Part shown: in pieces, positions 1-64,000 of the stretch
Layout: the number at the start of each line of letters is the position of its first letter
How positions within the stretch are numbered: position 1 is the first letter of the stretch
Assembly: GCA_021158245.1 (NCBI GenBank)
Contig: JAGGVB010000058.1
Location: forward strand, 24,349-88,348
Direction of reading: 5' to 3'
DNA length: 64,000 nucleotides
DNA from: a bacterium
GTDB taxonomy: Bacteria; Zhuqueibacterota; QNDG01
Translations under genes and position numbers: made by a program
The notes under the pieces: model-generated
Seen by the model: only the letters and a program-made list of their open reading frames with translations
What the model was told of the DNA's origin: nothing
Databases searched by the model: none

Positions 1-650
1 CCACAGAAGATATGCAGGTATACACTTTTTATTTAATTTCAGTGCTTCCTTAAACCGAATGCGTGCTTCTTTTTCCATGCCTGCCTTTACTGCGTCAAGC
101 CCTGCTTCAACTTTGTATAAAGCAAGAATATTTGGAGTTTTATGTTTATTCCACCGATTAATATTCTGTCTCTGAAAAAATGCCTTGTCCCAGCTTTTAC
201 TTTCCTCATAAAGAGAAAGAAGGATTTCCTGATATTGAGTGTTTTTTTTATCCTGTTTTACAAGCTGCTCTGCCATATCAACAGCTTGTACGAGCAGCCC
301 GGCTTTTTTATAGTCCCTGATTAAAGATGATAAAATTTCTCTTGTTTGAGTTTTTGTAAGGTTGCTTCGTACAAGAAGATTTTTGTGGACTTTAATAGCT
401 TTCTGAGGATTCCCCTGTTCCCGTAAAATATTTCCAAGCAGAACGTATGCCATAATATTTTCAGTATCAGTTTTAACGGCTTTTTTTAGAAGTTCCAAAG
501 CAGTTTCCCTGTCACCCTCAATAAAACAGTGCAGTGCCTCTGTATAAGGGGGAGTAAATCTTTTTTTCTTCTCTTTTGATATGACTGCCGAAGCTGTTAA
601 TATAACTGCAAGTGCTGCTCCGGCTATTAAAATATAATAGATGAGTGTCA
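1..650 (-). CDS. lapB: LapB (YciM)-like TPR protein, partial: N-terminal part only, 3' end beyond window edge
   Basis: Reverse-strand ATG at 648-650 overlaps the upstream gene stop in an ATGA arrangement. My own translation gives MTLIYYILIAGAALAVILTAS (N-terminal TM segment) followed by TPR-like helical repeats (ALYKVEAG...EARIRFKEALKLN). It follows a LapA-like gene, as in lapA-lapB operons. This frame is not in the ORF track because it runs off the window edge. Confidence 0.5.
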
Positions 651-1004
651 TGACTCCTCTTCTCCCTGATCATCAGAAGCCAGCTCCACCTCCTGTGACG
701 GCTCTGCCGGCGGTTCATCATCAATATTAATGTTTCTCAGTTTATTTAGTTCCTCACGAATTTTTGTATTCTGTTTTTCAAGTTTATGTATTGTATTTTT
801 TAATTTCAGCATATTGAGCATTGAAACAAGAACCCATGTAAGTACACCTGCTGCAAAAGAGATATAGAGGATGAAGTATAATGGAAGATTTGATGTTGTC
901 CAGTTCAGAACATGCACAGACACGGTTTGTTCCTGGTTCTGCAGGGCAAAACCAAGGATTATTAGAATTACAAGCGCGGTCAGTATCCATCGAAAGACCC
1001 ACAT
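648..1004 (-). CDS. lapA: LapA-like (DUF1049) inner-membrane protein with C-terminal coiled coil and acidic tail
   Basis: 118 aa with two hydrophobic helices, then a charged coiled coil and a DDEPPAEPSQEVELASDDQGEEES tail. It sits immediately upstream of, and translationally coupled to, the LapB-like gene. Confidence 0.5.
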   Translation of the reverse strand: MWVFRWILTALVILIILGFALQNQEQTVSVHVLNWTTSNLPLYFILYISFAAGVLTWVLVSMLNMLKLKNTIHKLEKQNTKIREELNKLRNINIDDEPPAEPSQEVELASDDQGEEES

Positions 1005-1083
1005 AAACGCCTCCTGTGATTTATTTAGTGTTTAAGTATTATTAAGAATATAGTTTTAAAATTCATAAAGTTCCATAAATTTT

Positions 1084-2430
1084 TTAAACCAGAGCTTCTT
1101 TATACTCTTTTTCCTGAACTCCCCTTAAAGTAATCCCTCTCAGCTCTGTAATAATCAGATCAACAGGCTCGCCTGCCCTGGTATTGTTTTTTGGAAATAC
1201 AACCGGATAATTTCCTGCTGTTTTTCCTATCCATTCCTCGTTTGAATTTTTACTTGTCGTTTCCGGAATAACTTCAACTTTTTTACCCATCATATTTTTT
1301 CTCTTTAAAAGAGAGATATCTCTCTGGAGTGCAATAATAGAATCAAGCCTTTCGTGAATAATGTATTCGGGAATTTTATTTGTCATTTTTGCTGCTTTTG
1401 TTCCTTCACGCGGGGAAAATCTGTATGTAAAAGCGTCGTCAAATTTTATATCCTTCATCGTGTTAAATGTTCCATCAAAATCTTCATCGCTTTCTCCCGG
1501 AAATCCAACAATGATATCAGTTGTTAATGTAAGATCAGGTACAATAGTTTTTGCTTTTTCAACTATATCCATGTAATGGCCGATTGTATACCCACGGTTC
1601 ATAGCTTTAAGTACTCTGTCTGACCCTGCCTGCATGGGAAGGTGAAGATGAGGGCAGATTTTTTCATTTTCAGCCATTACTTTAAGAAGTTCAATAGAAA
1701 TATCTTTGGGATGCGAAGTAAGAAAGCGAACCCTTAAAATCCCAGGTATTCCTGAAGCTTTGCTTAAGAGGCCGGCAAAATTTGTTTCTCCGTCATTATA
1801 CGAGTTTACATTCTGCCCGAGAAGAGTAACATCTTTAGTTCCGCTCTGTGCCATTGAATAGAGCTCTTTAATTATATCTTGTGATGATCTGCTTCGCTCT
1901 CTTCCTCTTGTGTAGGGGACAATACAGTAAGAGCAGAAATTATTACATCCCCTCGCAATAGAGAGCCAGCCTGTTACATCTCCTGTGCGGGTAGGTTCAA
2001 TACCGGAATAGGTCTCTCCTGAATTCAACAGTGTATCAATACATGATCCGTCTGTATGTTCTGAAATCATGTCCGGAAGTTTTCTGTAAGAGTCCGGCCC
2101 TGCAATAAAATCTACATAAGGATAGTTTTTTATGATTTTTTCCGAAGAAACCTGAGCTACACACCCAATTACACCGAGCCTGCGGCCGGATTTCATACTT
2201 TTCCAGTTTTTAAAAACAGTTATCCGTCCCATTGCCCGCTGCTCTGCATGATCCCGTACTGCACATGTGTTTATTATAATAATGTCCGAATCTTCAGGCG
2301 AACCGGTTTCTTCATATCCTGAGTCCTTCAGGATTGTACGAACGAGTTCGGAGTCATATTTATTCATCTGACAGCCGTAAGTTTCAATGTAAAAACTTAC
2401 AGCCTTGTTTTTCAGTTGTTCTGTATTCAT
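1084..2430 (-). CDS. miaB: tRNA-i6A37 methylthiotransferase MiaB (radical SAM MTTase)
   Basis: N-terminal FYIETYGCQMN UPF0004 motif, radical-SAM CSYCIVPYTRG motif and a C-terminal TRAM-like region; 448 aa, typical MiaB length. Confidence 0.9.
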   Translation of the reverse strand: MNTEQLKNKAVSFYIETYGCQMNKYDSELVRTILKDSGYEETGSPEDSDIIIINTCAVRDHAEQRAMGRITVFKNWKSMKSGRRLGVIGCVAQVSSEKIIKNYPYVDFIAGPDSYRKLPDMISEHTDGSCIDTLLNSGETYSGIEPTRTGDVTGWLSIARGCNNFCSYCIVPYTRGRERSRSSQDIIKELYSMAQSGTKDVTLLGQNVNSYNDGETNFAGLLSKASGIPGILRVRFLTSHPKDISIELLKVMAENEKICPHLHLPMQAGSDRVLKAMNRGYTIGHYMDIVEKAKTIVPDLTLTTDIIVGFPGESDEDFDGTFNTMKDIKFDDAFTYRFSPREGTKAAKMTNKIPEYIIHERLDSIIALQRDISLLKRKNMMGKKVEVIPETTSKNSNEEWIGKTAGNYPVVFPKNNTRAGEPVDLIITELRGITLRGVQEKEYKEALV

Positions 2431-2496
2431 AGCACATAAAATTTAGGAGATTAATGGCTGAAATGCAATCTTTTTCTATATGTAACTTTTTTAAAA

Positions 2497-2535
2497 TTTC
2501 CCTTGACAATTAAGAAATTATTGTTTTACTTATGG
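2497..2535 (+). promoter_or_regulatory. Putative sigma-70 promoter of the dcw operon (-35 TTGACA near 2504-2509)
   Basis: cccTTGACAattaag contains a perfect -35 hexamer; a weak -10-like tactta/ttatgg lies 17-19 nt downstream, about 75 bp upstream of mraZ. Confidence 0.35.
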
Positions 2536-2537
2536 TG

Positions 2538-2590
2538 TCCCTAAAATTCCCTAAAAGTTCTTAGGATTTCTTCTTGTAGCCCTAAGTACG
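2538..2590 (+). promoter_or_regulatory. Direct CCCTAA(A) repeats at 10-bp periodicity: candidate MraZ operator
   Basis: tCCCTAAAAt / tCCCTAAAAg / (inverted) cTTAGG / agCCCTAAGt are seen between the putative promoter and the mraZ start. MraZ proteins are known to bind arrays of short direct repeats with about 10-bp spacing in their own promoter region. Confidence 0.35.
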
Positions 2591-2607
2591 TCAATGAGGA
2601 GTCTAAA

Positions 2608-3123
2608 GTGCTCTGTTTCACAGGCAAATTTCCGTATGGTGTTGATTCAAAACGAAGAATCAACATTCCTGCCTCTGCAGTTAATGAGCTTTTCAGAGAG
2701 CATGAAGAGACTGGTAGCACTGATAATAAGAAAGAATTAAAGCAGACAGATATAATTTTTCATATAACCCGAGGGCCGAATGATTGCCTGTTTGTGTACC
2801 CGCGGGATGTTTTTGCGAGAAAAGCGGCACGCCTGAATTCACATTTTGGTTACAGAGGAACCGAAGATGATGAGGAGCGCCGCTATTTTCTTGAAACAGT
2901 CAGCGATGCTCATCCTGTGCGCTGTGACAATCAAGGGCGGATCACTGTTCCGCAGGAACATCTTGATTATGCAAAAATCAAGGATAAGGTTATGGTAATA
3001 GGCGCTATTGATCATCTCGAGCTTTGGAGCCCTGATATTTATAATATGTTTATTGCTCAGAGTTCTGCCACACCAAAAGACAGGGTTAGGCGCTATGGAT
3101 GGGTTGAAAAAGAAGATCAATGA
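2608..3123 (+). CDS. mraZ: Transcriptional regulator MraZ
   Basis: Two MraZ DXXXR motifs (VDSKRRINIP and DNQGRITVP), GTG start, first gene of the dcw cluster. Confidence 0.85.
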   Translation: MLCFTGKFPYGVDSKRRINIPASAVNELFREHEETGSTDNKKELKQTDIIFHITRGPNDCLFVYPRDVFARKAARLNSHFGYRGTEDDEERRYFLETVSDAHPVRCDNQGRITVPQEHLDYAKIKDKVMVIGAIDHLELWSPDIYNMFIAQSSATPKDRVRRYGWVEKEDQ

Positions 3124-4081
3124 CAGGAGCGGTGAATCAGGCTCTTTTCACAATCCTGTAATGGGGAAAGAGAGTGTCTCATTTTTATTAACAGACCTTT
3201 CAGGTATCTATGTTGACTCTACATTGGGAGGAGGAGGGCACGCAGAACTTTTCTTAAGCAAGACAGGCTCCAATGCAAAGTTTATTGGAATTGACAGAGA
3301 CAGAGAAGCCGTTAAATTTGCGGGAAAGCGGTTAGAGGGCTTTGGTAAAAAGTTTACAGCAGTAAAGGGACGTTTTTCAGAGATTGACTACATACTTTCA
3401 GACCTTAAGATTTCAACAGTTGACGGGATATTTTTAGATTTAGGGATTTCTTCTTATCAAATAGACACTCATGAAAGGGGTTTTAGTTATCTGGCAGGAG
3501 GTCCTCTTGACATGCGTATGGATGCTGAACAGGATGAGAGAAGTTCGGATATTATAAATTCTTTTTCGGAGAAAGACCTTGCCGATCTCTTTTATGTTTT
3601 AGGAGAAGAGAGGCTGTCCAGGAGAATTGCAAGAAAAGTAGTGGAGCAGAGGAAAAAACATGCGATCACGACATCTGAAGATTTGGCAGAGATAGTACGT
3701 TCCGTGACACCATACAAGGGAAGAGTAAAGGTTTTGTCACGAATCTGGCAGGCTCTGCGTTTTGCAGTAAATGACGAACTTTCAGATTTGCAGAAAGGCC
3801 TTGAAAAAAGTTATCTGTTTCTGCGTCCGGGAGGAAGAATAGTTGTAATAAGTTATGAATCTTTAATGGACAGAATGGTAAAGAGATTTTTTAAGGGCTA
3901 TTCTCCTGATTTTCACAGGGATAAGGAAAACCTCGGGGAAAGAAAATATTTATTTAAAATTTTGACAAAGAAAGTTGTAAGGCCTTCTATCGAGGAGATG
4001 GAAAAAAACAGCAGAGCAAGAAGTGCTTTGTTGAGGGCTGCTGAAAAGAGGTCTGAAACGGAAGAAACAGGGAGGATTTAA
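3095..4081 (+). CDS. rsmH: 16S rRNA (cytosine1402-N4)-methyltransferase RsmH (MraW)
   Basis: HNPVM...GIYVDSTLGGGGH SAM-binding N-terminus and full-length similarity to MraW. The track ORF starts at 3008 inside mraZ; the biologically plausible start is the ATG at 3095 (29-nt overlap with mraZ), with no other in-frame ATG/GTG before the conserved H. Confidence 0.85.
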   Translation: MDGLKKKINDRSGESGSFHNPVMGKESVSFLLTDLSGIYVDSTLGGGGHAELFLSKTGSNAKFIGIDRDREAVKFAGKRLEGFGKKFTAVKGRFSEIDYILSDLKISTVDGIFLDLGISSYQIDTHERGFSYLAGGPLDMRMDAEQDERSSDIINSFSEKDLADLFYVLGEERLSRRIARKVVEQRKKHAITTSEDLAEIVRSVTPYKGRVKVLSRIWQALRFAVNDELSDLQKGLEKSYLFLRPGGRIVVISYESLMDRMVKRFFKGYSPDFHRDKENLGERKYLFKILTKKVVRPSIEEMEKNSRARSALLRAAEKRSETEETGRI

Positions 4082-4083
4082 AT

Positions 4084-4455
4084 ATGCCGAGGAGAAAAAA
4101 AAGAAATTCCGGATTCGGAGTATTTCTCTTCCTTTTATTCTTTTCAGCGGTACTGGTATTGTATCTGCTGGGCAGTGTTGAAATAAACCTTGCTATTCTT
4201 GAGAATGACAATCTTTTAAAAGAGAAAGAGGATTATGTCCTTAAGGTAAATGATCTCAGGATGCAGATAAACCGGATGAGAAGCTATCAGAGTATTTCAA
4301 CTTTGGCTAAAGCACAGGGGTTAATTTCTGTACCTGCGGTTATGATTGATGAATTAACCGTTGATTTAAATGAGCCGGGAAAGAAATCAATTCACAAGTC
4401 TTTGCAGAAGATGCAGTATGCAGGCATGAGATTGAGCCTTAATGAACAGCGTTGA
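4084..4455 (+). CDS. ftsL: Cell division protein FtsL-like
   Basis: 123 aa with a basic N-terminus, one TM helix and a coiled coil (LLKEKEDYVLKVNDLRMQINRMRS), positioned between rsmH and ftsI. Confidence 0.6.
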   Translation: MPRRKKRNSGFGVFLFLLFFSAVLVLYLLGSVEINLAILENDNLLKEKEDYVLKVNDLRMQINRMRSYQSISTLAKAQGLISVPAVMIDELTVDLNEPGKKSIHKSLQKMQYAGMRLSLNEQR

Positions 4456-4476
4456 ATATTATACGGGAAATAATGA

Positions 4477-6453
4477 TTGATGAGTGAAAAGACACGTTTA
4501 AAATTTGTGGGATTCTTATTTTTTTTCCTGATAGCGGGAGTGCTCGTGCGGACTTTTCATTTTCAGGTTGTTTCACGCGAACCGTGGAGTTCAATGGCTC
4601 CCAGGCAATATCAGGGCAGAGTCAAACTAATGGCCCACAGAGGGATTATCTATGACAGGCATATGAACATTATGGCTATGGATCTTCCCATCTATTCACT
4701 TGCCGTAGATCCGTCTATTATAAAAGATAAACAAAAGGCGGCCTTTTTCCTTTCGAAATCTTTGGGGCTTAACGAGCAGGAGTGCATTGATAAAATGTCT
4801 TCAGATGGAAGTAAGTCCTTTGTTTACATAAAGAAAGATATTTCAGAACAAGAGCAGATAAAATTGAAGAATTCCGGCATGCAGGGGCTGGTTTTTGTCC
4901 GTGAAAGAAAACGTGTGCGGCCTTTTGGAGATCTTGCAATTCAGACTATCGGTATTGTTAACAATAACAGGCAGGGAGTAGGCGGAGTTGAACAGGCTTT
5001 GAACGATTGGCTTGAAGGGCGGGACGGCTGGGCTATACTTCAGAAAGATGCGCGTAATAAAAAATTCACAAGCATTGATTATCCTGCAGAGCAGTCAAAG
5101 GATGGGCATCATGTCGTGCTTACAATTGATCATGCTTTCCAGTCTATTATAGAAGAAGAGATGAAGGCCAGTGTTGAAAAGTACAATGCTAAAAGCGGCA
5201 CAGCGGTTCTTATGGATCCGTTAACCGGTGATATTCTTGCAATATCTTCTGTAGTTGGGAAATACGGCAATGACAAGCCGAAGTTTAATCAGTTTATCAG
5301 AAACAGAGCTATTCAGGACTGTTTTGAGCCGGGGTCCATTTTTAAGGTTATGACTGCATCTGCAGCTTTGCAGACAGGCCAATTTAAAGTAAACACACTT
5401 ATTCATTGTGAAAACGGAGAATATACACTTGCAGGGCATAAGATACACGATCATAATGAGTCCTATGCATGGCTGACTCTTTCGCAGGTACTTGAGAAAT
5501 CATCAAATATCGGAATTGCAAAAGTGGGGCAGAAACTTGGCAGAAAGACACTGTTCAGGTATATCAGAGATTTTGGATTCGGAAACAGAACAGGCGTGGA
5601 TCTTCCCGGCGAAGAGCCCGGAATACTTCATCCAGCTTACGACTGGAATGAATTTGAAGTTGCAACAACCTCCTTCGGACAGGGAATTGCCGGAACAGCT
5701 CTTCAGATTGCAGATGCAGTATCTGCAGTTGCTAACGGAGGCAGACTTTTAAAACCTCTTATCTGGAAAAAAATTCTGGACAGCAGCGGTAAAGAGGTGC
5801 GTACTTCCGAGACAAAGGTGGTCAGGCGTGTTATCTCTGAAGAGACTGCATTTAAAATGAGAAGAATTCTTGAATCTGTTGTAAAGAACGGCAGCGGCCG
5901 TGCAGCTGGAGTGGAAGGAGTCAGAGTTGCAGGTAAAACCGGTACTGCACAGAAATCTTTACCAGGTATGAAAGGTTACGTACAAGGCGCCTATGTGAGC
6001 TCATTTGTAGGATTTTGGCCTGCTGATACACCATTTTTTGTTCTCGTTATTGTTTTTGACGAGCCTAAGGGAAGTTACTGGGGCTCACATACTGCAGCTC
6101 CTGTATTTTCTGCAATAGTATCACGGCTACAGGGAATTGCAGGCCCGGGAAGAATTCCGCGTTTGCCTCAGGAAAAAAATAAGGGCAGAAAGAGGATTGA
6201 TTTTGCATCTTACACAAAAGAGCTTCCTCTGAAGGCTGATAAAATATCACAAAAATCCCGCAAAGCCGTATCAATTCACTACCTGCCTGACCTTACGGGA
6301 TTTACTGTGCGCGATGCTCTCGAAATGCTGATAGACTATAAAATAAAGGTAAAAATAGAGGGTTGTGGTGTTGTATTAAGGCAGATACCAGGGCCGGGCA
6401 ATAAAGTTAAAAAGGGGATGATATGCCGGCTTATTTGCAATACCACTCTGTAA
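4477..6453 (+). CDS. ftsI: Peptidoglycan D,D-transpeptidase FtsI (class B PBP) with C-terminal PASTA domain
   Basis: N-terminal TM, PBP dimerisation domain and a transpeptidase domain (KTGTA motif: AGKTGTAQK). The C-terminal ~60 aa match the PASTA consensus (LPDLTGFTVRDALEMLIDYKIKVKIEG.G.V..Q.P.PG). Confidence 0.85.
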   Translation: MMSEKTRLKFVGFLFFFLIAGVLVRTFHFQVVSREPWSSMAPRQYQGRVKLMAHRGIIYDRHMNIMAMDLPIYSLAVDPSIIKDKQKAAFFLSKSLGLNEQECIDKMSSDGSKSFVYIKKDISEQEQIKLKNSGMQGLVFVRERKRVRPFGDLAIQTIGIVNNNRQGVGGVEQALNDWLEGRDGWAILQKDARNKKFTSIDYPAEQSKDGHHVVLTIDHAFQSIIEEEMKASVEKYNAKSGTAVLMDPLTGDILAISSVVGKYGNDKPKFNQFIRNRAIQDCFEPGSIFKVMTASAALQTGQFKVNTLIHCENGEYTLAGHKIHDHNESYAWLTLSQVLEKSSNIGIAKVGQKLGRKTLFRYIRDFGFGNRTGVDLPGEEPGILHPAYDWNEFEVATTSFGQGIAGTALQIADAVSAVANGGRLLKPLIWKKILDSSGKEVRTSETKVVRRVISEETAFKMRRILESVVKNGSGRAAGVEGVRVAGKTGTAQKSLPGMKGYVQGAYVSSFVGFWPADTPFFVLVIVFDEPKGSYWGSHTAAPVFSAIVSRLQGIAGPGRIPRLPQEKNKGRKRIDFASYTKELPLKADKISQKSRKAVSIHYLPDLTGFTVRDALEMLIDYKIKVKIEGCGVVLRQIPGPGNKVKKGMICRLICNTTL

Positions 6454-6457
6454 TTGT

Positions 6458-7924
6458 ATGATAACAAAAGAGCTGAAAAATCTCTGTATGTCTGCTGATT
6501 TGCCGGCTGAATACGACGGTACAATTGAGATTACCGGTATAAGCTGTGATTCAAGAGAAGTTAAGCCGGGATATCTTTTTGTCGCTGTACGCGGTTTAAA
6601 AACCGACGGACATTTATTTATCAGGAAAGCTGTTGAAAAAGGCGCTGCTGCTGTAATCGCCGAAGAATTTATTGAAAATATTAATGCCCCTCTGGTTCTT
6701 TGTGAAAATTCACGCAGAGTGCTTTCTCTTCTTGCAAAGAATTTTTACGGAGACCCTGCAAACAGCATGAAGCTTATCGGGGTTACAGGCACTAACGGAA
6801 AGACAACTACAACTTATTTTCTTGAATCTCTCTTCAGTGAGGCGGGAGAGAGCGTGGGAGTAATAGGCACATTAAATTACAGGTGGCCGGGGCATGAGGA
6901 AAATGCAGTGCGAACCACTCCTGATGCAGTGGGCCTTTACAGATATCTATATGAAATGAAGAAAAGCGGTGTAACGCTTGCTGTTGTGGAAGTATCTTCC
7001 CATGCTCTTGAGCAGTACAGAGTATTCGGGCTCTCCTTTACTGAAGCTGTATTTACGAATATATCCCACGATCATCTTGATTACCATCACACTATTGATG
7101 CATATGCAGTGGCAAAGGCCAAACTTTTCTCAATGGTAGATTCTGACGGGAAAAGCATAATAAATTATGATGATAAATTTTTTATGGCTATGGAAGCAGC
7201 TTCTTCCGCGGATGTGGCAGGATACGGAAAATCTCCTGAAGCTAAGTATCAAATTTTATCTGTCACTCCGTTTGACAGAGGAACAAGGTTTTCTTTGAAA
7301 ACCCCGGACGGAATTATCAATTTAACAATTTTTGTCTGGGGTATGTTCAATGTTTACAATGCAGCAGCAGCTGCTGCTGCAGGGTTTGAGATGGGATTGT
7401 CAAAAGAAAATGTGATTAAAGGAATAGCTTCCCTTAAAAGAGTTCCCGGCAGAATGGAAGGTATAAGATCAGCCGACGGAAGATTCAGGGTAATCATTGA
7501 TTATGCCCACACTCCGGATGCTCTTCAGAAAGTACTTGAATGTGCCAGAGAATTCACAGATAGAAAGCTTATTGTGGTTTTCGGCTGCGGCGGTGACAGG
7601 GACAGGGAAAAGAGGCCTGAGATGGGAAGGGCGGCTTATGTTTTTGCTGATGAGGTCTTTATAACCACTGATAATCCGCGAACAGAGGACCCTGATGAAA
7701 TTATTAATGAAATTATTGCAGGAGTGGGTAAAAAAAACCCGCAGATACATGTGATTTCTGACAGGGAAGAGGCAATAAAACAGGCAGTTGCATCAGCCGG
7801 AGAGGGAGATACTGTTGTTATTGCAGGTAAGGGGCACGAATCTTATCAGATTATCGGAGCAAAAAAAATTCCTTTCAGCGACAGAAAAATCGCAGAAAAA
7901 TATTTAATGCAAGGGCATAAATAA
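6458..7924 (+). CDS. murE: UDP-MurNAc-L-Ala-D-Glu:meso-DAP ligase MurE
   Basis: GVTGTNGKTTT P-loop and a DNPR motif (TTDNPRTEDP) indicating meso-DAP specificity; Mur ligase domain order. Confidence 0.9.
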   Translation: MITKELKNLCMSADLPAEYDGTIEITGISCDSREVKPGYLFVAVRGLKTDGHLFIRKAVEKGAAAVIAEEFIENINAPLVLCENSRRVLSLLAKNFYGDPANSMKLIGVTGTNGKTTTTYFLESLFSEAGESVGVIGTLNYRWPGHEENAVRTTPDAVGLYRYLYEMKKSGVTLAVVEVSSHALEQYRVFGLSFTEAVFTNISHDHLDYHHTIDAYAVAKAKLFSMVDSDGKSIINYDDKFFMAMEAASSADVAGYGKSPEAKYQILSVTPFDRGTRFSLKTPDGIINLTIFVWGMFNVYNAAAAAAAGFEMGLSKENVIKGIASLKRVPGRMEGIRSADGRFRVIIDYAHTPDALQKVLECAREFTDRKLIVVFGCGGDRDREKRPEMGRAAYVFADEVFITTDNPRTEDPDEIINEIIAGVGKKNPQIHVISDREEAIKQAVASAGEGDTVVIAGKGHESYQIIGAKKIPFSDRKIAEKYLMQGHK

Positions 7925-7925
7925 A

Positions 7926-9311
7926 ATGAAATTAACCCTTGGCGAAACAGCAGACCTTTTTAATGCTGCTCTCTCTTCTAAAGAGAGAGTAAAAAATGTG
8001 GAGTCTGTAGAAACAGACTCAAACAAATGCGGAAAAGGGTCCCTGTTTTTTGCATTAAAGGGTGAACGATTTGACGGCCATGATTTTGTAAATAATGTGA
8101 GAGAAAATGGAGGAATCGGAGCTGTAGTTGAAAGAGATGTGAATATTTCGGAAGAAGGCGGGCCTTTTGCGCTTATATATGTTGATAATACGTTAAAAGC
8201 CCTTCAGTACCTTGCATCTTTTTACAGAAGCAAGTTCAATCTGCCGGTAGCAGGTATAACAGGATCCAACGGAAAGACAACAACAAAGGAGATGACAGCA
8301 TCTGTTCTTTCAAAAAAATACAAGGTTGTAAAAACCTCCGGTAATCTTAACAATCATATCGGTGTTCCCTTGACAATTCTGTCATGGAAGGATGAACCGG
8401 AGTTTGCAGTGCTTGAAATGGGCGCTAATCATATCGGGGAGATCAAGAATCTCTGCAGTATTGCAAAGCCGGAATATGGAGTAATCACAAATATAGGCAG
8501 AGGGCACATAGGTTTTTTCGGATCAATTGACAATATTTTTAAAGCTAAAAGAGAGCTGGCTGATTCTCTTCCGGAAGGGGGAACACTTTTCCTTAACGGT
8601 GATGATGAAAGATTAAACCGGATAAAGCTAAATAATGTGAAAATAATCAGATACGGATTCAGCAGCAAGTGTGATATTAAGGGGAGTAACCCTCGTATAA
8701 ATTCCGGAGGAAATGCAGTGATGGATTTTAACGGAGCTGTAGTTACACTTAATTTGCCCGGCCTCCACAATCTTTACAACGGCCTTGCAGCTGCTGCTGT
8801 GGGAATATATACAGGGGTTTCTCTGCGGGATATTCAGGAATCACTTGAAGAATTCAGAGCTGTTGATAAAAGAACAGATGTTGTATTTACAAATCCCTTT
8901 ATTCTTATAAATGATGCATACAATGCTAACCCTGATTCAATGGAAGCTGCATTTGCTGCTGCAAAAGAGATGGCGGGGCAGGGTACAAATCTCATCGCAG
9001 TGCTCGGAGATATGTTTGAGCTTGGGAAATACAGCAGGAAAGAGCATCAGTCTGCAGGTGAGAAACTGGGATTGTATGGATTTAATACACTCTTCTGTAT
9101 TGGCAGAGACATGGCCTACACAGCCGAGACAGCAGAAAAATCGGGCCTTATACATGTCAGCCATTATTTATCTCAAAAAGATCTGATCCGGAATTTAATT
9201 GGCTATATCTCTCCAAATGATGTTGTGCTTGTAAAGGGGAGCAGAGGAATGCAGATGGAGAAGGTTGTGGATGAACTTAAACAATTAAAATTTCAAAACG
9301 CGGGAGAGTAA
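7926..9311 (+). CDS. murF: UDP-MurNAc-tripeptide:D-Ala-D-Ala ligase MurF
   Basis: GITGSNGKTTTKEM P-loop, Mur ligase middle and C-terminal domains, immediately after murE. Confidence 0.85.
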   Translation: MKLTLGETADLFNAALSSKERVKNVESVETDSNKCGKGSLFFALKGERFDGHDFVNNVRENGGIGAVVERDVNISEEGGPFALIYVDNTLKALQYLASFYRSKFNLPVAGITGSNGKTTTKEMTASVLSKKYKVVKTSGNLNNHIGVPLTILSWKDEPEFAVLEMGANHIGEIKNLCSIAKPEYGVITNIGRGHIGFFGSIDNIFKAKRELADSLPEGGTLFLNGDDERLNRIKLNNVKIIRYGFSSKCDIKGSNPRINSGGNAVMDFNGAVVTLNLPGLHNLYNGLAAAAVGIYTGVSLRDIQESLEEFRAVDKRTDVVFTNPFILINDAYNANPDSMEAAFAAAKEMAGQGTNLIAVLGDMFELGKYSRKEHQSAGEKLGLYGFNTLFCIGRDMAYTAETAEKSGLIHVSHYLSQKDLIRNLIGYISPNDVVLVKGSRGMQMEKVVDELKQLKFQNAGE

Positions 9312-9314
9312 ATT

Positions 9315-10427
9315 ATGCTCTTTCATATTCTTTATCCTCTGAGGGACCAGTTTATAGGTTTTAACCTTCTCGGATATATAACTTTTCGTTCAGCTTCGGC
9401 AGCTGTGACAGCTTTGCTTGTAACTTTTATCATCGGGCCTTTTATTCTCAAGTGGCTGAGGAAGAAACAGTTTAAAGAGATAATCAGAACTGAAACCCCT
9501 GATTCTCACAGACAAAAAGCTGGTACTGTGTCTATGGGCGGTATCATAATTATTATTGCAGTGCTGGTACCTGTACTTCTTTTTGCAAAACTTAACAATA
9601 TGTATACCCAGTTGATGATTATATCTACTCTGTGGATGGGTGCAGTAGGCTTTATGGATGACTATCTTAAAGTCGTAAAGAAGATGCCCAAGGGCCTTAT
9701 AGGAAGGTACAAGCTTTTAGGCCAGGTATTACTTGGGCTCCTGGTTGGCCTTGTTGTAACTTTCTCGCAGGAATATTCCGGTGTTAAACTTGGCGGGCAA
9801 GTTGTTAATGTCAGCTGGTACACAAGTATTCCGTTTTTCAAGAATCTTCTGATTAATTTCGGGTGGTTTTATCTGCCTGTTGTAATCATTGTAATTACAG
9901 GCACTTCCAATGCAGTAAACCTGACAGACGGCCTTGACGGCCTTGCAATCGGACTTGTGGGTATAGCTGCTGCTGCCTGGGCAGGTATGAGCTATGTAAC
10001 AGGCCGTGTGGATTTTAGTGACTACCTCAATGTCCTGTATCTGAAGAATGCGGGTGAACTTACTATTTACTGTTCTGCCCTGATAGGAGCATCTTTGGGA
10101 TTCTTATGGTTTAACAGCCACCCTGCATCAGTATTTATGGGTGACACAGGAGCTCTTGCACTCGGAGGTGCAATGGGTACAATGGCTGTGATTCTGAAGA
10201 AAGAGCTGCTGCTTTTTATAGTAGGAGGTGTTTTTGTAGCAGAAAGCCTTTCAGTGATTCTGCAGGTTGCTTCTTTCCGTCTCAGGGGAAAACGTATTTT
10301 TAAAATGGCTCCAATTCATCACCACTTTGAACTTTTGGGGTGGCCTGAAGAGAAGATAGTTGTCCGATTCTGGATAATAGGAATTTTACTTGCACTATTA
10401 GGCTTGAGTACATTTAAAGTCAGGTAA
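9315..10427 (+). CDS. mraY: Phospho-N-acetylmuramoyl-pentapeptide transferase MraY
   Basis: Polytopic membrane protein with the NAVNLTDGLDGLA and HHHFEL motifs characteristic of MraY. Confidence 0.9.
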   Translation: MLFHILYPLRDQFIGFNLLGYITFRSASAAVTALLVTFIIGPFILKWLRKKQFKEIIRTETPDSHRQKAGTVSMGGIIIIIAVLVPVLLFAKLNNMYTQLMIISTLWMGAVGFMDDYLKVVKKMPKGLIGRYKLLGQVLLGLLVGLVVTFSQEYSGVKLGGQVVNVSWYTSIPFFKNLLINFGWFYLPVVIIVITGTSNAVNLTDGLDGLAIGLVGIAAAAWAGMSYVTGRVDFSDYLNVLYLKNAGELTIYCSALIGASLGFLWFNSHPASVFMGDTGALALGGAMGTMAVILKKELLLFIVGGVFVAESLSVILQVASFRLRGKRIFKMAPIHHHFELLGWPEEKIVVRFWIIGILLALLGLSTFKVR

Positions 10428-10432
10428 AGCCA

Positions 10433-11788
10433 ATGGTTATAGATGTTAAAAATAAACGTGTTACAATTCTCGGAGCCAGCAGAAGCGGCCTCGGTGCGGC
10501 GAAACTTATATCCGGGCATGGGGGACAGGTATTTGTAACGGAACTTGCTTCCGAAGATAAGATGCAGGCTGCTGTCTCTATGCTGAATAAGCTTGGCATT
10601 AAGTATGAGTTTGGAGGGCACAGCAGCAGTATTTATAATTGTGATTTTTGTGTGATAAGCCCGGGTATCTCAATATCAAGCCCGGTTGCGGAAAAATTCA
10701 GAAGTATGAATATCTCTCTATATAGTGAGCTGGAAGTTGCTTCATGGTTCTTTAAGGGGGAAATTATAGCTGTAACCGGATCAAATGGCAAGTCTACAGT
10801 TACTGCTTTGACAGGTGAAATTCTGAAGAGGGCAGGTATAGAGAGTATTACTGCCGGAAATATAGGCACTGCATTTTCAGAAGTTGCAGAGTCTGTAAGC
10901 AGCAGCGGATATGCAGTTGTCGAGGTAAGCAGTTTTCAGCTTGAGGCTGTATCTGATTTCAGGCCGCACATAGGCATTTTTCTGAATCTGACGGCTGATC
11001 ATCTTAACAGACACGGAACAATGGACACATACGGTAAACTGAAAGCAGGGCTTTTTAAAAATCAAACCGAAGAAGATATTGCTGTTTTTAACGGCGATGA
11101 TGAAGGTGTAAAAAATCTATTATCGAATGTTCGCGGTAAAAAGTATGAGTTCGGACTTGAACAGGCAGAAGGAAGAGCAGGGTATGTTAAAAATAACATC
11201 CTGACTGTAATCGGAAATTCCGCTGAATATCAGCTGGCGGATGTGTCTGAAATTGGCATAAAGGGTGTTCACAATGTATTAAACTGCCTTGCAGCTTCAA
11301 TTGCAGGTATCAATGCATCTGTCGATACTGTAATTATCTCTGAGGTGCTTAAAACTTTCAAAGGTCTGCCTCACAGAATGGAGTTTGTGGAGGAGATAGA
11401 CGGAGTAAAGTATTACAATGATTCCAAAGCAACAAATGTGGATTCTGTCCGGTATGCTTTGACAAGCTTCAAAGAGCCTGTAGTCCTGATTGCAGGGGGA
11501 AGAGACAAGGATTCGGATTTCTCCGTACTTGAAACTATGGTAAAGAAACATGTCAGAAAAATGCTTTTAATTGGCGAGGCTGCTGAAAAGATGGAGAAGG
11601 TTTTAGGGCCTGCTGTTGATACTGTGCTGGCGGAAAGCATGGAAGAAGCAGTATATCTTGCCAGTGTTTCTGCAGAAAAAGGTGATGCTGTACTGCTTTC
11701 ACCTGCATGTGCAAGTTTTGATATGTTTAGGAATTTTGAGGACAGAGGTGATAAATTTAAAGATTTGGTGAGGAAACTAAAAAAATGA
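10433..11788 (+). CDS. murD: UDP-MurNAc-L-Ala:D-Glu ligase MurD
   Basis: N-terminal Rossmann-like fold (ILGASRSGLGAAKLI), GSNGKST P-loop and C-terminal Mur ligase domain. Confidence 0.9.
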   Translation: MVIDVKNKRVTILGASRSGLGAAKLISGHGGQVFVTELASEDKMQAAVSMLNKLGIKYEFGGHSSSIYNCDFCVISPGISISSPVAEKFRSMNISLYSELEVASWFFKGEIIAVTGSNGKSTVTALTGEILKRAGIESITAGNIGTAFSEVAESVSSSGYAVVEVSSFQLEAVSDFRPHIGIFLNLTADHLNRHGTMDTYGKLKAGLFKNQTEEDIAVFNGDDEGVKNLLSNVRGKKYEFGLEQAEGRAGYVKNNILTVIGNSAEYQLADVSEIGIKGVHNVLNCLAASIAGINASVDTVIISEVLKTFKGLPHRMEFVEEIDGVKYYNDSKATNVDSVRYALTSFKEPVVLIAGGRDKDSDFSVLETMVKKHVRKMLLIGEAAEKMEKVLGPAVDTVLAESMEEAVYLASVSAEKGDAVLLSPACASFDMFRNFEDRGDKFKDLVRKLKK

Positions 11789-12909
11789 TGAATAGAAAAG
11801 GACAGCCCGACATCATCCTTTTATCAGTAACTGCTATACTTGTTTTGATAGGTATACTTGTAATTTACAGCGCAAGTTCATTCAGGGGGGCTGAAGATTA
11901 CAGTGACGCGTTTCTATTTATAAAGAAACATCTGATCAAAGTAGCACTTGCCTTGTTTTTTATGCTGATTTCATATAAAATTGATTACAGGTTCATAAAA
12001 TATATTACACCCTTCAGTCTGTTGGCTTTTATACTTCTCCTCTTTTTTGTCCTGTCCGGGCCGAAAATAAACGGCAGCAGACGGGCTATTTCTCTTATGG
12101 GAATGGGATTTCAACCCTCGGAGTTTATGAAACTTATATTGATTTGTTATATGGCTGCCCTTTTTTCCAAATCAAAAGGCAGAATTTCCGAGAACAGGGA
12201 GACACTTATAATTCATTATTTCATTTTTTTATCTATTGTTGTACTTGTTTTTATAGAACCTGATCTCGGAACAGCTCTGGTGATGTTTTTTATAGGATTA
12301 ACAATGCTGTTTATCGGCGGTGTACCCGGGAAGAAACTTGCTGTTATGGCAGCGGCACCTGTACCATTTGTGGCCTTGGGTTTTGCAATTTTTCCTTATC
12401 AGATGCAGAGATTAAGAGATTTCTGGAATTCTGTTTTTAACGGCGGGTCAATGAGTTATCAGGTGAAACAGTCCATTATAGGGCTTGCTCACGGCGGCCT
12501 TGCAGGAGTAGGTTACGGAGCGGGAAAACAAAAGCTCTTTTTTCTTCCGGAGCCGTTTTCTGATTTTGTGCTTGCAAGTTATGGCGAAGAGATGGGCTTT
12601 ATAGGTATGCTTTTTCTTTTTCTGCTTCTGGTAATTGTTCTCTGGAGAGGAATACACATAGCAGTGAATTCCCAGGACAGGTATGGTTTTCTTCTTGCAG
12701 GAGGAATTACAGCAATGATTCTTATTAATGCATTAATGAATGCAGGAGTCGTTGTAAATCTTCTGCCTACAACAGGGCTGCCCTTTCCGTTTTTAAGTTA
12801 CGGGGGGTCGTCACTTATAGTTCATATGATAGGTATAGGCATACTTCTAAATATTTCGAAAAGAAACTCACAGATGCAGGTCGGCTCTTTTGAAGGAATC
12901 AGCCTCTGA
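11785..12909 (+). CDS. ftsW: Peptidoglycan glycosyltransferase FtsW (SEDS family)
   Basis: 10-TM SEDS protein (PEPFSDFVLA...SYGGSSL motifs) between murD and murG, with a 4-nt overlap with murD. Confidence 0.85.
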   Translation: MMNRKGQPDIILLSVTAILVLIGILVIYSASSFRGAEDYSDAFLFIKKHLIKVALALFFMLISYKIDYRFIKYITPFSLLAFILLLFFVLSGPKINGSRRAISLMGMGFQPSEFMKLILICYMAALFSKSKGRISENRETLIIHYFIFLSIVVLVFIEPDLGTALVMFFIGLTMLFIGGVPGKKLAVMAAAPVPFVALGFAIFPYQMQRLRDFWNSVFNGGSMSYQVKQSIIGLAHGGLAGVGYGAGKQKLFFLPEPFSDFVLASYGEEMGFIGMLFLFLLLVIVLWRGIHIAVNSQDRYGFLLAGGITAMILINALMNAGVVVNLLPTTGLPFPFLSYGGSSLIVHMIGIGILLNISKRNSQMQVGSFEGISL

Positions 12910-14003
12910 TGAAAGAGTATAGAATAATAATTACAGGCGGAGGTACAGGAGGGCATCTCTATCCCGGGATTGCACTGGCGAATGAGTTTAAGAAAAGTAT
13001 TTCCTGCAAAATTCTTTTTGTCGGTACCAAAAAAGGAGTAGAGGTTTCTGTTGTACCTGCACATGGATATGATCTTAAATTTGTATGGATAAGCGGGATC
13101 AGCAGGGGGCGTGTAGTAAAAAATCTGCTTTTTCCTTTAAAAATGGCAGTATCATTTTTCCAGGCTTTTACAATAATTCGTAAATTCCATCCTGATGCAA
13201 TAATAGGCACAGGCGGGTATGCAAGCTGGCCGGTTCTCAGGGCAGGAGTTATAACAGGCGTTCCGGTATTTATTCAGGAACAGAATATCAGGCCCGGGTT
13301 AGTTACACGTGTTATGGCTCCAAAAGTAAATACTGTTTTTACAAGTTATATAGAGACCGAAAAATATCTTAAAGGGGAAACAAAAAAAGTAGTTGCAGGG
13401 AATCCTACAAGAAACGATTTGGATAAGGCAGACAGGCTGCAGGGCATAAAATTTTTTAATCTTAATAAAGATAAAAAAACAGTTTTTATTTTCGGAGGAA
13501 GCCAGGGGTCTCTTTTTATCAATAATTTAATGGAAAAAGCAGGCCCATTGCTTGCAATCGACCATAAATTACAGATTTTATGGGCAGCAGGCCCGAGATG
13601 GGCGGAGATGATTAAGGGAAAAGTGAATAATCCTGATATTAAGATTTATCCGTATATAGAAAACATGGCTGCAGCATACGGCGTAAGTGACCTGGTTGTG
13701 TGCCGCTCAGGCGCAACTACAATTGCCGAAATTACACGGCTCGGGATTCCTTGTCTTTTCATCCCTTTTGCTGCGGCAGCTAATAATCATCAGGAGAAGA
13801 ATGCGGAGATTCTATGCAAAGCCGGAGCTGGTGAAATGATCAGTGAAAAAGAGGCTGATTCTGAAACTATTATTCGAAAAATTGTATCGATTATAAGTAA
13901 TGAAATAAAATTGAAGAAAATGGCGGCAAATGCGCTGAGTTTCGGTAAACCCGATGCAGCACAATCTATTGTAAAAAGTATTCTTGAAGAGATTGAAATA
14001 TAA
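12909..14003 (+). CDS. murG: UDP-GlcNAc:lipid I GlcNAc transferase MurG
   Basis: N-terminal GGGTGGH motif, GT28 family, C-terminal GGSQGS region. Confidence 0.9.
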   Translation: MKEYRIIITGGGTGGHLYPGIALANEFKKSISCKILFVGTKKGVEVSVVPAHGYDLKFVWISGISRGRVVKNLLFPLKMAVSFFQAFTIIRKFHPDAIIGTGGYASWPVLRAGVITGVPVFIQEQNIRPGLVTRVMAPKVNTVFTSYIETEKYLKGETKKVVAGNPTRNDLDKADRLQGIKFFNLNKDKKTVFIFGGSQGSLFINNLMEKAGPLLAIDHKLQILWAAGPRWAEMIKGKVNNPDIKIYPYIENMAAAYGVSDLVVCRSGATTIAEITRLGIPCLFIPFAAAANNHQEKNAEILCKAGAGEMISEKEADSETIIRKIVSIISNEIKLKKMAANALSFGKPDAAQSIVKSILEEIEI

Positions 14004-14022
14004 CCTTAAAAAGGGGCTATTC

Positions 14023-14397
14023 ATGAAAAAACAGACAAAGATAGTTCTTGCTGAGAGTGAATCAATAATAGCTGAAGATGTAGCAAATCTTGTTAAAACG
14101 TGGGGTTTTGATCTTCTCGGACGTGCGACAACTCAGGATGAGCTGATGAAATTTGTAAAGGACTACAGGCCTGAAGTTATTATTTTTGATACTTTGCTGA
14201 GAGGTAAACGTGATACTTCTCTTATTGCACAGCAGATCTATAAAAAGTACGGCACATCTCTCGTTATTCTCGGGGATAGGACGGATTTGCAGGATGGAAA
14301 ATCGTTAAATAGAAAATTTTCATGGGTTGCAAAGCCGTTTAAAGAGGATGAATTGAAAAAGGCTGTAAAAAAAATGGCCTCAAAACGTGCTGCATAG
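14023..14397 (+). CDS. Stand-alone CheY-like receiver-fold protein with degenerate acidic pocket (pseudo-receiver?) inserted in the dcw cluster
   Basis: (beta-alpha)5 REC pattern: KIVLAESE (beta1, ESE replaces the usual DD), EVIIFDTLL (beta3, D at the phospho-acceptor position), SLVILGD (beta4) and AKPF (conserved Lys). I prefer the start at 14023 (ATG preceded by an AAAGGGG RBS) rather than the track start at 13984 inside murG. Confidence 0.5.
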   Translation: MKKQTKIVLAESESIIAEDVANLVKTWGFDLLGRATTQDELMKFVKDYRPEVIIFDTLLRGKRDTSLIAQQIYKKYGTSLVILGDRTDLQDGKSLNRKFSWVAKPFKEDELKKAVKKMASKRAA

Positions 14398-14430
14398 ATT
14401 AATCTTCCGGTTCATGCCGGATGGAGGTGT

Positions 14431-15813
14431 ATTATCGGTATCTATTTAGGGAGAACGAGATGCGTTCATTTTGTCGGAATAGGCGGAATAGGAATGAGCG
14501 GGATTGCAGAGGTTCTTCTGAATTTGGGATTTAAGGTAACCGGATCGGATCTTCAGTCCAGTTCGGTAACAGAACATCTTCATGAACTCGGTGCATCAAT
14601 ATACCAGGGGCACAGTGCCGGGAATATTTCAGATGCGGATGTTGTTGTTATATCATCTGCTGTACCTGAATCCAATGAAGAAGTTACAGCAGCACACAGG
14701 AAAAAGATACCTGTTATACGAAGGGCAGAGATGCTGGGCGAACTTATGCGCATGAAGCAGGGTGTGGCAGTAGCAGGCACTCACGGGAAAACAACTACTA
14801 CTTCAATGACAGGGTTGGTACTCCAACAGGGCGGTCTTGACCCCACACTTATTGTGGGAGGCAAACTGCGCAGCCTTGACACAAATGCAAAACTCGGAGA
14901 GGGTGAATATGTTGTTGTAGAGGCAGATGAGTATGACCACTCTTTTCTGCAGCTTACACCTGTTATTGCAGTAATAACAAATATCGAAAATGAGCATCTT
15001 GATTGTTACAAGGATCTGGATGATATCAAGCGGACATTTACTCAATTTGCAAATAAAGTCCCGTTTTACGGAGCAGTGATACTCTGCCTTGATGAAGAGC
15101 CTCTTCAGGAGATGGTTACAAAATTGGAACGCAGAATCGTAACTTACGGACTTTTTCCGCAGGCTGAGATAAGAGCGGAATCTGTCACTTTTTCAGAATC
15201 CGGCTCAGAGTACGATGCTTATTACAGAAATAAAAAACTTGGAAGAATAAAATTAAATTTACCCGGAATTTACAATGTGAAGAACTCTCTTGCAGCAATA
15301 GCTGTAGGTTTTGAGCTTGAGATTGATTTTAAGAACATAAAAAAGGCTCTTGAAGGGTTCACAGGCGTGCACAGACGCTTTGAAATCAAAGGCAAAGAGA
15401 AGAACGTCATTATTGTAGATGATTATGCACACCATCCAACAGAGATAAAAGCGAGCCTGAAAGGAGCAAAAGACGGTTATTCAAGGCGGATTATAACAAT
15501 ATTCCAGCCACATCTGTATTCCAGAACAAGAGATTTTTATGAGGACTTCGGTAAGTCATTTTTCAATACGGATATTTTGATTGTAACAGATATTTATCCT
15601 GCAAGGGAAAAACCAATTGAAGGAGTTTCGGGCCGGTTAATTGCAGATGCTGCAGAACTGCGCGGCCACAGAAATGTAAATTACATTCCTGATAAAAACA
15701 AAGTTGCTGATTTTGTCGGGGACATAATAAAACCAGGCGATATGGTGATCACAATGGGTGCAGGCGATATATGGAAGATTGGTGAGGAAATATTAAAGAG
15801 GCTGAAATCCTGA
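14431..15813 (+). CDS. murC: UDP-MurNAc:L-alanine ligase MurC (5' end anomalous, no canonical in-frame start)
   Basis: Conserved MurC N-terminal motif RCVHFVGIGGIGMSGIAE is encoded at 14458-14511 in frame with the rest of the gene, upstream of the first in-frame ATG (14494). No ATG/GTG/TTG occurs in frame between the upstream stop (14395-14397) and this motif. An ATG at 14460 with a good RBS (GGGAG 14449-14453) is in the +1 frame. Confidence 0.8.
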   Translation: MIGIYLGRTRCVHFVGIGGIGMSGIAEVLLNLGFKVTGSDLQSSSVTEHLHELGASIYQGHSAGNISDADVVVISSAVPESNEEVTAAHRKKIPVIRRAEMLGELMRMKQGVAVAGTHGKTTTTSMTGLVLQQGGLDPTLIVGGKLRSLDTNAKLGEGEYVVVEADEYDHSFLQLTPVIAVITNIENEHLDCYKDLDDIKRTFTQFANKVPFYGAVILCLDEEPLQEMVTKLERRIVTYGLFPQAEIRAESVTFSESGSEYDAYYRNKKLGRIKLNLPGIYNVKNSLAAIAVGFELEIDFKNIKKALEGFTGVHRRFEIKGKEKNVIIVDDYAHHPTEIKASLKGAKDGYSRRIITIFQPHLYSRTRDFYEDFGKSFFNTDILIVTDIYPAREKPIEGVSGRLIADAAELRGHRNVNYIPDKNKVADFVGDIIKPGDMVITMGAGDIWKIGEEILKRLKS

Positions 15814-16727
15814 TGAATGAAGGGACCAGAAATCTGAAGAGATTTAAACAGGTTTTCAAAGGGCATGTCATGCTAAATGAGATGCTCAGCTCTCATACTT
15901 CCTTTAAAATCGGGGGGCCTGCAGATTTGTATGTTTTTCCAAAAGATATGGAGGATCTTACAAATCTTGTAACTTATTGCCAGCAGGAGAATTATCCTGT
16001 ATTTGTAATAGGGAACGGTACAAATCTTCTTGTAAGTGATGATGGTTTCAGGGGGGTAGTCATAGACCTTTCCCAGACTTTTCGGCATATTAAAGTAAAA
16101 GGTACGGAATTGACTGTGGGAGCCGGAGTTACACTTTCAGGGCTTCTGTCATTCTGCACTATCAGAGGATTTTCCGGTCTGGAGAAGCTTTCAGGTATAC
16201 CAGGCCAGATAGGGGGCTGTATTTCGCTCAATGCAGGGGCTTTTGGAAGAGAAATCGGCGATGTTGTGGAAGCAGTCAGAATTCTGGACAAGTTCAATAC
16301 CCTTGAAAAGATATCCGGAGATGAAATTAATTTCGGATACAGGCATACGGGCCTGGAGAAAAAGAGTGTTATTGTGGAAGCTGTATTCAACTTAACAGAT
16401 GGAAATCCGAAGGAGATGGAAGCAGTTCAGCGTTCCTATCTTCAAAAGAGAAAAAAAACGCAGCCGCTTTCCCTTCCTTCAGCAGGATCAGTTTTTAAGA
16501 GGCCCAAAGGAGATTTTGCAGGCAGGCTTGTAGAAGACGCCGGGTGTAAAGGGCTTAGAATCGGTGATGCAATGGTTTCCAAAAAACACGCAAATTTTAT
16601 TGTCAACGTAGGAAAAGCAAGAGCTGTGGATGTTGTAAGACTTATTGATGAAGTACGGGAAAGAGTTTTAAAACGGTTTGGTGCCACTCTGGAACCGGAA
16701 ATTCATTTTTTGGGATTTGATTTATGA
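15813..16727 (+). CDS. murB: UDP-N-acetylenolpyruvoylglucosamine reductase MurB
   Basis: FAD-binding domain (FKIGGPADL...VIGNGTNLL) and C-terminal MurB domain (SAGSVFKRP); TGATG overlap with murC. Confidence 0.85.
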   Translation: MNEGTRNLKRFKQVFKGHVMLNEMLSSHTSFKIGGPADLYVFPKDMEDLTNLVTYCQQENYPVFVIGNGTNLLVSDDGFRGVVIDLSQTFRHIKVKGTELTVGAGVTLSGLLSFCTIRGFSGLEKLSGIPGQIGGCISLNAGAFGREIGDVVEAVRILDKFNTLEKISGDEINFGYRHTGLEKKSVIVEAVFNLTDGNPKEMEAVQRSYLQKRKKTQPLSLPSAGSVFKRPKGDFAGRLVEDAGCKGLRIGDAMVSKKHANFIVNVGKARAVDVVRLIDEVRERVLKRFGATLEPEIHFLGFDL

Positions 16728-17497
16728 GCAGGAGTATAATAAAAAAAGATGAGATTCTTGCCAGCCTTGTAAAATTGATATATACAGGCGCTGCACTCTG
16801 TATTATTTACTTTGCAGGCAGAGGTTATTTGCACTGGCTTGATCAGTCTCCTTTATTTAAAATAGAATCAATAAAAATTACAGGATCCAACTATCTTTCC
16901 GATGAAGAAATTTTGAGCCTCAGCGGCCTTGATAAAGCAAAGAAGATATGGGATGCAAGGTTAGAAGATGCGGTTAATTCAATAAAAACATATCCTTTTA
17001 TAGAAGATGTCTCTGTGATCAGAAGGCTTCCTGACAAGATTGAAATAAAGGTAAAAGAGAAGGAACCTATTGCGCTTCTGAATTTTCAGGGGGATCTCTA
17101 TTCAATAGACAGACACGGACTTGTGCTGCCTACAATTCCCGGAAAGATGTATAATCTTCCTGTAATAAGCGGTAATTTTAAAGGGGGGCTGAAGGTCGGC
17201 ATAGAGATAGGAGGCGGCATTGCAAAACAGGGGTTATCAGTAATTACAGCAATAATCAGGCAGAAGCCGTCTCTTTACACCAATATTTCAGAAGTTGTTT
17301 TAAAATCAGGGGGCCAGGTAGTGCTTTTTACACGAAACAGGGGAATACCAGTAAAGATGGGAAGAAAAGAAATATCAAGAAAGATTACATATCTTGATGC
17401 AATCCTTGGCGAATTAAAAAGAGACCGCTCTCTGTCAAAAGTAAATTACATTGACCTGAGGTTCAGAGGACAGGTCGTTGTGGGAATGAGGGTATAA
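16724..17497 (+). CDS. ftsQ: Cell division protein FtsQ/DivIB (POTRA domain)
   Basis: N-terminal TM then a POTRA-like region (IESIKITGSNYLSDEEIL); position between murB and ftsA. Confidence 0.7.
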   Translation: MSRSIIKKDEILASLVKLIYTGAALCIIYFAGRGYLHWLDQSPLFKIESIKITGSNYLSDEEILSLSGLDKAKKIWDARLEDAVNSIKTYPFIEDVSVIRRLPDKIEIKVKEKEPIALLNFQGDLYSIDRHGLVLPTIPGKMYNLPVISGNFKGGLKVGIEIGGGIAKQGLSVITAIIRQKPSLYTNISEVVLKSGGQVVLFTRNRGIPVKMGRKEISRKITYLDAILGELKRDRSLSKVNYIDLRFRGQVVVGMRV

Positions 17498-17500
17498 ACT

Positions 17501-18766
17501 ATGAATCCTTCGAGAGATATATTACGAGGCGACACCAGAAAAATAGTAACAGGTGTTGATATAGGTACCAGTAAAATTGGTGTTGTAATCGGAGAGTTAA
17601 ATGAGGATGGATTAATAAATATTCTCGGAGTAGGTACCAGCCCGTCACAGGGGCTGCGCCAGGGAGTTGTGATTAACCTTGATTTGGCAGTCCAGTCAAT
17701 AAGCAAGGCAGTGCATGAAGCCAAGCTTACAGCGGGTGTTGACGTAAAAGAGGTTATAGTCGGCATTGCCGGCGATCACATACGAAGCGTAAACAGCAGG
17801 GGTGTTGTAGGCGTATCCAGATCAGGGCATGAAATTACACAGCAGGATGTCAACAGAGTTATAGATGCAGCAAAGGCAATTGCACTCCCGATTGACAGAG
17901 AAGTGCTGCATGTACTCCCGCAGGAATTTATTGTAGATAATCAGGGAGGTATTAAAAATCCTGTAGGTATCTCCGGAGTAAGGCTTGAGGCGGAAATACA
18001 TATTGTGACAGGTGCTGTCACATCTGCGCAGAATATAGTACGCAGTGTAACAAGAAGCGGGCTTAAGGTTGCAGGTATTGTTCTGGAGCCGCTTGCTTCA
18101 AGCAGCGCTGTTCTTGATGCAAGTGAAAAAGATCTTGGCGTAGCGTTGATTGATATGGGCGGAGGTACAACAGATGTGGCTCTGTTCTATGGCGGCGCAA
18201 TAAGGCATACTGCTGTAATAGGCCTGGGAGGGCAGATTGTTACAAATGATATTGCACTGGGGCTGCGGACACCCCTTGAACAGGCTGAAGTAATAAAGAG
18301 AAAGTTCGGATATGCAACTGAAAGCATAATAAATAAAGAAGATATGTTTATAGTCCCGGGTATTGGAAACAGGGAATCAAGAGAAGTTCCGATATCTATG
18401 CTTACATCAATAATACAGCCGAGAATGGAGGAGATTTTCGGGCTTGCTGCTAAGGAAATTAAGAGATCGGATTACGGAGATGTCCTTGGTGCGGGTGTGG
18501 TTCTTACAGGAGGAGGATCACTTCTTAAAGGAGCCGAAGTTTTGGCAGAAGAAGTTTTTAGCCTGCCTGCAACTATTGGAATACCAAAAGGCTTTTCCGG
18601 CCTCTATGCAGCAGCTTCAAGCCCTATTTTTGCCACAGGAGTAGGCCTTGTATTTTTCGGGGCAGGACGGGGAGAAGAGGAAGTAAAACACCTTGGTGCG
18701 GATGAAGAGGGGCTTTTTACAAGAATTTATAAATGGATGAAAAAATTCGCAGAAGATTTTATTTAA
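17501..18766 (+). CDS. ftsA: Cell division protein FtsA
   Basis: Actin-like ATPase fold (VGVDIGTSKIGVVIGE, DMGGGTTDVALF). Confidence 0.9.
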   Translation: MNPSRDILRGDTRKIVTGVDIGTSKIGVVIGELNEDGLINILGVGTSPSQGLRQGVVINLDLAVQSISKAVHEAKLTAGVDVKEVIVGIAGDHIRSVNSRGVVGVSRSGHEITQQDVNRVIDAAKAIALPIDREVLHVLPQEFIVDNQGGIKNPVGISGVRLEAEIHIVTGAVTSAQNIVRSVTRSGLKVAGIVLEPLASSSAVLDASEKDLGVALIDMGGGTTDVALFYGGAIRHTAVIGLGGQIVTNDIALGLRTPLEQAEVIKRKFGYATESIINKEDMFIVPGIGNRESREVPISMLTSIIQPRMEEIFGLAAKEIKRSDYGDVLGAGVVLTGGGSLLKGAEVLAEEVFSLPATIGIPKGFSGLYAAASSPIFATGVGLVFFGAGRGEEEVKHLGADEEGLFTRIYKWMKKFAEDFI

Positions 18767-18822
18767 TGCCGGTTTTTTAAAAAGGGAATTAATCACAGTT
18801 TGTACATATCAAGGAGGCCATA

Positions 18823-20016
18823 ATGAGTAACGGAAAAACGCTGGCGTTTGATTTTGCAGATGATGACAATGTCGTTGCAAAAATCAAAGTAATAGGTGTA
18901 GGAGGCGCAGGAGGAAATGCTATAAACCGTATGATTGAGGACGGTCTTACGGGTGTGGAGTTTATAGCAATTAATACTGATAAGCAGGCTCTTGACAACA
19001 ACAAAGCTCCTATGCGCATCCAAATAGGCAAGAATCTCACAAAAGGGCTTGGTGCGGGAGGCAATCCTGAGATGGGCCGAAAGGGGATTGAAGAGAACAA
19101 GGATGCAGTAATTGAGGCTATCTCGTCAACTGACATGGTTTTTATAACCTGCGGTATGGGCGGCGGTACAGGGACCGGAGCCGCACCTGTTGTTGCGGAA
19201 ATAGCAAAAGACCTTGGCGCACTTACTGTTGGAGTTGTTACAAAACCTTTTATGTTTGAAGGGAAAAAGAGGCAGGAGAGAGCTGCTCAGGGTATACAGA
19301 TGCTGAAAGAGAATGTTGATACTCTGATTGTTGTGCCTAACCAGAAACTGATAAGCCTTGTACCGAAACATACTCCTCTCGAACAGGCTTTCAGAGTAGC
19401 CGATGAGATTCTGCTTCATGCGACAAAGGGAATTTCTGATGTTATAAATGTTCCCGGATTGATAAACCTGGATTTTGCAGATGTCAGAACAATAATGAAT
19501 CAGATGGGTGATGCCATAATGGGTTCTTCGGTAGCAAGCGGAGAGAACAGAGCAAAAGAAGCAGCGGAGCAGGCAATATCAAGCCCTCTTATTGATGATG
19601 TATCAATCAGCGGGGCACAGGGAGTGCTTGTTAATATTACAGGCGGAAGCGATTTGAGCCTAAATGATATCAATGAAGCTACATCTGTAATTTATAATGC
19701 AGCAGGTGCTGACGCAAATATTATTTTCGGTGCAGTGATAGATAAAAGCATGAAAGAAGAAGTAAGGGTAACAGTTGTTGCAACCGGATTTCAGAAAAGC
19801 CGTTCAAAAGGCGGATTCAATTTTGGAAACGGACACGAAAAGAGAGATTTGGGCCTTTCGGAAAGTGAAGGAGACATACCGTTAATTAAAAAGTATTCGG
19901 AGGATCCCATTGTAAAAGCCATGGGAGGAGATTCCTTTGGTAATGACGGAGGCTTTTCTTTTGTCAGTAAGGATGATCTTGGAATTCCTGCTTTCATCAG
20001 AAGGAAGTTAGACTGA
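18823..20016 (+). CDS. ftsZ: Cell division GTPase FtsZ
   Basis: Tubulin signature [13 protein letters not shown] and N-terminal [18 protein letters not shown]. Confidence 0.95.
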
Positions 20017-20022
20017 TTTTAT

Positions 20023-21585
20023 ATGACTTTTCGTCAGAATAGTTCAGGATGGACGAGAGAACGTATAATCAGCTTTCACAGCCGGCTTTTAAATCAGGAA
20101 CTCGGGAAAAAAGAGCTAAAAAAAAGTGCTCTTGTGAAGGCAGTAGTCGTATTCCCCAATACCTACGGTGTAGGAATGGCGAATATGGGATTTCATACGG
20201 TTTATCGTTTTTTCAATGAACATCCGGGAATGTCCTGCGAGCGGGCTTTTTTTGATAAAATGTACGAAAGAAAGCAGGTACTGTCGCTTGAATCATCAAA
20301 GCCTCTGAATAATTTTGATCTGATTGGTTTTTCAGTTTCATTTGAGCTGGATATTATTAATATTATACGAATTCTTGTTCTTTCAAAAATTGCGCTTCTC
20401 TCTTCAAATCGTACAAAGCATGATCCTGTGATAATTGCAGGCGGCCCTGTTACAGGATTAAATCCCTCTCCATTACTGCCCTTTGTGGACGGCCTCCTTA
20501 TGGGCGACGGAGAGGAGGTTTTCAGGCTTATCGGCGATGTAATGACTGAAGCTAAAGAAAACCATCTATCACGTGCAGATATCTTGGAGACTCTGAGTAT
20601 GCTGCCGGGGATGTATGTTGAAGGCAGAACAAAGAAGGTTACGCGTCAGGTTCTTTTAAATCTTGACAAGTATCCGACTTATACACCGATAGTGAGTTCA
20701 AGAAGTCATTTTAAAAATATGTTTGTTACCGAATTAAGCAGAGGATGCCCTAGAAAATGTAAATTCTGTGCGGCAAGAGAGATATACAAACCTTTCAGGT
20801 ACAGGAGTCATGAAACTATTATAGGATCCATTAAAGAGTTTAATCCGGGTGCAAAACGGATAGGGCTTGAAGGGTCTGCTGTATCGGATTATCCGAAATT
20901 AACGGACTTATGCGAAAAGATCCTTGATATGGGATATGATATTTCATTTTCGTCTATCCGAGCTGATAAGATAACAGAGGCAATGCAGGATGTAGTAAAA
21001 CGAAGCAGGCTGCGTACTTTTACAATAGCTCCGGAAGCGGGTTCCGAGCGACTGCGATATTTAATTGGGAAAAAGATAGCTGACAGTGAAATACTAAAAG
21101 GAGTTGAAAAACTTGCGTATACGGAAGTCCGAATATTAAAACTTTATTTTATGATAGGCCTTCCTGAAGAAAAAGATGATGATGCAGAGGCAATTGCAGA
21201 TTTGACAAACAGGATTCAAAAAATATTTTCAGGGTCAAATAAGGGGAAACAAGTGCATTTAAGCATTAACACATTTATTCCAAAGCCTTTTACTCCTTTT
21301 GAATCCGAACCTGTTGCAAGAGAGAGAGATTTGGTAAGAAGGCGCAATATTGTTAAAAAAAGGATTGATAAAAAAATACATGTATCTGCAAAAAGTTCAA
21401 AAAGGGATATACTGCAATCAGTACTTGCTTTGGGAAACAGAGAAACCGGTTTGGCATTAATGGATTCAATACAACAAGGTATTACATGGAAAGAGGCCTT
21501 AATAAACAGAGATATTTTTCTTGATGAAATGATATTTACAGGAAGAGATAAAAGTGCAATAAAGGAGTGGGACTTTATTGATTGA
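20023..21585 (+). CDS. B12-binding-like / radical SAM domain protein, function unknown
   Basis: CxxxCxxC cluster (RGCPRKCKFCAA) about 240 aa from the N-terminus, preceded by a Rossmann-like B12-binding-type region. It lies 7 bp after the ftsZ stop on the same strand. Confidence 0.6.
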   Translation: MTFRQNSSGWTRERIISFHSRLLNQELGKKELKKSALVKAVVVFPNTYGVGMANMGFHTVYRFFNEHPGMSCERAFFDKMYERKQVLSLESSKPLNNFDLIGFSVSFELDIINIIRILVLSKIALLSSNRTKHDPVIIAGGPVTGLNPSPLLPFVDGLLMGDGEEVFRLIGDVMTEAKENHLSRADILETLSMLPGMYVEGRTKKVTRQVLLNLDKYPTYTPIVSSRSHFKNMFVTELSRGCPRKCKFCAAREIYKPFRYRSHETIIGSIKEFNPGAKRIGLEGSAVSDYPKLTDLCEKILDMGYDISFSSIRADKITEAMQDVVKRSRLRTFTIAPEAGSERLRYLIGKKIADSEILKGVEKLAYTEVRILKLYFMIGLPEEKDDDAEAIADLTNRIQKIFSGSNKGKQVHLSINTFIPKPFTPFESEPVARERDLVRRRNIVKKRIDKKIHVSAKSSKRDILQSVLALGNRETGLALMDSIQQGITWKEALINRDIFLDEMIFTGRDKSAIKEWDFID

Positions 21586-21952
21586 AAAGATGAGGAGAGG
21601 AGCCGTGATAAAATCAAGTATTTCAAGGAATTCAATGCCCGATATTTTTCTTTACAAAGGACAGATGGTAATTCCGGATTATGAATTGGCAAGTTATTAT
21701 GGCGTTAATACTGATACATTGCGTGATGTTTTTGCAAAGCATGAAAGTTTGTTTCCGGGAAGTATGGTTTTTTCAGTTAAAGGTTCGGAAAAGAAGAAGA
21801 AAAGTACCACGAACAAGGCATCGGGAACATTACTTTTTACAGAGCAGTCTGCAACACTTATTGCAGGGTTGATTAAAGATACTGAAGCACTTAAAGCTAA
21901 TATGAGACTTTTGAGGCTGTTCAGGCTTCTGGATTATATTGTTGCTACGTAA
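21578..21952 (+). CDS. ORF6N (KilA-N-like) domain protein, putative DNA-binding
   Basis: YKGQMVIPDYELASYYGVNTDTLRDVFAKHESLFPGSMVFSV matches the ORF6N domain pattern (RGQ.VMLD.DLA.LYGV....L...V.RN..RFP..F.F.L). It overlaps the radical-SAM gene end by 8 nt. Confidence 0.45.
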   Translation: MIEKMRRGAVIKSSISRNSMPDIFLYKGQMVIPDYELASYYGVNTDTLRDVFAKHESLFPGSMVFSVKGSEKKKKSTTNKASGTLLFTEQSATLIAGLIKDTEALKANMRLLRLFRLLDYIVAT

Positions 21953-22017
21953 TTAGTGCTTTGCCTGATATTTTTATTTTAATAAACAAGATGTTTCTTT
22001 TAATCCTGTTTAATTGA

Positions 22018-22122
22018 GTGGAAAGTTATAAAGTGGAAAGTTATAAAGTTGAAAGTTGTAAAGTGAAAAGTTATAAAGTGGAAAGTTATAAAGTGGAAAG
22101 TTATAAAGTATAAAGCTGTAAA
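22018..22122. repeat. Tandem repeat, 7 x 15 bp (consensus GTGGAAAGTTATAAA)
   Basis: Read directly: gtggaaagttataaa x2, gttgaaagttgtaaa, gtgaaaagttataaa, gtggaaagttataaa x2, gtataaagctgtaaa; intergenic, upstream of pepF. Confidence 0.9.
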
Positions 22123-22367
22123 GCCTTCCGTTGATCCTCTGTCTATACAAAATTTTCATTTTGTTGTATAGGCCTTAAAACCACCATTGCTTTTTCTGAA
22201 GAGCTGTTTTTGTTAATAACTTAAAAAAGAATTCTATAAAATATTTTGTTTTTAACCTTGATTATTGTAATATTAAAGTTCTTAAATTGTTTCCCTGTTA
22301 ATAGAGATCAGGGAGACAAAGCAGTAAAATTAAAGGTTTAATAAAGGTTTTAAGGAGTTTTATTAAT

Positions 22368-24206
22368 ATGAAAACAGGGATTGTCAAATCACAGACACGA
22401 TCAAGACAAGAAGTATCTCAAGAATACAAGTGGAATCTGTCTGATATATTTCAATCGGATGAATCATGGCAAAAAGCAAAAGATGAATTTATAAAAAAGA
22501 TGGATGGGGTTGTCAAATACAAGAGCAGGCTTGCTTCTTCATCAAAGATATTGCTTGAGTGCCTTGAATTTAACAGCTCTCTTGAAAAAGAATTTTCAAG
22601 GCTCTATTCCTATTCCTCAATGAAATCTGATGAAGATACGAGAAATTCAAAGTATTTGGGTTTTCGTCAGGAGATGTCACAGATTGGTACTGAATATAGT
22701 GCAAAAGCTGCTTTTATTGAACCGGAGATTGCAGCAGTAGATAAAGAGGTGATAAATAATTTTCTCAGGAATGAGCAGGGCCTTAGAAAATATGAGATGT
22801 ACCTGAATGATATTTTTCGCCGTAAGGCTCATAAATTATCTGAGAAGGAGGAGAGAATCCTGGCCCTTGCCGGTATGATTACGGACGGCTCATATACAAT
22901 ATATTCAATATTTTCAAATGCAGAGATGCCTTATCCTGAAGTGAAACTGCATGACGGAACTATTGTGAAAATTGACCAGGCTGGTTTTAGCAGGTACCGT
23001 GCTTTGGCAAACAGGGAAGATAGAATTATAGTATTTGAGAAATTCTGGGAAAACTATAAAAAATTTAAATCCACCCTTGGTGCAGGCCTGTATACAAATG
23101 TAAAGAAAGATATGTTCTACGCAAAAAGCAGAGGTTATAAATCATCTCTCGAAGCAGCCCTTGATGTAAACAATATTTCGGTTTCAGTATATATATCTCT
23201 TATCAATAATGTCAATAAAAATATCGAAACGCTGTACAGGTATCTTAAAATAAAAAAAAGGCTTCTCAAAGTCGATACACTCCATTACTATGATCTCTAT
23301 GCACCGGCAGTTAAGAGTGTGGATCTTGAATTCAGTTATGACCAGGCTCGTCAGATTGTGATAGATGCACTTAAACCGCTTGGTGAAGAATATTTGTCAG
23401 TTGTAAATCGGGCATTTATTGAGAAATGGATTGATGTTTATCCTACAACCGGAAAACGTTCCGGTGCTTACAGCAATGACGGCGGATATGATGTTCATCC
23501 GTATATGCTTCTAAATTATAATGGAAAGTACAATGATGTAAGCACTTTGATTCATGAAATGGGACATTCCATGCATACTTATTTATCAAACAAAAATCAG
23601 CCTTTCCCTACGGCAGATTATTCTATTTTTGTTGCAGAGGTTGCATCTACTCTTAATGAGGCCCTTCTTATGAATAAGATGCTTTCCGAAATTGAGGATT
23701 CCGATATTAGATTGTCTCTGCTTATGGAGTATCTTGACGGAGTAAAAGGCACTCTCTTCCGTCAGACACAGTTTGCTGAGTTCGAACTGAAGATTCATGA
23801 AAAAGCTGAAAAGGGAGAGCCTCTTACAGGTGATGCACTGACTGAAATTTATATTGATATGCTGAAGAGATACTACGGCCATGATAAGGGCTTTTGTTTT
23901 ATAGATGATATGGCAGGAGTAGAGTGGGCATATATCCCTCATTTTTATTATAATTTTTATGTATATCAGTATGCGACTTCTTTTACTGCTTCCACAGCCC
24001 TTGCACTGAAGGTGATCAACAAAGAAAAGGGTGCAAAGGAAAAAGTAATTAAATTTTTATCAGCCGGGTGTTCTGAATATCCTATTGATGTCTTGAAAGT
24101 TGCAGGCGTTGATATGAACAGTTTGGAACCTTTTGATTTAACCGTTAAATATGTAAATAATGTTATGGATGAAATTGAAAAAATTTTGGCTGAGAGGGGA
24201 GAATAA
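22368..24206 (+). CDS. pepF: Oligoendopeptidase F (M3B family)
   Basis: 612 aa, HEMGH zinc motif (TLIHEMGHSMHTY), full-length PepF-like architecture. Confidence 0.85.
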   Translation: MKTGIVKSQTRSRQEVSQEYKWNLSDIFQSDESWQKAKDEFIKKMDGVVKYKSRLASSSKILLECLEFNSSLEKEFSRLYSYSSMKSDEDTRNSKYLGFRQEMSQIGTEYSAKAAFIEPEIAAVDKEVINNFLRNEQGLRKYEMYLNDIFRRKAHKLSEKEERILALAGMITDGSYTIYSIFSNAEMPYPEVKLHDGTIVKIDQAGFSRYRALANREDRIIVFEKFWENYKKFKSTLGAGLYTNVKKDMFYAKSRGYKSSLEAALDVNNISVSVYISLINNVNKNIETLYRYLKIKKRLLKVDTLHYYDLYAPAVKSVDLEFSYDQARQIVIDALKPLGEEYLSVVNRAFIEKWIDVYPTTGKRSGAYSNDGGYDVHPYMLLNYNGKYNDVSTLIHEMGHSMHTYLSNKNQPFPTADYSIFVAEVASTLNEALLMNKMLSEIEDSDIRLSLLMEYLDGVKGTLFRQTQFAEFELKIHEKAEKGEPLTGDALTEIYIDMLKRYYGHDKGFCFIDDMAGVEWAYIPHFYYNFYVYQYATSFTASTALALKVINKEKGAKEKVIKFLSAGCSEYPIDVLKVAGVDMNSLEPFDLTVKYVNNVMDEIEKILAERGE

Positions 24207-24281
24207 ATCTATCTGTTTAAAGATTTACAAAGGTCAGTGCCCTTAGATTGTTTCTTAGATTAAGAATGTTTTGCTCGTGAA

Positions 24282-25235
24282 TCAATTGTGCAGTTTCCCT
24301 AATCCTTTAATCAGTTTTACAAAAAAGTTTTCTCTCCTTAAGAATTGGAGGATTAAATCCGATATTTTGGATGTCCTCAAATAACCGAATGATTTATGGT
24401 GATTTTCTCTGTTCTTAAATACATAATCATTATATACTAACTGATCTTTTACTTTTACACCGGATTTATTTTTTCTGTATTTTGAAGCAAGAGTGTATTT
24501 AAGCGGTATTTTGTCCTCCGGATCGTAAAGATTTATCCATTGCCCTTTAATTGATTCCGGTATAGGCAGAGTTTTAACGGAATTTCTCAGCCTATGCTCC
24601 TTTTTTATTTTTTCCATTATAACAGGGATCCCGAGAGGAGAGCCTATGGTGACAAAGGTGTCGATATTCAAAATGTCCTGTTTTTTAAAAAGCACATCGT
24701 AGGCAATAATTGAACCCATTGAGTGGGCAATCAGCATAATTTTCTTTTTACGATTTTTATAAAGAACATCAAACAGACGATTTTGAATTTTTTCCCTGAC
24801 TCCGTTATCATCTGCAGATTCAGGAGAGTAGTACACATTGAGATCTTTAAACAAGTGCTTAATAAGAATGTCAGTAATGTCGGAGAAATTAATTGTGAGG
24901 TCGCTGTTTAAAAAAACTTTGGCAAATTGAGTTTCAAACAGCTCTACAATTTTATTGCTTATATTTTCATGCTCGTCATTATTAAAGCCGATACGAAGAG
25001 AGGGAACATAAGGTTCTGCAAGAAAAAGATGATGTGCAGGGTCTGTTTCAAATGCATCAAGAGGCTCTTTATGAAGAATATCAGCCCAATAAACAAGATA
25101 AAATGGAATCTGTTTCAATTTTCTTTTTTTATTCCATTCCAATCCTTCGATTATTGAATCTTTCCACCATTGTTCGAGAATTTGAACAGAAGGTTTGTTC
25201 TTCAGCCCGTGAATACCAATAATAATTTTTTTCAT
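24282..25235 (-). CDS. Alpha/beta-hydrolase, lipase/esterase-like (GXSXG nucleophile), no signal peptide
   Basis: N-terminal IGIHGL oxyanion-type motif, AHSMGS nucleophile elbow, IGSPLG downstream; resembles DUF676/PGAP1-type serine hydrolases. Confidence 0.5.
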   Translation of the reverse strand: MKKIIIGIHGLKNKPSVQILEQWWKDSIIEGLEWNKKRKLKQIPFYLVYWADILHKEPLDAFETDPAHHLFLAEPYVPSLRIGFNNDEHENISNKIVELFETQFAKVFLNSDLTINFSDITDILIKHLFKDLNVYYSPESADDNGVREKIQNRLFDVLYKNRKKKIMLIAHSMGSIIAYDVLFKKQDILNIDTFVTIGSPLGIPVIMEKIKKEHRLRNSVKTLPIPESIKGQWINLYDPEDKIPLKYTLASKYRKNKSGVKVKDQLVYNDYVFKNRENHHKSFGYLRTSKISDLILQFLRRENFFVKLIKGLGKLHN

Positions 25236-25247
25236 CTATACTCTGAT

Positions 25248-26141
25248 TCAGTCCTTGTCATTGTACCACCATTTTAGGAAGGGAAGTTCAAATTGAGAAA
25301 AAAGTTGTACTTCTCCTGCAATAAACCCGAGAACCAGTCCGGTGCGTGCAAAACCGTATATCTGCTGCCAAACAATATACAGAATGCTTCCAAAGGCTGT
25401 ATCAGGAGGAATAATCTTTATAATAGCAAGATAAATCAGGGTCAGGGCAATTGCTGCCGCAAAAAAAATAAAAAACAGACTGAGAGTTTTAAAAGGGTAA
25501 CGGAAAACAAATCTCCACCCTTCTTTTATTGAAGTTCTCATAACTCTGTTTTTAGTAAAAATTGTTCTTATCTGTGCAAAATCAAATGCTATTTTTACTA
25601 ATACCATGAGAGAACCGATAATAAGTATCTGTATAATAAGCAGAAGAAGTATCAATGATTCCGAATCAGCAGCAATGCTTTTTGCAAGAGCTGACAGAGG
25701 AATATTGAGAAGCAGAACAGGAATCAAAAACAGGATAGAGAAGAGAAAAAGCCTGATGAACCTGAAAAAGTAAAAGGAAGAATCCTTAAAAAATCCTGCA
25801 AAGGTAAATTTGTCCTCTTTTCCCATGAAGAATGATATTATACCGCCTTTAAGGAACATGTAGAAGAAAAGAAAAAAGAACAGCAGCCATATCAGCAGCA
25901 ATCCTGCAAATTGAACTGCTCCCTGGTTATATATATTAAATTCAGTAATGGAAATAGATATTATTCCTCCAGAAAAAATAGAGCCTGCGCTTAAACTCCT
26001 GCCTGCAAAGTCCCTGAATTCAGATGAAAGCGGTATTCCAATAAAAATGCTTAAAATCAGCTGAGATAAAAAGATGAAAAGCCACAATTTTATGTTGCCG
26101 AATACCTTTTTAATTGAGCTGTAAAATATTTTTATAACCAT
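25248..26141 (-). CDS. Polytopic integral membrane protein, unknown function
   Basis: About 8 hydrophobic helices and no recognisable catalytic motif; 12-bp gap to the hydrolase gene and 14-bp gap to the M1 peptidase gene. Confidence 0.4.
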   Translation of the reverse strand: MVIKIFYSSIKKVFGNIKLWLFIFLSQLILSIFIGIPLSSEFRDFAGRSLSAGSIFSGGIISISITEFNIYNQGAVQFAGLLLIWLLFFFLFFYMFLKGGIISFFMGKEDKFTFAGFFKDSSFYFFRFIRLFLFSILFLIPVLLLNIPLSALAKSIAADSESLILLLLIIQILIIGSLMVLVKIAFDFAQIRTIFTKNRVMRTSIKEGWRFVFRYPFKTLSLFFIFFAAAIALTLIYLAIIKIIPPDTAFGSILYIVWQQIYGFARTGLVLGFIAGEVQLFSQFELPFLKWWYNDKD

Positions 26142-26155
26142 GATTCCCTCTGCAG

Positions 26156-28072
26156 TTAAATAATAAGCGTGATTATATGAAATATTGCCTGATAGAATGA
26201 AATTAAATTAGAAGTGAAGTACAGAATGGGCCTGTTTTTTATTTCAGCGGTTTTAGAATTGTTTGTATGATTTGAATCAAGCAGAAGTTTTCCGCCAGGA
26301 TCTACGGCAGCAGAGAGGATTTTGTCAGGTCTTATAAAAGTGTATTTTTTCCATCTGTCTTTACCGTCCCAGGCGAATTTCAATGAATCCCCGCTGTCAA
26401 ATACAATTAGTACATCAACAGGGAGCACAGCTTCTCCTTTTCGGTAAATTTTCACAACAGAGCGGAATAGATTTTTTTTGCTGTTTAATTCTGTTTTTGC
26501 GGAATCTGAGAATATGCCTTTGGGTTTACGTACTTTATGACAGAAGGCAGATTCAACCTTATAATCAAGTTCAAGGGAATTTTTTAAAAATTGATCAAAA
26601 TAAAAATTATAGTCCTTCCCTGTTACTTCATTTACAATTTTTATAAAATCCTCAGAATGGGGGTGTTTAAATTTCCAGCGGTCAAAGTACGTGCGGAATA
26701 TTTTTTTCATATTATCAGTGCCGATAATGTTTTCAAGAGTTCTCAGCATAAGTACAGATTTCTGGTAGGAGAAAAGAGAATAACCTCCGCCTATATAGGT
26801 CCATGACGGCCTCAGTATTCTGTCAAGCCTTGCTTTGCCTATGTACGCGGAGCGGGCATTGGAAATTTCTCCGATTTTTATTCCTGCAAAGTCTATCAGG
26901 GATGTTTCTTGTCCGTAATACTTGTCCATTATTTTAGATTCAAAATAGCTGTTAATTCCTTCATCAAGCCATGCTTCCTCAAATTCGTTGCTCCCTACAA
27001 TGCCGTACCAGAATTGATGGCCGAATTCATGGACAACAACCATCTCTACAAATCTCAGGCCTTTGGGTATATTCCAGATAGTACCGCCTGTAATAAACTG
27101 GGGGTATTCCATTCCGGATGCCCTGAATGCTCCTGTAGGAGGATGCAGTATTGTGATATGGCTGTAAGGATATTTTCCTGCCCATTCTTCAAAGAAATCG
27201 AGGTCATGTCTGATTGCAGTAAAACTGCGTTCTACTGAAGATTCATGGTCTTTTTCATAAATCAGAGAGATTCTGATGCCTTTGTAAGTTATCTCTTTTT
27301 TTAGAAAATGGGGCCATGCTGTCCATGCAAAATCATGAACATCTTCGGCATAAAAAGTCACTTTTTTTGAGCTGTCAATTTGTTTTACATCGGTTTTTAT
27401 TCCTGTTGCTTCAATCTTAAAATTTGAAGGAAGAGTTATGCTTACGTTATACTTTCCATAATCTGAAAAGAATTCACTGTTTCTATGAAATTGATGGCAG
27501 TTCCATTTTCCGTTTTTTTCAAATACACCAACTTTTGGGAACCATTGCCCTGCGAGAAAGAAATTTTTATAAAATCCTGTTCTTGCGTAAATTGGAGGGA
27601 ACTGAGTTGTAAAATTCAGGTTGAGAGTTATTGAGGCTCCGGGGAGTACCGGCCTTTTGAGTTTGAGCAATGCAACTGTCCTGTCATAAGAATTGCTGTC
27701 ATCCGGCTGAACAAAATAAAGATTTCCCGTTAAATCTATTCCCCTGTAATCGGATATATGATTTATCTTAACCCATCCCCATTGATTTTTTTTCTCAAGG
27801 AGTTTTGCCTTTCCGCCTGCTTCTTTAATAAATGTTGAATAGTTATTTTTAAAAGCATTCATGTAGAGATGAAAATATATCTCTTTGGCAGGTTTTGATG
27901 TGATGTTTTTCCAAATAATGGTTTCTTTGCCGGAAATTTGCTTCTTTTGTACATCAAGAGTTACATCAATAGTGTAAGAAGCATTCCTCGGACTTCGCGG
28001 AGCAGATGATTGAGACCAGAGTAGTGAGTGGAGGATGAGGATAAAAATGCATATTCGAAGATGCTGTTTCAT
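26156..28072 (-). CDS. Secreted M1-family zinc metallopeptidase (aminopeptidase N-like)
   Basis: N-terminal signal peptide, gluzincin motif HEFGHQFWYG followed by WLDEGINSY (third zinc-ligand Glu). Confidence 0.8.
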   Translation of the reverse strand: MKQHLRICIFILILHSLLWSQSSAPRSPRNASYTIDVTLDVQKKQISGKETIIWKNITSKPAKEIYFHLYMNAFKNNYSTFIKEAGGKAKLLEKKNQWGWVKINHISDYRGIDLTGNLYFVQPDDSNSYDRTVALLKLKRPVLPGASITLNLNFTTQFPPIYARTGFYKNFFLAGQWFPKVGVFEKNGKWNCHQFHRNSEFFSDYGKYNVSITLPSNFKIEATGIKTDVKQIDSSKKVTFYAEDVHDFAWTAWPHFLKKEITYKGIRISLIYEKDHESSVERSFTAIRHDLDFFEEWAGKYPYSHITILHPPTGAFRASGMEYPQFITGGTIWNIPKGLRFVEMVVVHEFGHQFWYGIVGSNEFEEAWLDEGINSYFESKIMDKYYGQETSLIDFAGIKIGEISNARSAYIGKARLDRILRPSWTYIGGGYSLFSYQKSVLMLRTLENIIGTDNMKKIFRTYFDRWKFKHPHSEDFIKIVNEVTGKDYNFYFDQFLKNSLELDYKVESAFCHKVRKPKGIFSDSAKTELNSKKNLFRSVVKIYRKGEAVLPVDVLIVFDSGDSLKFAWDGKDRWKKYTFIRPDKILSAAVDPGGKLLLDSNHTNNSKTAEIKNRPILYFTSNLISFYQAIFHIITLII

Positions 28073-28122
28073 AGTACCTCTCCCTGAAAAATTGCCCTTT
28101 GTTCATGATTAATATTATGCTG

Positions 28123-29856
28123 TTACGATGATTCCTCCAGCTTTTTTTTAAGCTCGTTAATTTTTTGCGTGTATTTTTCGGTGTCTTCGGGGTATTTCTC
28201 AATTAATATTTCGTAAACCTGAATTGCCTTTTTAAACTGCCCCTGTGCCGAGTATATCTCTCCAAGAGTAGGGCTTACAATTTTAAGAGAGCTTTTTTCC
28301 CCATTGTCTGCATCTTCTTCCGGTTCCGGCTCCGGTTTTGGTTCCGAAATATCATTTTGCTGCTCAGCGGGCTGTTCTGTTATTCCCTGCCCGGTGTCTT
28401 CGTTAATTTCCGATAGAGGTTCGGGAGATTCTTCTTGTACTTTTTTTTCTGCAATTTGTTCGGTTATCTCTGCGTCAGAAACATCGGTAATAGATTCTTC
28501 CTGTTCCTCTGATACTGTATCATCAGCAGGGATCTCTTCAGTTGAATCGGGAATTTCAATTTCCGGCTCCTTATCTTCAGCAGAAACAGTATCCCGGCCT
28601 GAAGAAACTTCGGCATCTTCATCTTTAAACAATTGATCGCTTATTCCGGGTTCGTCGAATTCTTCATCTTTAAAGAAATCAATACTCTCTTCTTCAGAAG
28701 AAGATACAGGTACCTGTTCTGCTGTGTCTTGACTTCCCTGATCTGTAGTTCCTGTTATATTTGAAAGAAAGCCTTCTTCAAAGAATGGTTCGTCAGATGT
28801 ATCTTCCGGTTTAACATCCGTATCTTCATCAGGCAGCAGGATGTCCTTTAAATGTTCATCTTCGGTGTAGAGATTTTCAGTTTCGGATTTTTGATTTATG
28901 GCCTGATTTATATCATTGACTATTTCATCAAGTCCTGTGTCAGGCAGATTTTCGTTAATATCAGGCTCTGAAATATTCTTTTCGGCAAGTTCCGGTTCAT
29001 CCTCCGGAAGAGCCGCACTATTTTTGCCAGCTTCCTTTTCCTCTTCTGTTTCGGATTTATTCTCAGGCTGTTTTTCAAACAGCTTTTCAGCATTGTTAAT
29101 AGTATTTTCAAGTTCTTGGTTTTTATTATCGTTCCCGGAAGAAGCTGAAATATCGTCGAGGTCAAAATCCGAAAGATCCAACTCCCCTGAATAGCTTTCA
29201 TTAGATTTATTGTCAGCAGAATGATCTTCGGATATTTTATTGAGGCCTTCTCCTGATGCGGCAAATTTTTCAAGATCAAATTCGGAAAGATCCAATTCGG
29301 AATTTTTTGAAGATGAAGCCTCGCCTGCCTTGATATTAAGCTCCTGTTTTTTCTGTGAGACCTTTTCACTGCGTTCAAAAATAGGGGGAGTACCGGATAT
29401 CCACTCTTTTTCTTTGGGGCCGGAATATACGTTTTTACCTTCAGGAGGTTTTACTGAAAATGAAAAAGTATCCAGCATCTGTGCTGTCTCTTCGTCAAGA
29501 GGATCTATTTCAAGAATGTCCCTGTAATGAATAGCAGCCTGATTTTCCCATCCGATTCTTGCCATAAGGTCGCCGAGTAGTTTATGGGCATGAAGGAATA
29601 AACGATCATGTGATATGACTTTTTTAAGAGCCTCTTCTGCTTTTTCTCTTAAATTTTTTGCAATGTATGCTTTTGCAAGTACAAAGTGTCCTGTGACATA
29701 AGAAGGGGATGCCTGAATGCCCTGCTCAAGCAGATTTATTGCATCATCAATTCTGCCCTGTTCAAGATAGAGCCCTGCAAGGCGGGCAAACACAAGGGAT
29801 TTAGGGTTATTCTTTATAATATTTTCAAGAGATTGAGTAATGTTTTTATCATTCAT
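28123..29856 (-). CDS. TPR-repeat protein with ~330-aa acidic (D/E/S-rich) low-complexity central region
   Basis: N-terminal TPRs (LVFARLAGLYLEQGRIDDAINLLEQGIQASP...) and a C-terminal TPR (LGEIYSAQGQFKKAIQVYEILIEKYPED). The central region has internal repeats ELDLSEFDLEKF / ELDLSDFDLDDI. Confidence 0.6.
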   Translation of the reverse strand: MNDKNITQSLENIIKNNPKSLVFARLAGLYLEQGRIDDAINLLEQGIQASPSYVTGHFVLAKAYIAKNLREKAEEALKKVISHDRLFLHAHKLLGDLMARIGWENQAAIHYRDILEIDPLDEETAQMLDTFSFSVKPPEGKNVYSGPKEKEWISGTPPIFERSEKVSQKKQELNIKAGEASSSKNSELDLSEFDLEKFAASGEGLNKISEDHSADNKSNESYSGELDLSDFDLDDISASSGNDNKNQELENTINNAEKLFEKQPENKSETEEEKEAGKNSAALPEDEPELAEKNISEPDINENLPDTGLDEIVNDINQAINQKSETENLYTEDEHLKDILLPDEDTDVKPEDTSDEPFFEEGFLSNITGTTDQGSQDTAEQVPVSSSEEESIDFFKDEEFDEPGISDQLFKDEDAEVSSGRDTVSAEDKEPEIEIPDSTEEIPADDTVSEEQEESITDVSDAEITEQIAEKKVQEESPEPLSEINEDTGQGITEQPAEQQNDISEPKPEPEPEEDADNGEKSSLKIVSPTLGEIYSAQGQFKKAIQVYEILIEKYPEDTEKYTQKINELKKKLEESS

Positions 29857-29972
29857 GCTTTGACCTGTTGAATAATTTAAATGTTTTCACCTGGGGGAAT
29901 CTAAAAAATGTATTAATAATTACCTTTAATGACAAGCATTTTTCTCAAATTAATGTATAAATTTTAAGTTTT

Positions 29973-30479
29973 TTACCAACCTGAAACTGTTTTGTTAAGA
30001 ATATCTGTTGTAAGTTTTGATACTGCATCTTTAATTCCCTGATTTCTGTCGCTTTCATATTGGCCCCACTGAGACCAGGTCTCTTCCCAGAATACTTTAC
30101 GCTTTTTCACATCTTCAAAAGATACTTTAATGTTAATTGTAATTCTGTACGATGAAGCGTTTTCATTAGCATCGTACTGTCCTGCCCTGTCTGTAATCTG
30201 AAGTATTGTTCCCTTTAAAATGGAATCTGCATTTCGTGTGTCTGCTATTTTTAAAGTATTGTCTGCGGATATAGCCTCAATTAATGCATCTGTAATCTGC
30301 TGGTCAATGCCGAATTCCGGAGTGTTATTTTCAAAAAGAGGGATTCCTACTGTTTTGATATTAGATGGAATAGTGGATCCGGAAAAAGAGTAGATTCCGC
30401 AGCCTGCAGAAAATCCGAGAAAAGCAAAAATAAAAATAAATAAAATATATTTCAGGATATCCGCAATTTTAATCTTCAA
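29973..30479 (-). CDS. Lipoprotein, LptE-like (LPS-assembly) by pattern
   Basis: Lipobox LGFSAGC, and a small alpha/beta layout loosely resembling LptE (lipobox-C then IKTVGIPLF...[14 protein letters not shown]). 11-nt overlap with the upstream sigma-54 activator gene. The family assignment is tentative. Confidence 0.4.
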
Positions 30480-31626
30480 GATTGTGCTCCTTTATCTTTC
30501 TGTATAGAGTTCTTTCGCCTATTCCAAGGGCCCTTGCTGCTTTTCTTCTGTTGCCCTTAAATTTCCTTAAAGCTTGTTCAATAAGAATTCTTTCCATGTC
30601 TCTGAGGTTGAAATTTGTATCTTCCTGTGCAATCGGCTGATCTATGGGAGTTGCAGGCAGTTCGGAAGAAATCGGATGAGGAATTGGCTTATACGGAGGA
30701 TTATAGTTTTTTCTGATAAAGGTTCTGATATCTTCCACAGCAAGCCTTAAATCCACCAGTGCCCTGTATATCAGCTCACGCTCGGCCTGATCCGGAGACT
30801 TATTTAAAACAACAGGCAGATTTCTGTCATCTTCGGGGATAGTTGTTTTAAGATGTGAAGTAAGAAGGGCTTCATCTATTTTTTCACCTTTTCCAAGGAT
30901 CAAAACCCGTTCTACTACATTTTTTAACTCGCGGATATTTCCGGGCCACGGATTTTGTTCGAGCAGCCGGAACGCATCTGCTGTAAACCCTCTGAACGGA
31001 ATGTTATTTTTTTCACTTAGCTCTCTTGCAAAATACAGAGCAAGCATTCTTATGTCGTCCCTTCTCTTTCTCAATGGGGGGAGTTGTATATTTACTGCGT
31101 TTAGCCGGTAAAAGAGGTCTTTGCGGAATTCACCTTTTGAAACAGCCTGTTCAAGATTTTGGTTTGTCGCTGCAATAACTCTCACATCTGTTCGGATGGA
31201 TGTTGTGCCTCCAACCCTCATAAATTCCTGCGTTTCAAGTACACGAAGCAGCCGCACCTGGGTGGACAGGGGCATTTCTCCGATCTCATCAAGAAAAAGC
31301 GATCCTCTGTCTGCAATTTCAAAATAACCTTTTCGTTTTTCTGTTGCGCCTGTAAATGAGCCTTTTTCATGCCCGAACAGCTCACTCTCCAGCAACCCTT
31401 CGGGAATTGCTCCGCAGTTTACAGTAACTATCGGGTTCTGAGCTCTCGGGCTTAACAAGTGAATTGCCCTTGCTATTTTTTCCTTGCCTGTTCCGCTTTC
31501 TCCTGTAATCAGTACAGTTATCTGCAATGGAGATACCTGCTTAACCGTCTCAAGTACTTTAAGAAACTCGTCAGACTTTCCTATGATACCGAGAGATGAG
31601 ATAATACTGTTTGCTTTTTTTTCCAT
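30469..31626 (-). CDS. Sigma-54-dependent transcriptional activator (bEBP), AAA+ plus Fis-type HTH, no N-terminal regulatory domain (PspF-like architecture)
   Basis: Walker A GESGTGKE at about residue 42, GAFTGA variant [15 protein letters not shown], Walker B/R-finger region and C-terminal HTH ([21 protein letters not shown]). Confidence 0.85.
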
Positions 31627-32370
31627 TCAGATCCTCAAAATATCTCCATCATTGAGTAAAACAACATTCCGGTCGGAATTATCGAATTTTCCGTCCGGAT
31701 TAAAATCCGGCGGGAAATGAGTGAGAGCTATTTTTTTAATATTAAATTTTTCTGCAAATGAAAGAACCGAATCCATTGAAATGTGGGCAGTTTCAGAAAT
31801 AAGAAGGGGAGAGTTAAAAGCATAATCTCTCAGATGGTTTAATGACCGGACATCAGACGAGTAGATTGCCTTTTTATTTCTTTCTGTGATGATAATGCTG
31901 AAACTGTACACATTCTCATTAAATTTTTCCCCTTGCTTTCCGGCATTCAGATGATCATTGCCTGCTGCTGTTAAAGAAAGGCTGCTATTTTTAAAAAAAA
32001 TACCATTTTTCAAAGGCCTGAAAATAAGCCTGAACGGAAGCGTTTCAGGCCTGATTCTCATGTAAGGTAAAAAGGTTCGGAATGCATCGCATAAATATTC
32101 AGGTGCATAGATTATGAAATCATTTTTACGTTCAGTTAGTTTCATCCAGAACAGAAGGCCGAAAATGCCGGCAGAATGATCAATATGAGCATGAGTGATT
32201 ACTCCTGCATCAATTTCTGCCGGATCAATGCCGAATTTTGCAAGCTGACGTGCCGTACCGTCACCTATATCAAGCAGTATTTTTGTACTGTCTGCCTGCA
32301 GAATCAGGCATGAACTTCCCCTGTTTGGAACAGGCATACTGGATGATGTACCGATAGCCTGTAAAATCAT
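31627..32370 (-). CDS. MBL-fold metallo-hydrolase (RNase Z/ElaC-like size)
   Basis: HAHIDHSAG (HxHxDH) motif; 247 aa. Confidence 0.7.
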   Translation of the reverse strand: MILQAIGTSSSMPVPNRGSSCLILQADSTKILLDIGDGTARQLAKFGIDPAEIDAGVITHAHIDHSAGIFGLLFWMKLTERKNDFIIYAPEYLCDAFRTFLPYMRIRPETLPFRLIFRPLKNGIFFKNSSLSLTAAGNDHLNAGKQGEKFNENVYSFSIIITERNKKAIYSSDVRSLNHLRDYAFNSPLLISETAHISMDSVLSFAEKFNIKKIALTHFPPDFNPDGKFDNSDRNVVLLNDGDILRI

Positions 32371-33290
32371 TTTAATTTATTCTTAAAAAAATTAACGGTT
32401 TCTTCTATCCCCTGTTCAAGGCTGCGTGAGGGTTCCCATTCCAGAACTTTTTTTGCTTTGTCGAAACTAATTACACTGCGCTGCTGTTCCCCTGGTTTTG
32501 CAGGGCCGTGCTTTTCTTCGGCATCTGCACCTATTGCTTTGTTTATCATACTGAAAAGTGTATTAACATCTGTCTCAATGCCTGTGCCGACGTTAAAAAT
32601 ATTATTACCGTCTATGTTCAAACCTGCCATGTTGGCTCTGACTACATCCTTTACAAATACATAATCTCTCGTCTGAAGTCCGTCGCCGTTTATTACAGGC
32701 TTTTCTCCTTTGAGAAGTCTTTCTGTGAATATAGCAACAACTCCTGCTTCTCCGTGGGGATTTTGTCTTGGGCCGTAAACATTTGCATATCTGAAGATTG
32801 TATATTTTAGATTGTATTCTCTTGCATAGAAAAACAGGTATTTTTCCACTGCGAGTTTTGTGATGCCATAAGGCGAGACCGGACGGGTAGGGTGTGTTTC
32901 ATCACACGGGAATACATCCTGATCTCCGTAAATCGCTCCGCCTGTAGATGCAAACATAAAACGCTTTACTTTGTATTTAACAGCATTCTGTAAGAGGTTC
33001 AATGTACCTTTGACATTTACATCTGCGTCAAACAGAGGCTCTTTCACAGACCTTCTTACATCCATTTGTGCTGCGTGGTGACAAACAATGTCAAATTTTT
33101 CAATGCTGAATATTTTATCAATTTGTTCGGCTCTTATATCAATAAGATAGAACTTGGCTTTGGGGTTAAGGTTCGCAATGTTCCCTGCCTCAAGGTTGTC
33201 AATTACAACAACATCGTGCCCCTGGTTTATAAAGCCGTCTGTAATGTGTGACCCAATAAAACCTGCACCGCCGGTTACGAGTATCTTCAC
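32367..33290 (-). CDS. NAD-dependent sugar-nucleotide epimerase/dehydratase (SDR extended family)
   Basis: TGGAGFIGSH Rossmann motif and YxxxK catalytic motif (SPYGITKLAVE). Confidence 0.85.
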   Translation of the reverse strand: MKILVTGGAGFIGSHITDGFINQGHDVVVIDNLEAGNIANLNPKAKFYLIDIRAEQIDKIFSIEKFDIVCHHAAQMDVRRSVKEPLFDADVNVKGTLNLLQNAVKYKVKRFMFASTGGAIYGDQDVFPCDETHPTRPVSPYGITKLAVEKYLFFYAREYNLKYTIFRYANVYGPRQNPHGEAGVVAIFTERLLKGEKPVINGDGLQTRDYVFVKDVVRANMAGLNIDGNNIFNVGTGIETDVNTLFSMINKAIGADAEEKHGPAKPGEQQRSVISFDKAKKVLEWEPSRSLEQGIEETVNFFKNKLK

Positions 33291-33454
33291 TAATTCCTCC
33301 TGTTAAATCCGTATGAATTGTATACATGAATTATAGTAATAAGCAGGGAAAAAATCAAGATATTATGTTATATGAAATAATAATTATAATTAACGGCAGG
33401 ATCGTTAGGTTATGAAGATAAAAAAAGGTTGATAAAAAGAATATTTTCACGTAG

Positions 33455-35560
<2,106 letters not shown>

Positions 35561-35579
35561 TCTGAATAAAAAAGATGGT

Positions 35580-36740
35580 ATGATAAATAATACAAATATA
35601 CAGACAGATGAGCTTGAAGTTTACAGCAGGCGGAATCTTGTTATAGTAAGAGGGAGTGGATCCCGTTTATGGGACGAGAATGGCGATGAATACATTGATT
35701 GTGTCGGTGGGATAGGTGTCGCTTCCATAGGACATGCCAATGAGTTTTTAAGATCAGCCTTGTCAGATCAGGCAGGAAGGCTGATCAGCGTGTCTAATCT
35801 TTTTTACAATGATACAAGGATGCTTCTTGCTAAAAAACTCACAGGAATTGCTCCGGAATACTTAAACAGGGTATATCTGTGTAATTCCGGTACTGAAACA
35901 ATGGAAGCTGCAATCAAGTTTGCAAGACTGTCTTCGGGAAAGACGGATTTTGTATGCGCGAAAAGAGGATTTCACGGCAGGACTATGGGCGCTTTGAGCG
36001 CCACATATAAAGAGCAGTATAAAAAACCTTTTGAACCTTTGGTACCGGGTTTTAAGTTTGCAGAGTTTAATGACCTTAATGCTTTTATCAACTCTGTTGA
36101 TACAGACACAGCTGGGATAATTATTGAAATTATCCAGGGTGAAGGAGGAATTTATCCTGCTGATCAGGAATTTGTACAAGGACTGGGCAGGTTCTGCTCT
36201 GAAAATGATATACTCATTATAATTGATGAAGTGCAGACAGGAATAGGGCGTACAGGATCAATGTTTGCTTTTGAGCAGTACGATATTAAGCCTGACATTG
36301 TTACTATTGCAAAGGGCCTTGGCGGAGGAGTCCCAATCGGCGCCGTCCTTGTATCGGATAAAATTCCGAAAATGCCCGGGAAGCACGGATCAACATTCGG
36401 AGGGAATCCTCTGTCATGTTCTGCGGCTCTTGCTGTCATCGAATTTATTGAGAGTAACGCTCTTGTCAGAGAGGCAGGCATAAAAGGGGATTATTTTGTT
36501 TCTCTTATAAAAAGTAAAAGACTGCCTGCTGTAAAAGAGATAAGGCACAGGGGGCTTATGATAGGAATTGAGCTCACTATACCGGTAAAAAGTATTGTGC
36601 TTTTAATGCAGCGCCGAGGTGTTCTTGTACTGACAGCAGGAGAAAACGTGATAAGGCTTTTACCTCCGCTGGTTATTACAAAGGAAGAACTTAAAATAGC
36701 TGCTGATGTTCTGGAAAGCGCACTTGAATCAGTTCAATAA
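35580..36740 (+). CDS. Class III PLP aminotransferase, acetylornithine/succinyl-DAP aminotransferase family (ArgD/DapC-like)
   Basis: DEVQTGIGRTG PLP-lysine region (ATAKGLGGG); start placed at ATG 35580 after the ligA stop (the track ORF starts inside ligA). Confidence 0.8.
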   Translation: MINNTNIQTDELEVYSRRNLVIVRGSGSRLWDENGDEYIDCVGGIGVASIGHANEFLRSALSDQAGRLISVSNLFYNDTRMLLAKKLTGIAPEYLNRVYLCNSGTETMEAAIKFARLSSGKTDFVCAKRGFHGRTMGALSATYKEQYKKPFEPLVPGFKFAEFNDLNAFINSVDTDTAGIIIEIIQGEGGIYPADQEFVQGLGRFCSENDILIIIDEVQTGIGRTGSMFAFEQYDIKPDIVTIAKGLGGGVPIGAVLVSDKIPKMPGKHGSTFGGNPLSCSAALAVIEFIESNALVREAGIKGDYFVSLIKSKRLPAVKEIRHRGLMIGIELTIPVKSIVLLMQRRGVLVLTAGENVIRLLPPLVITKEELKIAADVLESALESVQ

Positions 36741-36773
36741 TTTATATGATACATTAAATGTAATGAGGTATGA

Positions 36774-37865
36774 ATGCTTGATAATCCGGTGTTTACACAG
36801 AAGAGAAGAATAACAAGAGAAGTGTTTGCCGGCAAGGTGGCAATTGGAGGCCAGTCACCTGTGACTGTCCAGTCCATGACAAATACAAAAACAGACGATG
36901 TTGAAAGTACTGTTGAACAGATAAGAGTCCTTTCTGCAGCAGGATGTGATATAATACGAGTTGCAGTACCTGATAAAAAAGCCGGATATGCAATCCCTGC
37001 AATAAAAGAGCAGATCAATATCCCTCTTGTTGCTGACATACATTTTGATTATCGTCTGGCTCTTCTTGCAATTGAAATGGGAGCGGACAAAATCAGAATT
37101 AATCCGGGAAATATCGGGTCTGAAGAGCGTGTGGCAAAGATACTCGAAGCAGCATCTTTAAAAAGTATTTCAATAAGAATAGGAGTAAACAGCGGCTCAC
37201 TTGAAAAAGATATACTCTCAAAGTACGGCCACCCGGGAGCACAGGCTCTTGCGGAGAGCGCTCTGCGCCACATTAAATTTTGTGAGAAACATGGATTTTA
37301 CGATATTGTTGTTTCTGTAAAAGCTTCCGATGTAGGAGTGATGATAGAAGCAAACAGAATTGTATCAAAAGAGACAGATTATCCTGTCCATCTCGGAGTA
37401 ACAGAATCGGGAAGCGTAAAGAGCGGAGTAATTCGTTCGGCAGTCGGAATAGGCACGCTTCTCGCAGAAGGAATAGGAGATACCATACGTGTATCCCTTA
37501 CAGGAGATAATGCTGAGGAGATAAGAGCAGGATTTACAATATTAAATTCTCTCCATCTCAGGAAAAAAGGCGTTACTATAATTTCATGCCCTACATGCGG
37601 ACGTACAGAGACTGATGTAACAAGCATTGTTGAGGAACTTGAAGAGGCTTTAAAGGATATCGATAAACCGGTTGTTGTTGCTGTAATGGGATGTGCTGTA
37701 AACGGTCCCGGCGAGGCTCGGGAAGCAGATATCGGTGTTGCATGCGGAAAAAATGAAGGGCTGCTTTTTAAAAAAGGCGAGGTGATTAAAAAAATTCCCG
37801 AGAAGGATATCGTATCTGTGCTGAAAAAGGAGGTGGATGAGTGGAAGGAGAATAGCGAAAAGTGA
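36774..37865 (+). CDS. ispG: 4-hydroxy-3-methylbut-2-enyl diphosphate synthase IspG (GcpE)
   Basis: TIM-barrel region (VADIHFDYRLAL) and C-terminal 4Fe-4S Cys triad (ISCPTCGRT...MGCAVNGPGE). Confidence 0.9.
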   Translation: MLDNPVFTQKRRITREVFAGKVAIGGQSPVTVQSMTNTKTDDVESTVEQIRVLSAAGCDIIRVAVPDKKAGYAIPAIKEQINIPLVADIHFDYRLALLAIEMGADKIRINPGNIGSEERVAKILEAASLKSISIRIGVNSGSLEKDILSKYGHPGAQALAESALRHIKFCEKHGFYDIVVSVKASDVGVMIEANRIVSKETDYPVHLGVTESGSVKSGVIRSAVGIGTLLAEGIGDTIRVSLTGDNAEEIRAGFTILNSLHLRKKGVTIISCPTCGRTETDVTSIVEELEEALKDIDKPVVVAVMGCAVNGPGEAREADIGVACGKNEGLLFKKGEVIKKIPEKDIVSVLKKEVDEWKENSEK

Positions 37866-37960
37866 ATAGTAAAAAGGGAATAGGGCCTGGGCGTCCGTTT
37901 TTTGACATTTTTTAAAGGGAATTCTCAGATGCCGGCAAAAAAAGGTCAGTTATTGAATCT

Positions 37961-38036
37961 ACAAACTTTATGAACTTTACAAACTTTATGAACTTTATAA
38001 CTTTATGAACTTTATAACTTTATGAACTTTATAATT
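37961..38036. repeat. Tandem repeat, about 8 x 9 bp (AACTTTATG/A), 17-bp higher-order unit AACTTTATGAACTTTATA
   Basis: CTTTAT recurs at 37966, 37975, 37984, 37994, 38001, 38010, 38018 and 38027. The core TTTATAACTTT is the reverse complement of AAAGTTATAAA in the 22018-22122 array. Confidence 0.85.
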
Positions 38037-38066
38037 TCCAACTCTTTCCCGGAAGAACCAATAGTT

Positions 38067-39440
38067 TTAACCTTCAAGCCCTGATTCATTAATAAGCAAT
38101 TGCTCAAGAGATTGGGGCTTTCTGATTATTTTTATTTCTCCTTCTGAAGTAAGCATAAGCTCTGCTGCCTGAAGATAGGAGTTGTAGTTAAACGGTGCAA
38201 GGGATGAGCTGTAAGCCCCTGTGCCGCCTATTATAATATAATCCCCTGTCTCAGGTTTTACCATTGCACGGGGAGCAACTGTACCGTCTTCATTTAAACA
38301 TTGTGAATCGCCTGTTTCACAGCATCTGCCTACAATTACACCTGGAACAGAGCTGTTAGCAGAACTCATATAATCGGACCACAGCAGATTTCCATGTTTT
38401 GCTACAATATAAAATGGATGTCTGGCGCCGTACATAAGCGGGCGCGGATTTGATTCCATTCCTCCGTTCAGAAGAAAGAACCAGAAGGTCTCGTCTTTAT
38501 TTGGTTTTATGTCAATTACTGAAGTTACAAGATAACCGCTGTTTGCAACAGCATATGTACCCGGTTCAATCTCAAGAATTATTTTTCTTCCTGTCTGCCT
38601 GTAAAAATTTATAAATTTCTCTTTTGTATATTCTCCCAGCTCTGTCGTGTCTGCGGCGGTTTCGTCAGGCATGCGTGCAACTTTGAACCCTCCTCCGAGA
38701 TTTATTATTCGGACGTCAGGGAAAAATCTTTCAACAGTGCTCAGAGTTTTGTTAACATTTTTCTTCCAGTCTTCAGGATTGCTTCCTGATCCTATATGCA
38801 CATGGATGCGGGTGAATTTAATATTGTTTTCCTCTGCAAAGGAGAGAACTTTGGGAAGTTCCGACTCCTGTACTCCAAAACTTGCATAATGATCACCTGT
38901 GTTTCTTGTGGCAGATGCTCCTGAACCCTGTCCAGGGTGAATCCTTATGGAAAGATCAATTTTGTTCTTAATTACAAATGATGCGATGTTTTTAAGCTGG
39001 AGAAAAGAGCACACGGTGTATTTAAGCCCTTTTTTCATCATATTTTGAAGAAGGATAAGATCTTCTCCATGCGGGACATCCTGGCTTGTAAGAAGGATTT
39101 TATTAAAAGATATCCCTGCAATACAGGCTCTTGCAGCTTCGTTTAAAGAGCCTGCGTCAAACATCATGCCCTGTTTTTTTATGAGTTCAAGTACAGCCCT
39201 TGACGGATTTGCTTTGATAGCGTATCTCACATTTATTCCAAATGCGTTCGGCATTCCCGTTAATGTACTGCACTGCCTCTCAATCATACTACCATCATAA
39301 AAGTAAAAGGGAGTTTCGCACATTCCTGCCGCGTTAAGAATGTCTCTGCTTGTTATATTTCCTTCAGGAAAGAGTTTATCTTTTGGCAAAAAATCAGTAT
39401 TAATATTTAAATCGGCCACATTAAGCTCCATGTTCCACAT
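38067..39440 (-). CDS. lysA: Diaminopimelate decarboxylase-like (Orn/DAP/Arg decarboxylase family 2)
   Basis: PLP-lysine motif YAIKAN, HPGQGSG, HVHIGSG, GGGF and CCETGD motifs of alanine-racemase-fold decarboxylases; overlaps the upstream aspartokinase gene by 20 nt and follows a lysine riboswitch. Confidence 0.6.
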   Translation of the reverse strand: MWNMELNVADLNINTDFLPKDKLFPEGNITSRDILNAAGMCETPFYFYDGSMIERQCSTLTGMPNAFGINVRYAIKANPSRAVLELIKKQGMMFDAGSLNEAARACIAGISFNKILLTSQDVPHGEDLILLQNMMKKGLKYTVCSFLQLKNIASFVIKNKIDLSIRIHPGQGSGASATRNTGDHYASFGVQESELPKVLSFAEENNIKFTRIHVHIGSGSNPEDWKKNVNKTLSTVERFFPDVRIINLGGGFKVARMPDETAADTTELGEYTKEKFINFYRQTGRKIILEIEPGTYAVANSGYLVTSVIDIKPNKDETFWFFLLNGGMESNPRPLMYGARHPFYIVAKHGNLLWSDYMSSANSSVPGVIVGRCCETGDSQCLNEDGTVAPRAMVKPETGDYIIIGGTGAYSSSLAPFNYNSYLQAAELMLTSEGEIKIIRKPQSLEQLLINESGLEG

Positions 39441-40791
39441 TAATAAACATTTTTGTATTTAACGTACGTTCAAAAAAATATTCATGCAGGGTTGAAACAA
39501 CATGTTTTATATCCTGCTCATCAATTACAAAACTGATATTTATTTCAGAAGCTCCCTGTGAAACCATATGAATAGGTACATCATTGAACAGATGGAATAT
39601 TCTTCCCATTATTGAAGGGTCATTTTTTAAAGTGCTGCCTACCACACAGACAATAGCTTTATTCTGCTGAAATTCAACTTTTGCAAATTCCTTAAGTTCC
39701 ATGATTATCTCATGAAGATGTTCCGTTTTGTAAATTGTAATTGAGACACTTACTTCTGACGTTGTTACAAGGTCTACAGGTGTTTCAAATTTATCAAAAA
39801 CTTTAAATATCGCAGACATAAATCCATAAGCCATCAGCATTCTTGTGGAAGTCACTGTAATTACAGTTATTCCCTCTTTGTAGGCAATTGATTTAACAAG
39901 TCCTGGTTCAGAAGGTACACTTTGGTCAAAGGTTATGAGAGTACCCTGTTCCGACGGATGCATGGAATTAAGAACTACTACCGGGATATTTTTTTCAATG
40001 GCCGGAATAAGCGTTGCAGGATGAAGAACTTTTGCTCCGAAATATGCAAGTTCCGCAGCTTCGTTAAAAGTCATCTGTTTTATCCTTCTTGCCTCGGATA
40101 TAATTGAAGGGTCAGCAGTAAGCACACCGTCAACATCTGACCATATCTCCACTCTGTCTGCTTCGAGAAGCGCACCGAATATAGTTGCTGAGTAGTCAGA
40201 GCCTCCCCGTCCCAGAGTTGTAGTTCTGCCAGAATTGTCACTTCCTACAAATCCCTGAATAACAGGTATTATTCCTTTGTCGGTGAGAGGGATGAGATAC
40301 TTCTTAATTCGTACAAATGAGGATGTCAAGTCAGGTTTTGCACAGCCGAAAGAACTGTCTGTAAGAAGAATATCCCGGGCGTCTGCCATTTGTGAATTTA
40401 TACCGCTTTTCCTCAGATTTGCAGATAGAAGATTTGCAGACAGAAACTCTCCTGTGCTGACAATTGAATCTGATATCTCAGGAGTGCATTGTGCTTCCGA
40501 AGATACTATCTCTTCTAAAAATGAGAAAGCGAATAATAAGCACTCTTCCCATTCAGAATCATGCAAAAACAGAAGCTCTCCTGTCATTATGTGGCGTTTT
40601 TTAATGTCAGATATTATCTCGTTTTTATTAGTATTTTTTTTACATAGCCTTAAAAGATTGTCTGTTACTCCGCTCATTGCAGAAACAACTATTATGGGAT
40701 TTTCCTGTTTCCTTGATTTTATTATGTTTGTTGCTCTCTGGACAGCTTCTGCATCTTTAAGAGAGGTACCTCCGAACTTCATCACTATCAT
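39421..40791 (-). CDS. lysC: Aspartate kinase (ACT-domain regulated)
   Basis: N-terminal MIVMKFGGTSL kinase motif and C-terminal tandem ACT domains. I place the start at 40791 (ATG with AAAGGAAAA SD); the track start at 40845 lies inside a terminator hairpin. Confidence 0.85.
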   Translation of the reverse strand: MIVMKFGGTSLKDAEAVQRATNIIKSRKQENPIIVVSAMSGVTDNLLRLCKKNTNKNEIISDIKKRHIMTGELLFLHDSEWEECLLFAFSFLEEIVSSEAQCTPEISDSIVSTGEFLSANLLSANLRKSGINSQMADARDILLTDSSFGCAKPDLTSSFVRIKKYLIPLTDKGIIPVIQGFVGSDNSGRTTTLGRGGSDYSATIFGALLEADRVEIWSDVDGVLTADPSIISEARRIKQMTFNEAAELAYFGAKVLHPATLIPAIEKNIPVVVLNSMHPSEQGTLITFDQSVPSEPGLVKSIAYKEGITVITVTSTRMLMAYGFMSAIFKVFDKFETPVDLVTTSEVSVSITIYKTEHLHEIIMELKEFAKVEFQQNKAIVCVVGSTLKNDPSIMGRIFHLFNDVPIHMVSQGASEINISFVIDEQDIKHVVSTLHEYFFERTLNTKMFINVEHGA

Positions 40792-40811
40792 ATAATTTTC
40801 CTTTATACAAA

Positions 40812-40850
40812 TAAAAAAGCTGATTGAATCCGCAGAAGTATTCAATCAGC
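40812..40850 (-). terminator. Intrinsic terminator hairpin (riboswitch expression platform) in the lysC leader
   Basis: On the minus strand: GCTGATTGAAT-ACTTCTGCGG-ATTCAATCAGC followed by TTTTTTAT, a perfect 11-bp stem plus U-tract, about 20 nt upstream of the lysC start. Confidence 0.65.
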
Positions 40851-40854
40851 CCTG

Positions 40855-41050
40855 GATATTTTTAAAGTCCCGGAATGATTAAATAGCGCTCCACGGACTG
40901 TTCCGTGACAGACCGGCTGTTGTTCACGAACCGGGCCGACAAACAAACTTGCGGATATTTGTCTGTCTCGGCCTGCTTTCCTTTCTTTTCCGGGAAAATT
41001 GCCTCCGCGGGCATCCCCGAAAGGTACTGATAAAACAGGCACCTCTATCT
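40855..41050 (-). promoter_or_regulatory. Lysine riboswitch (L-box, Rfam RF00168-like) aptamer
   Basis: Minus-strand RNA starts ...UAGAUAGAGGUGCC...AGUA and contains GAAAGG...GCCGAG, CUGUCACGGAAC and GUGGAGCGCUAUUU. These parallel the conserved L-box segments of the B. subtilis lysC leader (GAUAGAGGUGCGAAC...GAGUA, GGCUGUCAAGAAA, UGGAGGGCUAUCU). It lies 5' of lysC-lysA, with a -35 TTGCAT / -10 TATTAT promoter at about complement(41065-41093). Confidence 0.65.
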
Positions 41051-41340
41051 AATCGAATTTGAATATAATAAAGAATGAAATGCATTGATGCAAGCATTTT
41101 CTGTAAAAATTAAAATATTTGTTGTGTTTAAAGGGGAAAATCGTATATTTTTAGTGTAGCATCCGATATCAATGTTTATCCCTTACTTCCCGGATTATAC
41201 TGCTAATGATTTTTAATTATCATCTATAACAGCCCTGAGCTGGAATCTGCTTCGGGCTGTTTTTATAAATTATTGCATAATTTTTTGAGATAATTTAACA
41301 CGATTTGTTTGTTAATAAATTTAATTACACTTCGTAAATT

Positions 41341-41378
41341 GCAAAAGCCCCGATTATTTCTAACCAGGGCTTTTGCGA
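41341..41378 (-). terminator. Hairpin downstream of cspA (possible bidirectional terminator)
   Basis: GCAAAAGCCC-(16 nt loop)-GGGCTTTTGC, a 10-bp stem, 17 bp after the csp stop codon. Confidence 0.4.
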
Positions 41379-41394
41379 ACTCTGTCAGCAAGAT

Positions 41395-41595
41395 TTATAC
41401 TTTTGATACCTTAATAGCCTGTAATCCTTTAGGACCCTGTCCTATCTCAAACATAACCTCGTCGCCTTCGTCCAGTGATTTGTAACCATCACCTTCAATC
41501 GCTTTGTAATGTACAAAAACATCATCCCCTTCTTCTCTGGAGATGAACCCATAGCCCTTAGAGCCATTGAACCATTTGACAGTACCTTTTTCCAT
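41395..41595 (-). CDS. cspA: Cold-shock protein, CspA family
   Basis: 66 aa with [19 protein letters not shown]1 and VFVHY RNP2 motifs; SD GAAGGA; long AT-rich 5' leader. Confidence 0.9.
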
Positions 41596-42278
41596 GAAAA
41601 CTATCCTTCATTTAAATATGTGTTTCGTACGTTTCTGTCTTCTGCAAAAAAAAATCGTGTTAACAGTGCTTGACTGTCATCCACGAATTTATTTTTGGTC
41701 TTATCGATGTTTTTACACGTCCTACAAATAAAACGAAAACAAGAAAACAGCTACGTACTATGAATTATTAAGAATAATATACAAAATGATAATTGATAAT
41801 GCAAGCAATTTCTTTAATTAAAACGATAAAATTTATATAATATGATAGTAAATCCTGTAATTATAGAGAGTTAACTGATAGAGGCTGTGTTTGTACGGGA
41901 AAATGCACAGATATTCATGGCAAAAGCAGCGTTGATTGATGCTATTCATTAAAAATACAATATTGGTACGTTAATTGCCTTAATTGGTTATGTAGTTAGA
42001 TGGTTCTTTGATAAAAATTTATTAACACTTTATATGTGATGATTGATAACTATATATAAATCAATTAGATATGGTTAAGATAAAAAATAATTATTATGTT
42101 AAATAATTAATTAATACTGGAATTAATTTGGCTGTTATAGGGTAAAAAATCACCGGTTACTGTTTAAAATAGTAGTCAGGACGTGCTGCAGAGGCAGTTG
42201 AATATGCAACTATAGGAGGTAAATATGTTCAAGATTGAAAAAAAAGAGTGGGGGTACTAAATTATTTTTAGTGATTTT

Positions 42279-42617
42279 ATGAAGGCTGAAGAGATGCAGA
42301 GGTGGCATGATGAATCAAAACAGAAGCTTCTATCTGCACCGAGTGAGTTTGGTGTTTTTGTGGATATGAGCAATATGAAACCACTCCCTGCAGATGCCCA
42401 GGAAGTTTTAAAAGCAGGACAGAAACTGTACAAAGAGAAGGGGATGGTCAGGTCTGTGGTTATTATAAACAGCACAATATTAAAATTGCAGTTTCGGCGT
42501 CTTGCTAAAGAGACTGGTATTTATGACTGGGAGCGCTATATTGATGCATCCAGTACACCGAACTGGGAAGAAGTAGGGATATCATGGATTAAAGACGGAG
42601 AAGATCCTGATAAATAG
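42279..42617 (+). CDS. Hypothetical protein (112 aa), no recognised domain
   Basis: ORF with terminator-like hairpin downstream (42683-42713). No SD of its own; preceded by an 11-codon mini-ORF with a strong SD. Confidence 0.35.
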   Translation: MKAEEMQRWHDESKQKLLSAPSEFGVFVDMSNMKPLPADAQEVLKAGQKLYKEKGMVRSVVIINSTILKLQFRRLAKETGIYDWERYIDASSTPNWEEVGISWIKDGEDPDK

Positions 42618-42682
42618 TAATATTTATCGATTTCTCTATAATTATAATTATTATTCATTGTAAGATATGTTCTAATTGGAAT

Positions 42683-42716
42683 AAAGAGTGCGGTTTTTGA
42701 ACCGCATTCTTTATAT
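42683..42716 (+). terminator. Intrinsic terminator-like hairpin
   Basis: AAAGAGTGCGGTT-TTTGA-AACCGCATTCTTT then ATATAGTT; 12/13 bp stem. Confidence 0.45.
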
Positions 42717-42750
42717 AGTTATAAATATTTTTTCTATTATAAAAAATATA

Positions 42751-42779
42751 TTGCAATTTTTCCAATTAAATTGTAAATA
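42751..42779 (+). promoter_or_regulatory. Sigma-70-type promoter (-35 TTGCAA, 17-nt spacer, -10 TAAATA)
   Basis: Read directly; about 45 bp upstream of the 42825 ORF. Confidence 0.4.
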
Positions 42780-42824
42780 GTATCAATCGGAGTCTATATT
42801 GAATAAAATGGAGGACGAATAAAG

Positions 42825-43340
42825 ATGAATACTAAAAAGATATTTATTATATTTTTTATAGCATTGTCATTATTATGCATTATTACAACTGTTAATGCCC
42901 AGACTGCAGATAATTTAAAAGGTATGCTAATTGATCTGAAAGGCTGGAATGCAAAAAAAGCTAATGGCATGGCTGTCAGCCTCGGCAGCATGAAAATGGC
43001 AAATGCATACCGCATTTATACGTTGAAAGATAAAAAAATTCATACAACAGTTTTGATAACAAGCAAGGAAGAGGCCTTACAGAAAATGGAGCCTGATATA
43101 AAACATAAGCCCAACTACAAAATTAGTAATTATACAATCAGAGGATTTAAGGTTGTTTCTGTTTATGATAAAAGAAAAAAGCAGGGTACTTTTATTGTTA
43201 CTCTGATAAAAAATAAAAGTAATTCCGGTGCAATATTTGCGTTTAATTACGATGGATTAAAAGAGAGAGAAGGTTTGGGCCTTGTTAAAAAGTTTGACTG
43301 GAAGAAGATGAAAAAAGAGGCAAAAGCTTTTCTTAAGTAA
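42825..43340 (+). CDS. Secreted hypothetical protein (signal peptide ...TVNA-QT), Lys-rich
   Basis: N-terminal hydrophobic signal sequence with an AXA-like cleavage site; no recognised domain. Confidence 0.45.
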   Translation: MNTKKIFIIFFIALSLLCIITTVNAQTADNLKGMLIDLKGWNAKKANGMAVSLGSMKMANAYRIYTLKDKKIHTTVLITSKEEALQKMEPDIKHKPNYKISNYTIRGFKVVSVYDKRKKQGTFIVTLIKNKSNSGAIFAFNYDGLKEREGLGLVKKFDWKKMKKEAKAFLK

Positions 43341-43648
43341 TAAATAGCTATCATTGAGCAAAAAAAATGGGTCATTTCGATTCGGCTTCAGCGGGATATA
43401 AATTTTATCCACGAATTACACGAATGACACTAATAAAAAAGCATAAAAATAAATTTTATTAATTCGTGAAACCCTGTCAGTCCATTGGCGGATTGGCGGG
43501 CAAAGAGGCTGTGGTGTGGGGAGCATTTCCTTTTTTCTCTCCTGCTTCTGAATAATACACTGAAAATATGTCAATTCACAAAAGCACAGTGCCTGATACA
43601 GGCTGTAAATGGAGAATATTCAGCCCGACTTTAGAAGGCTATTTGTAA

Positions 43649-43664
43649 TGGCACGGCTTTTGCC
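43649..43664 (+). promoter_or_regulatory. Sigma-54 (RpoN) promoter, -24/-12 elements TGGCAC-N5-TTGC
   Basis: TGGCACGGCTTTTGCC matches the consensus TGGCACG-N4-TTGCW at 11 of 12 positions with correct GG/GC spacing, about 110 bp upstream of the first che gene. Confidence 0.6.
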
Positions 43665-43775
43665 GAAATACAAAAGTGTCTGGAAAATGTACATATTTTA
43701 GTATATAACATTACTTTTTGAAAAGTTCACTGTTCATTGTGAAAAAAGATCAGCATAAGGTAAGAGGAGGAAAAA

Positions 43776-44150
43776 TTGCCAGGTAAAATCCTTATTATTG
43801 ATGATGATATGGGCATGAGGATGCTTCTTTCAAAATTTCTGCAGCGCCAGGGCTTTGAAACACTCGTTGCCGAGGATGGCCTTGAAGGAGTGGAAATTGC
43901 CAAAAAAACAAACCCTGACCTGATTATAATGGATGTTGTGATGCCTAGAATGGATGGAATTACAGCTGCGCGGCTGATTAAATTCTACAAACCGCTGAGC
44001 AATGTGCCGATAATTTTTCTAACGGCAAAAGATGACAGTAAGGAAATTGAACTTGCTCAGGAAACCCGTGCAGATGTATATATTACGAAACCATTTGATG
44101 TCCACAAAGTGATTGAAGTTGTTGAAGATCTTTTATCAAAAACTCAATAA
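43776..44150 (+). CDS. cheY: CheY-like single-domain response regulator
   Basis: REC domain with DDD acidic pocket, phospho-acceptor D (IIMDVVMP), T (FLTAKDD) and K (ITKPF); TTG start 7 nt after a GGAGG SD. Confidence 0.85.
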   Translation: MPGKILIIDDDMGMRMLLSKFLQRQGFETLVAEDGLEGVEIAKKTNPDLIIMDVVMPRMDGITAARLIKFYKPLSNVPIIFLTAKDDSKEIELAQETRADVYITKPFDVHKVIEVVEDLLSKTQ

Positions 44151-44174
44151 CGGACATGGGAGATTGATTAATAT

Positions 44175-44672
44175 ATGAGTGATAGAGATCAGTATTTGAT
44201 ATTTGTGCTGGATAAAAAAAAGTTTGCAATCAACATAAAATCTGTAAAGAGAATAGCTCTGTCTGTGGAAGTTACAGACCTCCCTGAAGGGCCTGGTATT
44301 GTGATGGGTATAATAAATGTAAAAGGCCAGGTTATTCCTGTTGTAAACATTAGGAAAAGGTTTGGAATGCCGGGAAAAGATATAGACCTGATGGATCATT
44401 TTATAATTACTAAAACTTCAACACGAATAGTAGCTATGGTAGTTGATGATGTTATCGAAATAACAAAGATTGCAAACAATAAGAAGATACTTAAGGATGA
44501 AATACTTCCGGGAATGAAGCATGTAGCAGGTGCATTGAAAATTGCAGGAGACATTGTTCTCATTCATGATATCGAATCTTTCCTCAGCCTCGGAGAGGAA
44601 AGGGAGATTGATAAGGCATTAAAAAAAGTTAACGAAAAAGCAAAAAAGGGAAAGAAAACGAGTAAAAAATGA
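44175..44672 (+). CDS. cheW: CheW-like coupling protein
   Basis: Single CheW domain (LIFVLDKKKFAINIKSVKRIA...PGIVMGIINVKGQVIPVVNI). Confidence 0.85.
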   Translation: MSDRDQYLIFVLDKKKFAINIKSVKRIALSVEVTDLPEGPGIVMGIINVKGQVIPVVNIRKRFGMPGKDIDLMDHFIITKTSTRIVAMVVDDVIEITKIANNKKILKDEILPGMKHVAGALKIAGDIVLIHDIESFLSLGEEREIDKALKKVNEKAKKGKKTSKK

Positions 44673-46138
44673 TATCCCGCGTACCAAATATTCTTCTTGA
44701 CCAGCTAAGCGTATTTATTAACAGCGAAATGGGACTCCATTTTCCAAAGGAGAGGAGATTGGATCTGCTGCGCGGTGTAAGCGAATCTGCAGAAGAATTT
44801 GGATTCACCGATGTAGAAATGTGTATTAACTGGTTACTTTCATCACCTTTAAAAAAACGTCAGATAGAAATACTTGCCCGCCATCTTACAGTTGGCGAGA
44901 CATATTTTTTCCGTGAATCAAGAGTCTTTCAGGCACTTGAAAAAGATATTATTGCAGGTATTATTCAGGCACGGAGAAATGGCACTAAAACTATTTGTAT
45001 ATGGAGTGCAGGATGCTGCAGCGGAGAAGAACCCTATTCAATTGCAATACTTTTAACCAGAATGATACCTGATATTGATTCGTGGAAAATTGTGATTTTC
45101 GGTACTGATATAAATATAGATTTCCTTGAAAAGGCACAAAAAGGAATTTATCGCGAATGGTCATTCAGGAATACTCCTTTCTGGATTAAAGAGAAGTATT
45201 TTACACGTATTGATGACGGAGTTTATGAGATAATTCCAGGGATAAAGCGGCTTGTAAATTTTAGTTATCTTAATCTCGTTAGTGTCGAGAACCCGTCATT
45301 TATTAATTTACAGTCTTTTGATCTTATCCTTTGCCGAAATGTTTTGATGTATTTTTCTCAGGGACAAGTCAGGTCGGTTATTAACAGATTTTATGAAGGG
45401 CTTAATGATAACGGATGGCTGATTGTAGGATCAAGTGAAGCATCCCATATCCTGTTTTCTCAATTTCAGACTGTCAATTTTCCCGGCGCGATTGTTTATC
45501 GTAAAGATACTTCCAAAACGCCTTTTGAATTACCGGAAATTACGCATGATGAACCAGATCTCCCTGAATTACATCCTGTTACTGTTACGGATTTTTCAAA
45601 ATTTATTACCACGGACAATGAAACCGAAGAAGAAGATGATTTTACAGAGGCAATTAACGCATTTGAGGCAGGGAACTATAAACTTGCAACTGAAATCCTG
45701 AAAAAAGTAGTCAATGATCCTGTTTTATCTGAGAATGTACAGGTTTATTTACTTCTGTCCCGCAGTTGTGCAAATCTCGGTAATTTAAAGCATGCACTGA
45801 ACTGGGTTGAAAAGGGCCTTAAACATAATAAACTTGATTTTCAATTATATCAGCTGAAAGCAGAGATTTATCAGGAAATGGGGAAGCTGGATAAGGCTGT
45901 AGAATCTTTGAAAAATGTAATATATTTGGAGCCTGACTCTTTTGTAGCGTATTTTATTCTCGGAAATATTTCGCATCAGCTCGGTAAAGATAAAGAAGCA
46001 AAAAAATGTTTTGAGAATGCTGAAAAGCTGCTCAGATTAAAAGAAAGAGATGATGTGTTGACTGAATTTGACGGAATTACTGCAGGAAGAATGATTCATG
46101 TGATAGAGAGTATGAAAAATACGGAGAATCCCGGATGA
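44669..46138 (+). CDS. cheR: CheR-type MCP methyltransferase with C-terminal TPR repeats (WspC/FrzF-like)
   Basis: CheR N-terminal and SAM-binding domain (IWSAGCCSGEEPYSIAIL), then about 150 aa of TPR (LLSRSCANLGNLKHALNWVEKGLKHNK...). Confidence 0.85.
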   Translation: MISRVPNILLDQLSVFINSEMGLHFPKERRLDLLRGVSESAEEFGFTDVEMCINWLLSSPLKKRQIEILARHLTVGETYFFRESRVFQALEKDIIAGIIQARRNGTKTICIWSAGCCSGEEPYSIAILLTRMIPDIDSWKIVIFGTDINIDFLEKAQKGIYREWSFRNTPFWIKEKYFTRIDDGVYEIIPGIKRLVNFSYLNLVSVENPSFINLQSFDLILCRNVLMYFSQGQVRSVINRFYEGLNDNGWLIVGSSEASHILFSQFQTVNFPGAIVYRKDTSKTPFELPEITHDEPDLPELHPVTVTDFSKFITTDNETEEEDDFTEAINAFEAGNYKLATEILKKVVNDPVLSENVQVYLLLSRSCANLGNLKHALNWVEKGLKHNKLDFQLYQLKAEIYQEMGKLDKAVESLKNVIYLEPDSFVAYFILGNISHQLGKDKEAKKCFENAEKLLRLKERDDVLTEFDGITAGRMIHVIESMKNTENPG

Positions 46139-46713
46139 CCGAGGAAAGTAAAAATTCTACTATTGAAAAAAATAATAGCATGAGTAAAATAATATACATG
46201 CCTGATAAAAAGGCGGTATTAAAAAAACGTGCAGAGGCTCTTGCAAAAGAGATGGCTGATGAATGGCAGGATAAGGATAAGTTCGAAGTTGTCGAGTTTA
46301 TTCTTGCATACGAGTTGTATGGAATTAAATCGTCTTTTGTACAGGAGGTTTACCCTTTAAAAAATTTTACTCCGCTGCCCGGCACGCCACCGTTTTTACT
46401 TGGAATTACGAATATTCGGGGAAGGATTGTTTCCATTGTTGATATTAAAAAGCTTTTTAATCTGCCTGACAGCGGTATTACTGACCTTAACAGAGTGATT
46501 ATAATTGAGAATGGAGAGAGTGAACTCGGTATACTGGCTGATAGAATAATGGGTATAAGAAATATTTCGGATGTTGATTTTAAAGCAAATTTATTGGTCA
46601 CAAGTGATACTATAGGAAATTATATACACGGGATTACCGAGGATAAATTAATTGTCCTTGATGTGGACAAAATATTTGGTGATAAAAGATTAATAATAAA
46701 CTCGGAAGTATAA
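46135..46713 (+). CDS. cheW: Second CheW-like coupling protein
   Basis: CheW domain (ILAYELYGIKSSFVQEV...LLGITNIRGRIVSIVDI) with an about 50-aa N-terminal extension. Confidence 0.8.
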   Translation: MTEESKNSTIEKNNSMSKIIYMPDKKAVLKKRAEALAKEMADEWQDKDKFEVVEFILAYELYGIKSSFVQEVYPLKNFTPLPGTPPFLLGITNIRGRIVSIVDIKKLFNLPDSGITDLNRVIIIENGESELGILADRIMGIRNISDVDFKANLLVTSDTIGNYIHGITEDKLIVLDVDKIFGDKRLIINSEV

Positions 46714-46751
46714 AAATATATTAATAAAATAAACTTTGCACGGAGTACACT

Positions 46752-48356
46752 ATGTTAAGAAATCTGAAATTAAAGACAAAAATCTTTTTCATCCCTTTTC
46801 TTGCAGGAATTATACTGCTTACGATTTTTATTACAGCGGGCTTGATCAAAACCCAAAATGATAAGCTCCTGAATAGTATCCGCACAGAATATCTACCGGT
46901 TCAGGTTTTTAATTCCGAACTTAAATCAATACTTCAGGAAATGAATAGTGTTGTTGAACATGCTGCTTTGACACGAAACAAAGTTTTGGCAAAACAGGCA
47001 GATATCATTCATCAGCAATTCATAGCGGAATTATCAAGGGCAGAATCTGATCCTGTAATTAAACTTAGTCTAATGCCTGATAAAAATGAGTATGATAGTT
47101 TTTCCAGTGCTTTTCTGGATGTTGTTGATAAAATATCATCAGGCAGCAGTAAGAATCTAATTAATAGAAGTTTACAAAAATTAAAACCCATGCATGATAC
47201 ACTCAACTCAATAATTCAAAAAAATATTGTTAGAGAAAAAAGAAACGTTAGTCAGGCATTTTCCAGCATAGGGTCCAAAAACAGATTATTAATTATTTTA
47301 ATAGGATTAATAATTTTTATTGGACTTGCAATGAGTATGGTATTATCAATAGCTGTAATAAAATCAGTAATGGAACCTCTTGACATTGTAGTTAATGTAG
47401 CAGAACAGGTTGCAGACGGCCAATTGACCATTGATATTCCGGAAACCGAAGGAACTGATGAAATGAGCTCACTCCTTAGAACTTTCAGGAGAATGGTTAT
47501 AAGCCTCAGGGAAATGGCTGTACAGATCAAGGAGGCATCTAATGCACTTGCTTCTTCTGCCGGCCAGATTTCTACATCTGTAACTCAGATTGCATCTGCA
47601 GCTGCAGAAACAGCATCTGCTGCTACAGAGACAAATACAACTGTTGAAGAGGTCAGGCAGACTGCAATTGATTCGAACAAAAAAGCAAAGCATGTGTCGG
47701 AAAGTGCTCAAAAGTCTGTAAAAATTTCACAGGCAGGTGAGAAAACCGTTGCGGAAACAATTGAAGAGATGCAGAGGATTGAAGAGCAGATGGAATCTAT
47801 TGCAGAAAGTATTATGCGTTTAAGTGAACATGGACAGGCAATAAGCAGTATTATTACTACTGTTGAGGACGTGGCAGAGCAGTCAAGATTATTGGCTGTT
47901 AATGCTTCAATTGAAGCTGTAAAAGCCGGAGAGCAAGGGAAGGGTTTTGCTGTTGTAGCACAAGAGGTCAGAACACTTGCTGAGCAGTCAAAACAGGCTA
48001 CAAACCGAATAAGAGCAATTCTTGACGAAATTCAGAAATCTACGAGTGAAGCTGTTATGAAGACGGAGCAGGGTACAAAGGCCGTTAAATCCGGAGTGGA
48101 ACAATCGGCAAAATCCGGTGAAACAATTCAAAGACTGGCTAACAGCGTTACTGAAGCAGCACAGGCCACTACCCAGATAGCAGTATCCAGCCAGGAACAG
48201 ACAGTCGGCATGGATCAGGTTGTATCTGCAATGGAATCAATAAAACAGGCCAGTAATCAGAATGTAAGTGCAACAAAACAGGTGGAAGCTGCTGCTCAGG
48301 ATCTTTACAATCTTGGACAGACTTTGATGGATATTGTGAAATTATATAAATTATAG
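46752..48356 (+). CDS. Methyl-accepting chemotaxis protein (2 TM, periplasmic region, HAMP, MA domain)
   Basis: Highly conserved signalling hairpin (RLLAVNASIEAVKAGEQGKGFAVVAQEVRTLAEQS); TM helices at about 10-30 and 170-195. Confidence 0.9.
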   Translation: MLRNLKLKTKIFFIPFLAGIILLTIFITAGLIKTQNDKLLNSIRTEYLPVQVFNSELKSILQEMNSVVEHAALTRNKVLAKQADIIHQQFIAELSRAESDPVIKLSLMPDKNEYDSFSSAFLDVVDKISSGSSKNLINRSLQKLKPMHDTLNSIIQKNIVREKRNVSQAFSSIGSKNRLLIILIGLIIFIGLAMSMVLSIAVIKSVMEPLDIVVNVAEQVADGQLTIDIPETEGTDEMSSLLRTFRRMVISLREMAVQIKEASNALASSAGQISTSVTQIASAAAETASAATETNTTVEEVRQTAIDSNKKAKHVSESAQKSVKISQAGEKTVAETIEEMQRIEEQMESIAESIMRLSEHGQAISSIITTVEDVAEQSRLLAVNASIEAVKAGEQGKGFAVVAQEVRTLAEQSKQATNRIRAILDEIQKSTSEAVMKTEQGTKAVKSGVEQSAKSGETIQRLANSVTEAAQATTQIAVSSQEQTVGMDQVVSAMESIKQASNQNVSATKQVEAAAQDLYNLGQTLMDIVKLYKL

Positions 48357-48392
48357 AGATGTTTTTATTAATCATAACGTGCAGGTGAAATT

Positions 48393-48818
48393 ATGCAGAT
48401 AAGTGATCCGGAGTTTTTTAAGCAGATTCTTGAGATGTTCAGAATGGAAGCGCAGGAGCATCTTGAAACGATATCTTCCGGTGTTTCGAAGCTTAAACAG
48501 GGAGTTACAGGGCTTGAACGCAAGGAAGTTGTGGAAACTATATTCAGAGCAGCCCACAGCCTGAAAGGTGCTGCAAGGACAGTTGGAATAACTGATCTCG
48601 AAGAAATCGGCCAGGAGTTTGAGAAAATATTTTCAATGCTGAAGCAGAAGGAATCCATGCTGACAGATGATACTTTTGAAATTTTTGATATTGCAGAGAA
48701 TCAGCTTGGGCTTCTGATAAAATCTGTTGACAAAGAAGGAAAGGTGCTGGGCGATAAATCAGAGCTTGTCAGGCTTATAAGCCAGATACATGAAAGAATA
48801 TTGCTGCAAAACGCATAG
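48393..48818 (+). CDS. Stand-alone HPt (histidine phosphotransfer) domain protein
   Basis: HPt helix with phospho-His context FRAAHSLKGAARTVGI; 141 aa. Confidence 0.7.
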   Translation: MQISDPEFFKQILEMFRMEAQEHLETISSGVSKLKQGVTGLERKEVVETIFRAAHSLKGAARTVGITDLEEIGQEFEKIFSMLKQKESMLTDDTFEIFDIAENQLGLLIKSVDKEGKVLGDKSELVRLISQIHERILLQNA

Positions 48819-48856
48819 AAAAAAATATAATTGCTAAAGGCTGGTAATTAGGAGAA

Positions 48857-51199
48857 ATGATGAAAAACGATGACGACTTTCTTAAAGAGCTTTTATCTAT
48901 GTTTAAGGTGGAGGCAGAAGAACATCTGAAAATTATATCTTCAGGCCTTATAGATCTTGAGAAAGCATCAGACGGTGACAGACTTGAAATTTTAGAAATA
49001 ATTTACAGGGAAGCGCACAGTTTAAAAGGTGCAGCAAGAGCTGTAAATCTTATCAAAGTAGAACATTTATGCCAGGCTCTTGAAAGTATTTTTGCTTTAT
49101 TTAAAAGCGGGGAACTTAATCCGTCAAGAGAAATATTTGATGTACTGCTTGATGCTGTTGATGTTGTATCAGATGCGGTTGATTCTCCTGATTCTACTGA
49201 TATTAATAATATTTACAACAAACTTGAGCGCATTGAAAACATGAGCGTGAAAACTGTATCAGAAAGTGAAGTCAAAAAAAATATTAAAAAGCAGGCAACA
49301 AATAAAAGGAAACCAGTTACTGTTAAAAAGAAAGAAACCGGTAGTAAAAAAGTAACTGAATCTCATAAAAAAGAAGATGTACCAGAAATAAAAGATGACA
49401 TAAAAAATGTTAAAAGAGTGGATACCAAACCAATTGTCACAGATACAATACGTATCCCCACGTCAAGAATGGATTCTATCCTTCTTCAGGTTGAAGAAAT
49501 GGTTTCTACCAAGCTTGGGACGGAGCAGGTTACAACTGATCTCAAAGAGGTCCTTATTACAATGGACATCTGGAGAAAGGAATGGGAAAAAGTATATTCT
49601 TCAATAAGAAGAGGGCCGTCAGGCAGATTGGAAATTCTAGATAAAAATTCGAGCGAAGCTGAAGCAGAGTTTTTTAATTGGAATTTTCATCAATTGAGAG
49701 ATGTTGATGACAAGCTTAACTATGTTTATAAACTTGCAGAAATAAATTTCCGTCAATTAAGCGGAATGATTGACAATCTTCTCGAAGATATGAAAACCAT
49801 ATTAATGCTGCCGTTTTCAACACTTTTAAAGTTGGTTCCGAAAGTGGTCAGGGATATCAGCCGGGATCAGGATAAGGATGTTGAGCTTGTTATGCGCGGC
49901 AGTACTACGGAAGTTGACAGAAGAATACTTGAAGAGATAAAAGACCCTCTCATCCATCTTTTAAGGAACTGTATTGATCATGGTATTGAAAAACCAGAGG
50001 AAAGAAAAAAAACAGGGAAGCCGGAACAGGGGATAATATCCATATCAATTTCTCAGATTGAAGGCGATAAAATTGAAATAGTGGTGGAAGACGACGGCGC
50101 AGGGATTAATCCTGAAAAAGTTAAGAAAACTGCTGTTCAAAGAGGGATAATAAGTGAGCAGGAAGCCAGGCATCTGAGTGAGAAAGAAGCTATTTCTCTT
50201 ATTTTTGAATCAGATCTCTCTACCAGCCCGATAATTACTGATATCTCAGGAAGAGGCCTCGGGCTTGCGATAGTACGTGAAAAAGTAGAAAAATTGGGCG
50301 GCTTGATTCAATTAGAGACAGAGACTGGTAAAAGGACACGCTTTCGTATTGTGATACCTGTTACACTTGCTACTTTTCGGGGTACCCTGATAGAGGCCGG
50401 AGGGAATAGTTTTGTTGTGCCGACTGTAAATGTGGAACGTGCAATGAGGCTGCCGGTTAAAAAAATAAAAACAGTTGAGAATAAAAGAGTAGTAACAATT
50501 CACAATAAAATGATTTCTTTAATCCACTTGAGCGATGTGCTTGGGTTGAGGCGTGATGTCGGAACTGCAGCACAATCAGATATGCTGCAGTTTGTTATAA
50601 TCAGATCTGCAAATAAAATGGTTGCACTCGGAGTGGATTCAGTAGTCAATGAACAGGAGTTTTTAGTTAAAGGCCTCGGAAAACAGATAATTCGTGTAAA
50701 AAATATTGCAGGAGCAACGATTCTTGGATCGGGAAAGGTGGTGCCTATTCTTAATGTCCCGGATATTATCAAATCCGCAGAAAAAGTAATATCTTCCCCC
50801 CTGCAGGAGGTATCAATGCAAAAAAAACAGGAAGAAAAGAAGTCTATACTTATTGCAGAAGATTCAATAACATCACGAACGCTGCTTAAAAATATTCTTG
50901 AATCAGCAGGATATTCTGTTAAAGCAACTGTTGACGGTGCTGATGCTTTTTCAGCTTTGCGAAGCGGCAGGTATGACCTTGTAGTCTCTGATGTGGAAAT
51001 GCCGAGAATGAACGGTTTTGAACTTGTGTCAAATATCAGGAAAAACAGATCAACAACAGACACTCCTGTGATTCTTGTAACAGGGCTTGAGTCCAAGGAA
51101 GACAGGGAGAGAGGTATTGAAGTAGGAGCTAACGCCTACATTGTAAAAAGAAGTTTTGATCAGAGTAATTTACTTGATGTTATAAGTAAGCTAATTTAG
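48857..51199 (+). CDS. cheA: Hybrid CheA histidine kinase with C-terminal receiver (HPt-P3-HATPase-CheW-REC; WspE/FrzE-like)
   Basis: HPt (YREAHSLKGAARAV), N box LLRNCIDHGIE, G1 DDGAGIN, G2 GRGLGLAIV, CheW-like P5, then a REC domain (ILIAEDS...VVSDVEMPRMNGFEL...LVTG). Confidence 0.9.
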   Translation: MMKNDDDFLKELLSMFKVEAEEHLKIISSGLIDLEKASDGDRLEILEIIYREAHSLKGAARAVNLIKVEHLCQALESIFALFKSGELNPSREIFDVLLDAVDVVSDAVDSPDSTDINNIYNKLERIENMSVKTVSESEVKKNIKKQATNKRKPVTVKKKETGSKKVTESHKKEDVPEIKDDIKNVKRVDTKPIVTDTIRIPTSRMDSILLQVEEMVSTKLGTEQVTTDLKEVLITMDIWRKEWEKVYSSIRRGPSGRLEILDKNSSEAEAEFFNWNFHQLRDVDDKLNYVYKLAEINFRQLSGMIDNLLEDMKTILMLPFSTLLKLVPKVVRDISRDQDKDVELVMRGSTTEVDRRILEEIKDPLIHLLRNCIDHGIEKPEERKKTGKPEQGIISISISQIEGDKIEIVVEDDGAGINPEKVKKTAVQRGIISEQEARHLSEKEAISLIFESDLSTSPIITDISGRGLGLAIVREKVEKLGGLIQLETETGKRTRFRIVIPVTLATFRGTLIEAGGNSFVVPTVNVERAMRLPVKKIKTVENKRVVTIHNKMISLIHLSDVLGLRRDVGTAAQSDMLQFVIIRSANKMVALGVDSVVNEQEFLVKGLGKQIIRVKNIAGATILGSGKVVPILNVPDIIKSAEKVISSPLQEVSMQKKQEEKKSILIAEDSITSRTLLKNILESAGYSVKATVDGADAFSALRSGRYDLVVSDVEMPRMNGFELVSNIRKNRSTTDTPVILVTGLESKEDRERGIEVGANAYIVKRSFDQSNLLDVISKLI

Positions 51200-51214
51200 G
51201 GAAGATAAAAACCT

Positions 51215-52327
51215 ATGATTAAAGTTCTTGTCACAGAAGATTCCTCTGTTATAAGAAGTTATCTCGAACATGTACTCAACAATGATCCTGAACTGACTGT
51301 TGTGGGAACTGCATGTAACGGGCTTGAAGCAGTTGAAAAGGCTGCTGAATTAAAGCCTGATGTTATTACAATGGATATTCACATGCCGGGAATGGACGGA
51401 TTTGAAGCTACAAGAAAAATTATGGAAACAAATCCTGTCCCGATTGTTATATGCAGTGCAAGCTGGGATCCCACTGAAGTTAGTAAAACTTTTCGGTCAA
51501 TGGAAGCGGGAGCAGTTGCAGCCCTGGAAAAACCGAGAGGATTTTCTCATACTGACAGTGACGATTCCCTGCGTCAGCTTATAGATACCGTAAAAGCAAT
51601 GTCAAGTGTCAAAGTCGTAAGGAGATGGGCACGTTTAAGAAAGAAAGAAACGGTTATTACTTCGCATCATGTGCATACAGGGCATAAAAAAAGAAGCGGG
51701 CGGAAAACTTACAAAATAGTTGCCGTGGGATCTTCAACAGGTGGGCCTCTTGCACTTCAGAGTTTGCTTTCAAACATAGACAGAGACTTTCCTGTCCCAA
51801 TAGTAATTGTTCAGCACATTGCACCGGGGTTTCTTACAGGGCTTGCAGACTGGCTTGGAAAGACAACAAAGTACGATGTGAAAATAGCTGAAAATAATGA
51901 AAATATTTTACCTCGGAAAGCATATCTTGCTCCTGACAGATTTCATATGCTGATAACAAAAGATTTTAAAGTAAAGCTGATAAGCGGAGAAAGCAGAGAT
52001 CGGCTTTGCCCGTCAGTAGCTCATTTGTTTAAATCTATAGGAGATGAATTCGGAATGTCAGGTGTAGGTGTTTTATTAACCGGGATGGGTAGAGACGGAG
52101 CTGCAGAATTAAAAGAAATGCATGATAAGGGGGCCCTTACCTTTGCACAGGACGAGGATAGCTGTATTGTATTCGGAATGCCGGGTGAAGCTGTAGCTCT
52201 CGGCGCAGCTGACAAGGTGCTTCCGTGCCCGGATATAGCTGAAGAACTTAATAAAATGTTGATAGATAATGATGCGGAATTCAGGGATAAAGAGAAAAAA
52301 AGAGTTATAACTCATACTAATCAGTGA
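51215..52327 (+). CDS. cheB: Chemotaxis methylesterase CheB (REC + methylesterase)
   Basis: REC (VLVTEDS...ITMDIHMPGMDG) and CheB catalytic domain (VAVGSSTGGP, GMGRDGA, catalytic H in VQHIAPGF). Confidence 0.9.
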   Translation: MIKVLVTEDSSVIRSYLEHVLNNDPELTVVGTACNGLEAVEKAAELKPDVITMDIHMPGMDGFEATRKIMETNPVPIVICSASWDPTEVSKTFRSMEAGAVAALEKPRGFSHTDSDDSLRQLIDTVKAMSSVKVVRRWARLRKKETVITSHHVHTGHKKRSGRKTYKIVAVGSSTGGPLALQSLLSNIDRDFPVPIVIVQHIAPGFLTGLADWLGKTTKYDVKIAENNENILPRKAYLAPDRFHMLITKDFKVKLISGESRDRLCPSVAHLFKSIGDEFGMSGVGVLLTGMGRDGAAELKEMHDKGALTFAQDEDSCIVFGMPGEAVALGAADKVLPCPDIAEELNKMLIDNDAEFRDKEKKRVITHTNQ

Positions 52328-52336
52328 GAAAATATT

Positions 52337-55300
52337 ATGTCAATGCAAGATTTAAGACCAATTGAAGCCGATATTGAAATATTAGTTGTGGAAGACAGTC
52401 CGACTCAGGCAATGCATTTAAAATACATACTTGAGCGGAGAAATTATACGGTACATATGGCAACGAACGGCAAGGATGCCCTTGAAATGATGCGGAAACG
52501 TAAACCGACTATCGTGATAAGTGACATTCTGATGCCTGAAATGGACGGGTACGAATTCTGCCGCCAGATACGTGCCGATGAACAGCTGCAATATGTCCCT
52601 GTAATCTTGTTAACACAACTTTTTGATCCGAGAGATGTGATAAGAGGTCTGCTCAGCGGAGCTGACAATTTTGTTACAAAACCCTACAGTGAACAATTCC
52701 TTGTTTCCAGAATTCAGTACATACTTGCAAATCAGGAACTTAGAAAGAACTCAATTACTGAAATGGGTATAGAAATTATTTTTGCAGGGCAGAAACATTT
52801 TATAACTTCCGACAGAATGCAGATTCTGGATCTTCTGTTTTCAACTTTTGAGAATGCTGTACAGAGAAATCAGGAACTTGAAGAGACTAATAAAGAATTG
52901 AGAAGAGCAATAGAGACAATAGAGACAATCAATGAAGTAACAGGCAAGTTGAACAGGATGCTTATGCCGGAAGATGTTGCACGTGCAATCGGAGACGGTG
53001 TCAAAAAACTCATTGACTATGATGAGTGTATTGTATATTCGATTGATGAAAGTAAAAAATATCTTATCCCGATATTTGCAGGCCAGAGACAGGGAGAGAA
53101 AAACAGCGATAAAGTTAAAAAGTTAAAAATCGGAGAAGGGATTGTGGGCCTTGTCTATTCCCGTGGAAAACCTGAAATGGTGGGGGATATAACAAAGCAC
53201 CCCAAGGCCAGGTATCTGAAGAACAAAAATGTCCCGACATATTCCGTTCTTGCAGTACCTATGCAGTATGAAAACGAGACAATGGGAGTTATAGCACTGC
53301 TTAAAACAGGGCTGCATCAGTTCAGTGAATCCCACATGCGTACTCTTTTAATTCTTGCAGGACAGGCTGGAGTTGCAATGGAGAATGCCCGGCTCCTGCA
53401 GGAAGAGAAGAGGAGGATAAGACAGCTTTCTCTGATTAATGAGATTTCACGAAAAATGGTGTCAACTCTTGACGTGGAAGAACTAAGCGTTTATGTTGTA
53501 GAGTCAATTCAAAATGAATTCAAAGAGGATACAATACTGCTTCTCGTTAAAGATGAAGATGAGAATAAACTGGTAATTGGAGCTCATGCGGGTATTGAAA
53601 GTAAAAAATTCCATGACGGCTGGATTTTGGAAAAAGACTCCTCTGCTGTATGGAAGGCTGCAAAATCCGGTGAAGTTGTTACTGTAAATGATATTAAGAA
53701 AATAAAGGATCTGCAGCCGCTAATTGCAGGTATTCGTTCGGAAATAGCAGCCCCTATTAAGAAAGGGGATAAACTGCTTGGAGTTCTGCACATAATGAGT
53801 AAAAAGAGTGATTCGTTTAATGAAAAGGATTCCGCTTTAATGAAAATGCTTGCGGATCAGATTGCAATGGCACTTGAGAATGCAAGATTATATGAAAGCG
53901 AAAGAAAAACAAGTGAACTTGCACAGCAGGCTAACAGAGCAAAAAGTGAATTTCTTGCCAATATGAGTCATGAGATCAGGACTCCTATGAACAGCATTAT
54001 AGGATTCTCCGATCTGCTGCTTCAGGAGAATCTGCCCGAAGAATTGGTCGATTTCGCAAAGACTATCAAGCTTAACGGTGAAAGCCTTCTGGAAATTATT
54101 AACCAGATTCTTGATCTGGCAAAGGTCGAAACAGGGCGTATGGAAGTGGATGTTGTGGAGTGTAATTTATCCGAACTTGTTGAAAATGTTTCACAGCTGC
54201 TCAGGCCGAGAGTTCTTGACAAAGGGCTTAAGTTTAAAGTTTCGACTGAACCTGAACATCTTCCGTATATTGAAAGCGACAGTCTTAAGATTCGTCAGAT
54301 TATGGTTAATCTCCTCGGCAATTCGGTCAAATTTACTGAAGACGGGGAGATAGGGTTTAGTGTAAATGTACGGAAACAGAAGAATGCCAGAGGTATGCTG
54401 GAAGTACATGTATCAGATACCGGTATTGGAATAGCCCCGAACAAACATCAAGCTATATTTGAATCGTTCACTCAGGCTGATGCGTCAATGACACGCCGGT
54501 TTGGGGGAACAGGCCTTGGCCTATCATTGAGCAAGCAGATGGTTGAACTGTTAGGCGGCAAAATCTGGTTTGAATCTGACCTCGGAAAAGGGACTACATT
54601 CCACTTTAGCGTGCCTGTAAGGATAATTTCGGAAAAAGTCGGAGTTCCTGTTAAAAAAGTGCAGAAGGCACAAATAAAAGCTGTAGGTGCCGGAAAAGGA
54701 AAAACAAAGCAGATAAGTATACAGACAAAAAAGAAGCGTAAAGAGCCGCTTGTGCTTTTAATAGAAGATAACGGCAGTGCAATGGAACTGCTTCAGAGAT
54801 ATCTTAAACGTGACGGCTATGAAGTGCAGTGCAGTACAACAGGTGATGATGGAATTCTTAAGGCAAAATTCTACAGGCCTGATGCTATTATTCTGGAAAT
54901 TTTATTACCTGGAAAGATGGACGGGTGGGAAGTGCTTAGAAATCTTAAATCAAGTACTTTAACCAAAGATATTCCGGTCATAGTATGTTCCGTACTTTCA
55001 AACCAGAAAAAGGCGTACAGCCTTGGTGCAGTGGAGTATATTGAAAAGCCTGCACAGGAGAAGGCCCTTCTTGATACTTTACACAAGTCCATAGGGCTGA
55101 GTGATAAGAAAAATAAGGAAGTCCTTGTTGTAGATGATGACAAATCCGTACACGTGCTTTTCGGCAAACTTCTTAAAAGCATGGGTGTAATTGTGAAGAA
55201 TTTTGAGAATGGGAATGATGTAGTAAAGTATCTTGAAAGCCCGCATCCTATTGCACTTGTAATACTGGATCTTTTAATGCCTGGTGTAGACGGGTTTGAG

Positions 55301-56224
55301 GTTCTTAAAAAGATCAAATCTTCAGAAAAGACAAAAGATATACCAGTTGTTATTTATACAGGTAAAAAACTTACTTCAAGAGACAGATCCCGGCTTAATG
55401 AAAATTATGCACTTCTTTTACAGAAAACAAGTGAAACGCCTGAAACACTGTTAAATCAGCTTAATAATCTTGTTATGCCGTCTCTCAGAGAGGCAATTGA
55501 TAAAGCAATGCAGGAAGAGGAAGAGGCTGTAAGAATTCTTCTTGCAGAGGACGATCCTTCGGGGCAGAAACTAATGCGGCTTCTTTTAAGTCAGTTGGGA
55601 TATGCTGTAGACCTTGCAGGTACAGGCCAGCAGGTTCTTGATATGCTTAAAAAGAAAGATTATGATATTGTGCTTATGGATATGGAAATGCCTGTAATGG
55701 ATGGCTTTACTGCAACGCGCAAGCTTAGAAGTATGGAGAAATACAAGGATATGCCGATAATTGCGCTTACTGCACATGCAATGAAGGAACACAAGAAAAA
55801 GACACTTGAGGCAGGATGTACGGATTATCTGTCAAAACCTATAAATCGCGACAAATTGCAGGATATCCTCAATAAATACCTTGCAGACCCCGGCGTACCG
55901 GAGGAAAAAGAATCAAAAACGGAACAGACAAATTTGATTGCAGATGACCCACTTATGGCTGAACTAAGAGAATTCTTCATTGATGACCTGTCTAAAAAGA
56001 TAAAGAAATTTAATGAGGATATGGAAAAGAAGGATATTGATGAAGTTATAAGATTCGGCCATTCTCTTAAAGGCACAGCAGGATCATACGGATTCCCTGT
56101 TTTTTCCAAACTTGGTGCTCAGATAGAAGATTACGGCCGTGAAGGCAAGTGGGATGAAATAGCATCTCTGCAAATTGCTATTGTAAAAGAGTATAAACTG
56201 CTTGGAGTTAATGATGAAGCCTGA
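52337..56224 (+). CDS. Giant hybrid sensor kinase: REC-coiled coil-GAF-GAF-HisKA-HATPase-REC-REC-REC-HPt
   Basis: REC1 (ILVVEDS...[12 protein letters not shown]); two GAF-like modules; H box [18 protein letters not shown]; G2 box [24 protein letters not shown]. Three further REC domains (LLIEDN...[12 protein letters not shown]; LVVDDD...[11 protein letters not shown]; LLAEDD...[11 protein letters not shown]) and a C-terminal HPt ([14 protein letters not shown]). Confidence 0.85.
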
Positions 56225-57347
56225 GAATATGACTATTTTAACTGTTGATGATACACCGGCCAATATTCGTCTTTTAACTCATTATCTTGAGAAAGAGGGC
56301 TATAATGTACTTACAGCAGAAGACGGATTTGAAGGATTCAAATCTGCTATTAAGTACCATCCCGATCTTGTGCTGCTCGATGTTATGATGCCCGGAACTG
56401 ACGGATACGAAGTTTGCGAGCTTTTAAAAGCCGAAGAGACAACAAAAGATATACCTATTGTTTTTTTAACGGCAAAAACAGATGTTGAAGACAGACTCCA
56501 CGGTTTTGAATTGGGAGCTAAAGATTTTATAACAAAGCCTTTTAATCTTTCCGAAATTTCTACGAGAATAAAGACACAATTAGAACTTACCTATCTTAAA
56601 ATCCAGAATGAGCATTTGTCAGAAGCTCTTTTTTCCTCCCAGAGAGCTGCAGGGTCAGGTTATATTGGTTTAAAACTTTCAACTCAGATAAAATCTTTTT
56701 TGGATATGCTTCACAGCAGGTTAAAGAGAATTCAGGAAAAAGCTGATCCTGACAGCGCAGTTCAACAGGCTGCTTCAATTGCTGTTGAACTTGAGTCACG
56801 TATTAAATTATTAGTGGAAACATGGTATGATTTTGCCGATGAAAAGCCCGAAATTCCCAGAGTTTTTAATCTGGTTCCTCTATTAATAGATATTGTTGAG
56901 CTCATAGAATTCAATGTAGAAGGAATATCTGTCAAGTATTCTGTCCCGGAAGAGCCTGTGATGATTGAAAGCAGGTATTCGTTAATTCAGCAGGCCATGA
57001 TTGCATTACTTGTAAATCTGTCGGCAGAAGTAAAATATCAGGGCGGGATAGAGATTTCGAGCAGTATGGGCCGGCTTCCGAAAAGGTTTGAAAATCAGCT
57101 AAAGGAAAAGCCTGAGAGCGAATATCTGCATATCAGTATCCAGTGTGAATGCAAATGGGGAACTGATGATATACCTTCGGTAGAGTTAGAAAATTTTTAT
57201 TTCTCCAAAAATCATCCTGATGCTGCATTTGGCCTGACTGTGGCATCTGCGTTTGTTACAAGATATCAGGGAATTGCAGCAATTGAGCAGGGCAATAGTA
57301 ATGGAGTTATGATTTCTCTGTACATTCCTGCAAATAGCGCAGCATGA
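56202..57347 (+). CDS. Response-regulator receiver fused to a divergent histidine-kinase-like C-terminal domain
   Basis: Canonical REC (ILTVDDT...[12 protein letters not shown]...FLTAKTD...ITKPF), then about 250 aa with an H-box-like [13 protein letters not shown] and a degenerate HATPase-like tail ([33 protein letters not shown]). 23-nt overlap with the upstream gene; the exact start is uncertain (three Met within 10 codons). Confidence 0.55.
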
Positions 57348-57507
57348 TGAGGGATGGATTTTAATGATGAATAAGTAATGTATTGAGAGGCTGTCACTTC
57401 CGAAGAAGCCTGAATCACAATAACATGATTATTGAATCCATGGAAACAAAATCTCATTATCGTAAGATTTGAATGCAAACATACGAGGCCAGGGAGGAAG
57501 TTTGAGC

Positions 57508-58293
57508 ATGAGTAAGTTGTTAGTATTTGATTTTGACGGAGTTATATGCAACTCATATCACGATTCATTAATGACCTCAATCAATACATACATAGAACTC
57601 GTTTCTGAGCATGACTTACCTGTATCTTCGAAACTATCGGAAAAATCAGTATTTGAGTTTGAAGAAAGGGAAAAAGAATTCTGCAGAATGTTCAGGGAAT
57701 TAATGCCTCTCGGGAATTTTGCTCATGATTATTATGTAATATTAAGGATTGTTGAGCAAAACGTTTTTAACACAATTAAAACCCAGGAAGACTTTGATAA
57801 ATTTAAAAAGTCGTGTTCGCCGGATATAATTGACAGTTATCAAAAAAGATTTTATAAGGTCAGGTACGATATGCAGACAAATGATCCGGAAGCGTGGGTT
57901 GGAATTTTGCCTGCTTTTACAGGCGTGATTCCTGCTGTAACGAAGCTGTCAGAAAAATACACTCTTGCAATAGCAACATCAAAAGATGTCAGGTCTGTAG
58001 AAATTCTGCTGAAAGAGTATGACCTGATAAACTATTTTGAACATGAAAATATCCTTGATAAAGATTATGCCCGTTCAAAAAGGGAACACCTTGTAACATT
58101 TTCAAAGAAGCATGCTGTTGATTTTTCCGATATGAGTTTTATAGACGACAAGGTACTTCATCTTGTTTCAGTAAGAGATCTGGGCGTGAATCTTTTTCTG
58201 GCAACCTGGGGATTTAATACCGAACGGGAGTATGATATTGCCAGGGCAAATGGCTGCCGTTTATTGAAGCTTGATGAGCTGAACACTCTTTAA
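57508..58293 (+). CDS. HAD-superfamily hydrolase
   Basis: Motif I LVFDFDGVI at the N-terminus. Start placed at ATG 57508, 7 nt after a GGGAGG SD (the track start at 57469 lacks an SD). Confidence 0.6.
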   Translation: MSKLLVFDFDGVICNSYHDSLMTSINTYIELVSEHDLPVSSKLSEKSVFEFEEREKEFCRMFRELMPLGNFAHDYYVILRIVEQNVFNTIKTQEDFDKFKKSCSPDIIDSYQKRFYKVRYDMQTNDPEAWVGILPAFTGVIPAVTKLSEKYTLAIATSKDVRSVEILLKEYDLINYFEHENILDKDYARSKREHLVTFSKKHAVDFSDMSFIDDKVLHLVSVRDLGVNLFLATWGFNTEREYDIARANGCRLLKLDELNTL

Positions 58294-58351
58294 TGATAAT
58301 GATTTGTGAATTAACCTTTATTATTCAGGAATAAAACCCCTTCCTCATGTT

Positions 58352-58390
58352 ATTCCCGCATGCTCCTGGCGGGAATCCACCTTTTTCTTG
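58352..58390 (+). terminator. Intrinsic terminator after the HAD gene
   Basis: ATTCCCGC-ATGCTCCTG-GCGGGAAT followed by CCACCTTTTTCTTG. Confidence 0.5.
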
Positions 58391-58443
58391 TACTTTTTAG
58401 ATTTGTGAATAATGCAAGTTAGAATAATAAGTAGAATATTTCT

Positions 58444-60417
58444 TTAAAAATAGATATCTCCCTGAACTCCTATTTTATTAATTTTGTTTCCGTAAATCAT
58501 ATTGTATCCTGATCTTAAATAAGTTCTGCCCGGATAAAATGTAAGCGACCACTTTGCAGACAGTTTGAAAGATTTAAAAGGATTTAATGCAAAAATGATG
58601 TAAATCCTTTCTCCTCTGTTGTAAAGTGGGGTATTTGAAAGTACACCCGGAAGGTCACGCTCAAATTCATAAATGCGTGTATCCCATGATTCGGTGTCAA
58701 ATACTATGGCTCTTAAATTGACAAATGATTTATGAAATGGCTTTATCAGGCCGTCAGCAAAAAAGAGAAAACCATTTTCACCATGCTTTATAGACTCATA
58801 ATAAGAGCCGTTTATCGAGAAACGGACTGCTTCGAACCGCGCCCTGAATCTGATTTTTTTTGACGGAGAATAGCTGATTCCAGAGCGAAATTTATAAAGC
58901 GAAGTAGAAGCAACATGTACTAAAGGCTCTGAAGAATGAGTATCTTTTATTGCTCTTGCCCCTGTTTTTTTGTTAAACCTTAACAAAATTTTCACTTTAT
59001 GTGAGAGTTTTAATTCCCACTGAGAAAAAATATCAGATGAATTAAATGGAACAGGAATAAAGTATGTTCTCCACGGAGTATGGTGAAAGTCTAAATAAAA
59101 GGATGCAGAGATACGCCTGCTGAATTTACGTTTCATGCCGCAATAGATACCTTGCCTGTTTTTTGCAGGAGATATTGACATAAAAGAGCTGTAAGGACTG
59201 TAAAATTTTTTTGAAAAATAGTAGTAAACGAAAGCAAGTTTTAAGAGCCCGATATTTGTTGCTGCCCCTGTAACAATGGCGCATGATCCGGGATCAGATT
59301 CGGATAATTCTCCATATAAATTTACATTCTTTACCTCGATATCCCAATGGGCGCCGTACACAAAAAGTTTCTGCCCCTTAAATTCAAATTGCTTTCTTTC
59401 GTTTATTTCGGGATTTAAAGGAGGCGAAAAACGTGCGTGCATAATTGTAAATCCCGCTGAATTATTTTTATTTATGTACGATGCTGAAAAACAAATATTT
59501 GATTCACAGGCATTGCCCTTTGTTTTGATTTCGTACTCGGTTCTGTGAAGCCCTGATTTTTTAAAGGAGCTGACTGTTGAGTCATTATTTAATGAAGCGT
59601 CCTTGTGTGCTTTTGAATAAAATCCTGTTAATGAGAAATGCCGATTATAAAGAGAAAGCGCAATACCCTGCATGTATCCGAACTCTGTTGATAATGCATA
59701 ACCTGAAATTCCTGATGTACGATTTTTTGCAGCTTTTACGGAATTTGCTCCTTTGTACTGACTGTAAGGCCCCCATAATGTAAGGCCCTGGCCTGTTTCC
59801 GCAATAAAATTGCCTGCAATAATCTTAAGCCCGTGTTTTTTAATGTGCAGCTCTGCATACCCGACAAAATGGTCTGCATAGGACGCTTCACCCGGATCTT
59901 TATGGATAAGTATCTTTGAAGAAAATGGCCCTTTTGATAATGTCATACGATTGTAAGTGTAAACAGGCGGCCCTTTGAATTTATTGGTGCTGAATCCTTT
60001 CTCTTTTTCCAGTTTCCGCATGTATCTGTTCCTGAAAGACACGGATAAAGGAGTGGACTTTTCCATTTTGTCAAATCTAATATATGAAGATATTAATTTT
60101 ACAAAATCAGTATCAAAATGCATGCGGCTTTGAAAATCGCTTAATGATTTAAAATCTCCGTTTTTTTTACGCTCCCTGATAATTTTGCGTGCAGATATGT
60201 TATCAAAAAATGGTATGGCATTAATGGTTTTTTCAGAAGCGGAATTGATGTTTAGAGGATTGGCTTTAATATCTTCGAGGCGTTCCAAAATCATTGTATT
60301 TTTTGTTTTCTGGTCTTCGAGAAGTTTTTCCTGAATATCCTGGCTGAATAATACAACTGCAGGTAAAAAAAGAATGATTATGGAAAAACGTGCAATAAGT
60401 TTGTTTTTTGAGCACAT
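58444..60417 (-). CDS. Predicted outer-membrane protein with N-terminal ComEA-like helix-hairpin-helix motif and C-terminal beta-rich region ending in Phe
   Basis: N-terminal hydrophobic segment, HhH motif (NINSASEKTINAIPFFDNISARKII), then alternating-hydrophobic beta-strand-like sequence to a C-terminal ...GDIYF. Confidence 0.4.
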   Translation of the reverse strand: MCSKNKLIARFSIIILFLPAVVLFSQDIQEKLLEDQKTKNTMILERLEDIKANPLNINSASEKTINAIPFFDNISARKIIRERKKNGDFKSLSDFQSRMHFDTDFVKLISSYIRFDKMEKSTPLSVSFRNRYMRKLEKEKGFSTNKFKGPPVYTYNRMTLSKGPFSSKILIHKDPGEASYADHFVGYAELHIKKHGLKIIAGNFIAETGQGLTLWGPYSQYKGANSVKAAKNRTSGISGYALSTEFGYMQGIALSLYNRHFSLTGFYSKAHKDASLNNDSTVSSFKKSGLHRTEYEIKTKGNACESNICFSASYINKNNSAGFTIMHARFSPPLNPEINERKQFEFKGQKLFVYGAHWDIEVKNVNLYGELSESDPGSCAIVTGAATNIGLLKLAFVYYYFSKKFYSPYSSFMSISPAKNRQGIYCGMKRKFSRRISASFYLDFHHTPWRTYFIPVPFNSSDIFSQWELKLSHKVKILLRFNKKTGARAIKDTHSSEPLVHVASTSLYKFRSGISYSPSKKIRFRARFEAVRFSINGSYYESIKHGENGFLFFADGLIKPFHKSFVNLRAIVFDTESWDTRIYEFERDLPGVLSNTPLYNRGERIYIIFALNPFKSFKLSAKWSLTFYPGRTYLRSGYNMIYGNKINKIGVQGDIYF

Positions 60418-60785
60418 AATTAATAGCTCCCCTGTTTTTTATGGTTAGATTCTAAATTTTTAACATAGAAGAAGTAAAATGAGGGAAAAAAAAGAGCAGC
60501 CGGATTTTTCCAAGTTGAAAAAACGGTCACACATAGGGTCAGGAATAATCGGTTTGTAACCGGGTTATGTGCTCCGGCCTGCCATGTAAAAAAAATAAAC
60601 ATGACAAAAATAGAAAAAGCAGCAACAGTACTTTTTGCCTGCGAGGTTACAGTATAATTGTACATACAGTTAAATGTAATTTAATGTTGTGATGCAGGTG
60701 CTTAGCAGCTCTTATGCATGATGCTATAATATAATAATAAAATTTAAAATGTCAAGATAATATTCGAAAAAATAAGAAATAAATT

Positions 60786-60927
60786 AGGGGCTGTATCAAA
60801 AGTCGATTTGAAGTCATTACAAGAAGCGAAGCGACATAGTAATCTCAGAAATTGAGCCCGAATTGAAGAGACTGCTTCGCAAAAAGACGCTCGCAATGAC
60901 AGGGTTAGGACTTTTGACACAGCCCCT
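60786..60927. mobile_element. MITE-like element / long imperfect hairpin: 142 bp bounded by 19-bp terminal inverted repeats
   Basis: Left AGGGGCTGTATCAAAAGTC (60786-60804) versus the reverse complement of right GACTTTTGACACAGCCCCT (60909-60927) match at 18 of 19 positions. Nested internal complementarity (GTCATTAC/GCAATGAC, GCGAAGCG/CTGCTTCGC). No ORF. Confidence 0.4.
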
Positions 60928-60991
60928 ATAAAGGAAATATCATAACATTAACAAAGATTAAAGTCTTTGTTCCCAGCTTTTGGGTAGTTTA

Positions 60992-63346
60992 TCAAAACAT
61001 CCTTGCCATTCCAAATCCCACATAAAAACCCTTTCTCGTAAGAGGCACGGCAAAATCAATCCTTGCAATGCCGAATAGCCCGTTTATGGAAATACCTGAT
61101 TCGCTGTAGGTATCTGTTATCTGAAGCGGAGTGTAGGTTAACGCCTTTTTACTCATCCATGTTCTGCCTATGGCGCCGAAAACAATTATTCCGAGGCCTT
61201 TTCTTGCAAGGGAGTGAAGGCCGAGCAGTTCAAAGGGAATTGTCCTGAAGTTGTGTTCGGCAAATACAGCAGCATATTTTTCTCCTTCCACCGGCCTGTT
61301 TTTAAGAGTTTTAAACACTCCAAAAGGCATAAATCCTCCGATTGATGTTCCAATATTCCCCATTTTCTGCAATGGCAATGTACCTTTGTAAGTGCCTGCT
61401 GTAAATTGTACATCAATACAGGGCGCAAGCATTCTTCTGCGCAGGAATGTATTGATCCTGAAATTTCCGTTTAACCTGTAGGATGTAAAATTAAAATCAC
61501 TTGAAAATAGATCGGGTGATGAGTGTTCTATTTCAAATGAGATGCGGTTCTGGCTGATAGGAGCAAATGGAATAAGATCATGTCCGAGGGAGAGATTCAG
61601 ATATACTGATCGTAAGTTTCCCGCGTCAATTGCAGGATTTAATCTGCTTATTTTTCCTTTGCCCGTAAGTGTAAATGTGCTGGTTTCTTCGAGGGAAGAG
61701 TGGGTTTCAATGTTGACTCCTATTTTTAAACTGGCAGGGATCTTTGAAACAGAGTATTTAAGAGATGTTCTGAATCGTTTGTTTCTGTAATAATCATTGT
61801 AATCTGTTTCTCCGATTAAACAGGAGTAGGTGTTTATAAATGCCGGATAGTTCAAGGCTGAAAATCTGCTTTGTGCGCCGGAAAAACAGTCTGCTGACAC
61901 AGAAAGATTCTTAAGCTTTGCTGCACCGCGGATTGACCATGCAAACTCTTTAAGCCCTGCATAGTAATCTGTCGATGCAAGTATTTTTACATGTTTCTTT
62001 GAGAGAGAAATACCAATCCCGGGGCCAAAACCTGTAACTCTGTTGTATTGAAACCTTGGATTTATATAGGATAATAATGTTCGTTTTTTCTTTTTTGTGT
62101 CTGCGCTGGTACTGGCACTTCCTGCATCATTTGATGCACTGACAACAACATATTTTGCAAGGAATCCGGTTGGTTTAAATGCTTTGTTTAATGTCATTGT
62201 GCTGTCAAGGTTTTTGTAAGCAGAGGATTCCTCCATTGTTAATGGTACGGGAGTTGTTGTCATTATATTTTTTCTGATTGACAGAGAATCCACAATAATG
62301 TGTTTTTTGGATTTAAATATTGAGTCGGGAAAAGCTGAATTAACGCTGTATTCAGTAAACACTGAAATTTGATTGTAGATAATTTTCGGAAAATTCAGCC
62401 CCACCATACCGATTTTAATTAAGCCGTGCATGCGCATGTCAACGGGAAGCCAGAACAGGCTGCCGAATTTTCTGTACTGCTGCTTATAGTGAATTTCAAA
62501 ATTCTGAAAAGGAGGAGGCAGTATTACTGATTCCGAAGGAACAAGGTCAACATCAATTATGGCGTAGTCCTCATCAACAACGCTGATTCTGCCTTTAAAT
62601 GTCGGCTGTAATTTTGACTTTGGCGATACTTCAATGTCATAAACTGTCTTCCCGTTAAATGATCTGTAATTTGTAAGGGAAAAATTGTAATATTTTAATG
62701 CCTTTGGATTTGTAACTCCTATGACTTTAAAACCTGCTACGTCTATATTGTCATCATAGAGATTCTGAAGATTTGATGCAAATGCGAAGTTCTCCGTATT
62801 TTTAATGTTTGCCGATGTTTTTTTTGAAACAATGACTTCTTTATCTCCTTTGTTTTTATCCCAGTATAATCTGGAATTACTCTCCGCGATATAAACAATA
62901 CTTGTATCATTCTCAAGTGATATCCTGGAATATGCGTCTACTCTGTATCTGCTGAGTGATTTAAGCCATGATTTTTTATGTTTTATTACTTTACGCATGA
63001 TATTTACGGCAGGGTCTTCATCAGATACAGTGATTGGTTTGAGCTGTATTACCGTAGGATTTAGTTTAACTGTAATTGATGAAGGTGAAGATTCTGTTAC
63101 AGTAATTTTTTTTGCAATATACCCGATGTATGTTACATTAAGGGTTGCAGGCAGCTTTTTTATCTCTATCTTAAATTTGCCGTCGCTGTTTGTTATTGTG
63201 CCTTTATAGGTGTTTTCTATCTGTATGTTTGTGTTTGAAAGGGGCTTGCCTGTGCTTGCGTCAATTACATAACCTGAAATCAGTTTTTGGCCAGGGAGAG
63301 GAGAGGCAAATAGCATTATGGCAATAACTGCTGAAAAGGCTTTCAT
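60992..63346 (-). CDS. Outer-membrane beta-barrel protein with N-terminal carboxypeptidase-regulatory-like domain (DUF5686-like)
   Basis: Signal peptide, CarbopepD_reg-like N-terminus (ISGYVIDASTGKPLSNTNIQIENTYKGTITNSDGKFKIEI), a long beta-rich body and an aromatic C-terminus (GFGMARMF). Confidence 0.55.
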   Translation of the reverse strand: MKAFSAVIAIMLFASPLPGQKLISGYVIDASTGKPLSNTNIQIENTYKGTITNSDGKFKIEIKKLPATLNVTYIGYIAKKITVTESSPSSITVKLNPTVIQLKPITVSDEDPAVNIMRKVIKHKKSWLKSLSRYRVDAYSRISLENDTSIVYIAESNSRLYWDKNKGDKEVIVSKKTSANIKNTENFAFASNLQNLYDDNIDVAGFKVIGVTNPKALKYYNFSLTNYRSFNGKTVYDIEVSPKSKLQPTFKGRISVVDEDYAIIDVDLVPSESVILPPPFQNFEIHYKQQYRKFGSLFWLPVDMRMHGLIKIGMVGLNFPKIIYNQISVFTEYSVNSAFPDSIFKSKKHIIVDSLSIRKNIMTTTPVPLTMEESSAYKNLDSTMTLNKAFKPTGFLAKYVVVSASNDAGSASTSADTKKKKRTLLSYINPRFQYNRVTGFGPGIGISLSKKHVKILASTDYYAGLKEFAWSIRGAAKLKNLSVSADCFSGAQSRFSALNYPAFINTYSCLIGETDYNDYYRNKRFRTSLKYSVSKIPASLKIGVNIETHSSLEETSTFTLTGKGKISRLNPAIDAGNLRSVYLNLSLGHDLIPFAPISQNRISFEIEHSSPDLFSSDFNFTSYRLNGNFRINTFLRRRMLAPCIDVQFTAGTYKGTLPLQKMGNIGTSIGGFMPFGVFKTLKNRPVEGEKYAAVFAEHNFRTIPFELLGLHSLARKGLGIIVFGAIGRTWMSKKALTYTPLQITDTYSESGISINGLFGIARIDFAVPLTRKGFYVGFGMARMF

Positions 63347-63453
63347 AAATCCTCCTGAGTCATGAATGTAAAATTAAAGATTTGTAAAAAATAACAATAA
63401 TTATTAACTTATACTATTATTTTCTTTAAAAGTTTCAAAGAAATAGATGTTCA

Positions 63454-63484
63454 GGAACAAGTTTTTTCTTTTTTATACGTCTTA
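63454..63484 (+). promoter_or_regulatory. Possible ECF-sigma-type autoregulatory promoter (GGAAC ... CGTCTTA)
   Basis: -35-like GGAAC (63454-63458) and -10-like CGTC (63478-63481) about 45 bp upstream of an ECF sigma gene; the spacer is 19 nt, slightly longer than the typical 16-17. Confidence 0.3.
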
Positions 63485-63525
63485 ATATAAAGAGCTTAAT
63501 TTATTATGAAAAAATCTGAAGGATT

Positions 63526-64000
63526 ATGGAAGCTAAACTGATAAAATTGTTAAAGACTGGGGATTCTACGGCATTTAAACAATTTGTAGAAGCCAATCAG
63601 GACAGGGTTGTAAGTATTTGTTATGGTTTCCTGAAGAATAAAAGAGATGCGGAAGATACTGCTCAGGAAGTATTTATTGAAGTTTATCGCTCTATAGGTA
63701 AATTCCGCGGAGATTCAAAACTTTCTACCTGGCTTTACAGAATTGCTGTTACAAAGTCCCTGGATTTTTTAAGGAAGAAAAAGAGAAGAGGTAAATTCCA
63801 TCAGCTCACAACGATTTTTTATGAGCATAATTCTGATAATATTGCCGAACCGGCAGATGCATCACGGCCTGATTTTGATCTAATGGAAAATGAGAGAAGA
63901 GAAATTTTAAACAGGGCAATAAACAAACTTTCCGATGATCAGAAAACCTCAATTGTGTTAAATAAACTGCAGGGGTATTCATACAAAGAAGTGGCTGAGA
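63526..64000 (+). CDS. RNA polymerase ECF-type sigma-70 factor, partial (3' end beyond window)
   Basis: Region 2 (DTAQEVFIEVYRSIGKFRGDSKLSTWLYRIAVTKSLDFLRKKK) and the start of region 4 (SDDQKTSIVLNKLQGYSYKEVAE); SD AAGGA 5 nt before the ATG. Confidence 0.85.
   Translation, partial: MEAKLIKLLKTGDSTAFKQFVEANQDRVVSICYGFLKNKRDAEDTAQEVFIEVYRSIGKFRGDSKLSTWLYRIAVTKSLDFLRKKKRRGKFHQLTTIFYEHNSDNIAEPADASRPDFDLMENERREILNRAINKLSDDQKTSIVLNKLQGYSYKEVAE

Follow-up and report, generated by a model that had tools for sequence, protein, structure and literature searches.

A conserved ten-gene chemosensory cluster behind a predicted sigma-54 promoter, with a probable kinase-relay output

The 64,000-nucleotide stretch of DNA analysed here (the window), which comes from an uncultured bacterium, probably of candidate phylum KSB1, encodes a chemosensory cluster, and the question it raises is what that cluster signals to. 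The earlier note had described a Wsp/Frz-like system whose output is a multi-receiver phosphorelay kinase rather than a motor or a c-di-GMP effector. The reading favoured here, to which we give a probability of about 0.6, is a sigma-54-transcribed ten-gene operon, probably of the ACF (alternative cellular function) type, which feeds a kinase relay, and whose closest studied relative is the Che3 system of R. centenum. The features are as follows.

43649..43664, + strand: sigma-54 type −24/−12 element TGGCACGGCTTTTGCC (motif match and conservation in seven loci)
43665..43775, + strand: conserved leader, about 110 nt, with an AGGAGG ribosome-binding site followed by a TTG start
43776..44150, + strand: single-domain CheY-like receiver, 124 aa, TTG start, phospho-site Asp53 (Pfam Response_reg, E 6e-28)
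44175..44672, + strand: CheW coupling protein 1 (Pfam CheW, E 2e-25)
44669..46138, + strand: CheR methyltransferase with C-terminal TPR (Pfam CheR, E 7e-51)
46135..46713, + strand: CheW coupling protein 2 with N-terminal extension (Pfam CheW, E 2e-27, residues 52-183)
46752..48356, + strand: transmembrane chemoreceptor, MCP (Pfam HAMP and MCPsignal)
48393..48818, + strand: stand-alone CheA-P1-type Hpt, 141 aa, His55 (Pfam Hpt, E 9e-16)
48857..51199, + strand: CheA-REC hybrid kinase (Pfam Hpt, HATPase_c, CheW, Response_reg)
51215..52327, + strand: CheB methylesterase with receiver, Asp54 (Pfam CheB_methylest, E 4e-57)
52337..56224, + strand: hybrid kinase, 1295 aa, REC-GAF-GAF-HisKA-HATPase-REC-REC-REC-Hpt (Pfam domains and site mapping)
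56214..57347, + strand: LvrB-like REC (Asp56) with degenerate DHp-CA module, 377 aa (Pfam REC, C-terminal profile, AlphaFold model)

The ten genes are a real, conserved unit. All ten open reading frames lie on the + strand between 43776 and 57347, and their coordinates and Pfam domains agree with the earlier note except at one phospho-site, in the second receiver (REC2) of the hybrid kinase. Intergenic gaps range from −11 to +38 nt, indicating operon-like packing; the cheR-TPR gene overlaps its neighbour on each side by 4 nt, and the gene for the 377-aa protein shares its first 11 nt with the end of the hybrid kinase gene. An identical gene order occurs in six further metagenomic loci, making seven with the window, in which CheA is 69-82% (L011, L012, L013) or 53-56% (L014, L015, L019) identical to that of the window. 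The flanks are unrelated between loci. A HAD gene downstream is not conserved, which places the end of the unit at 57347.

Transcription of the unit from a predicted, near-consensus sigma-54 promoter, as originally proposed, is supported by phylogenetic footprinting. The sequence TGGCACGGCTTTTGC at 43649-43663 is the sole exact match to TGGCAC-N5-TTGC in the 64-kb window, where 0.10 would be expected by chance. In seven of seven loci the element precedes the first gene by 120-132 nt (exact in five, one mismatch in two), and sequence conservation sets in sharply at it. The leader that follows contains blocks conserved between the window and L011-L013, and in part in L014 and L019; it matched no Rfam family. 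The TTG start of the CheY-like gene and its ribosome-binding site are also conserved among the loci. At least one sigma-54 enhancer-binding protein is encoded in the window; none was assignable to this promoter, the loci showed no conserved upstream activator site, and rpoN was not seen in the window.

The first eight genes form the chemosensory core. The CheY-like protein keeps D12, D13, D57, T87, Y106 and K109 (E. coli CheY numbering). CheR carries TPR_8, TPR_2 and TPR_1 matches at residues 330-455 (Pfam). The MCP consists of TM1, a periplasmic domain of about 145 aa without a Pfam match, TM2 (hydrophobic stretches around residues 10-32 and 178-203), HAMP and a 280-residue signalling domain. 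Its matched span equals in length that of P. putida PcaY (6s18), while against Tsr there is a difference of +32 residues; the MCP encoded in a Niveispirillum CheR-TPR cluster aligns with it over 344 residues at 49% identity, with 2 gap positions. CheA-REC comprises P1 (His54), a linker, the kinase, a CheW-like P5 and a receiver (Asp712), with no P2 domain detected, and scores 237-297 bits against NCBIfam CheA models. CheB scores 350 bits against the NCBIfam subfamily PRK00742 (cutoff 293). The free Hpt is 41% identical to the P1 of the adjacent CheA and matches both N-terminal Hpt domains of a 1030-aa two-Hpt CheA homologue (P0019); judged by these matches, it is the putative split-off counterpart of the extra P1 in such homologues. 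CheAs with several Hpt domains are found mainly in the ACF and Tfp classes (PMC10782961).

The hybrid kinase occupies the place of WspR, as the earlier note had it, and its linkage to cheB is tight and conserved: the gap is 9 nt in the window, and the two genes are adjacent in all seven loci. In related clusters from Methanoperedens and Binatia MAGs a REC-first kinase likewise follows cheB. The protein does contain four receivers and ends in an Hpt, as first described, but one receiver lacks its Asp: the mapped sites are Asp63 (REC1), His545 (HisKA), Glu854 (REC2), Asp978 (REC3), Asp1115 (REC4) and His1242 (Hpt). Five orthologues, 62-90% identical, all keep Glu854 and every other site. REC2 is the one exception among otherwise intact, conserved His and Asp phospho-sites. 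REC1 is 77-96% identical, with Asp63 invariant.

The 'degenerate kinase-like domain' proposed for the last protein proved to be real. Pfam assigns no domain to the C-terminus of this 377-aa protein, which diverges fast compared with its receiver (about 85-97% conserved); over the full length, the L014 and L015 proteins are only about 40% identical to the window protein. The C-terminal profile nevertheless matches the solved histidine kinases KinB (3d36, E 8.5e-5) and ThkA (3a0r). An exhaustive HMM search with the C-terminus returned 4697 proteins, the best 10 of which were compared with Pfam: seven contain HisKA and HATPase_c, one a weak HATPase_c alone, and two a REC alone. An AlphaFold model (pLDDT 83.5) matches the DHp-CA of LvrB, ZraS and CckA, the top fold match being Leptospira LvrB (8vc9, E 2e-19). 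The phospho-His (H-box) position is occupied by Thr157 and the ATP-binding G1 and G2 boxes are lost, while the N-box Asn268 is kept; the H-box His is absent in five of six aligned members of the orthologue group. We infer from sequence and model that the C-terminus is a pseudo-kinase, presumably unable to autophosphorylate.

Among known systems, the earlier note had likened the cluster to Wsp and Frz. In Wsp clusters the MCP gene comes first and the output gene follows cheB. The window shares with Pseudomonas Wsp (WspA-F, WspR) two CheW proteins, CheR-TPR, CheA-REC, CheB and an output gene after cheB, but it has no REC-GGDEF output, its MCP gene follows the second cheW, and it has extra CheY-like and Hpt genes. 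The cluster is non-canonical and Wsp-related, but its gene order is Che3-like and not Wsp-like, as the earlier note had it. A Frz-like identity was rejected: the receptor spans the membrane twice, and the cluster lacks a REC-REC protein of the FrzZ type.

The closer parallel is R. centenum Che3, which controls cyst formation through an experimentally dissected cascade (PMC3868531). There, CheA3 phosphorylates REC1 of CheS3, which then phosphorylates CheY3 (PMC3868531, PMC4436063). Che3 has the same kinds of parts as the window cluster (one MCP, CheR, CheB, two CheW, CheA-REC, a single-domain CheY and, within the cluster, a REC-first second kinase) and the same logic, in which a chemosensory kinase acts on another kinase and not on a motor. 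However, CheS3 is a REC-REC-PAS-HWE kinase without C-terminal receivers or Hpt, whereas the window kinase has the make-up of a full multi-step relay; the window cluster also adds the free P1-type Hpt and the REC-pseudo-kinase protein, and comes from a different phylum.

A kinase-relay output, though right in outline, is not unusual. Munoz-Martinez et al. 2012 (after Wuichet and Zhulin 2010) catalogued ACF-class/CheR-TPR clusters (PMC3447774); passages of that survey give REC-first histidine kinases as their commonest 'output', with HisKA and HATPase in about 40% of multidomain response regulators, and offer as one example a Polaromonas REC-PAS-HisK-HATPase-REC-HPT protein (PMC3447774). The clusters described there share with the window CheR-TPR, an in-cluster multidomain response regulator and combinations of kinase, GAF, HPT and extra REC domains. 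The window architecture, with two GAF domains, three C-terminal receivers (one of them a pseudo-receiver with Glu) and a pseudo-kinase as partner, does not appear among the passages of the survey's table examined here. We know of no KSB1 genomes that were available in 2012. A chemosensory system signalling to a kinase relay is a design already known from the ACF class; the new details are the conserved Glu at the REC2 phospho-site, the apparently split-off extra P1 and the conserved sigma-54 promoter element.

We infer each phosphotransfer step, the direction of flow and the final target as follows. The two-TM receptor would sense a periplasmic signal and control CheA via both CheW proteins, with methylation-based adaptation by CheR-TPR and CheB. 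CheA would phosphorylate its own P1 (His54), and probably also the free P1-like Hpt (His55), from which phosphate could pass to CheB, to CheA's own receiver acting as a sink, and to REC1 (Asp63) of the hybrid kinase. REC1 and the ligands of both GAF domains would regulate the kinase core (His545), which may run an internal His-Asp-His relay via REC3 and REC4 to the C-terminal Hpt (His1242); this in turn may serve the receiver of the pseudo-kinase protein (Asp56), the CheY-like protein (Asp53), or both. The pseudo-kinase most likely turns receiver phosphorylation into an altered helical DHp-like/CA-like partner-binding surface, the partner being either the hybrid kinase or some other kinase or regulator whose gene lies outside the operon. 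The output is probably gene regulation or a developmental or surface behaviour, rather than direct motor control.

Motility chemotaxis (flagellar, or type IV pilus/gliding) is an unlikely alternative, although the best of those considered. The CheY-like protein would then be the true output and act on a motor encoded elsewhere, and the hybrid kinase and the pseudo-kinase would only modulate or drain phosphate. The complete set of CheY residues would suit such a role, and CheA-REC is also found in classes F3, F5 and Tfp, the last of which has multi-Hpt CheAs (PMC10782961). Flagellar and che genes occur in KSB1 clades II and IV (PMC9012183); a REC-MshEN-T2SSE ATPase gene lies just upstream in a Binatia relative (L018), and secretin and T2SSE genes lie 3 kb upstream in L015. 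However, the single CheW domain in CheA is not F5-like, and CheR-TPR is predominantly an ACF feature in the survey passages (PMC3447774). The scanned ORFs of the window and the conserved part of the seven loci contain no genes for flagella, pili, CheC/D/Z or CheV; as the earlier note had claimed for the window, its scanned ORFs also lack GGDEF/EAL domains, and CheC/D/Z, flagellar and GGDEF/EAL domains are likewise absent from 10 kb of L001 sequence beyond the cluster. Moreover, the hybrid kinase is present in every locus and is conserved above CheA (62-90% against 53-82%), which is unexpected for an accessory.

More doubtful is the proposal that the hybrid kinase and the REC-pseudo-kinase protein are an independent unit sharing only a transcript with the che module and exchanging no phosphate with it. 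The pair does resemble Leptospira LvrA (a hybrid kinase) and LvrB (REC-long helix-DHp-CA), which are active without che genes and follow one another in the same order, and the window kinase has GAF sensor domains of its own. LvrB (379 aa, Asp56) is the prototype REC-controlled histidine kinase and a precedent for REC-controlled DHp-CA modules (PMC13269768), but it is an active kinase with phospho-His H161, whereas in the window's orthologue group that His is mostly absent and the G1 and G2 boxes are lost; the window also has no LvrC-like REC-anti-sigma gene. Against independence, the pair stays behind cheB in all seven loci despite the differing flanks. The intact REC1 also needs a phosphodonor: apart from the hybrid kinase, the unit encodes no kinase but CheA, and in R. 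centenum Che3 a receiver of just this kind is phosphorylated by CheA3 (PMC3868531).

Reversed flow, with the GAF-sensing hybrid kinase as primary sensor and its Hpt serving CheB, CheY or CheA-REC so that cytoplasmic signals tune methylation and array output, is the least probable alternative: the intact His1242 must have an external acceptor and the operon encodes four free or terminal receivers, but the conserved REC1 would then have no donor, and both directions could operate together.

M. xanthus Che3 offers a further parallel. According to passages of PMC3147164, it acts on the two-component pathway CrdS/CrdA, which is tied to sigma-54-dependent transcription, CrdA being an NtrC homologue; the link between a chemosensory system, a two-component pathway and such transcription would be shared with the window cluster, although M. 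xanthus Che3 has no CheY and the window cluster has a CheY-like protein. In the window and in five of the six other loci, the cluster neither contains nor adjoins a gene for an NtrC-type response regulator; in L014, a gene for such a regulator lies 1.2 kb downstream.

The chemosensory operon comprises ten genes, and the coordinates and named domains previously assigned to it are confirmed by the ORF listing and by Pfam and NCBIfam scans.

Genes of the chemosensory operon (domains by Pfam)
43776–57347, + strand: whole operon, ten genes (ORF listing, Pfam, NCBIfam)
Gene 1, + strand: receiver (REC) protein of 124 aa
Genes 2 and 4, + strand: CheW
Gene 3, + strand: CheR with TPR repeats
Gene 5, + strand: chemoreceptor, HAMP and MCPsignal
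Gene 6, + strand: Hpt protein of 141 aa (the free Hpt)
Gene 7, + strand: CheA, Hpt-HATPase-CheW-REC
Gene 8, + strand: CheB
Gene 9, 52337–56224, + strand: hybrid kinase of 1295 aa, REC-GAF-GAF-HisKA-HATPase-REC-REC-REC-Hpt
Gene 10, 56214–57347, + strand: last protein, 377 aa, in which Pfam detects the receiver alone

The spacing of the genes is operon-like, with two 4-nt overlaps, gaps of 9–38 nt and an 11-nt overlap of genes 9 and 10. The ten-gene order is identical in six other metagenomic loci. In L013, L012 and L011 the CheA is 82, 73 and 69% identical to that of the window, and in L014, L015 and L019 it is 56, 55 and 53% identical; the genomic context of the latter three differs, with thioredoxin genes upstream of the cluster. 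The hybrid kinase is 62–90% identical across the loci, against 53–82% for CheA, and is therefore the more conserved of the two. Exact matches to its proteins put the window on metagenomic contigs of several samples. The closest named relative is a metagenome-assembled genome (MAG) of candidate division KSB1, a fragment of which was the only close relative recovered when genome contigs were scanned with CheA alone; two further CheA matches carry the KSB1 label.

In the window the operon is followed, after a gap of 160 nt, by a HAD hydrolase gene (57508–58293). This gene was rejected as an operon member because it has no counterpart at the other loci. Its position there is taken by unrelated genes, often in the opposite orientation, which sets the end of the unit at 57347. 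The window has no recognised terminator in the interval from the last operon gene to the HAD gene, and transcription may read through into the latter in this genome.

Several features suggest that the operon belongs to the chemosensory systems of the ‘alternative cellular function’ (ACF) class. One is a multidomain response regulator encoded in the cluster, a feature set out in a survey of CheR-TPR genes (PMC3447774); two are present, the hybrid kinase and the protein in which a receiver is joined to a degenerate DHp/CA region. The CheR match (E 7e-51) is joined to several TPR families at residues 330–455, and this fusion, a strong correlate of the ACF class, is kept in all related loci. In CheA (Hpt-HATPase-CheW-REC) no P2 domain was matched by Pfam. 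The free Hpt, encoded between the receptor and CheA genes, is a paralogue of CheA P1 (41% identical to P1 of the adjoining CheA). Longer CheA homologues (~1015–1030 aa) carry its equivalent within the same chain, as the second of two N-terminal Hpt domains, so the operon has a split two-Hpt CheA. A CheA with a C-terminal receiver and no P2, often with extra Hpt domains, is expected of ACF systems; here the extra Hpt is on a separate gene. [quoted passage not shown]

The receptor has two hydrophobic transmembrane segments flanking a domain of ~145 aa, for which Pfam returned noise only in five orthologues. From the end of HAMP to the C-terminus it spans 280 residues, or 40 heptads as counted by length. 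The spans that match P. putida PcaY do not differ in length, and relative to Tsr the receptor has 32 additional residues. This length appears consistent with the 40-heptad class, which is the receptor class expected for ACF systems. Among annotated replicons the best CheA match, clearly above the others, is in Niveispirillum (Azospirillaceae), with 42.5% identity over the kinase core. The receptor signalling domain is also closest in the Niveispirillum cluster (49% over 344 residues, with 2 gap positions), where the order is CheW-CheR/TPR-CheW-MCP-CheA/REC-CheB.

The nearest functional precedent is the Che3 system of R. centenum, which shares with the operon a CheY, two CheW proteins, CheR, an MCP, CheA-REC, CheB and a second kinase that begins with a receiver (PMC3868531, PMC4436063). 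In that system the first of the CheS3 receivers is phosphorylated by CheA3, and the kinase CheS3 in turn phosphorylates CheY3 (PMC3868531, PMC4436063). The kinases themselves differ: CheS3 is REC-REC-PAS-HWE_HK, whereas the operon kinase has a HisKA core, GAF in place of PAS, and three C-terminal receivers followed by an Hpt. A REC-first kinase after cheB is also found in related clusters of a Methanoperedens MAG and a Binatia MAG. The former (L016, Candidatus Methanoperedens, 5503–17178, + strand) reads CheW-CheR/TPR-CheW-PAS-MCP-CheA/REC-REC-CheB-REC/GAF/PAS kinase; 49% identity between its CheA and that of the window indicates that the cluster type crosses the boundary between bacteria and archaea. 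In the survey by Munoz-Martinez et al. 2012, multidomain response regulators are encoded in the clusters of most CheR-TPR genes, ~40% of these regulators have HisKA and HATPase, with combinations of GAF, HPT and extra REC domains, and the architectures tabulated there include REC-PAS-HisK-HATPase-REC-HPT (PMC3447774).

To locate the phosphorylation sites, the eight receivers were aligned with E. coli CheY, and six orthologues were then aligned.

Predicted phosphorylation sites of the operon proteins
Intact receivers: CheY-like protein D53, CheA D712, CheB D54, last protein D56
Intact receivers of the hybrid kinase: REC1 D63, REC3 D978, REC4 D1115
Histidine sites, all four present: free Hpt H55, CheA P1 H54, hybrid kinase H545, hybrid-kinase Hpt H1242

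The acceptor Asp is thus kept in seven of the eight receivers. The exception is REC2 of the hybrid kinase, where the acceptor position is occupied by Glu854 (codon at window 54896) in 6/6 orthologues. REC2 is among the best conserved domains (73–96% identical), and is a conserved pseudo-receiver and not a decaying one. REC1 is 77–96% identical, with an intact and invariant Asp63.

The most economical mechanism follows the Che3 precedent, and all phosphate transfers in it are inferred. The receptor would control CheA, which, via two P1 modules, would phosphorylate REC1 of the hybrid kinase. REC1 and the GAF inputs would then gate a relay from His545 to an Asp of REC3 or REC4 and on to His1242, which may terminate on the receiver of the last protein, on the CheY-like protein, or on both.

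The claim that the last protein contains a degenerate kinase-like domain is confirmed by profile, HMM and fold matches to histidine kinases, with loss of the His and of the G1 and G2 boxes. The receiver of this protein hardly varies among the loci, whereas its C-terminal 250 residues diverge fast: identity over the whole length falls to ~40% in L014 and L015, and the L014 protein has lost the first DHp helix. Pfam and NCBIfam gave no match to the C-terminal domain of the window protein, and one orthologue gave a weak HATPase_c match only (E 0.063). A three-sequence profile of the C-terminal domain matched solved histidine kinases (KinB, E 8.5e-5). Word-indexed searches with this domain, as a single sequence or as a profile, found three proteins only and an exhaustive HMM search was needed, which gave 4697 matches. 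HisKA and HATPase_c were detected in seven of the ten top matches scanned by Pfam, some being REC-HisKA-HATPase proteins of the same length. In the alignment these HisKA-HATPase relatives keep the H-box (HNxNNL) and the N, G1 and G2 boxes, and all motifs are retained in more distant relatives (P0125, P0126 and P0193). In the orthologue group, G1 and G2 are absent and the N-box Asn alone is mostly kept; at the H-box position the window protein has Thr157, where its orthologues carry Ala, Ser, Gly, Cys or His.

An AlphaFold model from the single sequence was unusable (pLDDT 45), whereas one from a ten-sequence alignment reached a pLDDT of 83.5. It consists of the receiver, a long helix (112–176) continuous from REC alpha5, a helical hairpin and an alpha/beta domain. 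The top Foldseek match, over the full length, was Leptospira LvrB (8vc9, E 2e-19), followed by the DHp-CA regions of ZraS and CckA (TM 0.67–0.69). In Leptospira the hybrid kinase LvrA acts upstream to activate LvrB, the prototype of the ‘Rec-controlled histidine kinase’, and LvrB passes the signal on to LvrC (PMC13269768). The last protein shares the REC-signalling helix-DHp-CA fold of this type but has no phosphorylatable His and no intact G1 and G2. The fold and the lost motifs together identify it as an LvrB-like fold turned pseudo-kinase. That an LvrB-type REC-DHp-CA protein can persist catalytically dead, with its receiver conserved, bears on the mechanisms of bacterial pseudo-kinases.

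A bolder reading, which is considered unlikely, makes this protein, with its near-invariant receiver and its loss of both the phospho-His and ATP binding, a REC-controlled pseudo-histidine-kinase and the true output of the chemosensory relay. Phosphorylation of Asp56 would switch a DHp/CA-like surface, which would then bind and regulate either the hybrid kinase or some other kinase or regulator encoded at a distance, in a kinase-kinase interaction of the RetS-GacS style. The Glu854 pseudo-receiver would be permanently ‘on-like’ and part of the same protein-protein switch. If true, this would represent a lineage-wide chemosensory-to-pseudokinase device, possibly closing the loop on its own sigma-54 promoter.

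A motility output via the CheY-like protein is also possible. Flagella occur in some KSB1 clades, and two related loci have genes for a pilus-type ATPase or a secretin nearby; no motor genes are linked within the conserved unit. In the related Binatia MAG locus L018 (1–6785, + strand) two further hybrid kinases and a REC-MshEN-T2SSE ATPase of the pilus type lie ahead of the cluster, and in L015 (1–1941, + strand) secretin and T2SSE genes lie 3 kb upstream; these neighbours hint at a possible pilus-related output in some relatives. Within the window, CheC/D/Z, flagellar and GGDEF/EAL genes had been described as missing, and none was found among the ORFs scanned.

Of the known systems to which the earlier note had likened the operon, neither provides a match. 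The Wsp gene order is MCP-CheW-CheR-CheW-CheA-CheB, whereas here the operon opens with a CheY-like gene and the MCP gene follows the second cheW. A search for a WspR-like GGDEF/EAL output was negative in the cluster as well as in the scanned window ORFs, and a Wsp orthologue was rejected on the different gene order and the lack of a REC-GGDEF output after cheB. Frz has a cytoplasmic receptor, FrzCD, and the dual-receiver protein FrzZ, in contrast to the two-TM receptor of the operon and its lack of a REC-REC protein.

The operon design is probably that of an ACF-type system with a kinase output, which is a known kind. The interpretation that chemosensory input is directed to a kinase was directionally right; its novelty was overstated, such outputs being known from R. 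centenum Che3 and from the 2012 survey. The picture of chemosensory diversity is unchanged, ACF-type kinase outputs being already catalogued and one having been dissected biochemically. What is added is a well-delimited, strongly conserved example of a chemosensory array that would feed a multi-step phosphorelay; the lineage it comes from is uncultured and probably belongs to KSB1. The new details are a pseudo-receiver with Glu, a P1 module split off from CheA, a pseudo-kinase partner of the LvrB type and a promoter conserved across the lineage; they are modestly interesting and open to experiment. The operon also offers specific testable residues (His54, His55, Asp63, His545, Glu854, Asp978, Asp1115, His1242 and Asp56).

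The sigma-54 promoter proposed for the operon is supported both by the element in the window and by its conserved position in 7/7 loci. The sequence TGGCACGGCTTTTGC at 43649–43663 is the sole exact match to TGGCAC-N5-TTGC in the window (0.10 expected by chance) and has GG at -24 and GC at -12 with canonical spacing. Taken alone, a single exact match would be weak evidence; the comparative evidence is stronger. The element lies 120–132 nt before the start codon at every locus, exact in five and differing in two by the sixth base alone, and a relaxed pattern occurs only 10 times in the 775 kb of sequence searched. When the four closest loci are aligned, conservation sets in abruptly at the element. 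The ~110-nt leader that follows (43665–43775, + strand) is conserved, also in L011–L014 and L019, and contains a TTTCC-N-TTTGAAA-like block ~70–85 nt downstream of the -12 element; it matched no Rfam family. Another sigma-54-like site, which has one mismatch (TGGTACGTTAATTGC), is located at 41964–41978 (+ strand), ~300 nt before an unassigned ORF at 42279–42617; with two one-mismatch sites observed in the window versus three expected, this site taken alone does not rise above chance.

The gene for a 385-aa sigma-54 enhancer-binding protein lies 12 kb from the promoter (30469–31626, - strand), adjoining the LptE gene, and indicates that the organism uses sigma-54; rpoN itself was not seen in the window. 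The protein has a PspF-like layout, consisting solely of an AAA+ core, a lid and HTH_8 and lacking a regulatory domain at the N-terminus. In six loci no shared inverted repeat, as a candidate activator site, was found upstream of the -24 element. An NtrC-type regulator occurs near the cluster in L014 only: a REC-Sigma54_activat-HTH_8 response regulator, 1.2 kb downstream of the cluster (19704–21062, + strand) and absent at the other loci, which makes a candidate for the terminal regulator or for an activator of the promoter.

Directly upstream of the operon, the ORF at 42825–43340 (+ strand) encodes a protein of 171 aa whose N-terminus resembles a signal peptide and which has no Pfam match, and similar-sized ORFs (171 and 174 aa) occupy the same position in L013 and L012. 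Further upstream lies a cold-shock-type ORF of 66 aa with a KWFN motif (41395–41595, - strand); Pfam detects CSD at the matching position in L011 and L012. The remainder of the window is mostly housekeeping: the dcw cluster, peptidases, LptE, DNA ligase, GcpE, DAP decarboxylase and aspartokinase. The dcw division and cell-wall cluster spans 2608–20016 (+ strand), with MraZ, MraW and FtsZ identified by Pfam and the others assigned from ORF order; a radical SAM gene and an ORF6N-domain ORF (21578–21952) come after it. Rfam detects a lysine riboswitch (RF00168; 104 bits, gathering score 30) at 40876–41055 (- strand), within the leader of the aspartokinase gene (39421–40845, - strand), which is the textbook arrangement.

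Follow-up and report, generated by a model that had tools for sequence, protein, structure and literature searches.

A hybrid histidine kinase of 1295 aa, encoded directly behind the CheB gene of a chemosensory cluster, raises the question of whether it is the output of that cluster and, if so, where the signal goes next. The gene (52337..56224) lies in an analyzed window of 64,000 nucleotides, in whose numbering all positions are given; it starts with ATG, its frame is open throughout, and it and all other features described here are on the + strand. The domain order of the protein is REC1-link1-GAF1-GAF2-HisKA-HATPase_c-REC2(pseudo)-REC3-REC4-HPt, and every Pfam call exceeds its curated cut-off, including four Response_reg domains (E 1.9e-95) and two regions matched by GAF, GAF_2 and GAF_3. 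The architecture proposed in the original prediction (a receiver, two GAF domains, a kinase core, three C-terminal receivers and an HPt) is thus borne out, each of its GAF and REC segments scoring above threshold. No membrane segments are predicted in the 1295-aa kinase. The protein falls below every whole-protein cut-off of the named NCBIfam equivalogs BarA, TorS, HrmK, ArcB, LuxQ, RcsC and LvrA, the closest being BarA, at 492 bits versus a cut-off of 890.

The two halves of the kinase are split by a Lys-rich, poorly conserved linker (aa 766–803, conservation 0.25), as might suit two genes fused during assembly or annotation, one for a REC-GAF-kinase and the other for a REC-REC-REC-HPt protein; an artefact of this kind, with an internal start near 54700, had been left open when the gene was first described. 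Against this, the reading frame is unbroken in 51 aligned orthologue clusters drawn from independent assemblies (JGI, ENA, NCBI and Logan), 45 of them of 1287–1329 aa and six of 1127–1147 aa without GAF2, and none of the in-frame start codons in 54500–54900 is preceded by a Shine-Dalgarno-like sequence. Because its architecture is common to about 50 full-length orthologue clusters, the kinase is not a fusion artefact: the fusion reading, to which we assign a vanishingly small probability, is effectively refuted by these alignments, which mark the 1295-aa protein as a real, conserved signaling kinase. When contigs were scanned with generic peptides from REC and HisKA domains, 79 of the hits were unrelated hybrid kinases and one (L001) was an orthologue.

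The catalytic core and the C-terminal HPt appear to be intact. The HisKA (DHp) domain (aa 535–600; 53939..54136; PF00512, E 1.6e-20) is 91% identical between loci, and its phospho-acceptor, His545 of the H box, is invariant in the 51 aligned orthologues. The HATPase_c catalytic domain (aa 648–765, with a Pfam span of 648–762; 54278..54631; PF02518, E 9.9e-30) has ten residues invariant in the same set, which by our own reading would form the N box (N658 and N662), the G1 box (D694, G696 and G698), the F box (F708 and F711) and the G2 box (G723, G726 and G728). The HPt (aa 1204–1295, with a Pfam span of 1209–1274; 55946..56221; PF01627, E 3.6e-9) carries His1242, which, like K1245 and G1246, is invariant in the 51 orthologues. 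Judged by its domains and residues, the protein is an unorthodox hybrid histidine kinase of the HisKA-HATPase_c-REC-HPt type.

The active sites of the receivers between this core and the HPt were read by alignment to E. coli CheY and across the 51 orthologues. REC3 (aa 928–1045; 55118..55471) has the full, invariant quintet D933, D934, D978, T1008 and K1030, with Leu1027 in the aromatic switch position and the Pro after the Lys missing. REC4 (aa 1065–1182; 55529..55882) is canonical, its E1071, D1072, D1115, T1145 and K1167 being invariant, and its best PDB matches are hybrid-kinase receivers (7c1j, RcsC and SLN1). REC2 (aa 804–920; 54746..55096; 81% identity between loci) retains E810, D811, S885 and K904, with Val886 at T+1, while Glu854, invariant in 51/51 orthologues, aligns with CheY Asp57 in a register anchored by the Pro at +4. 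Replacement of Asp by Glu is common in pseudo-receivers (PMC12632262), and REC2, a PF00072 match without the phospho-acceptor Asp, is by its residues a pseudo-receiver that cannot be phosphorylated. The original prediction had counted four DxxxMP(x)MDG receiver cores and called for their catalytic residues to be compared; REC1, REC3 and REC4 keep the full set and REC2 does not. The three consecutive receivers that it took for a phosphate sink or relay are indeed present, although at most two of them can take phosphate, because REC2 carries an invariant Glu.

These residues also bear on the possibility that the tandem receivers mainly drain phosphate from CheA or the HPt, the kinase core and C-terminal HPt being secondary. 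Sink function has been documented for receivers joined to CheA-type kinases (PMC3868531; PMC10782961), and here a single protein holds four Response_reg domains. However, Glu854 bars one of the three tandem receivers from phosphorylation, the CheA of the cluster already has a receiver of its own, and His545, the putative N, G1, F and G2 box residues and His1242 are all invariant. We regard a predominant sink function as very unlikely, and a relay from kinase to HPt is favored over a passive sink because of this invariance.

The kinase gene is the ninth of ten in a chemotaxis-like operon that runs in the order CheY, CheW, CheR-TPR, CheW, MCP, HPt, CheA-REC, CheB, hybrid kinase and REC-X, an order kept without change in 7/7 loci that are divergent and whose flanks are unrelated; the core of MCP, CheW, CheA, CheR and CheB is held in one cluster in each. 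Intergenic gaps from CheY to REC-X range from -11 to 38 nt, and the next gene begins 121 nt beyond; a promoter and terminator scan gave results at chance level (55 versus 44±7 and 12 versus 10.5±3.2). The module starts with a single-domain CheY-like receiver (43776..44150), followed by a CheW (44175..44672), a CheR methyltransferase with C-terminal TPR repeats (44669..46138) and a second CheW (46135..46713). The chemoreceptor (46752..48356) has two hydrophobic segments, a periplasmic region of ~145 aa, a HAMP domain and an MCP signaling domain, with a cytoplasmic part of about 280 aa, or roughly 40 heptads; its identity between loci is 15–18% in the periplasmic part and 74–78% in the signaling part. 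A stand-alone HPt (48393..48818), a paralogue of the CheA P1 domain, has His55 in the motif AHSLKGAAR kept in the 5/5 loci examined. The CheA-REC hybrid (48857..51199) consists of Hpt/P1, HATPase_c, CheW-like and C-terminal REC domains, the last with 78% identity between loci; no P2 domain was detected in it. CheB, comprising a receiver and a methylesterase (51215..52327), is separated from the start of the kinase gene by 9 nt.

The N-terminal part of the kinase is where a signal from this cluster would enter. REC1 (aa 14–131; 52376..52729), the proposed input receiver, has a complete catalytic set by alignment to CheY (E19, D20, D63, T93 and K115, all invariant in the 51 orthologues) and a mean identity of 84% between divergent loci. 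As an N-terminal receiver with a phosphorylatable Asp in the position of an input domain, it would place the protein among the Rec-controlled kinases. The T+1 residue of REC1 is the bulky Gln94, whereas this position is usually Ala or Gly in receivers (PMC12632262), an observation that counts against the signaling model proposed for REC1. The receiver continues into link1 (aa 132–200; 52730..52936), a near-invariant extension (conservation 0.96 in the orthologue alignment, 91% identity between loci) that, queried alone, matches nothing in Pfam or the PDB; no part of the kinase is more conserved than REC1 and link1. Together they form the N-terminal module of many REC-(PAS/GAF)n-HisKA-HATPase proteins (3,732 clusters at 50% identity, E<=1e-30), a distribution that identifies REC1 and the ~70-residue link1 as an input module that is widespread among Rec-controlled kinases. 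In an AlphaFold2 model of residues 1–362, REC1 and GAF1 are confident and link1 has a pLDDT <50, probably because the alignment of 12 sequences was shallow; a helix at 160–207 is predicted with a pLDDT of about 40–60, and two GAF domains stand between REC1 and the DHp domain. NCBIfam and PDB alignments that extended beyond the receiver prompted the idea that link1 is the relic of an OmpR/PhoB winged helix; this is not supported, since link1 alone matches nothing and a BLASTP alignment with E. coli PhoB ends at residue 130.

The GAF domains offer another possible input, for which the original prediction suggested a small-molecule ligand. GAF1 (aa 201–352; 52937..53392) is modeled with a pLDDT of about 80–88, and GAF2 (aa 378–515; 53468..53881) is the least conserved domain and the one missing from the six shorter orthologues. 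Their nearest solved relatives are the GAF domains of PtsP and DevS (E about 1e-9 to 1e-8), and a search of the region against solved structures indicated no ligand. The kinase might be conceived as an autonomous GAF-sensing hybrid kinase, with REC1 fed by its own HPt or by another kinase and with co-expression as its sole link to the che genes. Both GAF domains do score well in Pfam, and many kinases share the REC-link1 module in architectures that were counted without regard to che linkage. Nevertheless, the gene keeps its place behind CheB in all of 7/7 loci whose flanks are unrelated, GAF2 is dispensable and poorly conserved while REC1-link1 is near-invariant, and the GAF domains show no ligand-type similarity to solved structures, so that we consider autonomous sensing distinctly unlikely. 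The earlier suggestion that the N-terminal receiver takes its input from the neighboring CheA or HPt gains from the fixed gene position, the conservation of REC1-link1 and the precedents of CheS3 and LvrB discussed below, and it is retained here as an inference.

On the output side, the gene that always directly follows the kinase, and whose first 11 nt overlap the end of the kinase gene, encodes REC-X (56214..57347; 377 aa), a receiver joined to a degenerate DHp-CA (pseudo-kinase) domain and the proposed end acceptor of the relay. Its receiver is canonical (D12, D13, D56, T86 and K108) and 81% identical between loci, while its C-terminus is only 20% identical; across orthologues this receiver and REC1 are nearly invariant. 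The REC-X model (pLDDT 87.8) matches LvrB (8vc9) over its full length as the top Foldseek hit (E 4.8e-18), followed by the cores of ZraS, RetS and CckA. Thr157 aligns, in weak alignments, with the position of the H-box His, and among 59 orthologues 46 have no His at the H box, 57 no DxGxG and 56 no G2. According to the model and these alignments, REC-X has a Rec-DHp-CA fold like that of LvrB from which the phospho-acceptor His and the ATP-lid motifs have been lost. One outlying orthologue, P0230, retains the His, DxGxG and G2. A REC-X orthologue carries the name candidate division KSB1, which corresponds to Ca. Zhuqueibacterota of the FCB group. Across the module, conservation centers on the relay core, and the parts that diverge are the periplasmic domain of the chemoreceptor and the C-terminus of REC-X.

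REC-X is not the only candidate acceptor. The relay could instead end on the single-domain CheY, or on both proteins, with REC-X acting as a parallel target of CheA or as a modulator. CheY is kept at the head of the module with 74% identity between loci, CheS3 phosphorylates CheY3 in R. centenum (PMC3868531), and CheY and the receiver of REC-X are the most similar receiver pair in the locus, such that their phosphate donor could be common. A similarity matrix of the nine receivers gave no decisive grouping of phosphotransfer partners, REC-X, CheY and REC1 being mutually most alike. What speaks for REC-X over CheY is its translational coupling to the kinase, its constant place behind it, and a receiver as conserved as REC1; we therefore think it doubtful, though worth keeping in mind, that CheY is the end point.

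We propose that the kinase is probably the response regulator at the output of a Wsp-like chemosensory pathway of the alternative-cellular-function type, in the form of a cytoplasmic Rec-controlled unorthodox hybrid kinase, and that it most likely passes the signal of the chemoreceptor kinase into a second phosphate relay. The sensing array would consist of the two-TM chemoreceptor, the two CheW proteins and CheA-REC, with adaptation by CheR-TPR and CheB. CheA would phosphorylate its own P1 His, the stand-alone P1-like HPt, or both, and either could then give phosphate to Asp63 of REC1. Phosphorylated REC1 would act through the link1/helical segment and one or both GAF domains, setting whether the DHp-CA core works as a kinase or as a phosphatase. 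Phosphate from His545 might pass to Asp1115 of REC4, Asp978 of REC3 or both, and from there to His1242 of the HPt, which would donate it to Asp56 of REC-X, a Rec-controlled pseudo-kinase that is translationally coupled to the kinase and presumed to work through protein-protein contacts. Placed between the catalytic domain and the true receivers, REC2 most likely has a constant regulatory or docking role. A bolder version, which we advance tentatively and believe to be improbable in its entirety, is a three-tier cascade from the array with CheA-REC, through the Rec-controlled hybrid kinase, to REC-X, in which REC2 gates flux to the HPt as a phospho-mimicking dock or a ShkA-like second-messenger site, and the DHp-like hairpin of REC-X pairs with a different kinase in the manner of RetS and GacS. 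If true, such a chemoreceptor-to-pseudo-kinase cascade would be a unit not yet described.

The outputs of chemotaxis-like pathways that control non-motility functions are mostly unknown, and this module may provide a compact, conserved case whose output is itself a further phosphorelay of several steps that terminates in a pseudo-kinase. Three topics that have usually been studied separately meet here: coupling of Che systems to kinases (CheS3), Rec-controlled kinases (LvrB) and pseudo-receivers. Link1, with ~70 unannotated residues present in thousands of Rec-controlled kinases, merits a domain model and a structure. Practical value is limited by the fact that the hosts are uncultured.

The place that the kinase occupies, directly after CheB, is that of WspR in the wsp operon. 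Further features in common with the Wsp system of Pseudomonas are a CheA-REC without P2, a CheR-TPR, two CheW proteins and one dedicated chemoreceptor (PMC5907407), and by gene content and domain features the module resembles a Wsp-like or alternative-cellular-function pathway. It differs in its output, where a hybrid histidine kinase and then a REC-pseudo-kinase take the place of a REC-GGDEF cyclase, in having additional genes for a stand-alone HPt and a CheY, and in the position of the receptor gene in mid-operon. An experimental precedent for the proposed input comes from Rhodospirillum centenum, where CheA3 controls CheS3, a kinase encoded in che3, by phosphorylating its REC1; CheS3 is likewise a kinase with an N-terminal receiver within a che-like cluster, alongside a CheA-REC hybrid and a single-domain CheY (PMC3868531). 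Compared by its published description, CheS3 has PAS instead of GAF domains, phosphorylates CheY3 straight from its kinase domain, and is not described as having C-terminal receivers, an HPt or a pseudo-receiver (PMC3868531); it belongs to an alphaproteobacterial lineage, whereas the present kinase is from an uncultured FCB-group bacterium.

In LvrB (PDB 8vc9), as is proposed for the kinase described here, a receiver serves as the sensory input of a DHp-CA core; in LvrB a helical linker joins the two, and phosphorylation of the receiver activates the protein via the alpha-S helix (PMC13269768). The Lvr system also chains a hybrid kinase, LvrA, to the Rec-controlled LvrB (PMC13269768), and REC-X has the same Rec-DHp-CA fold, with Asp56 in its receiver. 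Unlike LvrB, the kinase has link1 and two GAF domains before the DHp domain and a pseudo-receiver, two receivers and an HPt after the catalytic domain, and REC-X is without the phospho-acceptor His and the G1/G2 ATP-lid motifs. ShkA of Caulobacter, which was among the PDB sequence matches (6qrj), is a cytosolic hybrid kinase that similarly has a non-phosphorylatable receiver-like domain after its catalytic domain and then a true receiver (PMC7010744, PMC6969517). The pseudo-receiver of ShkA binds c-di-GMP (PMC7010744, PMC6969517); REC2, which is compared with it by domain order alone, differs in having an active site that is whole except for the Asp-to-Glu change and in having two receivers and an HPt behind it. 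RodK of Myxococcus xanthus has three tandem C-terminal receivers, one of which is selectively phosphorylated by the kinase, and the passage that describes it (cited in PMC3868531) mentions no N-terminal receiver, HPt or che cluster; in contrast to RodK, one of the three tandem receivers here is a pseudo-receiver. Multi-receiver hybrid kinases thus have precedents in RodK, in ShkA with its pseudo-receiver, and in the four-REC kinase of an unrelated Che-like cluster (L091), in which CheA-REC, CheB and a REC-GGDEF protein are followed by a hybrid kinase that carries the REC-link1 module.

The hybrid histidine kinase encoded at 52337–56224 (+) is real and well conserved, and the one substantive correction to the original prediction concerns its second receiver, REC2. 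The ORF opens with an ATG and continues for 1295 codons without interruption. Because Pfam, with every match exceeding its curated cut-off, found four Response_reg domains (E 1.9e-95), two GAF domains (GAF_2, E 1.2e-33), HisKA (residues 535–600), HATPase_c (residues 648–762) and Hpt (residues 1209–1274), the predicted domain count and order were correct. The absence of any hydrophobic segment of the membrane-spanning type in the 1295 residues indicates a cytoplasmic protein, and its scores fall below every NCBIfam equivalog cut-off compared (BarA, TorS, HrmK, ArcB, LuxQ, RcsC and LvrA). In a collection of 5.8 billion proteins, the identical kinase was present on ten contigs and approximately 50 more clusters shared 54–90% identity and the same Pfam architecture, after which scores fell abruptly from 1254 to 610 bits. 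All of these orthologues come from uncultured “bacterium” assemblies, and one orthologue of REC-X, the product of the gene 3′ of the kinase (56214–57347), is labeled candidate division KSB1 (Ca. Zhuqueibacterota of the FCB group), which for the window is a hint of lineage rather than an assignment. The possibility that the ORF is a fusion artefact, with an internal ribosome binding site and start near 54700, was also checked: none of 51 aligned orthologues is split, no Shine-Dalgarno-like sequence precedes the in-frame start codons between 54500 and 54900, and the ORF stands as one gene.

The receivers REC1–REC4 were aligned with four other receivers of the locus and with E. coli CheY, and invariance was read from the 51-sequence orthologue alignment. 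The active-site residues of REC1 (E19, D20, D63, T93, K115), REC3 (D933, D934, D978, T1008, K1030) and REC4 (E1071, D1072, D1115, T1145, K1167) are invariant or nearly so. REC2 keeps E810, D811, S885 and K904 and carries Glu854 at the acceptor position (…[15 protein letters not shown]…), in an alignment anchored by a conserved Pro at +4, so that there are three DxxxMP cores and not the four first counted. According to a recent survey of pseudo-receivers, the Asp is missing from roughly 2% of PF00072 domains, with Glu as its common replacement and frequent loss of the small T+1 residue (PMC12632262). Because Glu854 is unchanged in 51 of 51 sequences and the T+1 residue is Val886, REC2 is a pseudo-receiver, and the earlier interpretation of three consecutive receivers before the HPt was overstated. 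REC3 is atypical: its aromatic switch residue is replaced by Leu, and the Lys is not followed by Pro. The best solved relatives of REC4 are hybrid-kinase receivers (7c1j, RcsC and SLN1). His545, His1242 and the putative N, G1, F and G2 box residues, assigned by reading the sequence, are invariant; kinase-to-HPt chemistry should therefore be intact. This invariance also speaks against the idea that the receivers may act as a phosphate sink. The T+1 residue of REC1 is an invariant Gln94 (52616–52618, +), unlike the Ala or Gly found in about three quarters of true receivers, and may allow only a particular donor to reach Asp63.

REC1 is followed by a near-invariant extension of roughly 70 residues, link1 (52730–52936, +; residues 132–200), which alone has no match in Pfam or the PDB. 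A HMMER search with residues 1–205 against 1.84 billion cluster representatives recovered 3,732 clusters at E≤1e-30, with single-stretch matches of up to about 60% identity; nearly all of the best 150 align over query residues of about 10–200. In each of ten relatives scanned with Pfam, REC is followed by an unannotated gap of ~75 residues and then by PAS or GAF and/or a HisKA (or HisKA_2) plus HATPase_c core, three having only PAS or GAF without the kinase core. REC1-link1 is thus an input module that is widespread among Rec-controlled histidine kinases and has so far no annotation. An AlphaFold2 model of residues 1–362 is confident for REC1 and GAF1 and draws link1 as a β-hairpin followed by a long helix, at pLDDT below 50 (residues 135–174). 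No support was found for the idea that link1 descends from a DNA-binding domain of OmpR type. One sub-clade does without GAF2: 45 of the 51 aligned orthologues are collinear at 1287–1329 aa, and the other six (P0047–P0052, 1127–1147 aa) lack exactly residues 347–513, which constitute GAF2. The nearest solved relatives of the GAF region, the GAF domains of PtsP and DevS (E about 5e-9 to 1e-8), offer no clue to a ligand; the small-molecule input originally suggested is possible but unsupported, and signal transmission is an equally likely role for the GAFs.

The kinase belongs to a conserved unit of ten genes extending from CheY through REC-X (43776–57347), as the same ten genes occur in identical order in all seven divergent orthologue loci sampled (kinases 62–100% identical), while the flanking genes vary. 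Upstream of the kinase, on the same strand, are genes for a single-domain CheY, CheW, CheR with TPR repeats, a second CheW, a chemoreceptor that contains HAMP and two hydrophobic segments, a stand-alone HPt, a CheA that lacks P2 and ends in a REC, and CheB. Spacing from CheY to REC-X is −11 to 38 nt, the REC-X start overlapping the kinase stop codon by 11 nt, and the next gap is 121 nt. Such strict synteny speaks against a functionally autonomous kinase. The stand-alone HPt (48393–48818, +) duplicates P1 of CheA, sharing AHSLKGAAR and a similar N-terminal helix, and its His is conserved in five of five loci examined; the pathway therefore contains two P1-type phosphodonors in addition to the ArcB/BarA-type HPt of the kinase. 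A 171-aa ORF 5′ of the module (42825–43340, +), without a Pfam match, is called as a gene in L081 and L083, the near-identical contigs that alone have a long enough upstream flank, and lies outside the module conserved in divergent loci. In two orthologous loci (L087:3899–4342 and L090:3833–4276), a further gene for a 147-aa PBP_like_2 protein, of the periplasmic phosphate-binding-protein fold, immediately precedes that of the chemoreceptor; the window lacks this gene, the product of which may be a ligand-presenting receptor partner in those lineages.

REC-X has a canonical receiver (D12, D13, D56, T86, K108), and its C-terminal 245 residues have no Pfam match. Its AlphaFold2 model (59 orthologues, pLDDT 87.8) comprises REC, one long helix, a hairpin of helices and an α/β domain, and in Foldseek against the PDB its top match, over the full length, is the Leptospira Rec-controlled kinase LvrB (8vc9, E 4.8e-18), followed by the DHp-CA cores of ZraS, RetS and CckA. 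In weak sequence alignments, Thr157 lies opposite the H-box His of KinB and ThkA. Among the 59 orthologues, His is absent there in 46, DxGxG in 57 and the G2 glycines in 56; a distant outlier, P0230, keeps all three. Because the LvrB-like fold is combined, in most orthologues, with loss of the His and of the ATP-lid motifs G1 and G2, REC-X is a degenerate Rec-controlled pseudo-kinase. In one locus (L088:15093–21979), REC-X is directly followed by two further PAS-HisKA-HATPase-REC-HPt hybrid kinases, large proteins of 1065 and 1202 aa that are candidate interaction partners of the pseudo-kinase in that genome.

When the window was compared with four loci whose kinases are 62–69% identical to its own, the most conserved pieces were link1 and HisKA, each 91% identical, followed by REC1 (84%), REC2 and the REC of REC-X (81% each) and the REC of CheA (78%). 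The least conserved pieces were GAF2 (30%), the C-terminal 250 residues of REC-X (about 20%) and the periplasmic domain of the chemoreceptor (46839–47276, +; receptor residues 30–175; 16%, with a range of 15–18%), the cytoplasmic signalling domain of which is 74–78% identical between orthologous loci. The phosphorelay core thus stays constant, the sensor and effector ends drift, and the signal sensed by the chemoreceptor probably differs among relatives.

The domain architecture, the state of the active-site residues, the synteny, the pattern of conservation and the fold of REC-X are established here, and from them and from precedents we infer each transfer step of the following pathway, in which input through the N-terminal REC, as originally suggested, is plausible. 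The chemoreceptor array would act on CheA P1 and/or the stand-alone HPt, which would phosphorylate Asp63 of REC1 and thereby control the kinase core via link1 and the GAF domain(s). Phosphate would then pass from His545 to Asp1115 and/or Asp978, to His1242 and to Asp56 of REC-X, which would act by protein-protein contacts, with REC2, unable to accept phosphate, in a fixed regulatory or docking role. The kinase HPt may feed the CheY of the cluster instead of, or besides, REC-X, as in Che3 of R. centenum; receiver similarity does not separate these targets, since CheY, REC-X and REC1 have the three receivers that most resemble one another. The proposed mechanism has two closest experimental precedents. 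[quoted passage not shown] Further support comes from a Che-like cluster of another metagenome (L091:3–8923), unrelated to that of the window, which encodes, in order, CheA-REC, CheB, a WspR-like REC-GGDEF protein, a 1058-aa four-REC hybrid kinase containing the REC-link1 module, and CheY; multi-receiver kinases 3′ of CheB are therefore not unique to this family. The kinase gene lies right after that of CheB, the position occupied by wspR in Pseudomonas. The cluster also shares with Wsp a CheA-REC without P2, a CheR-TPR and two CheW proteins (PMC5907407). No description of this domain combination or of the conserved ten-gene setting was found in the literature searched. The kinase joins elements that are individually known: Rec-controlled input, the kinase-REC-HPt relay of unorthodox kinases, several receivers in one protein (compare RodK), a pseudo-receiver next to the catalytic domain on its C-terminal side (compare ShkA), and the coupling of a Che system to a kinase that is proposed here and resembles that of CheS3.
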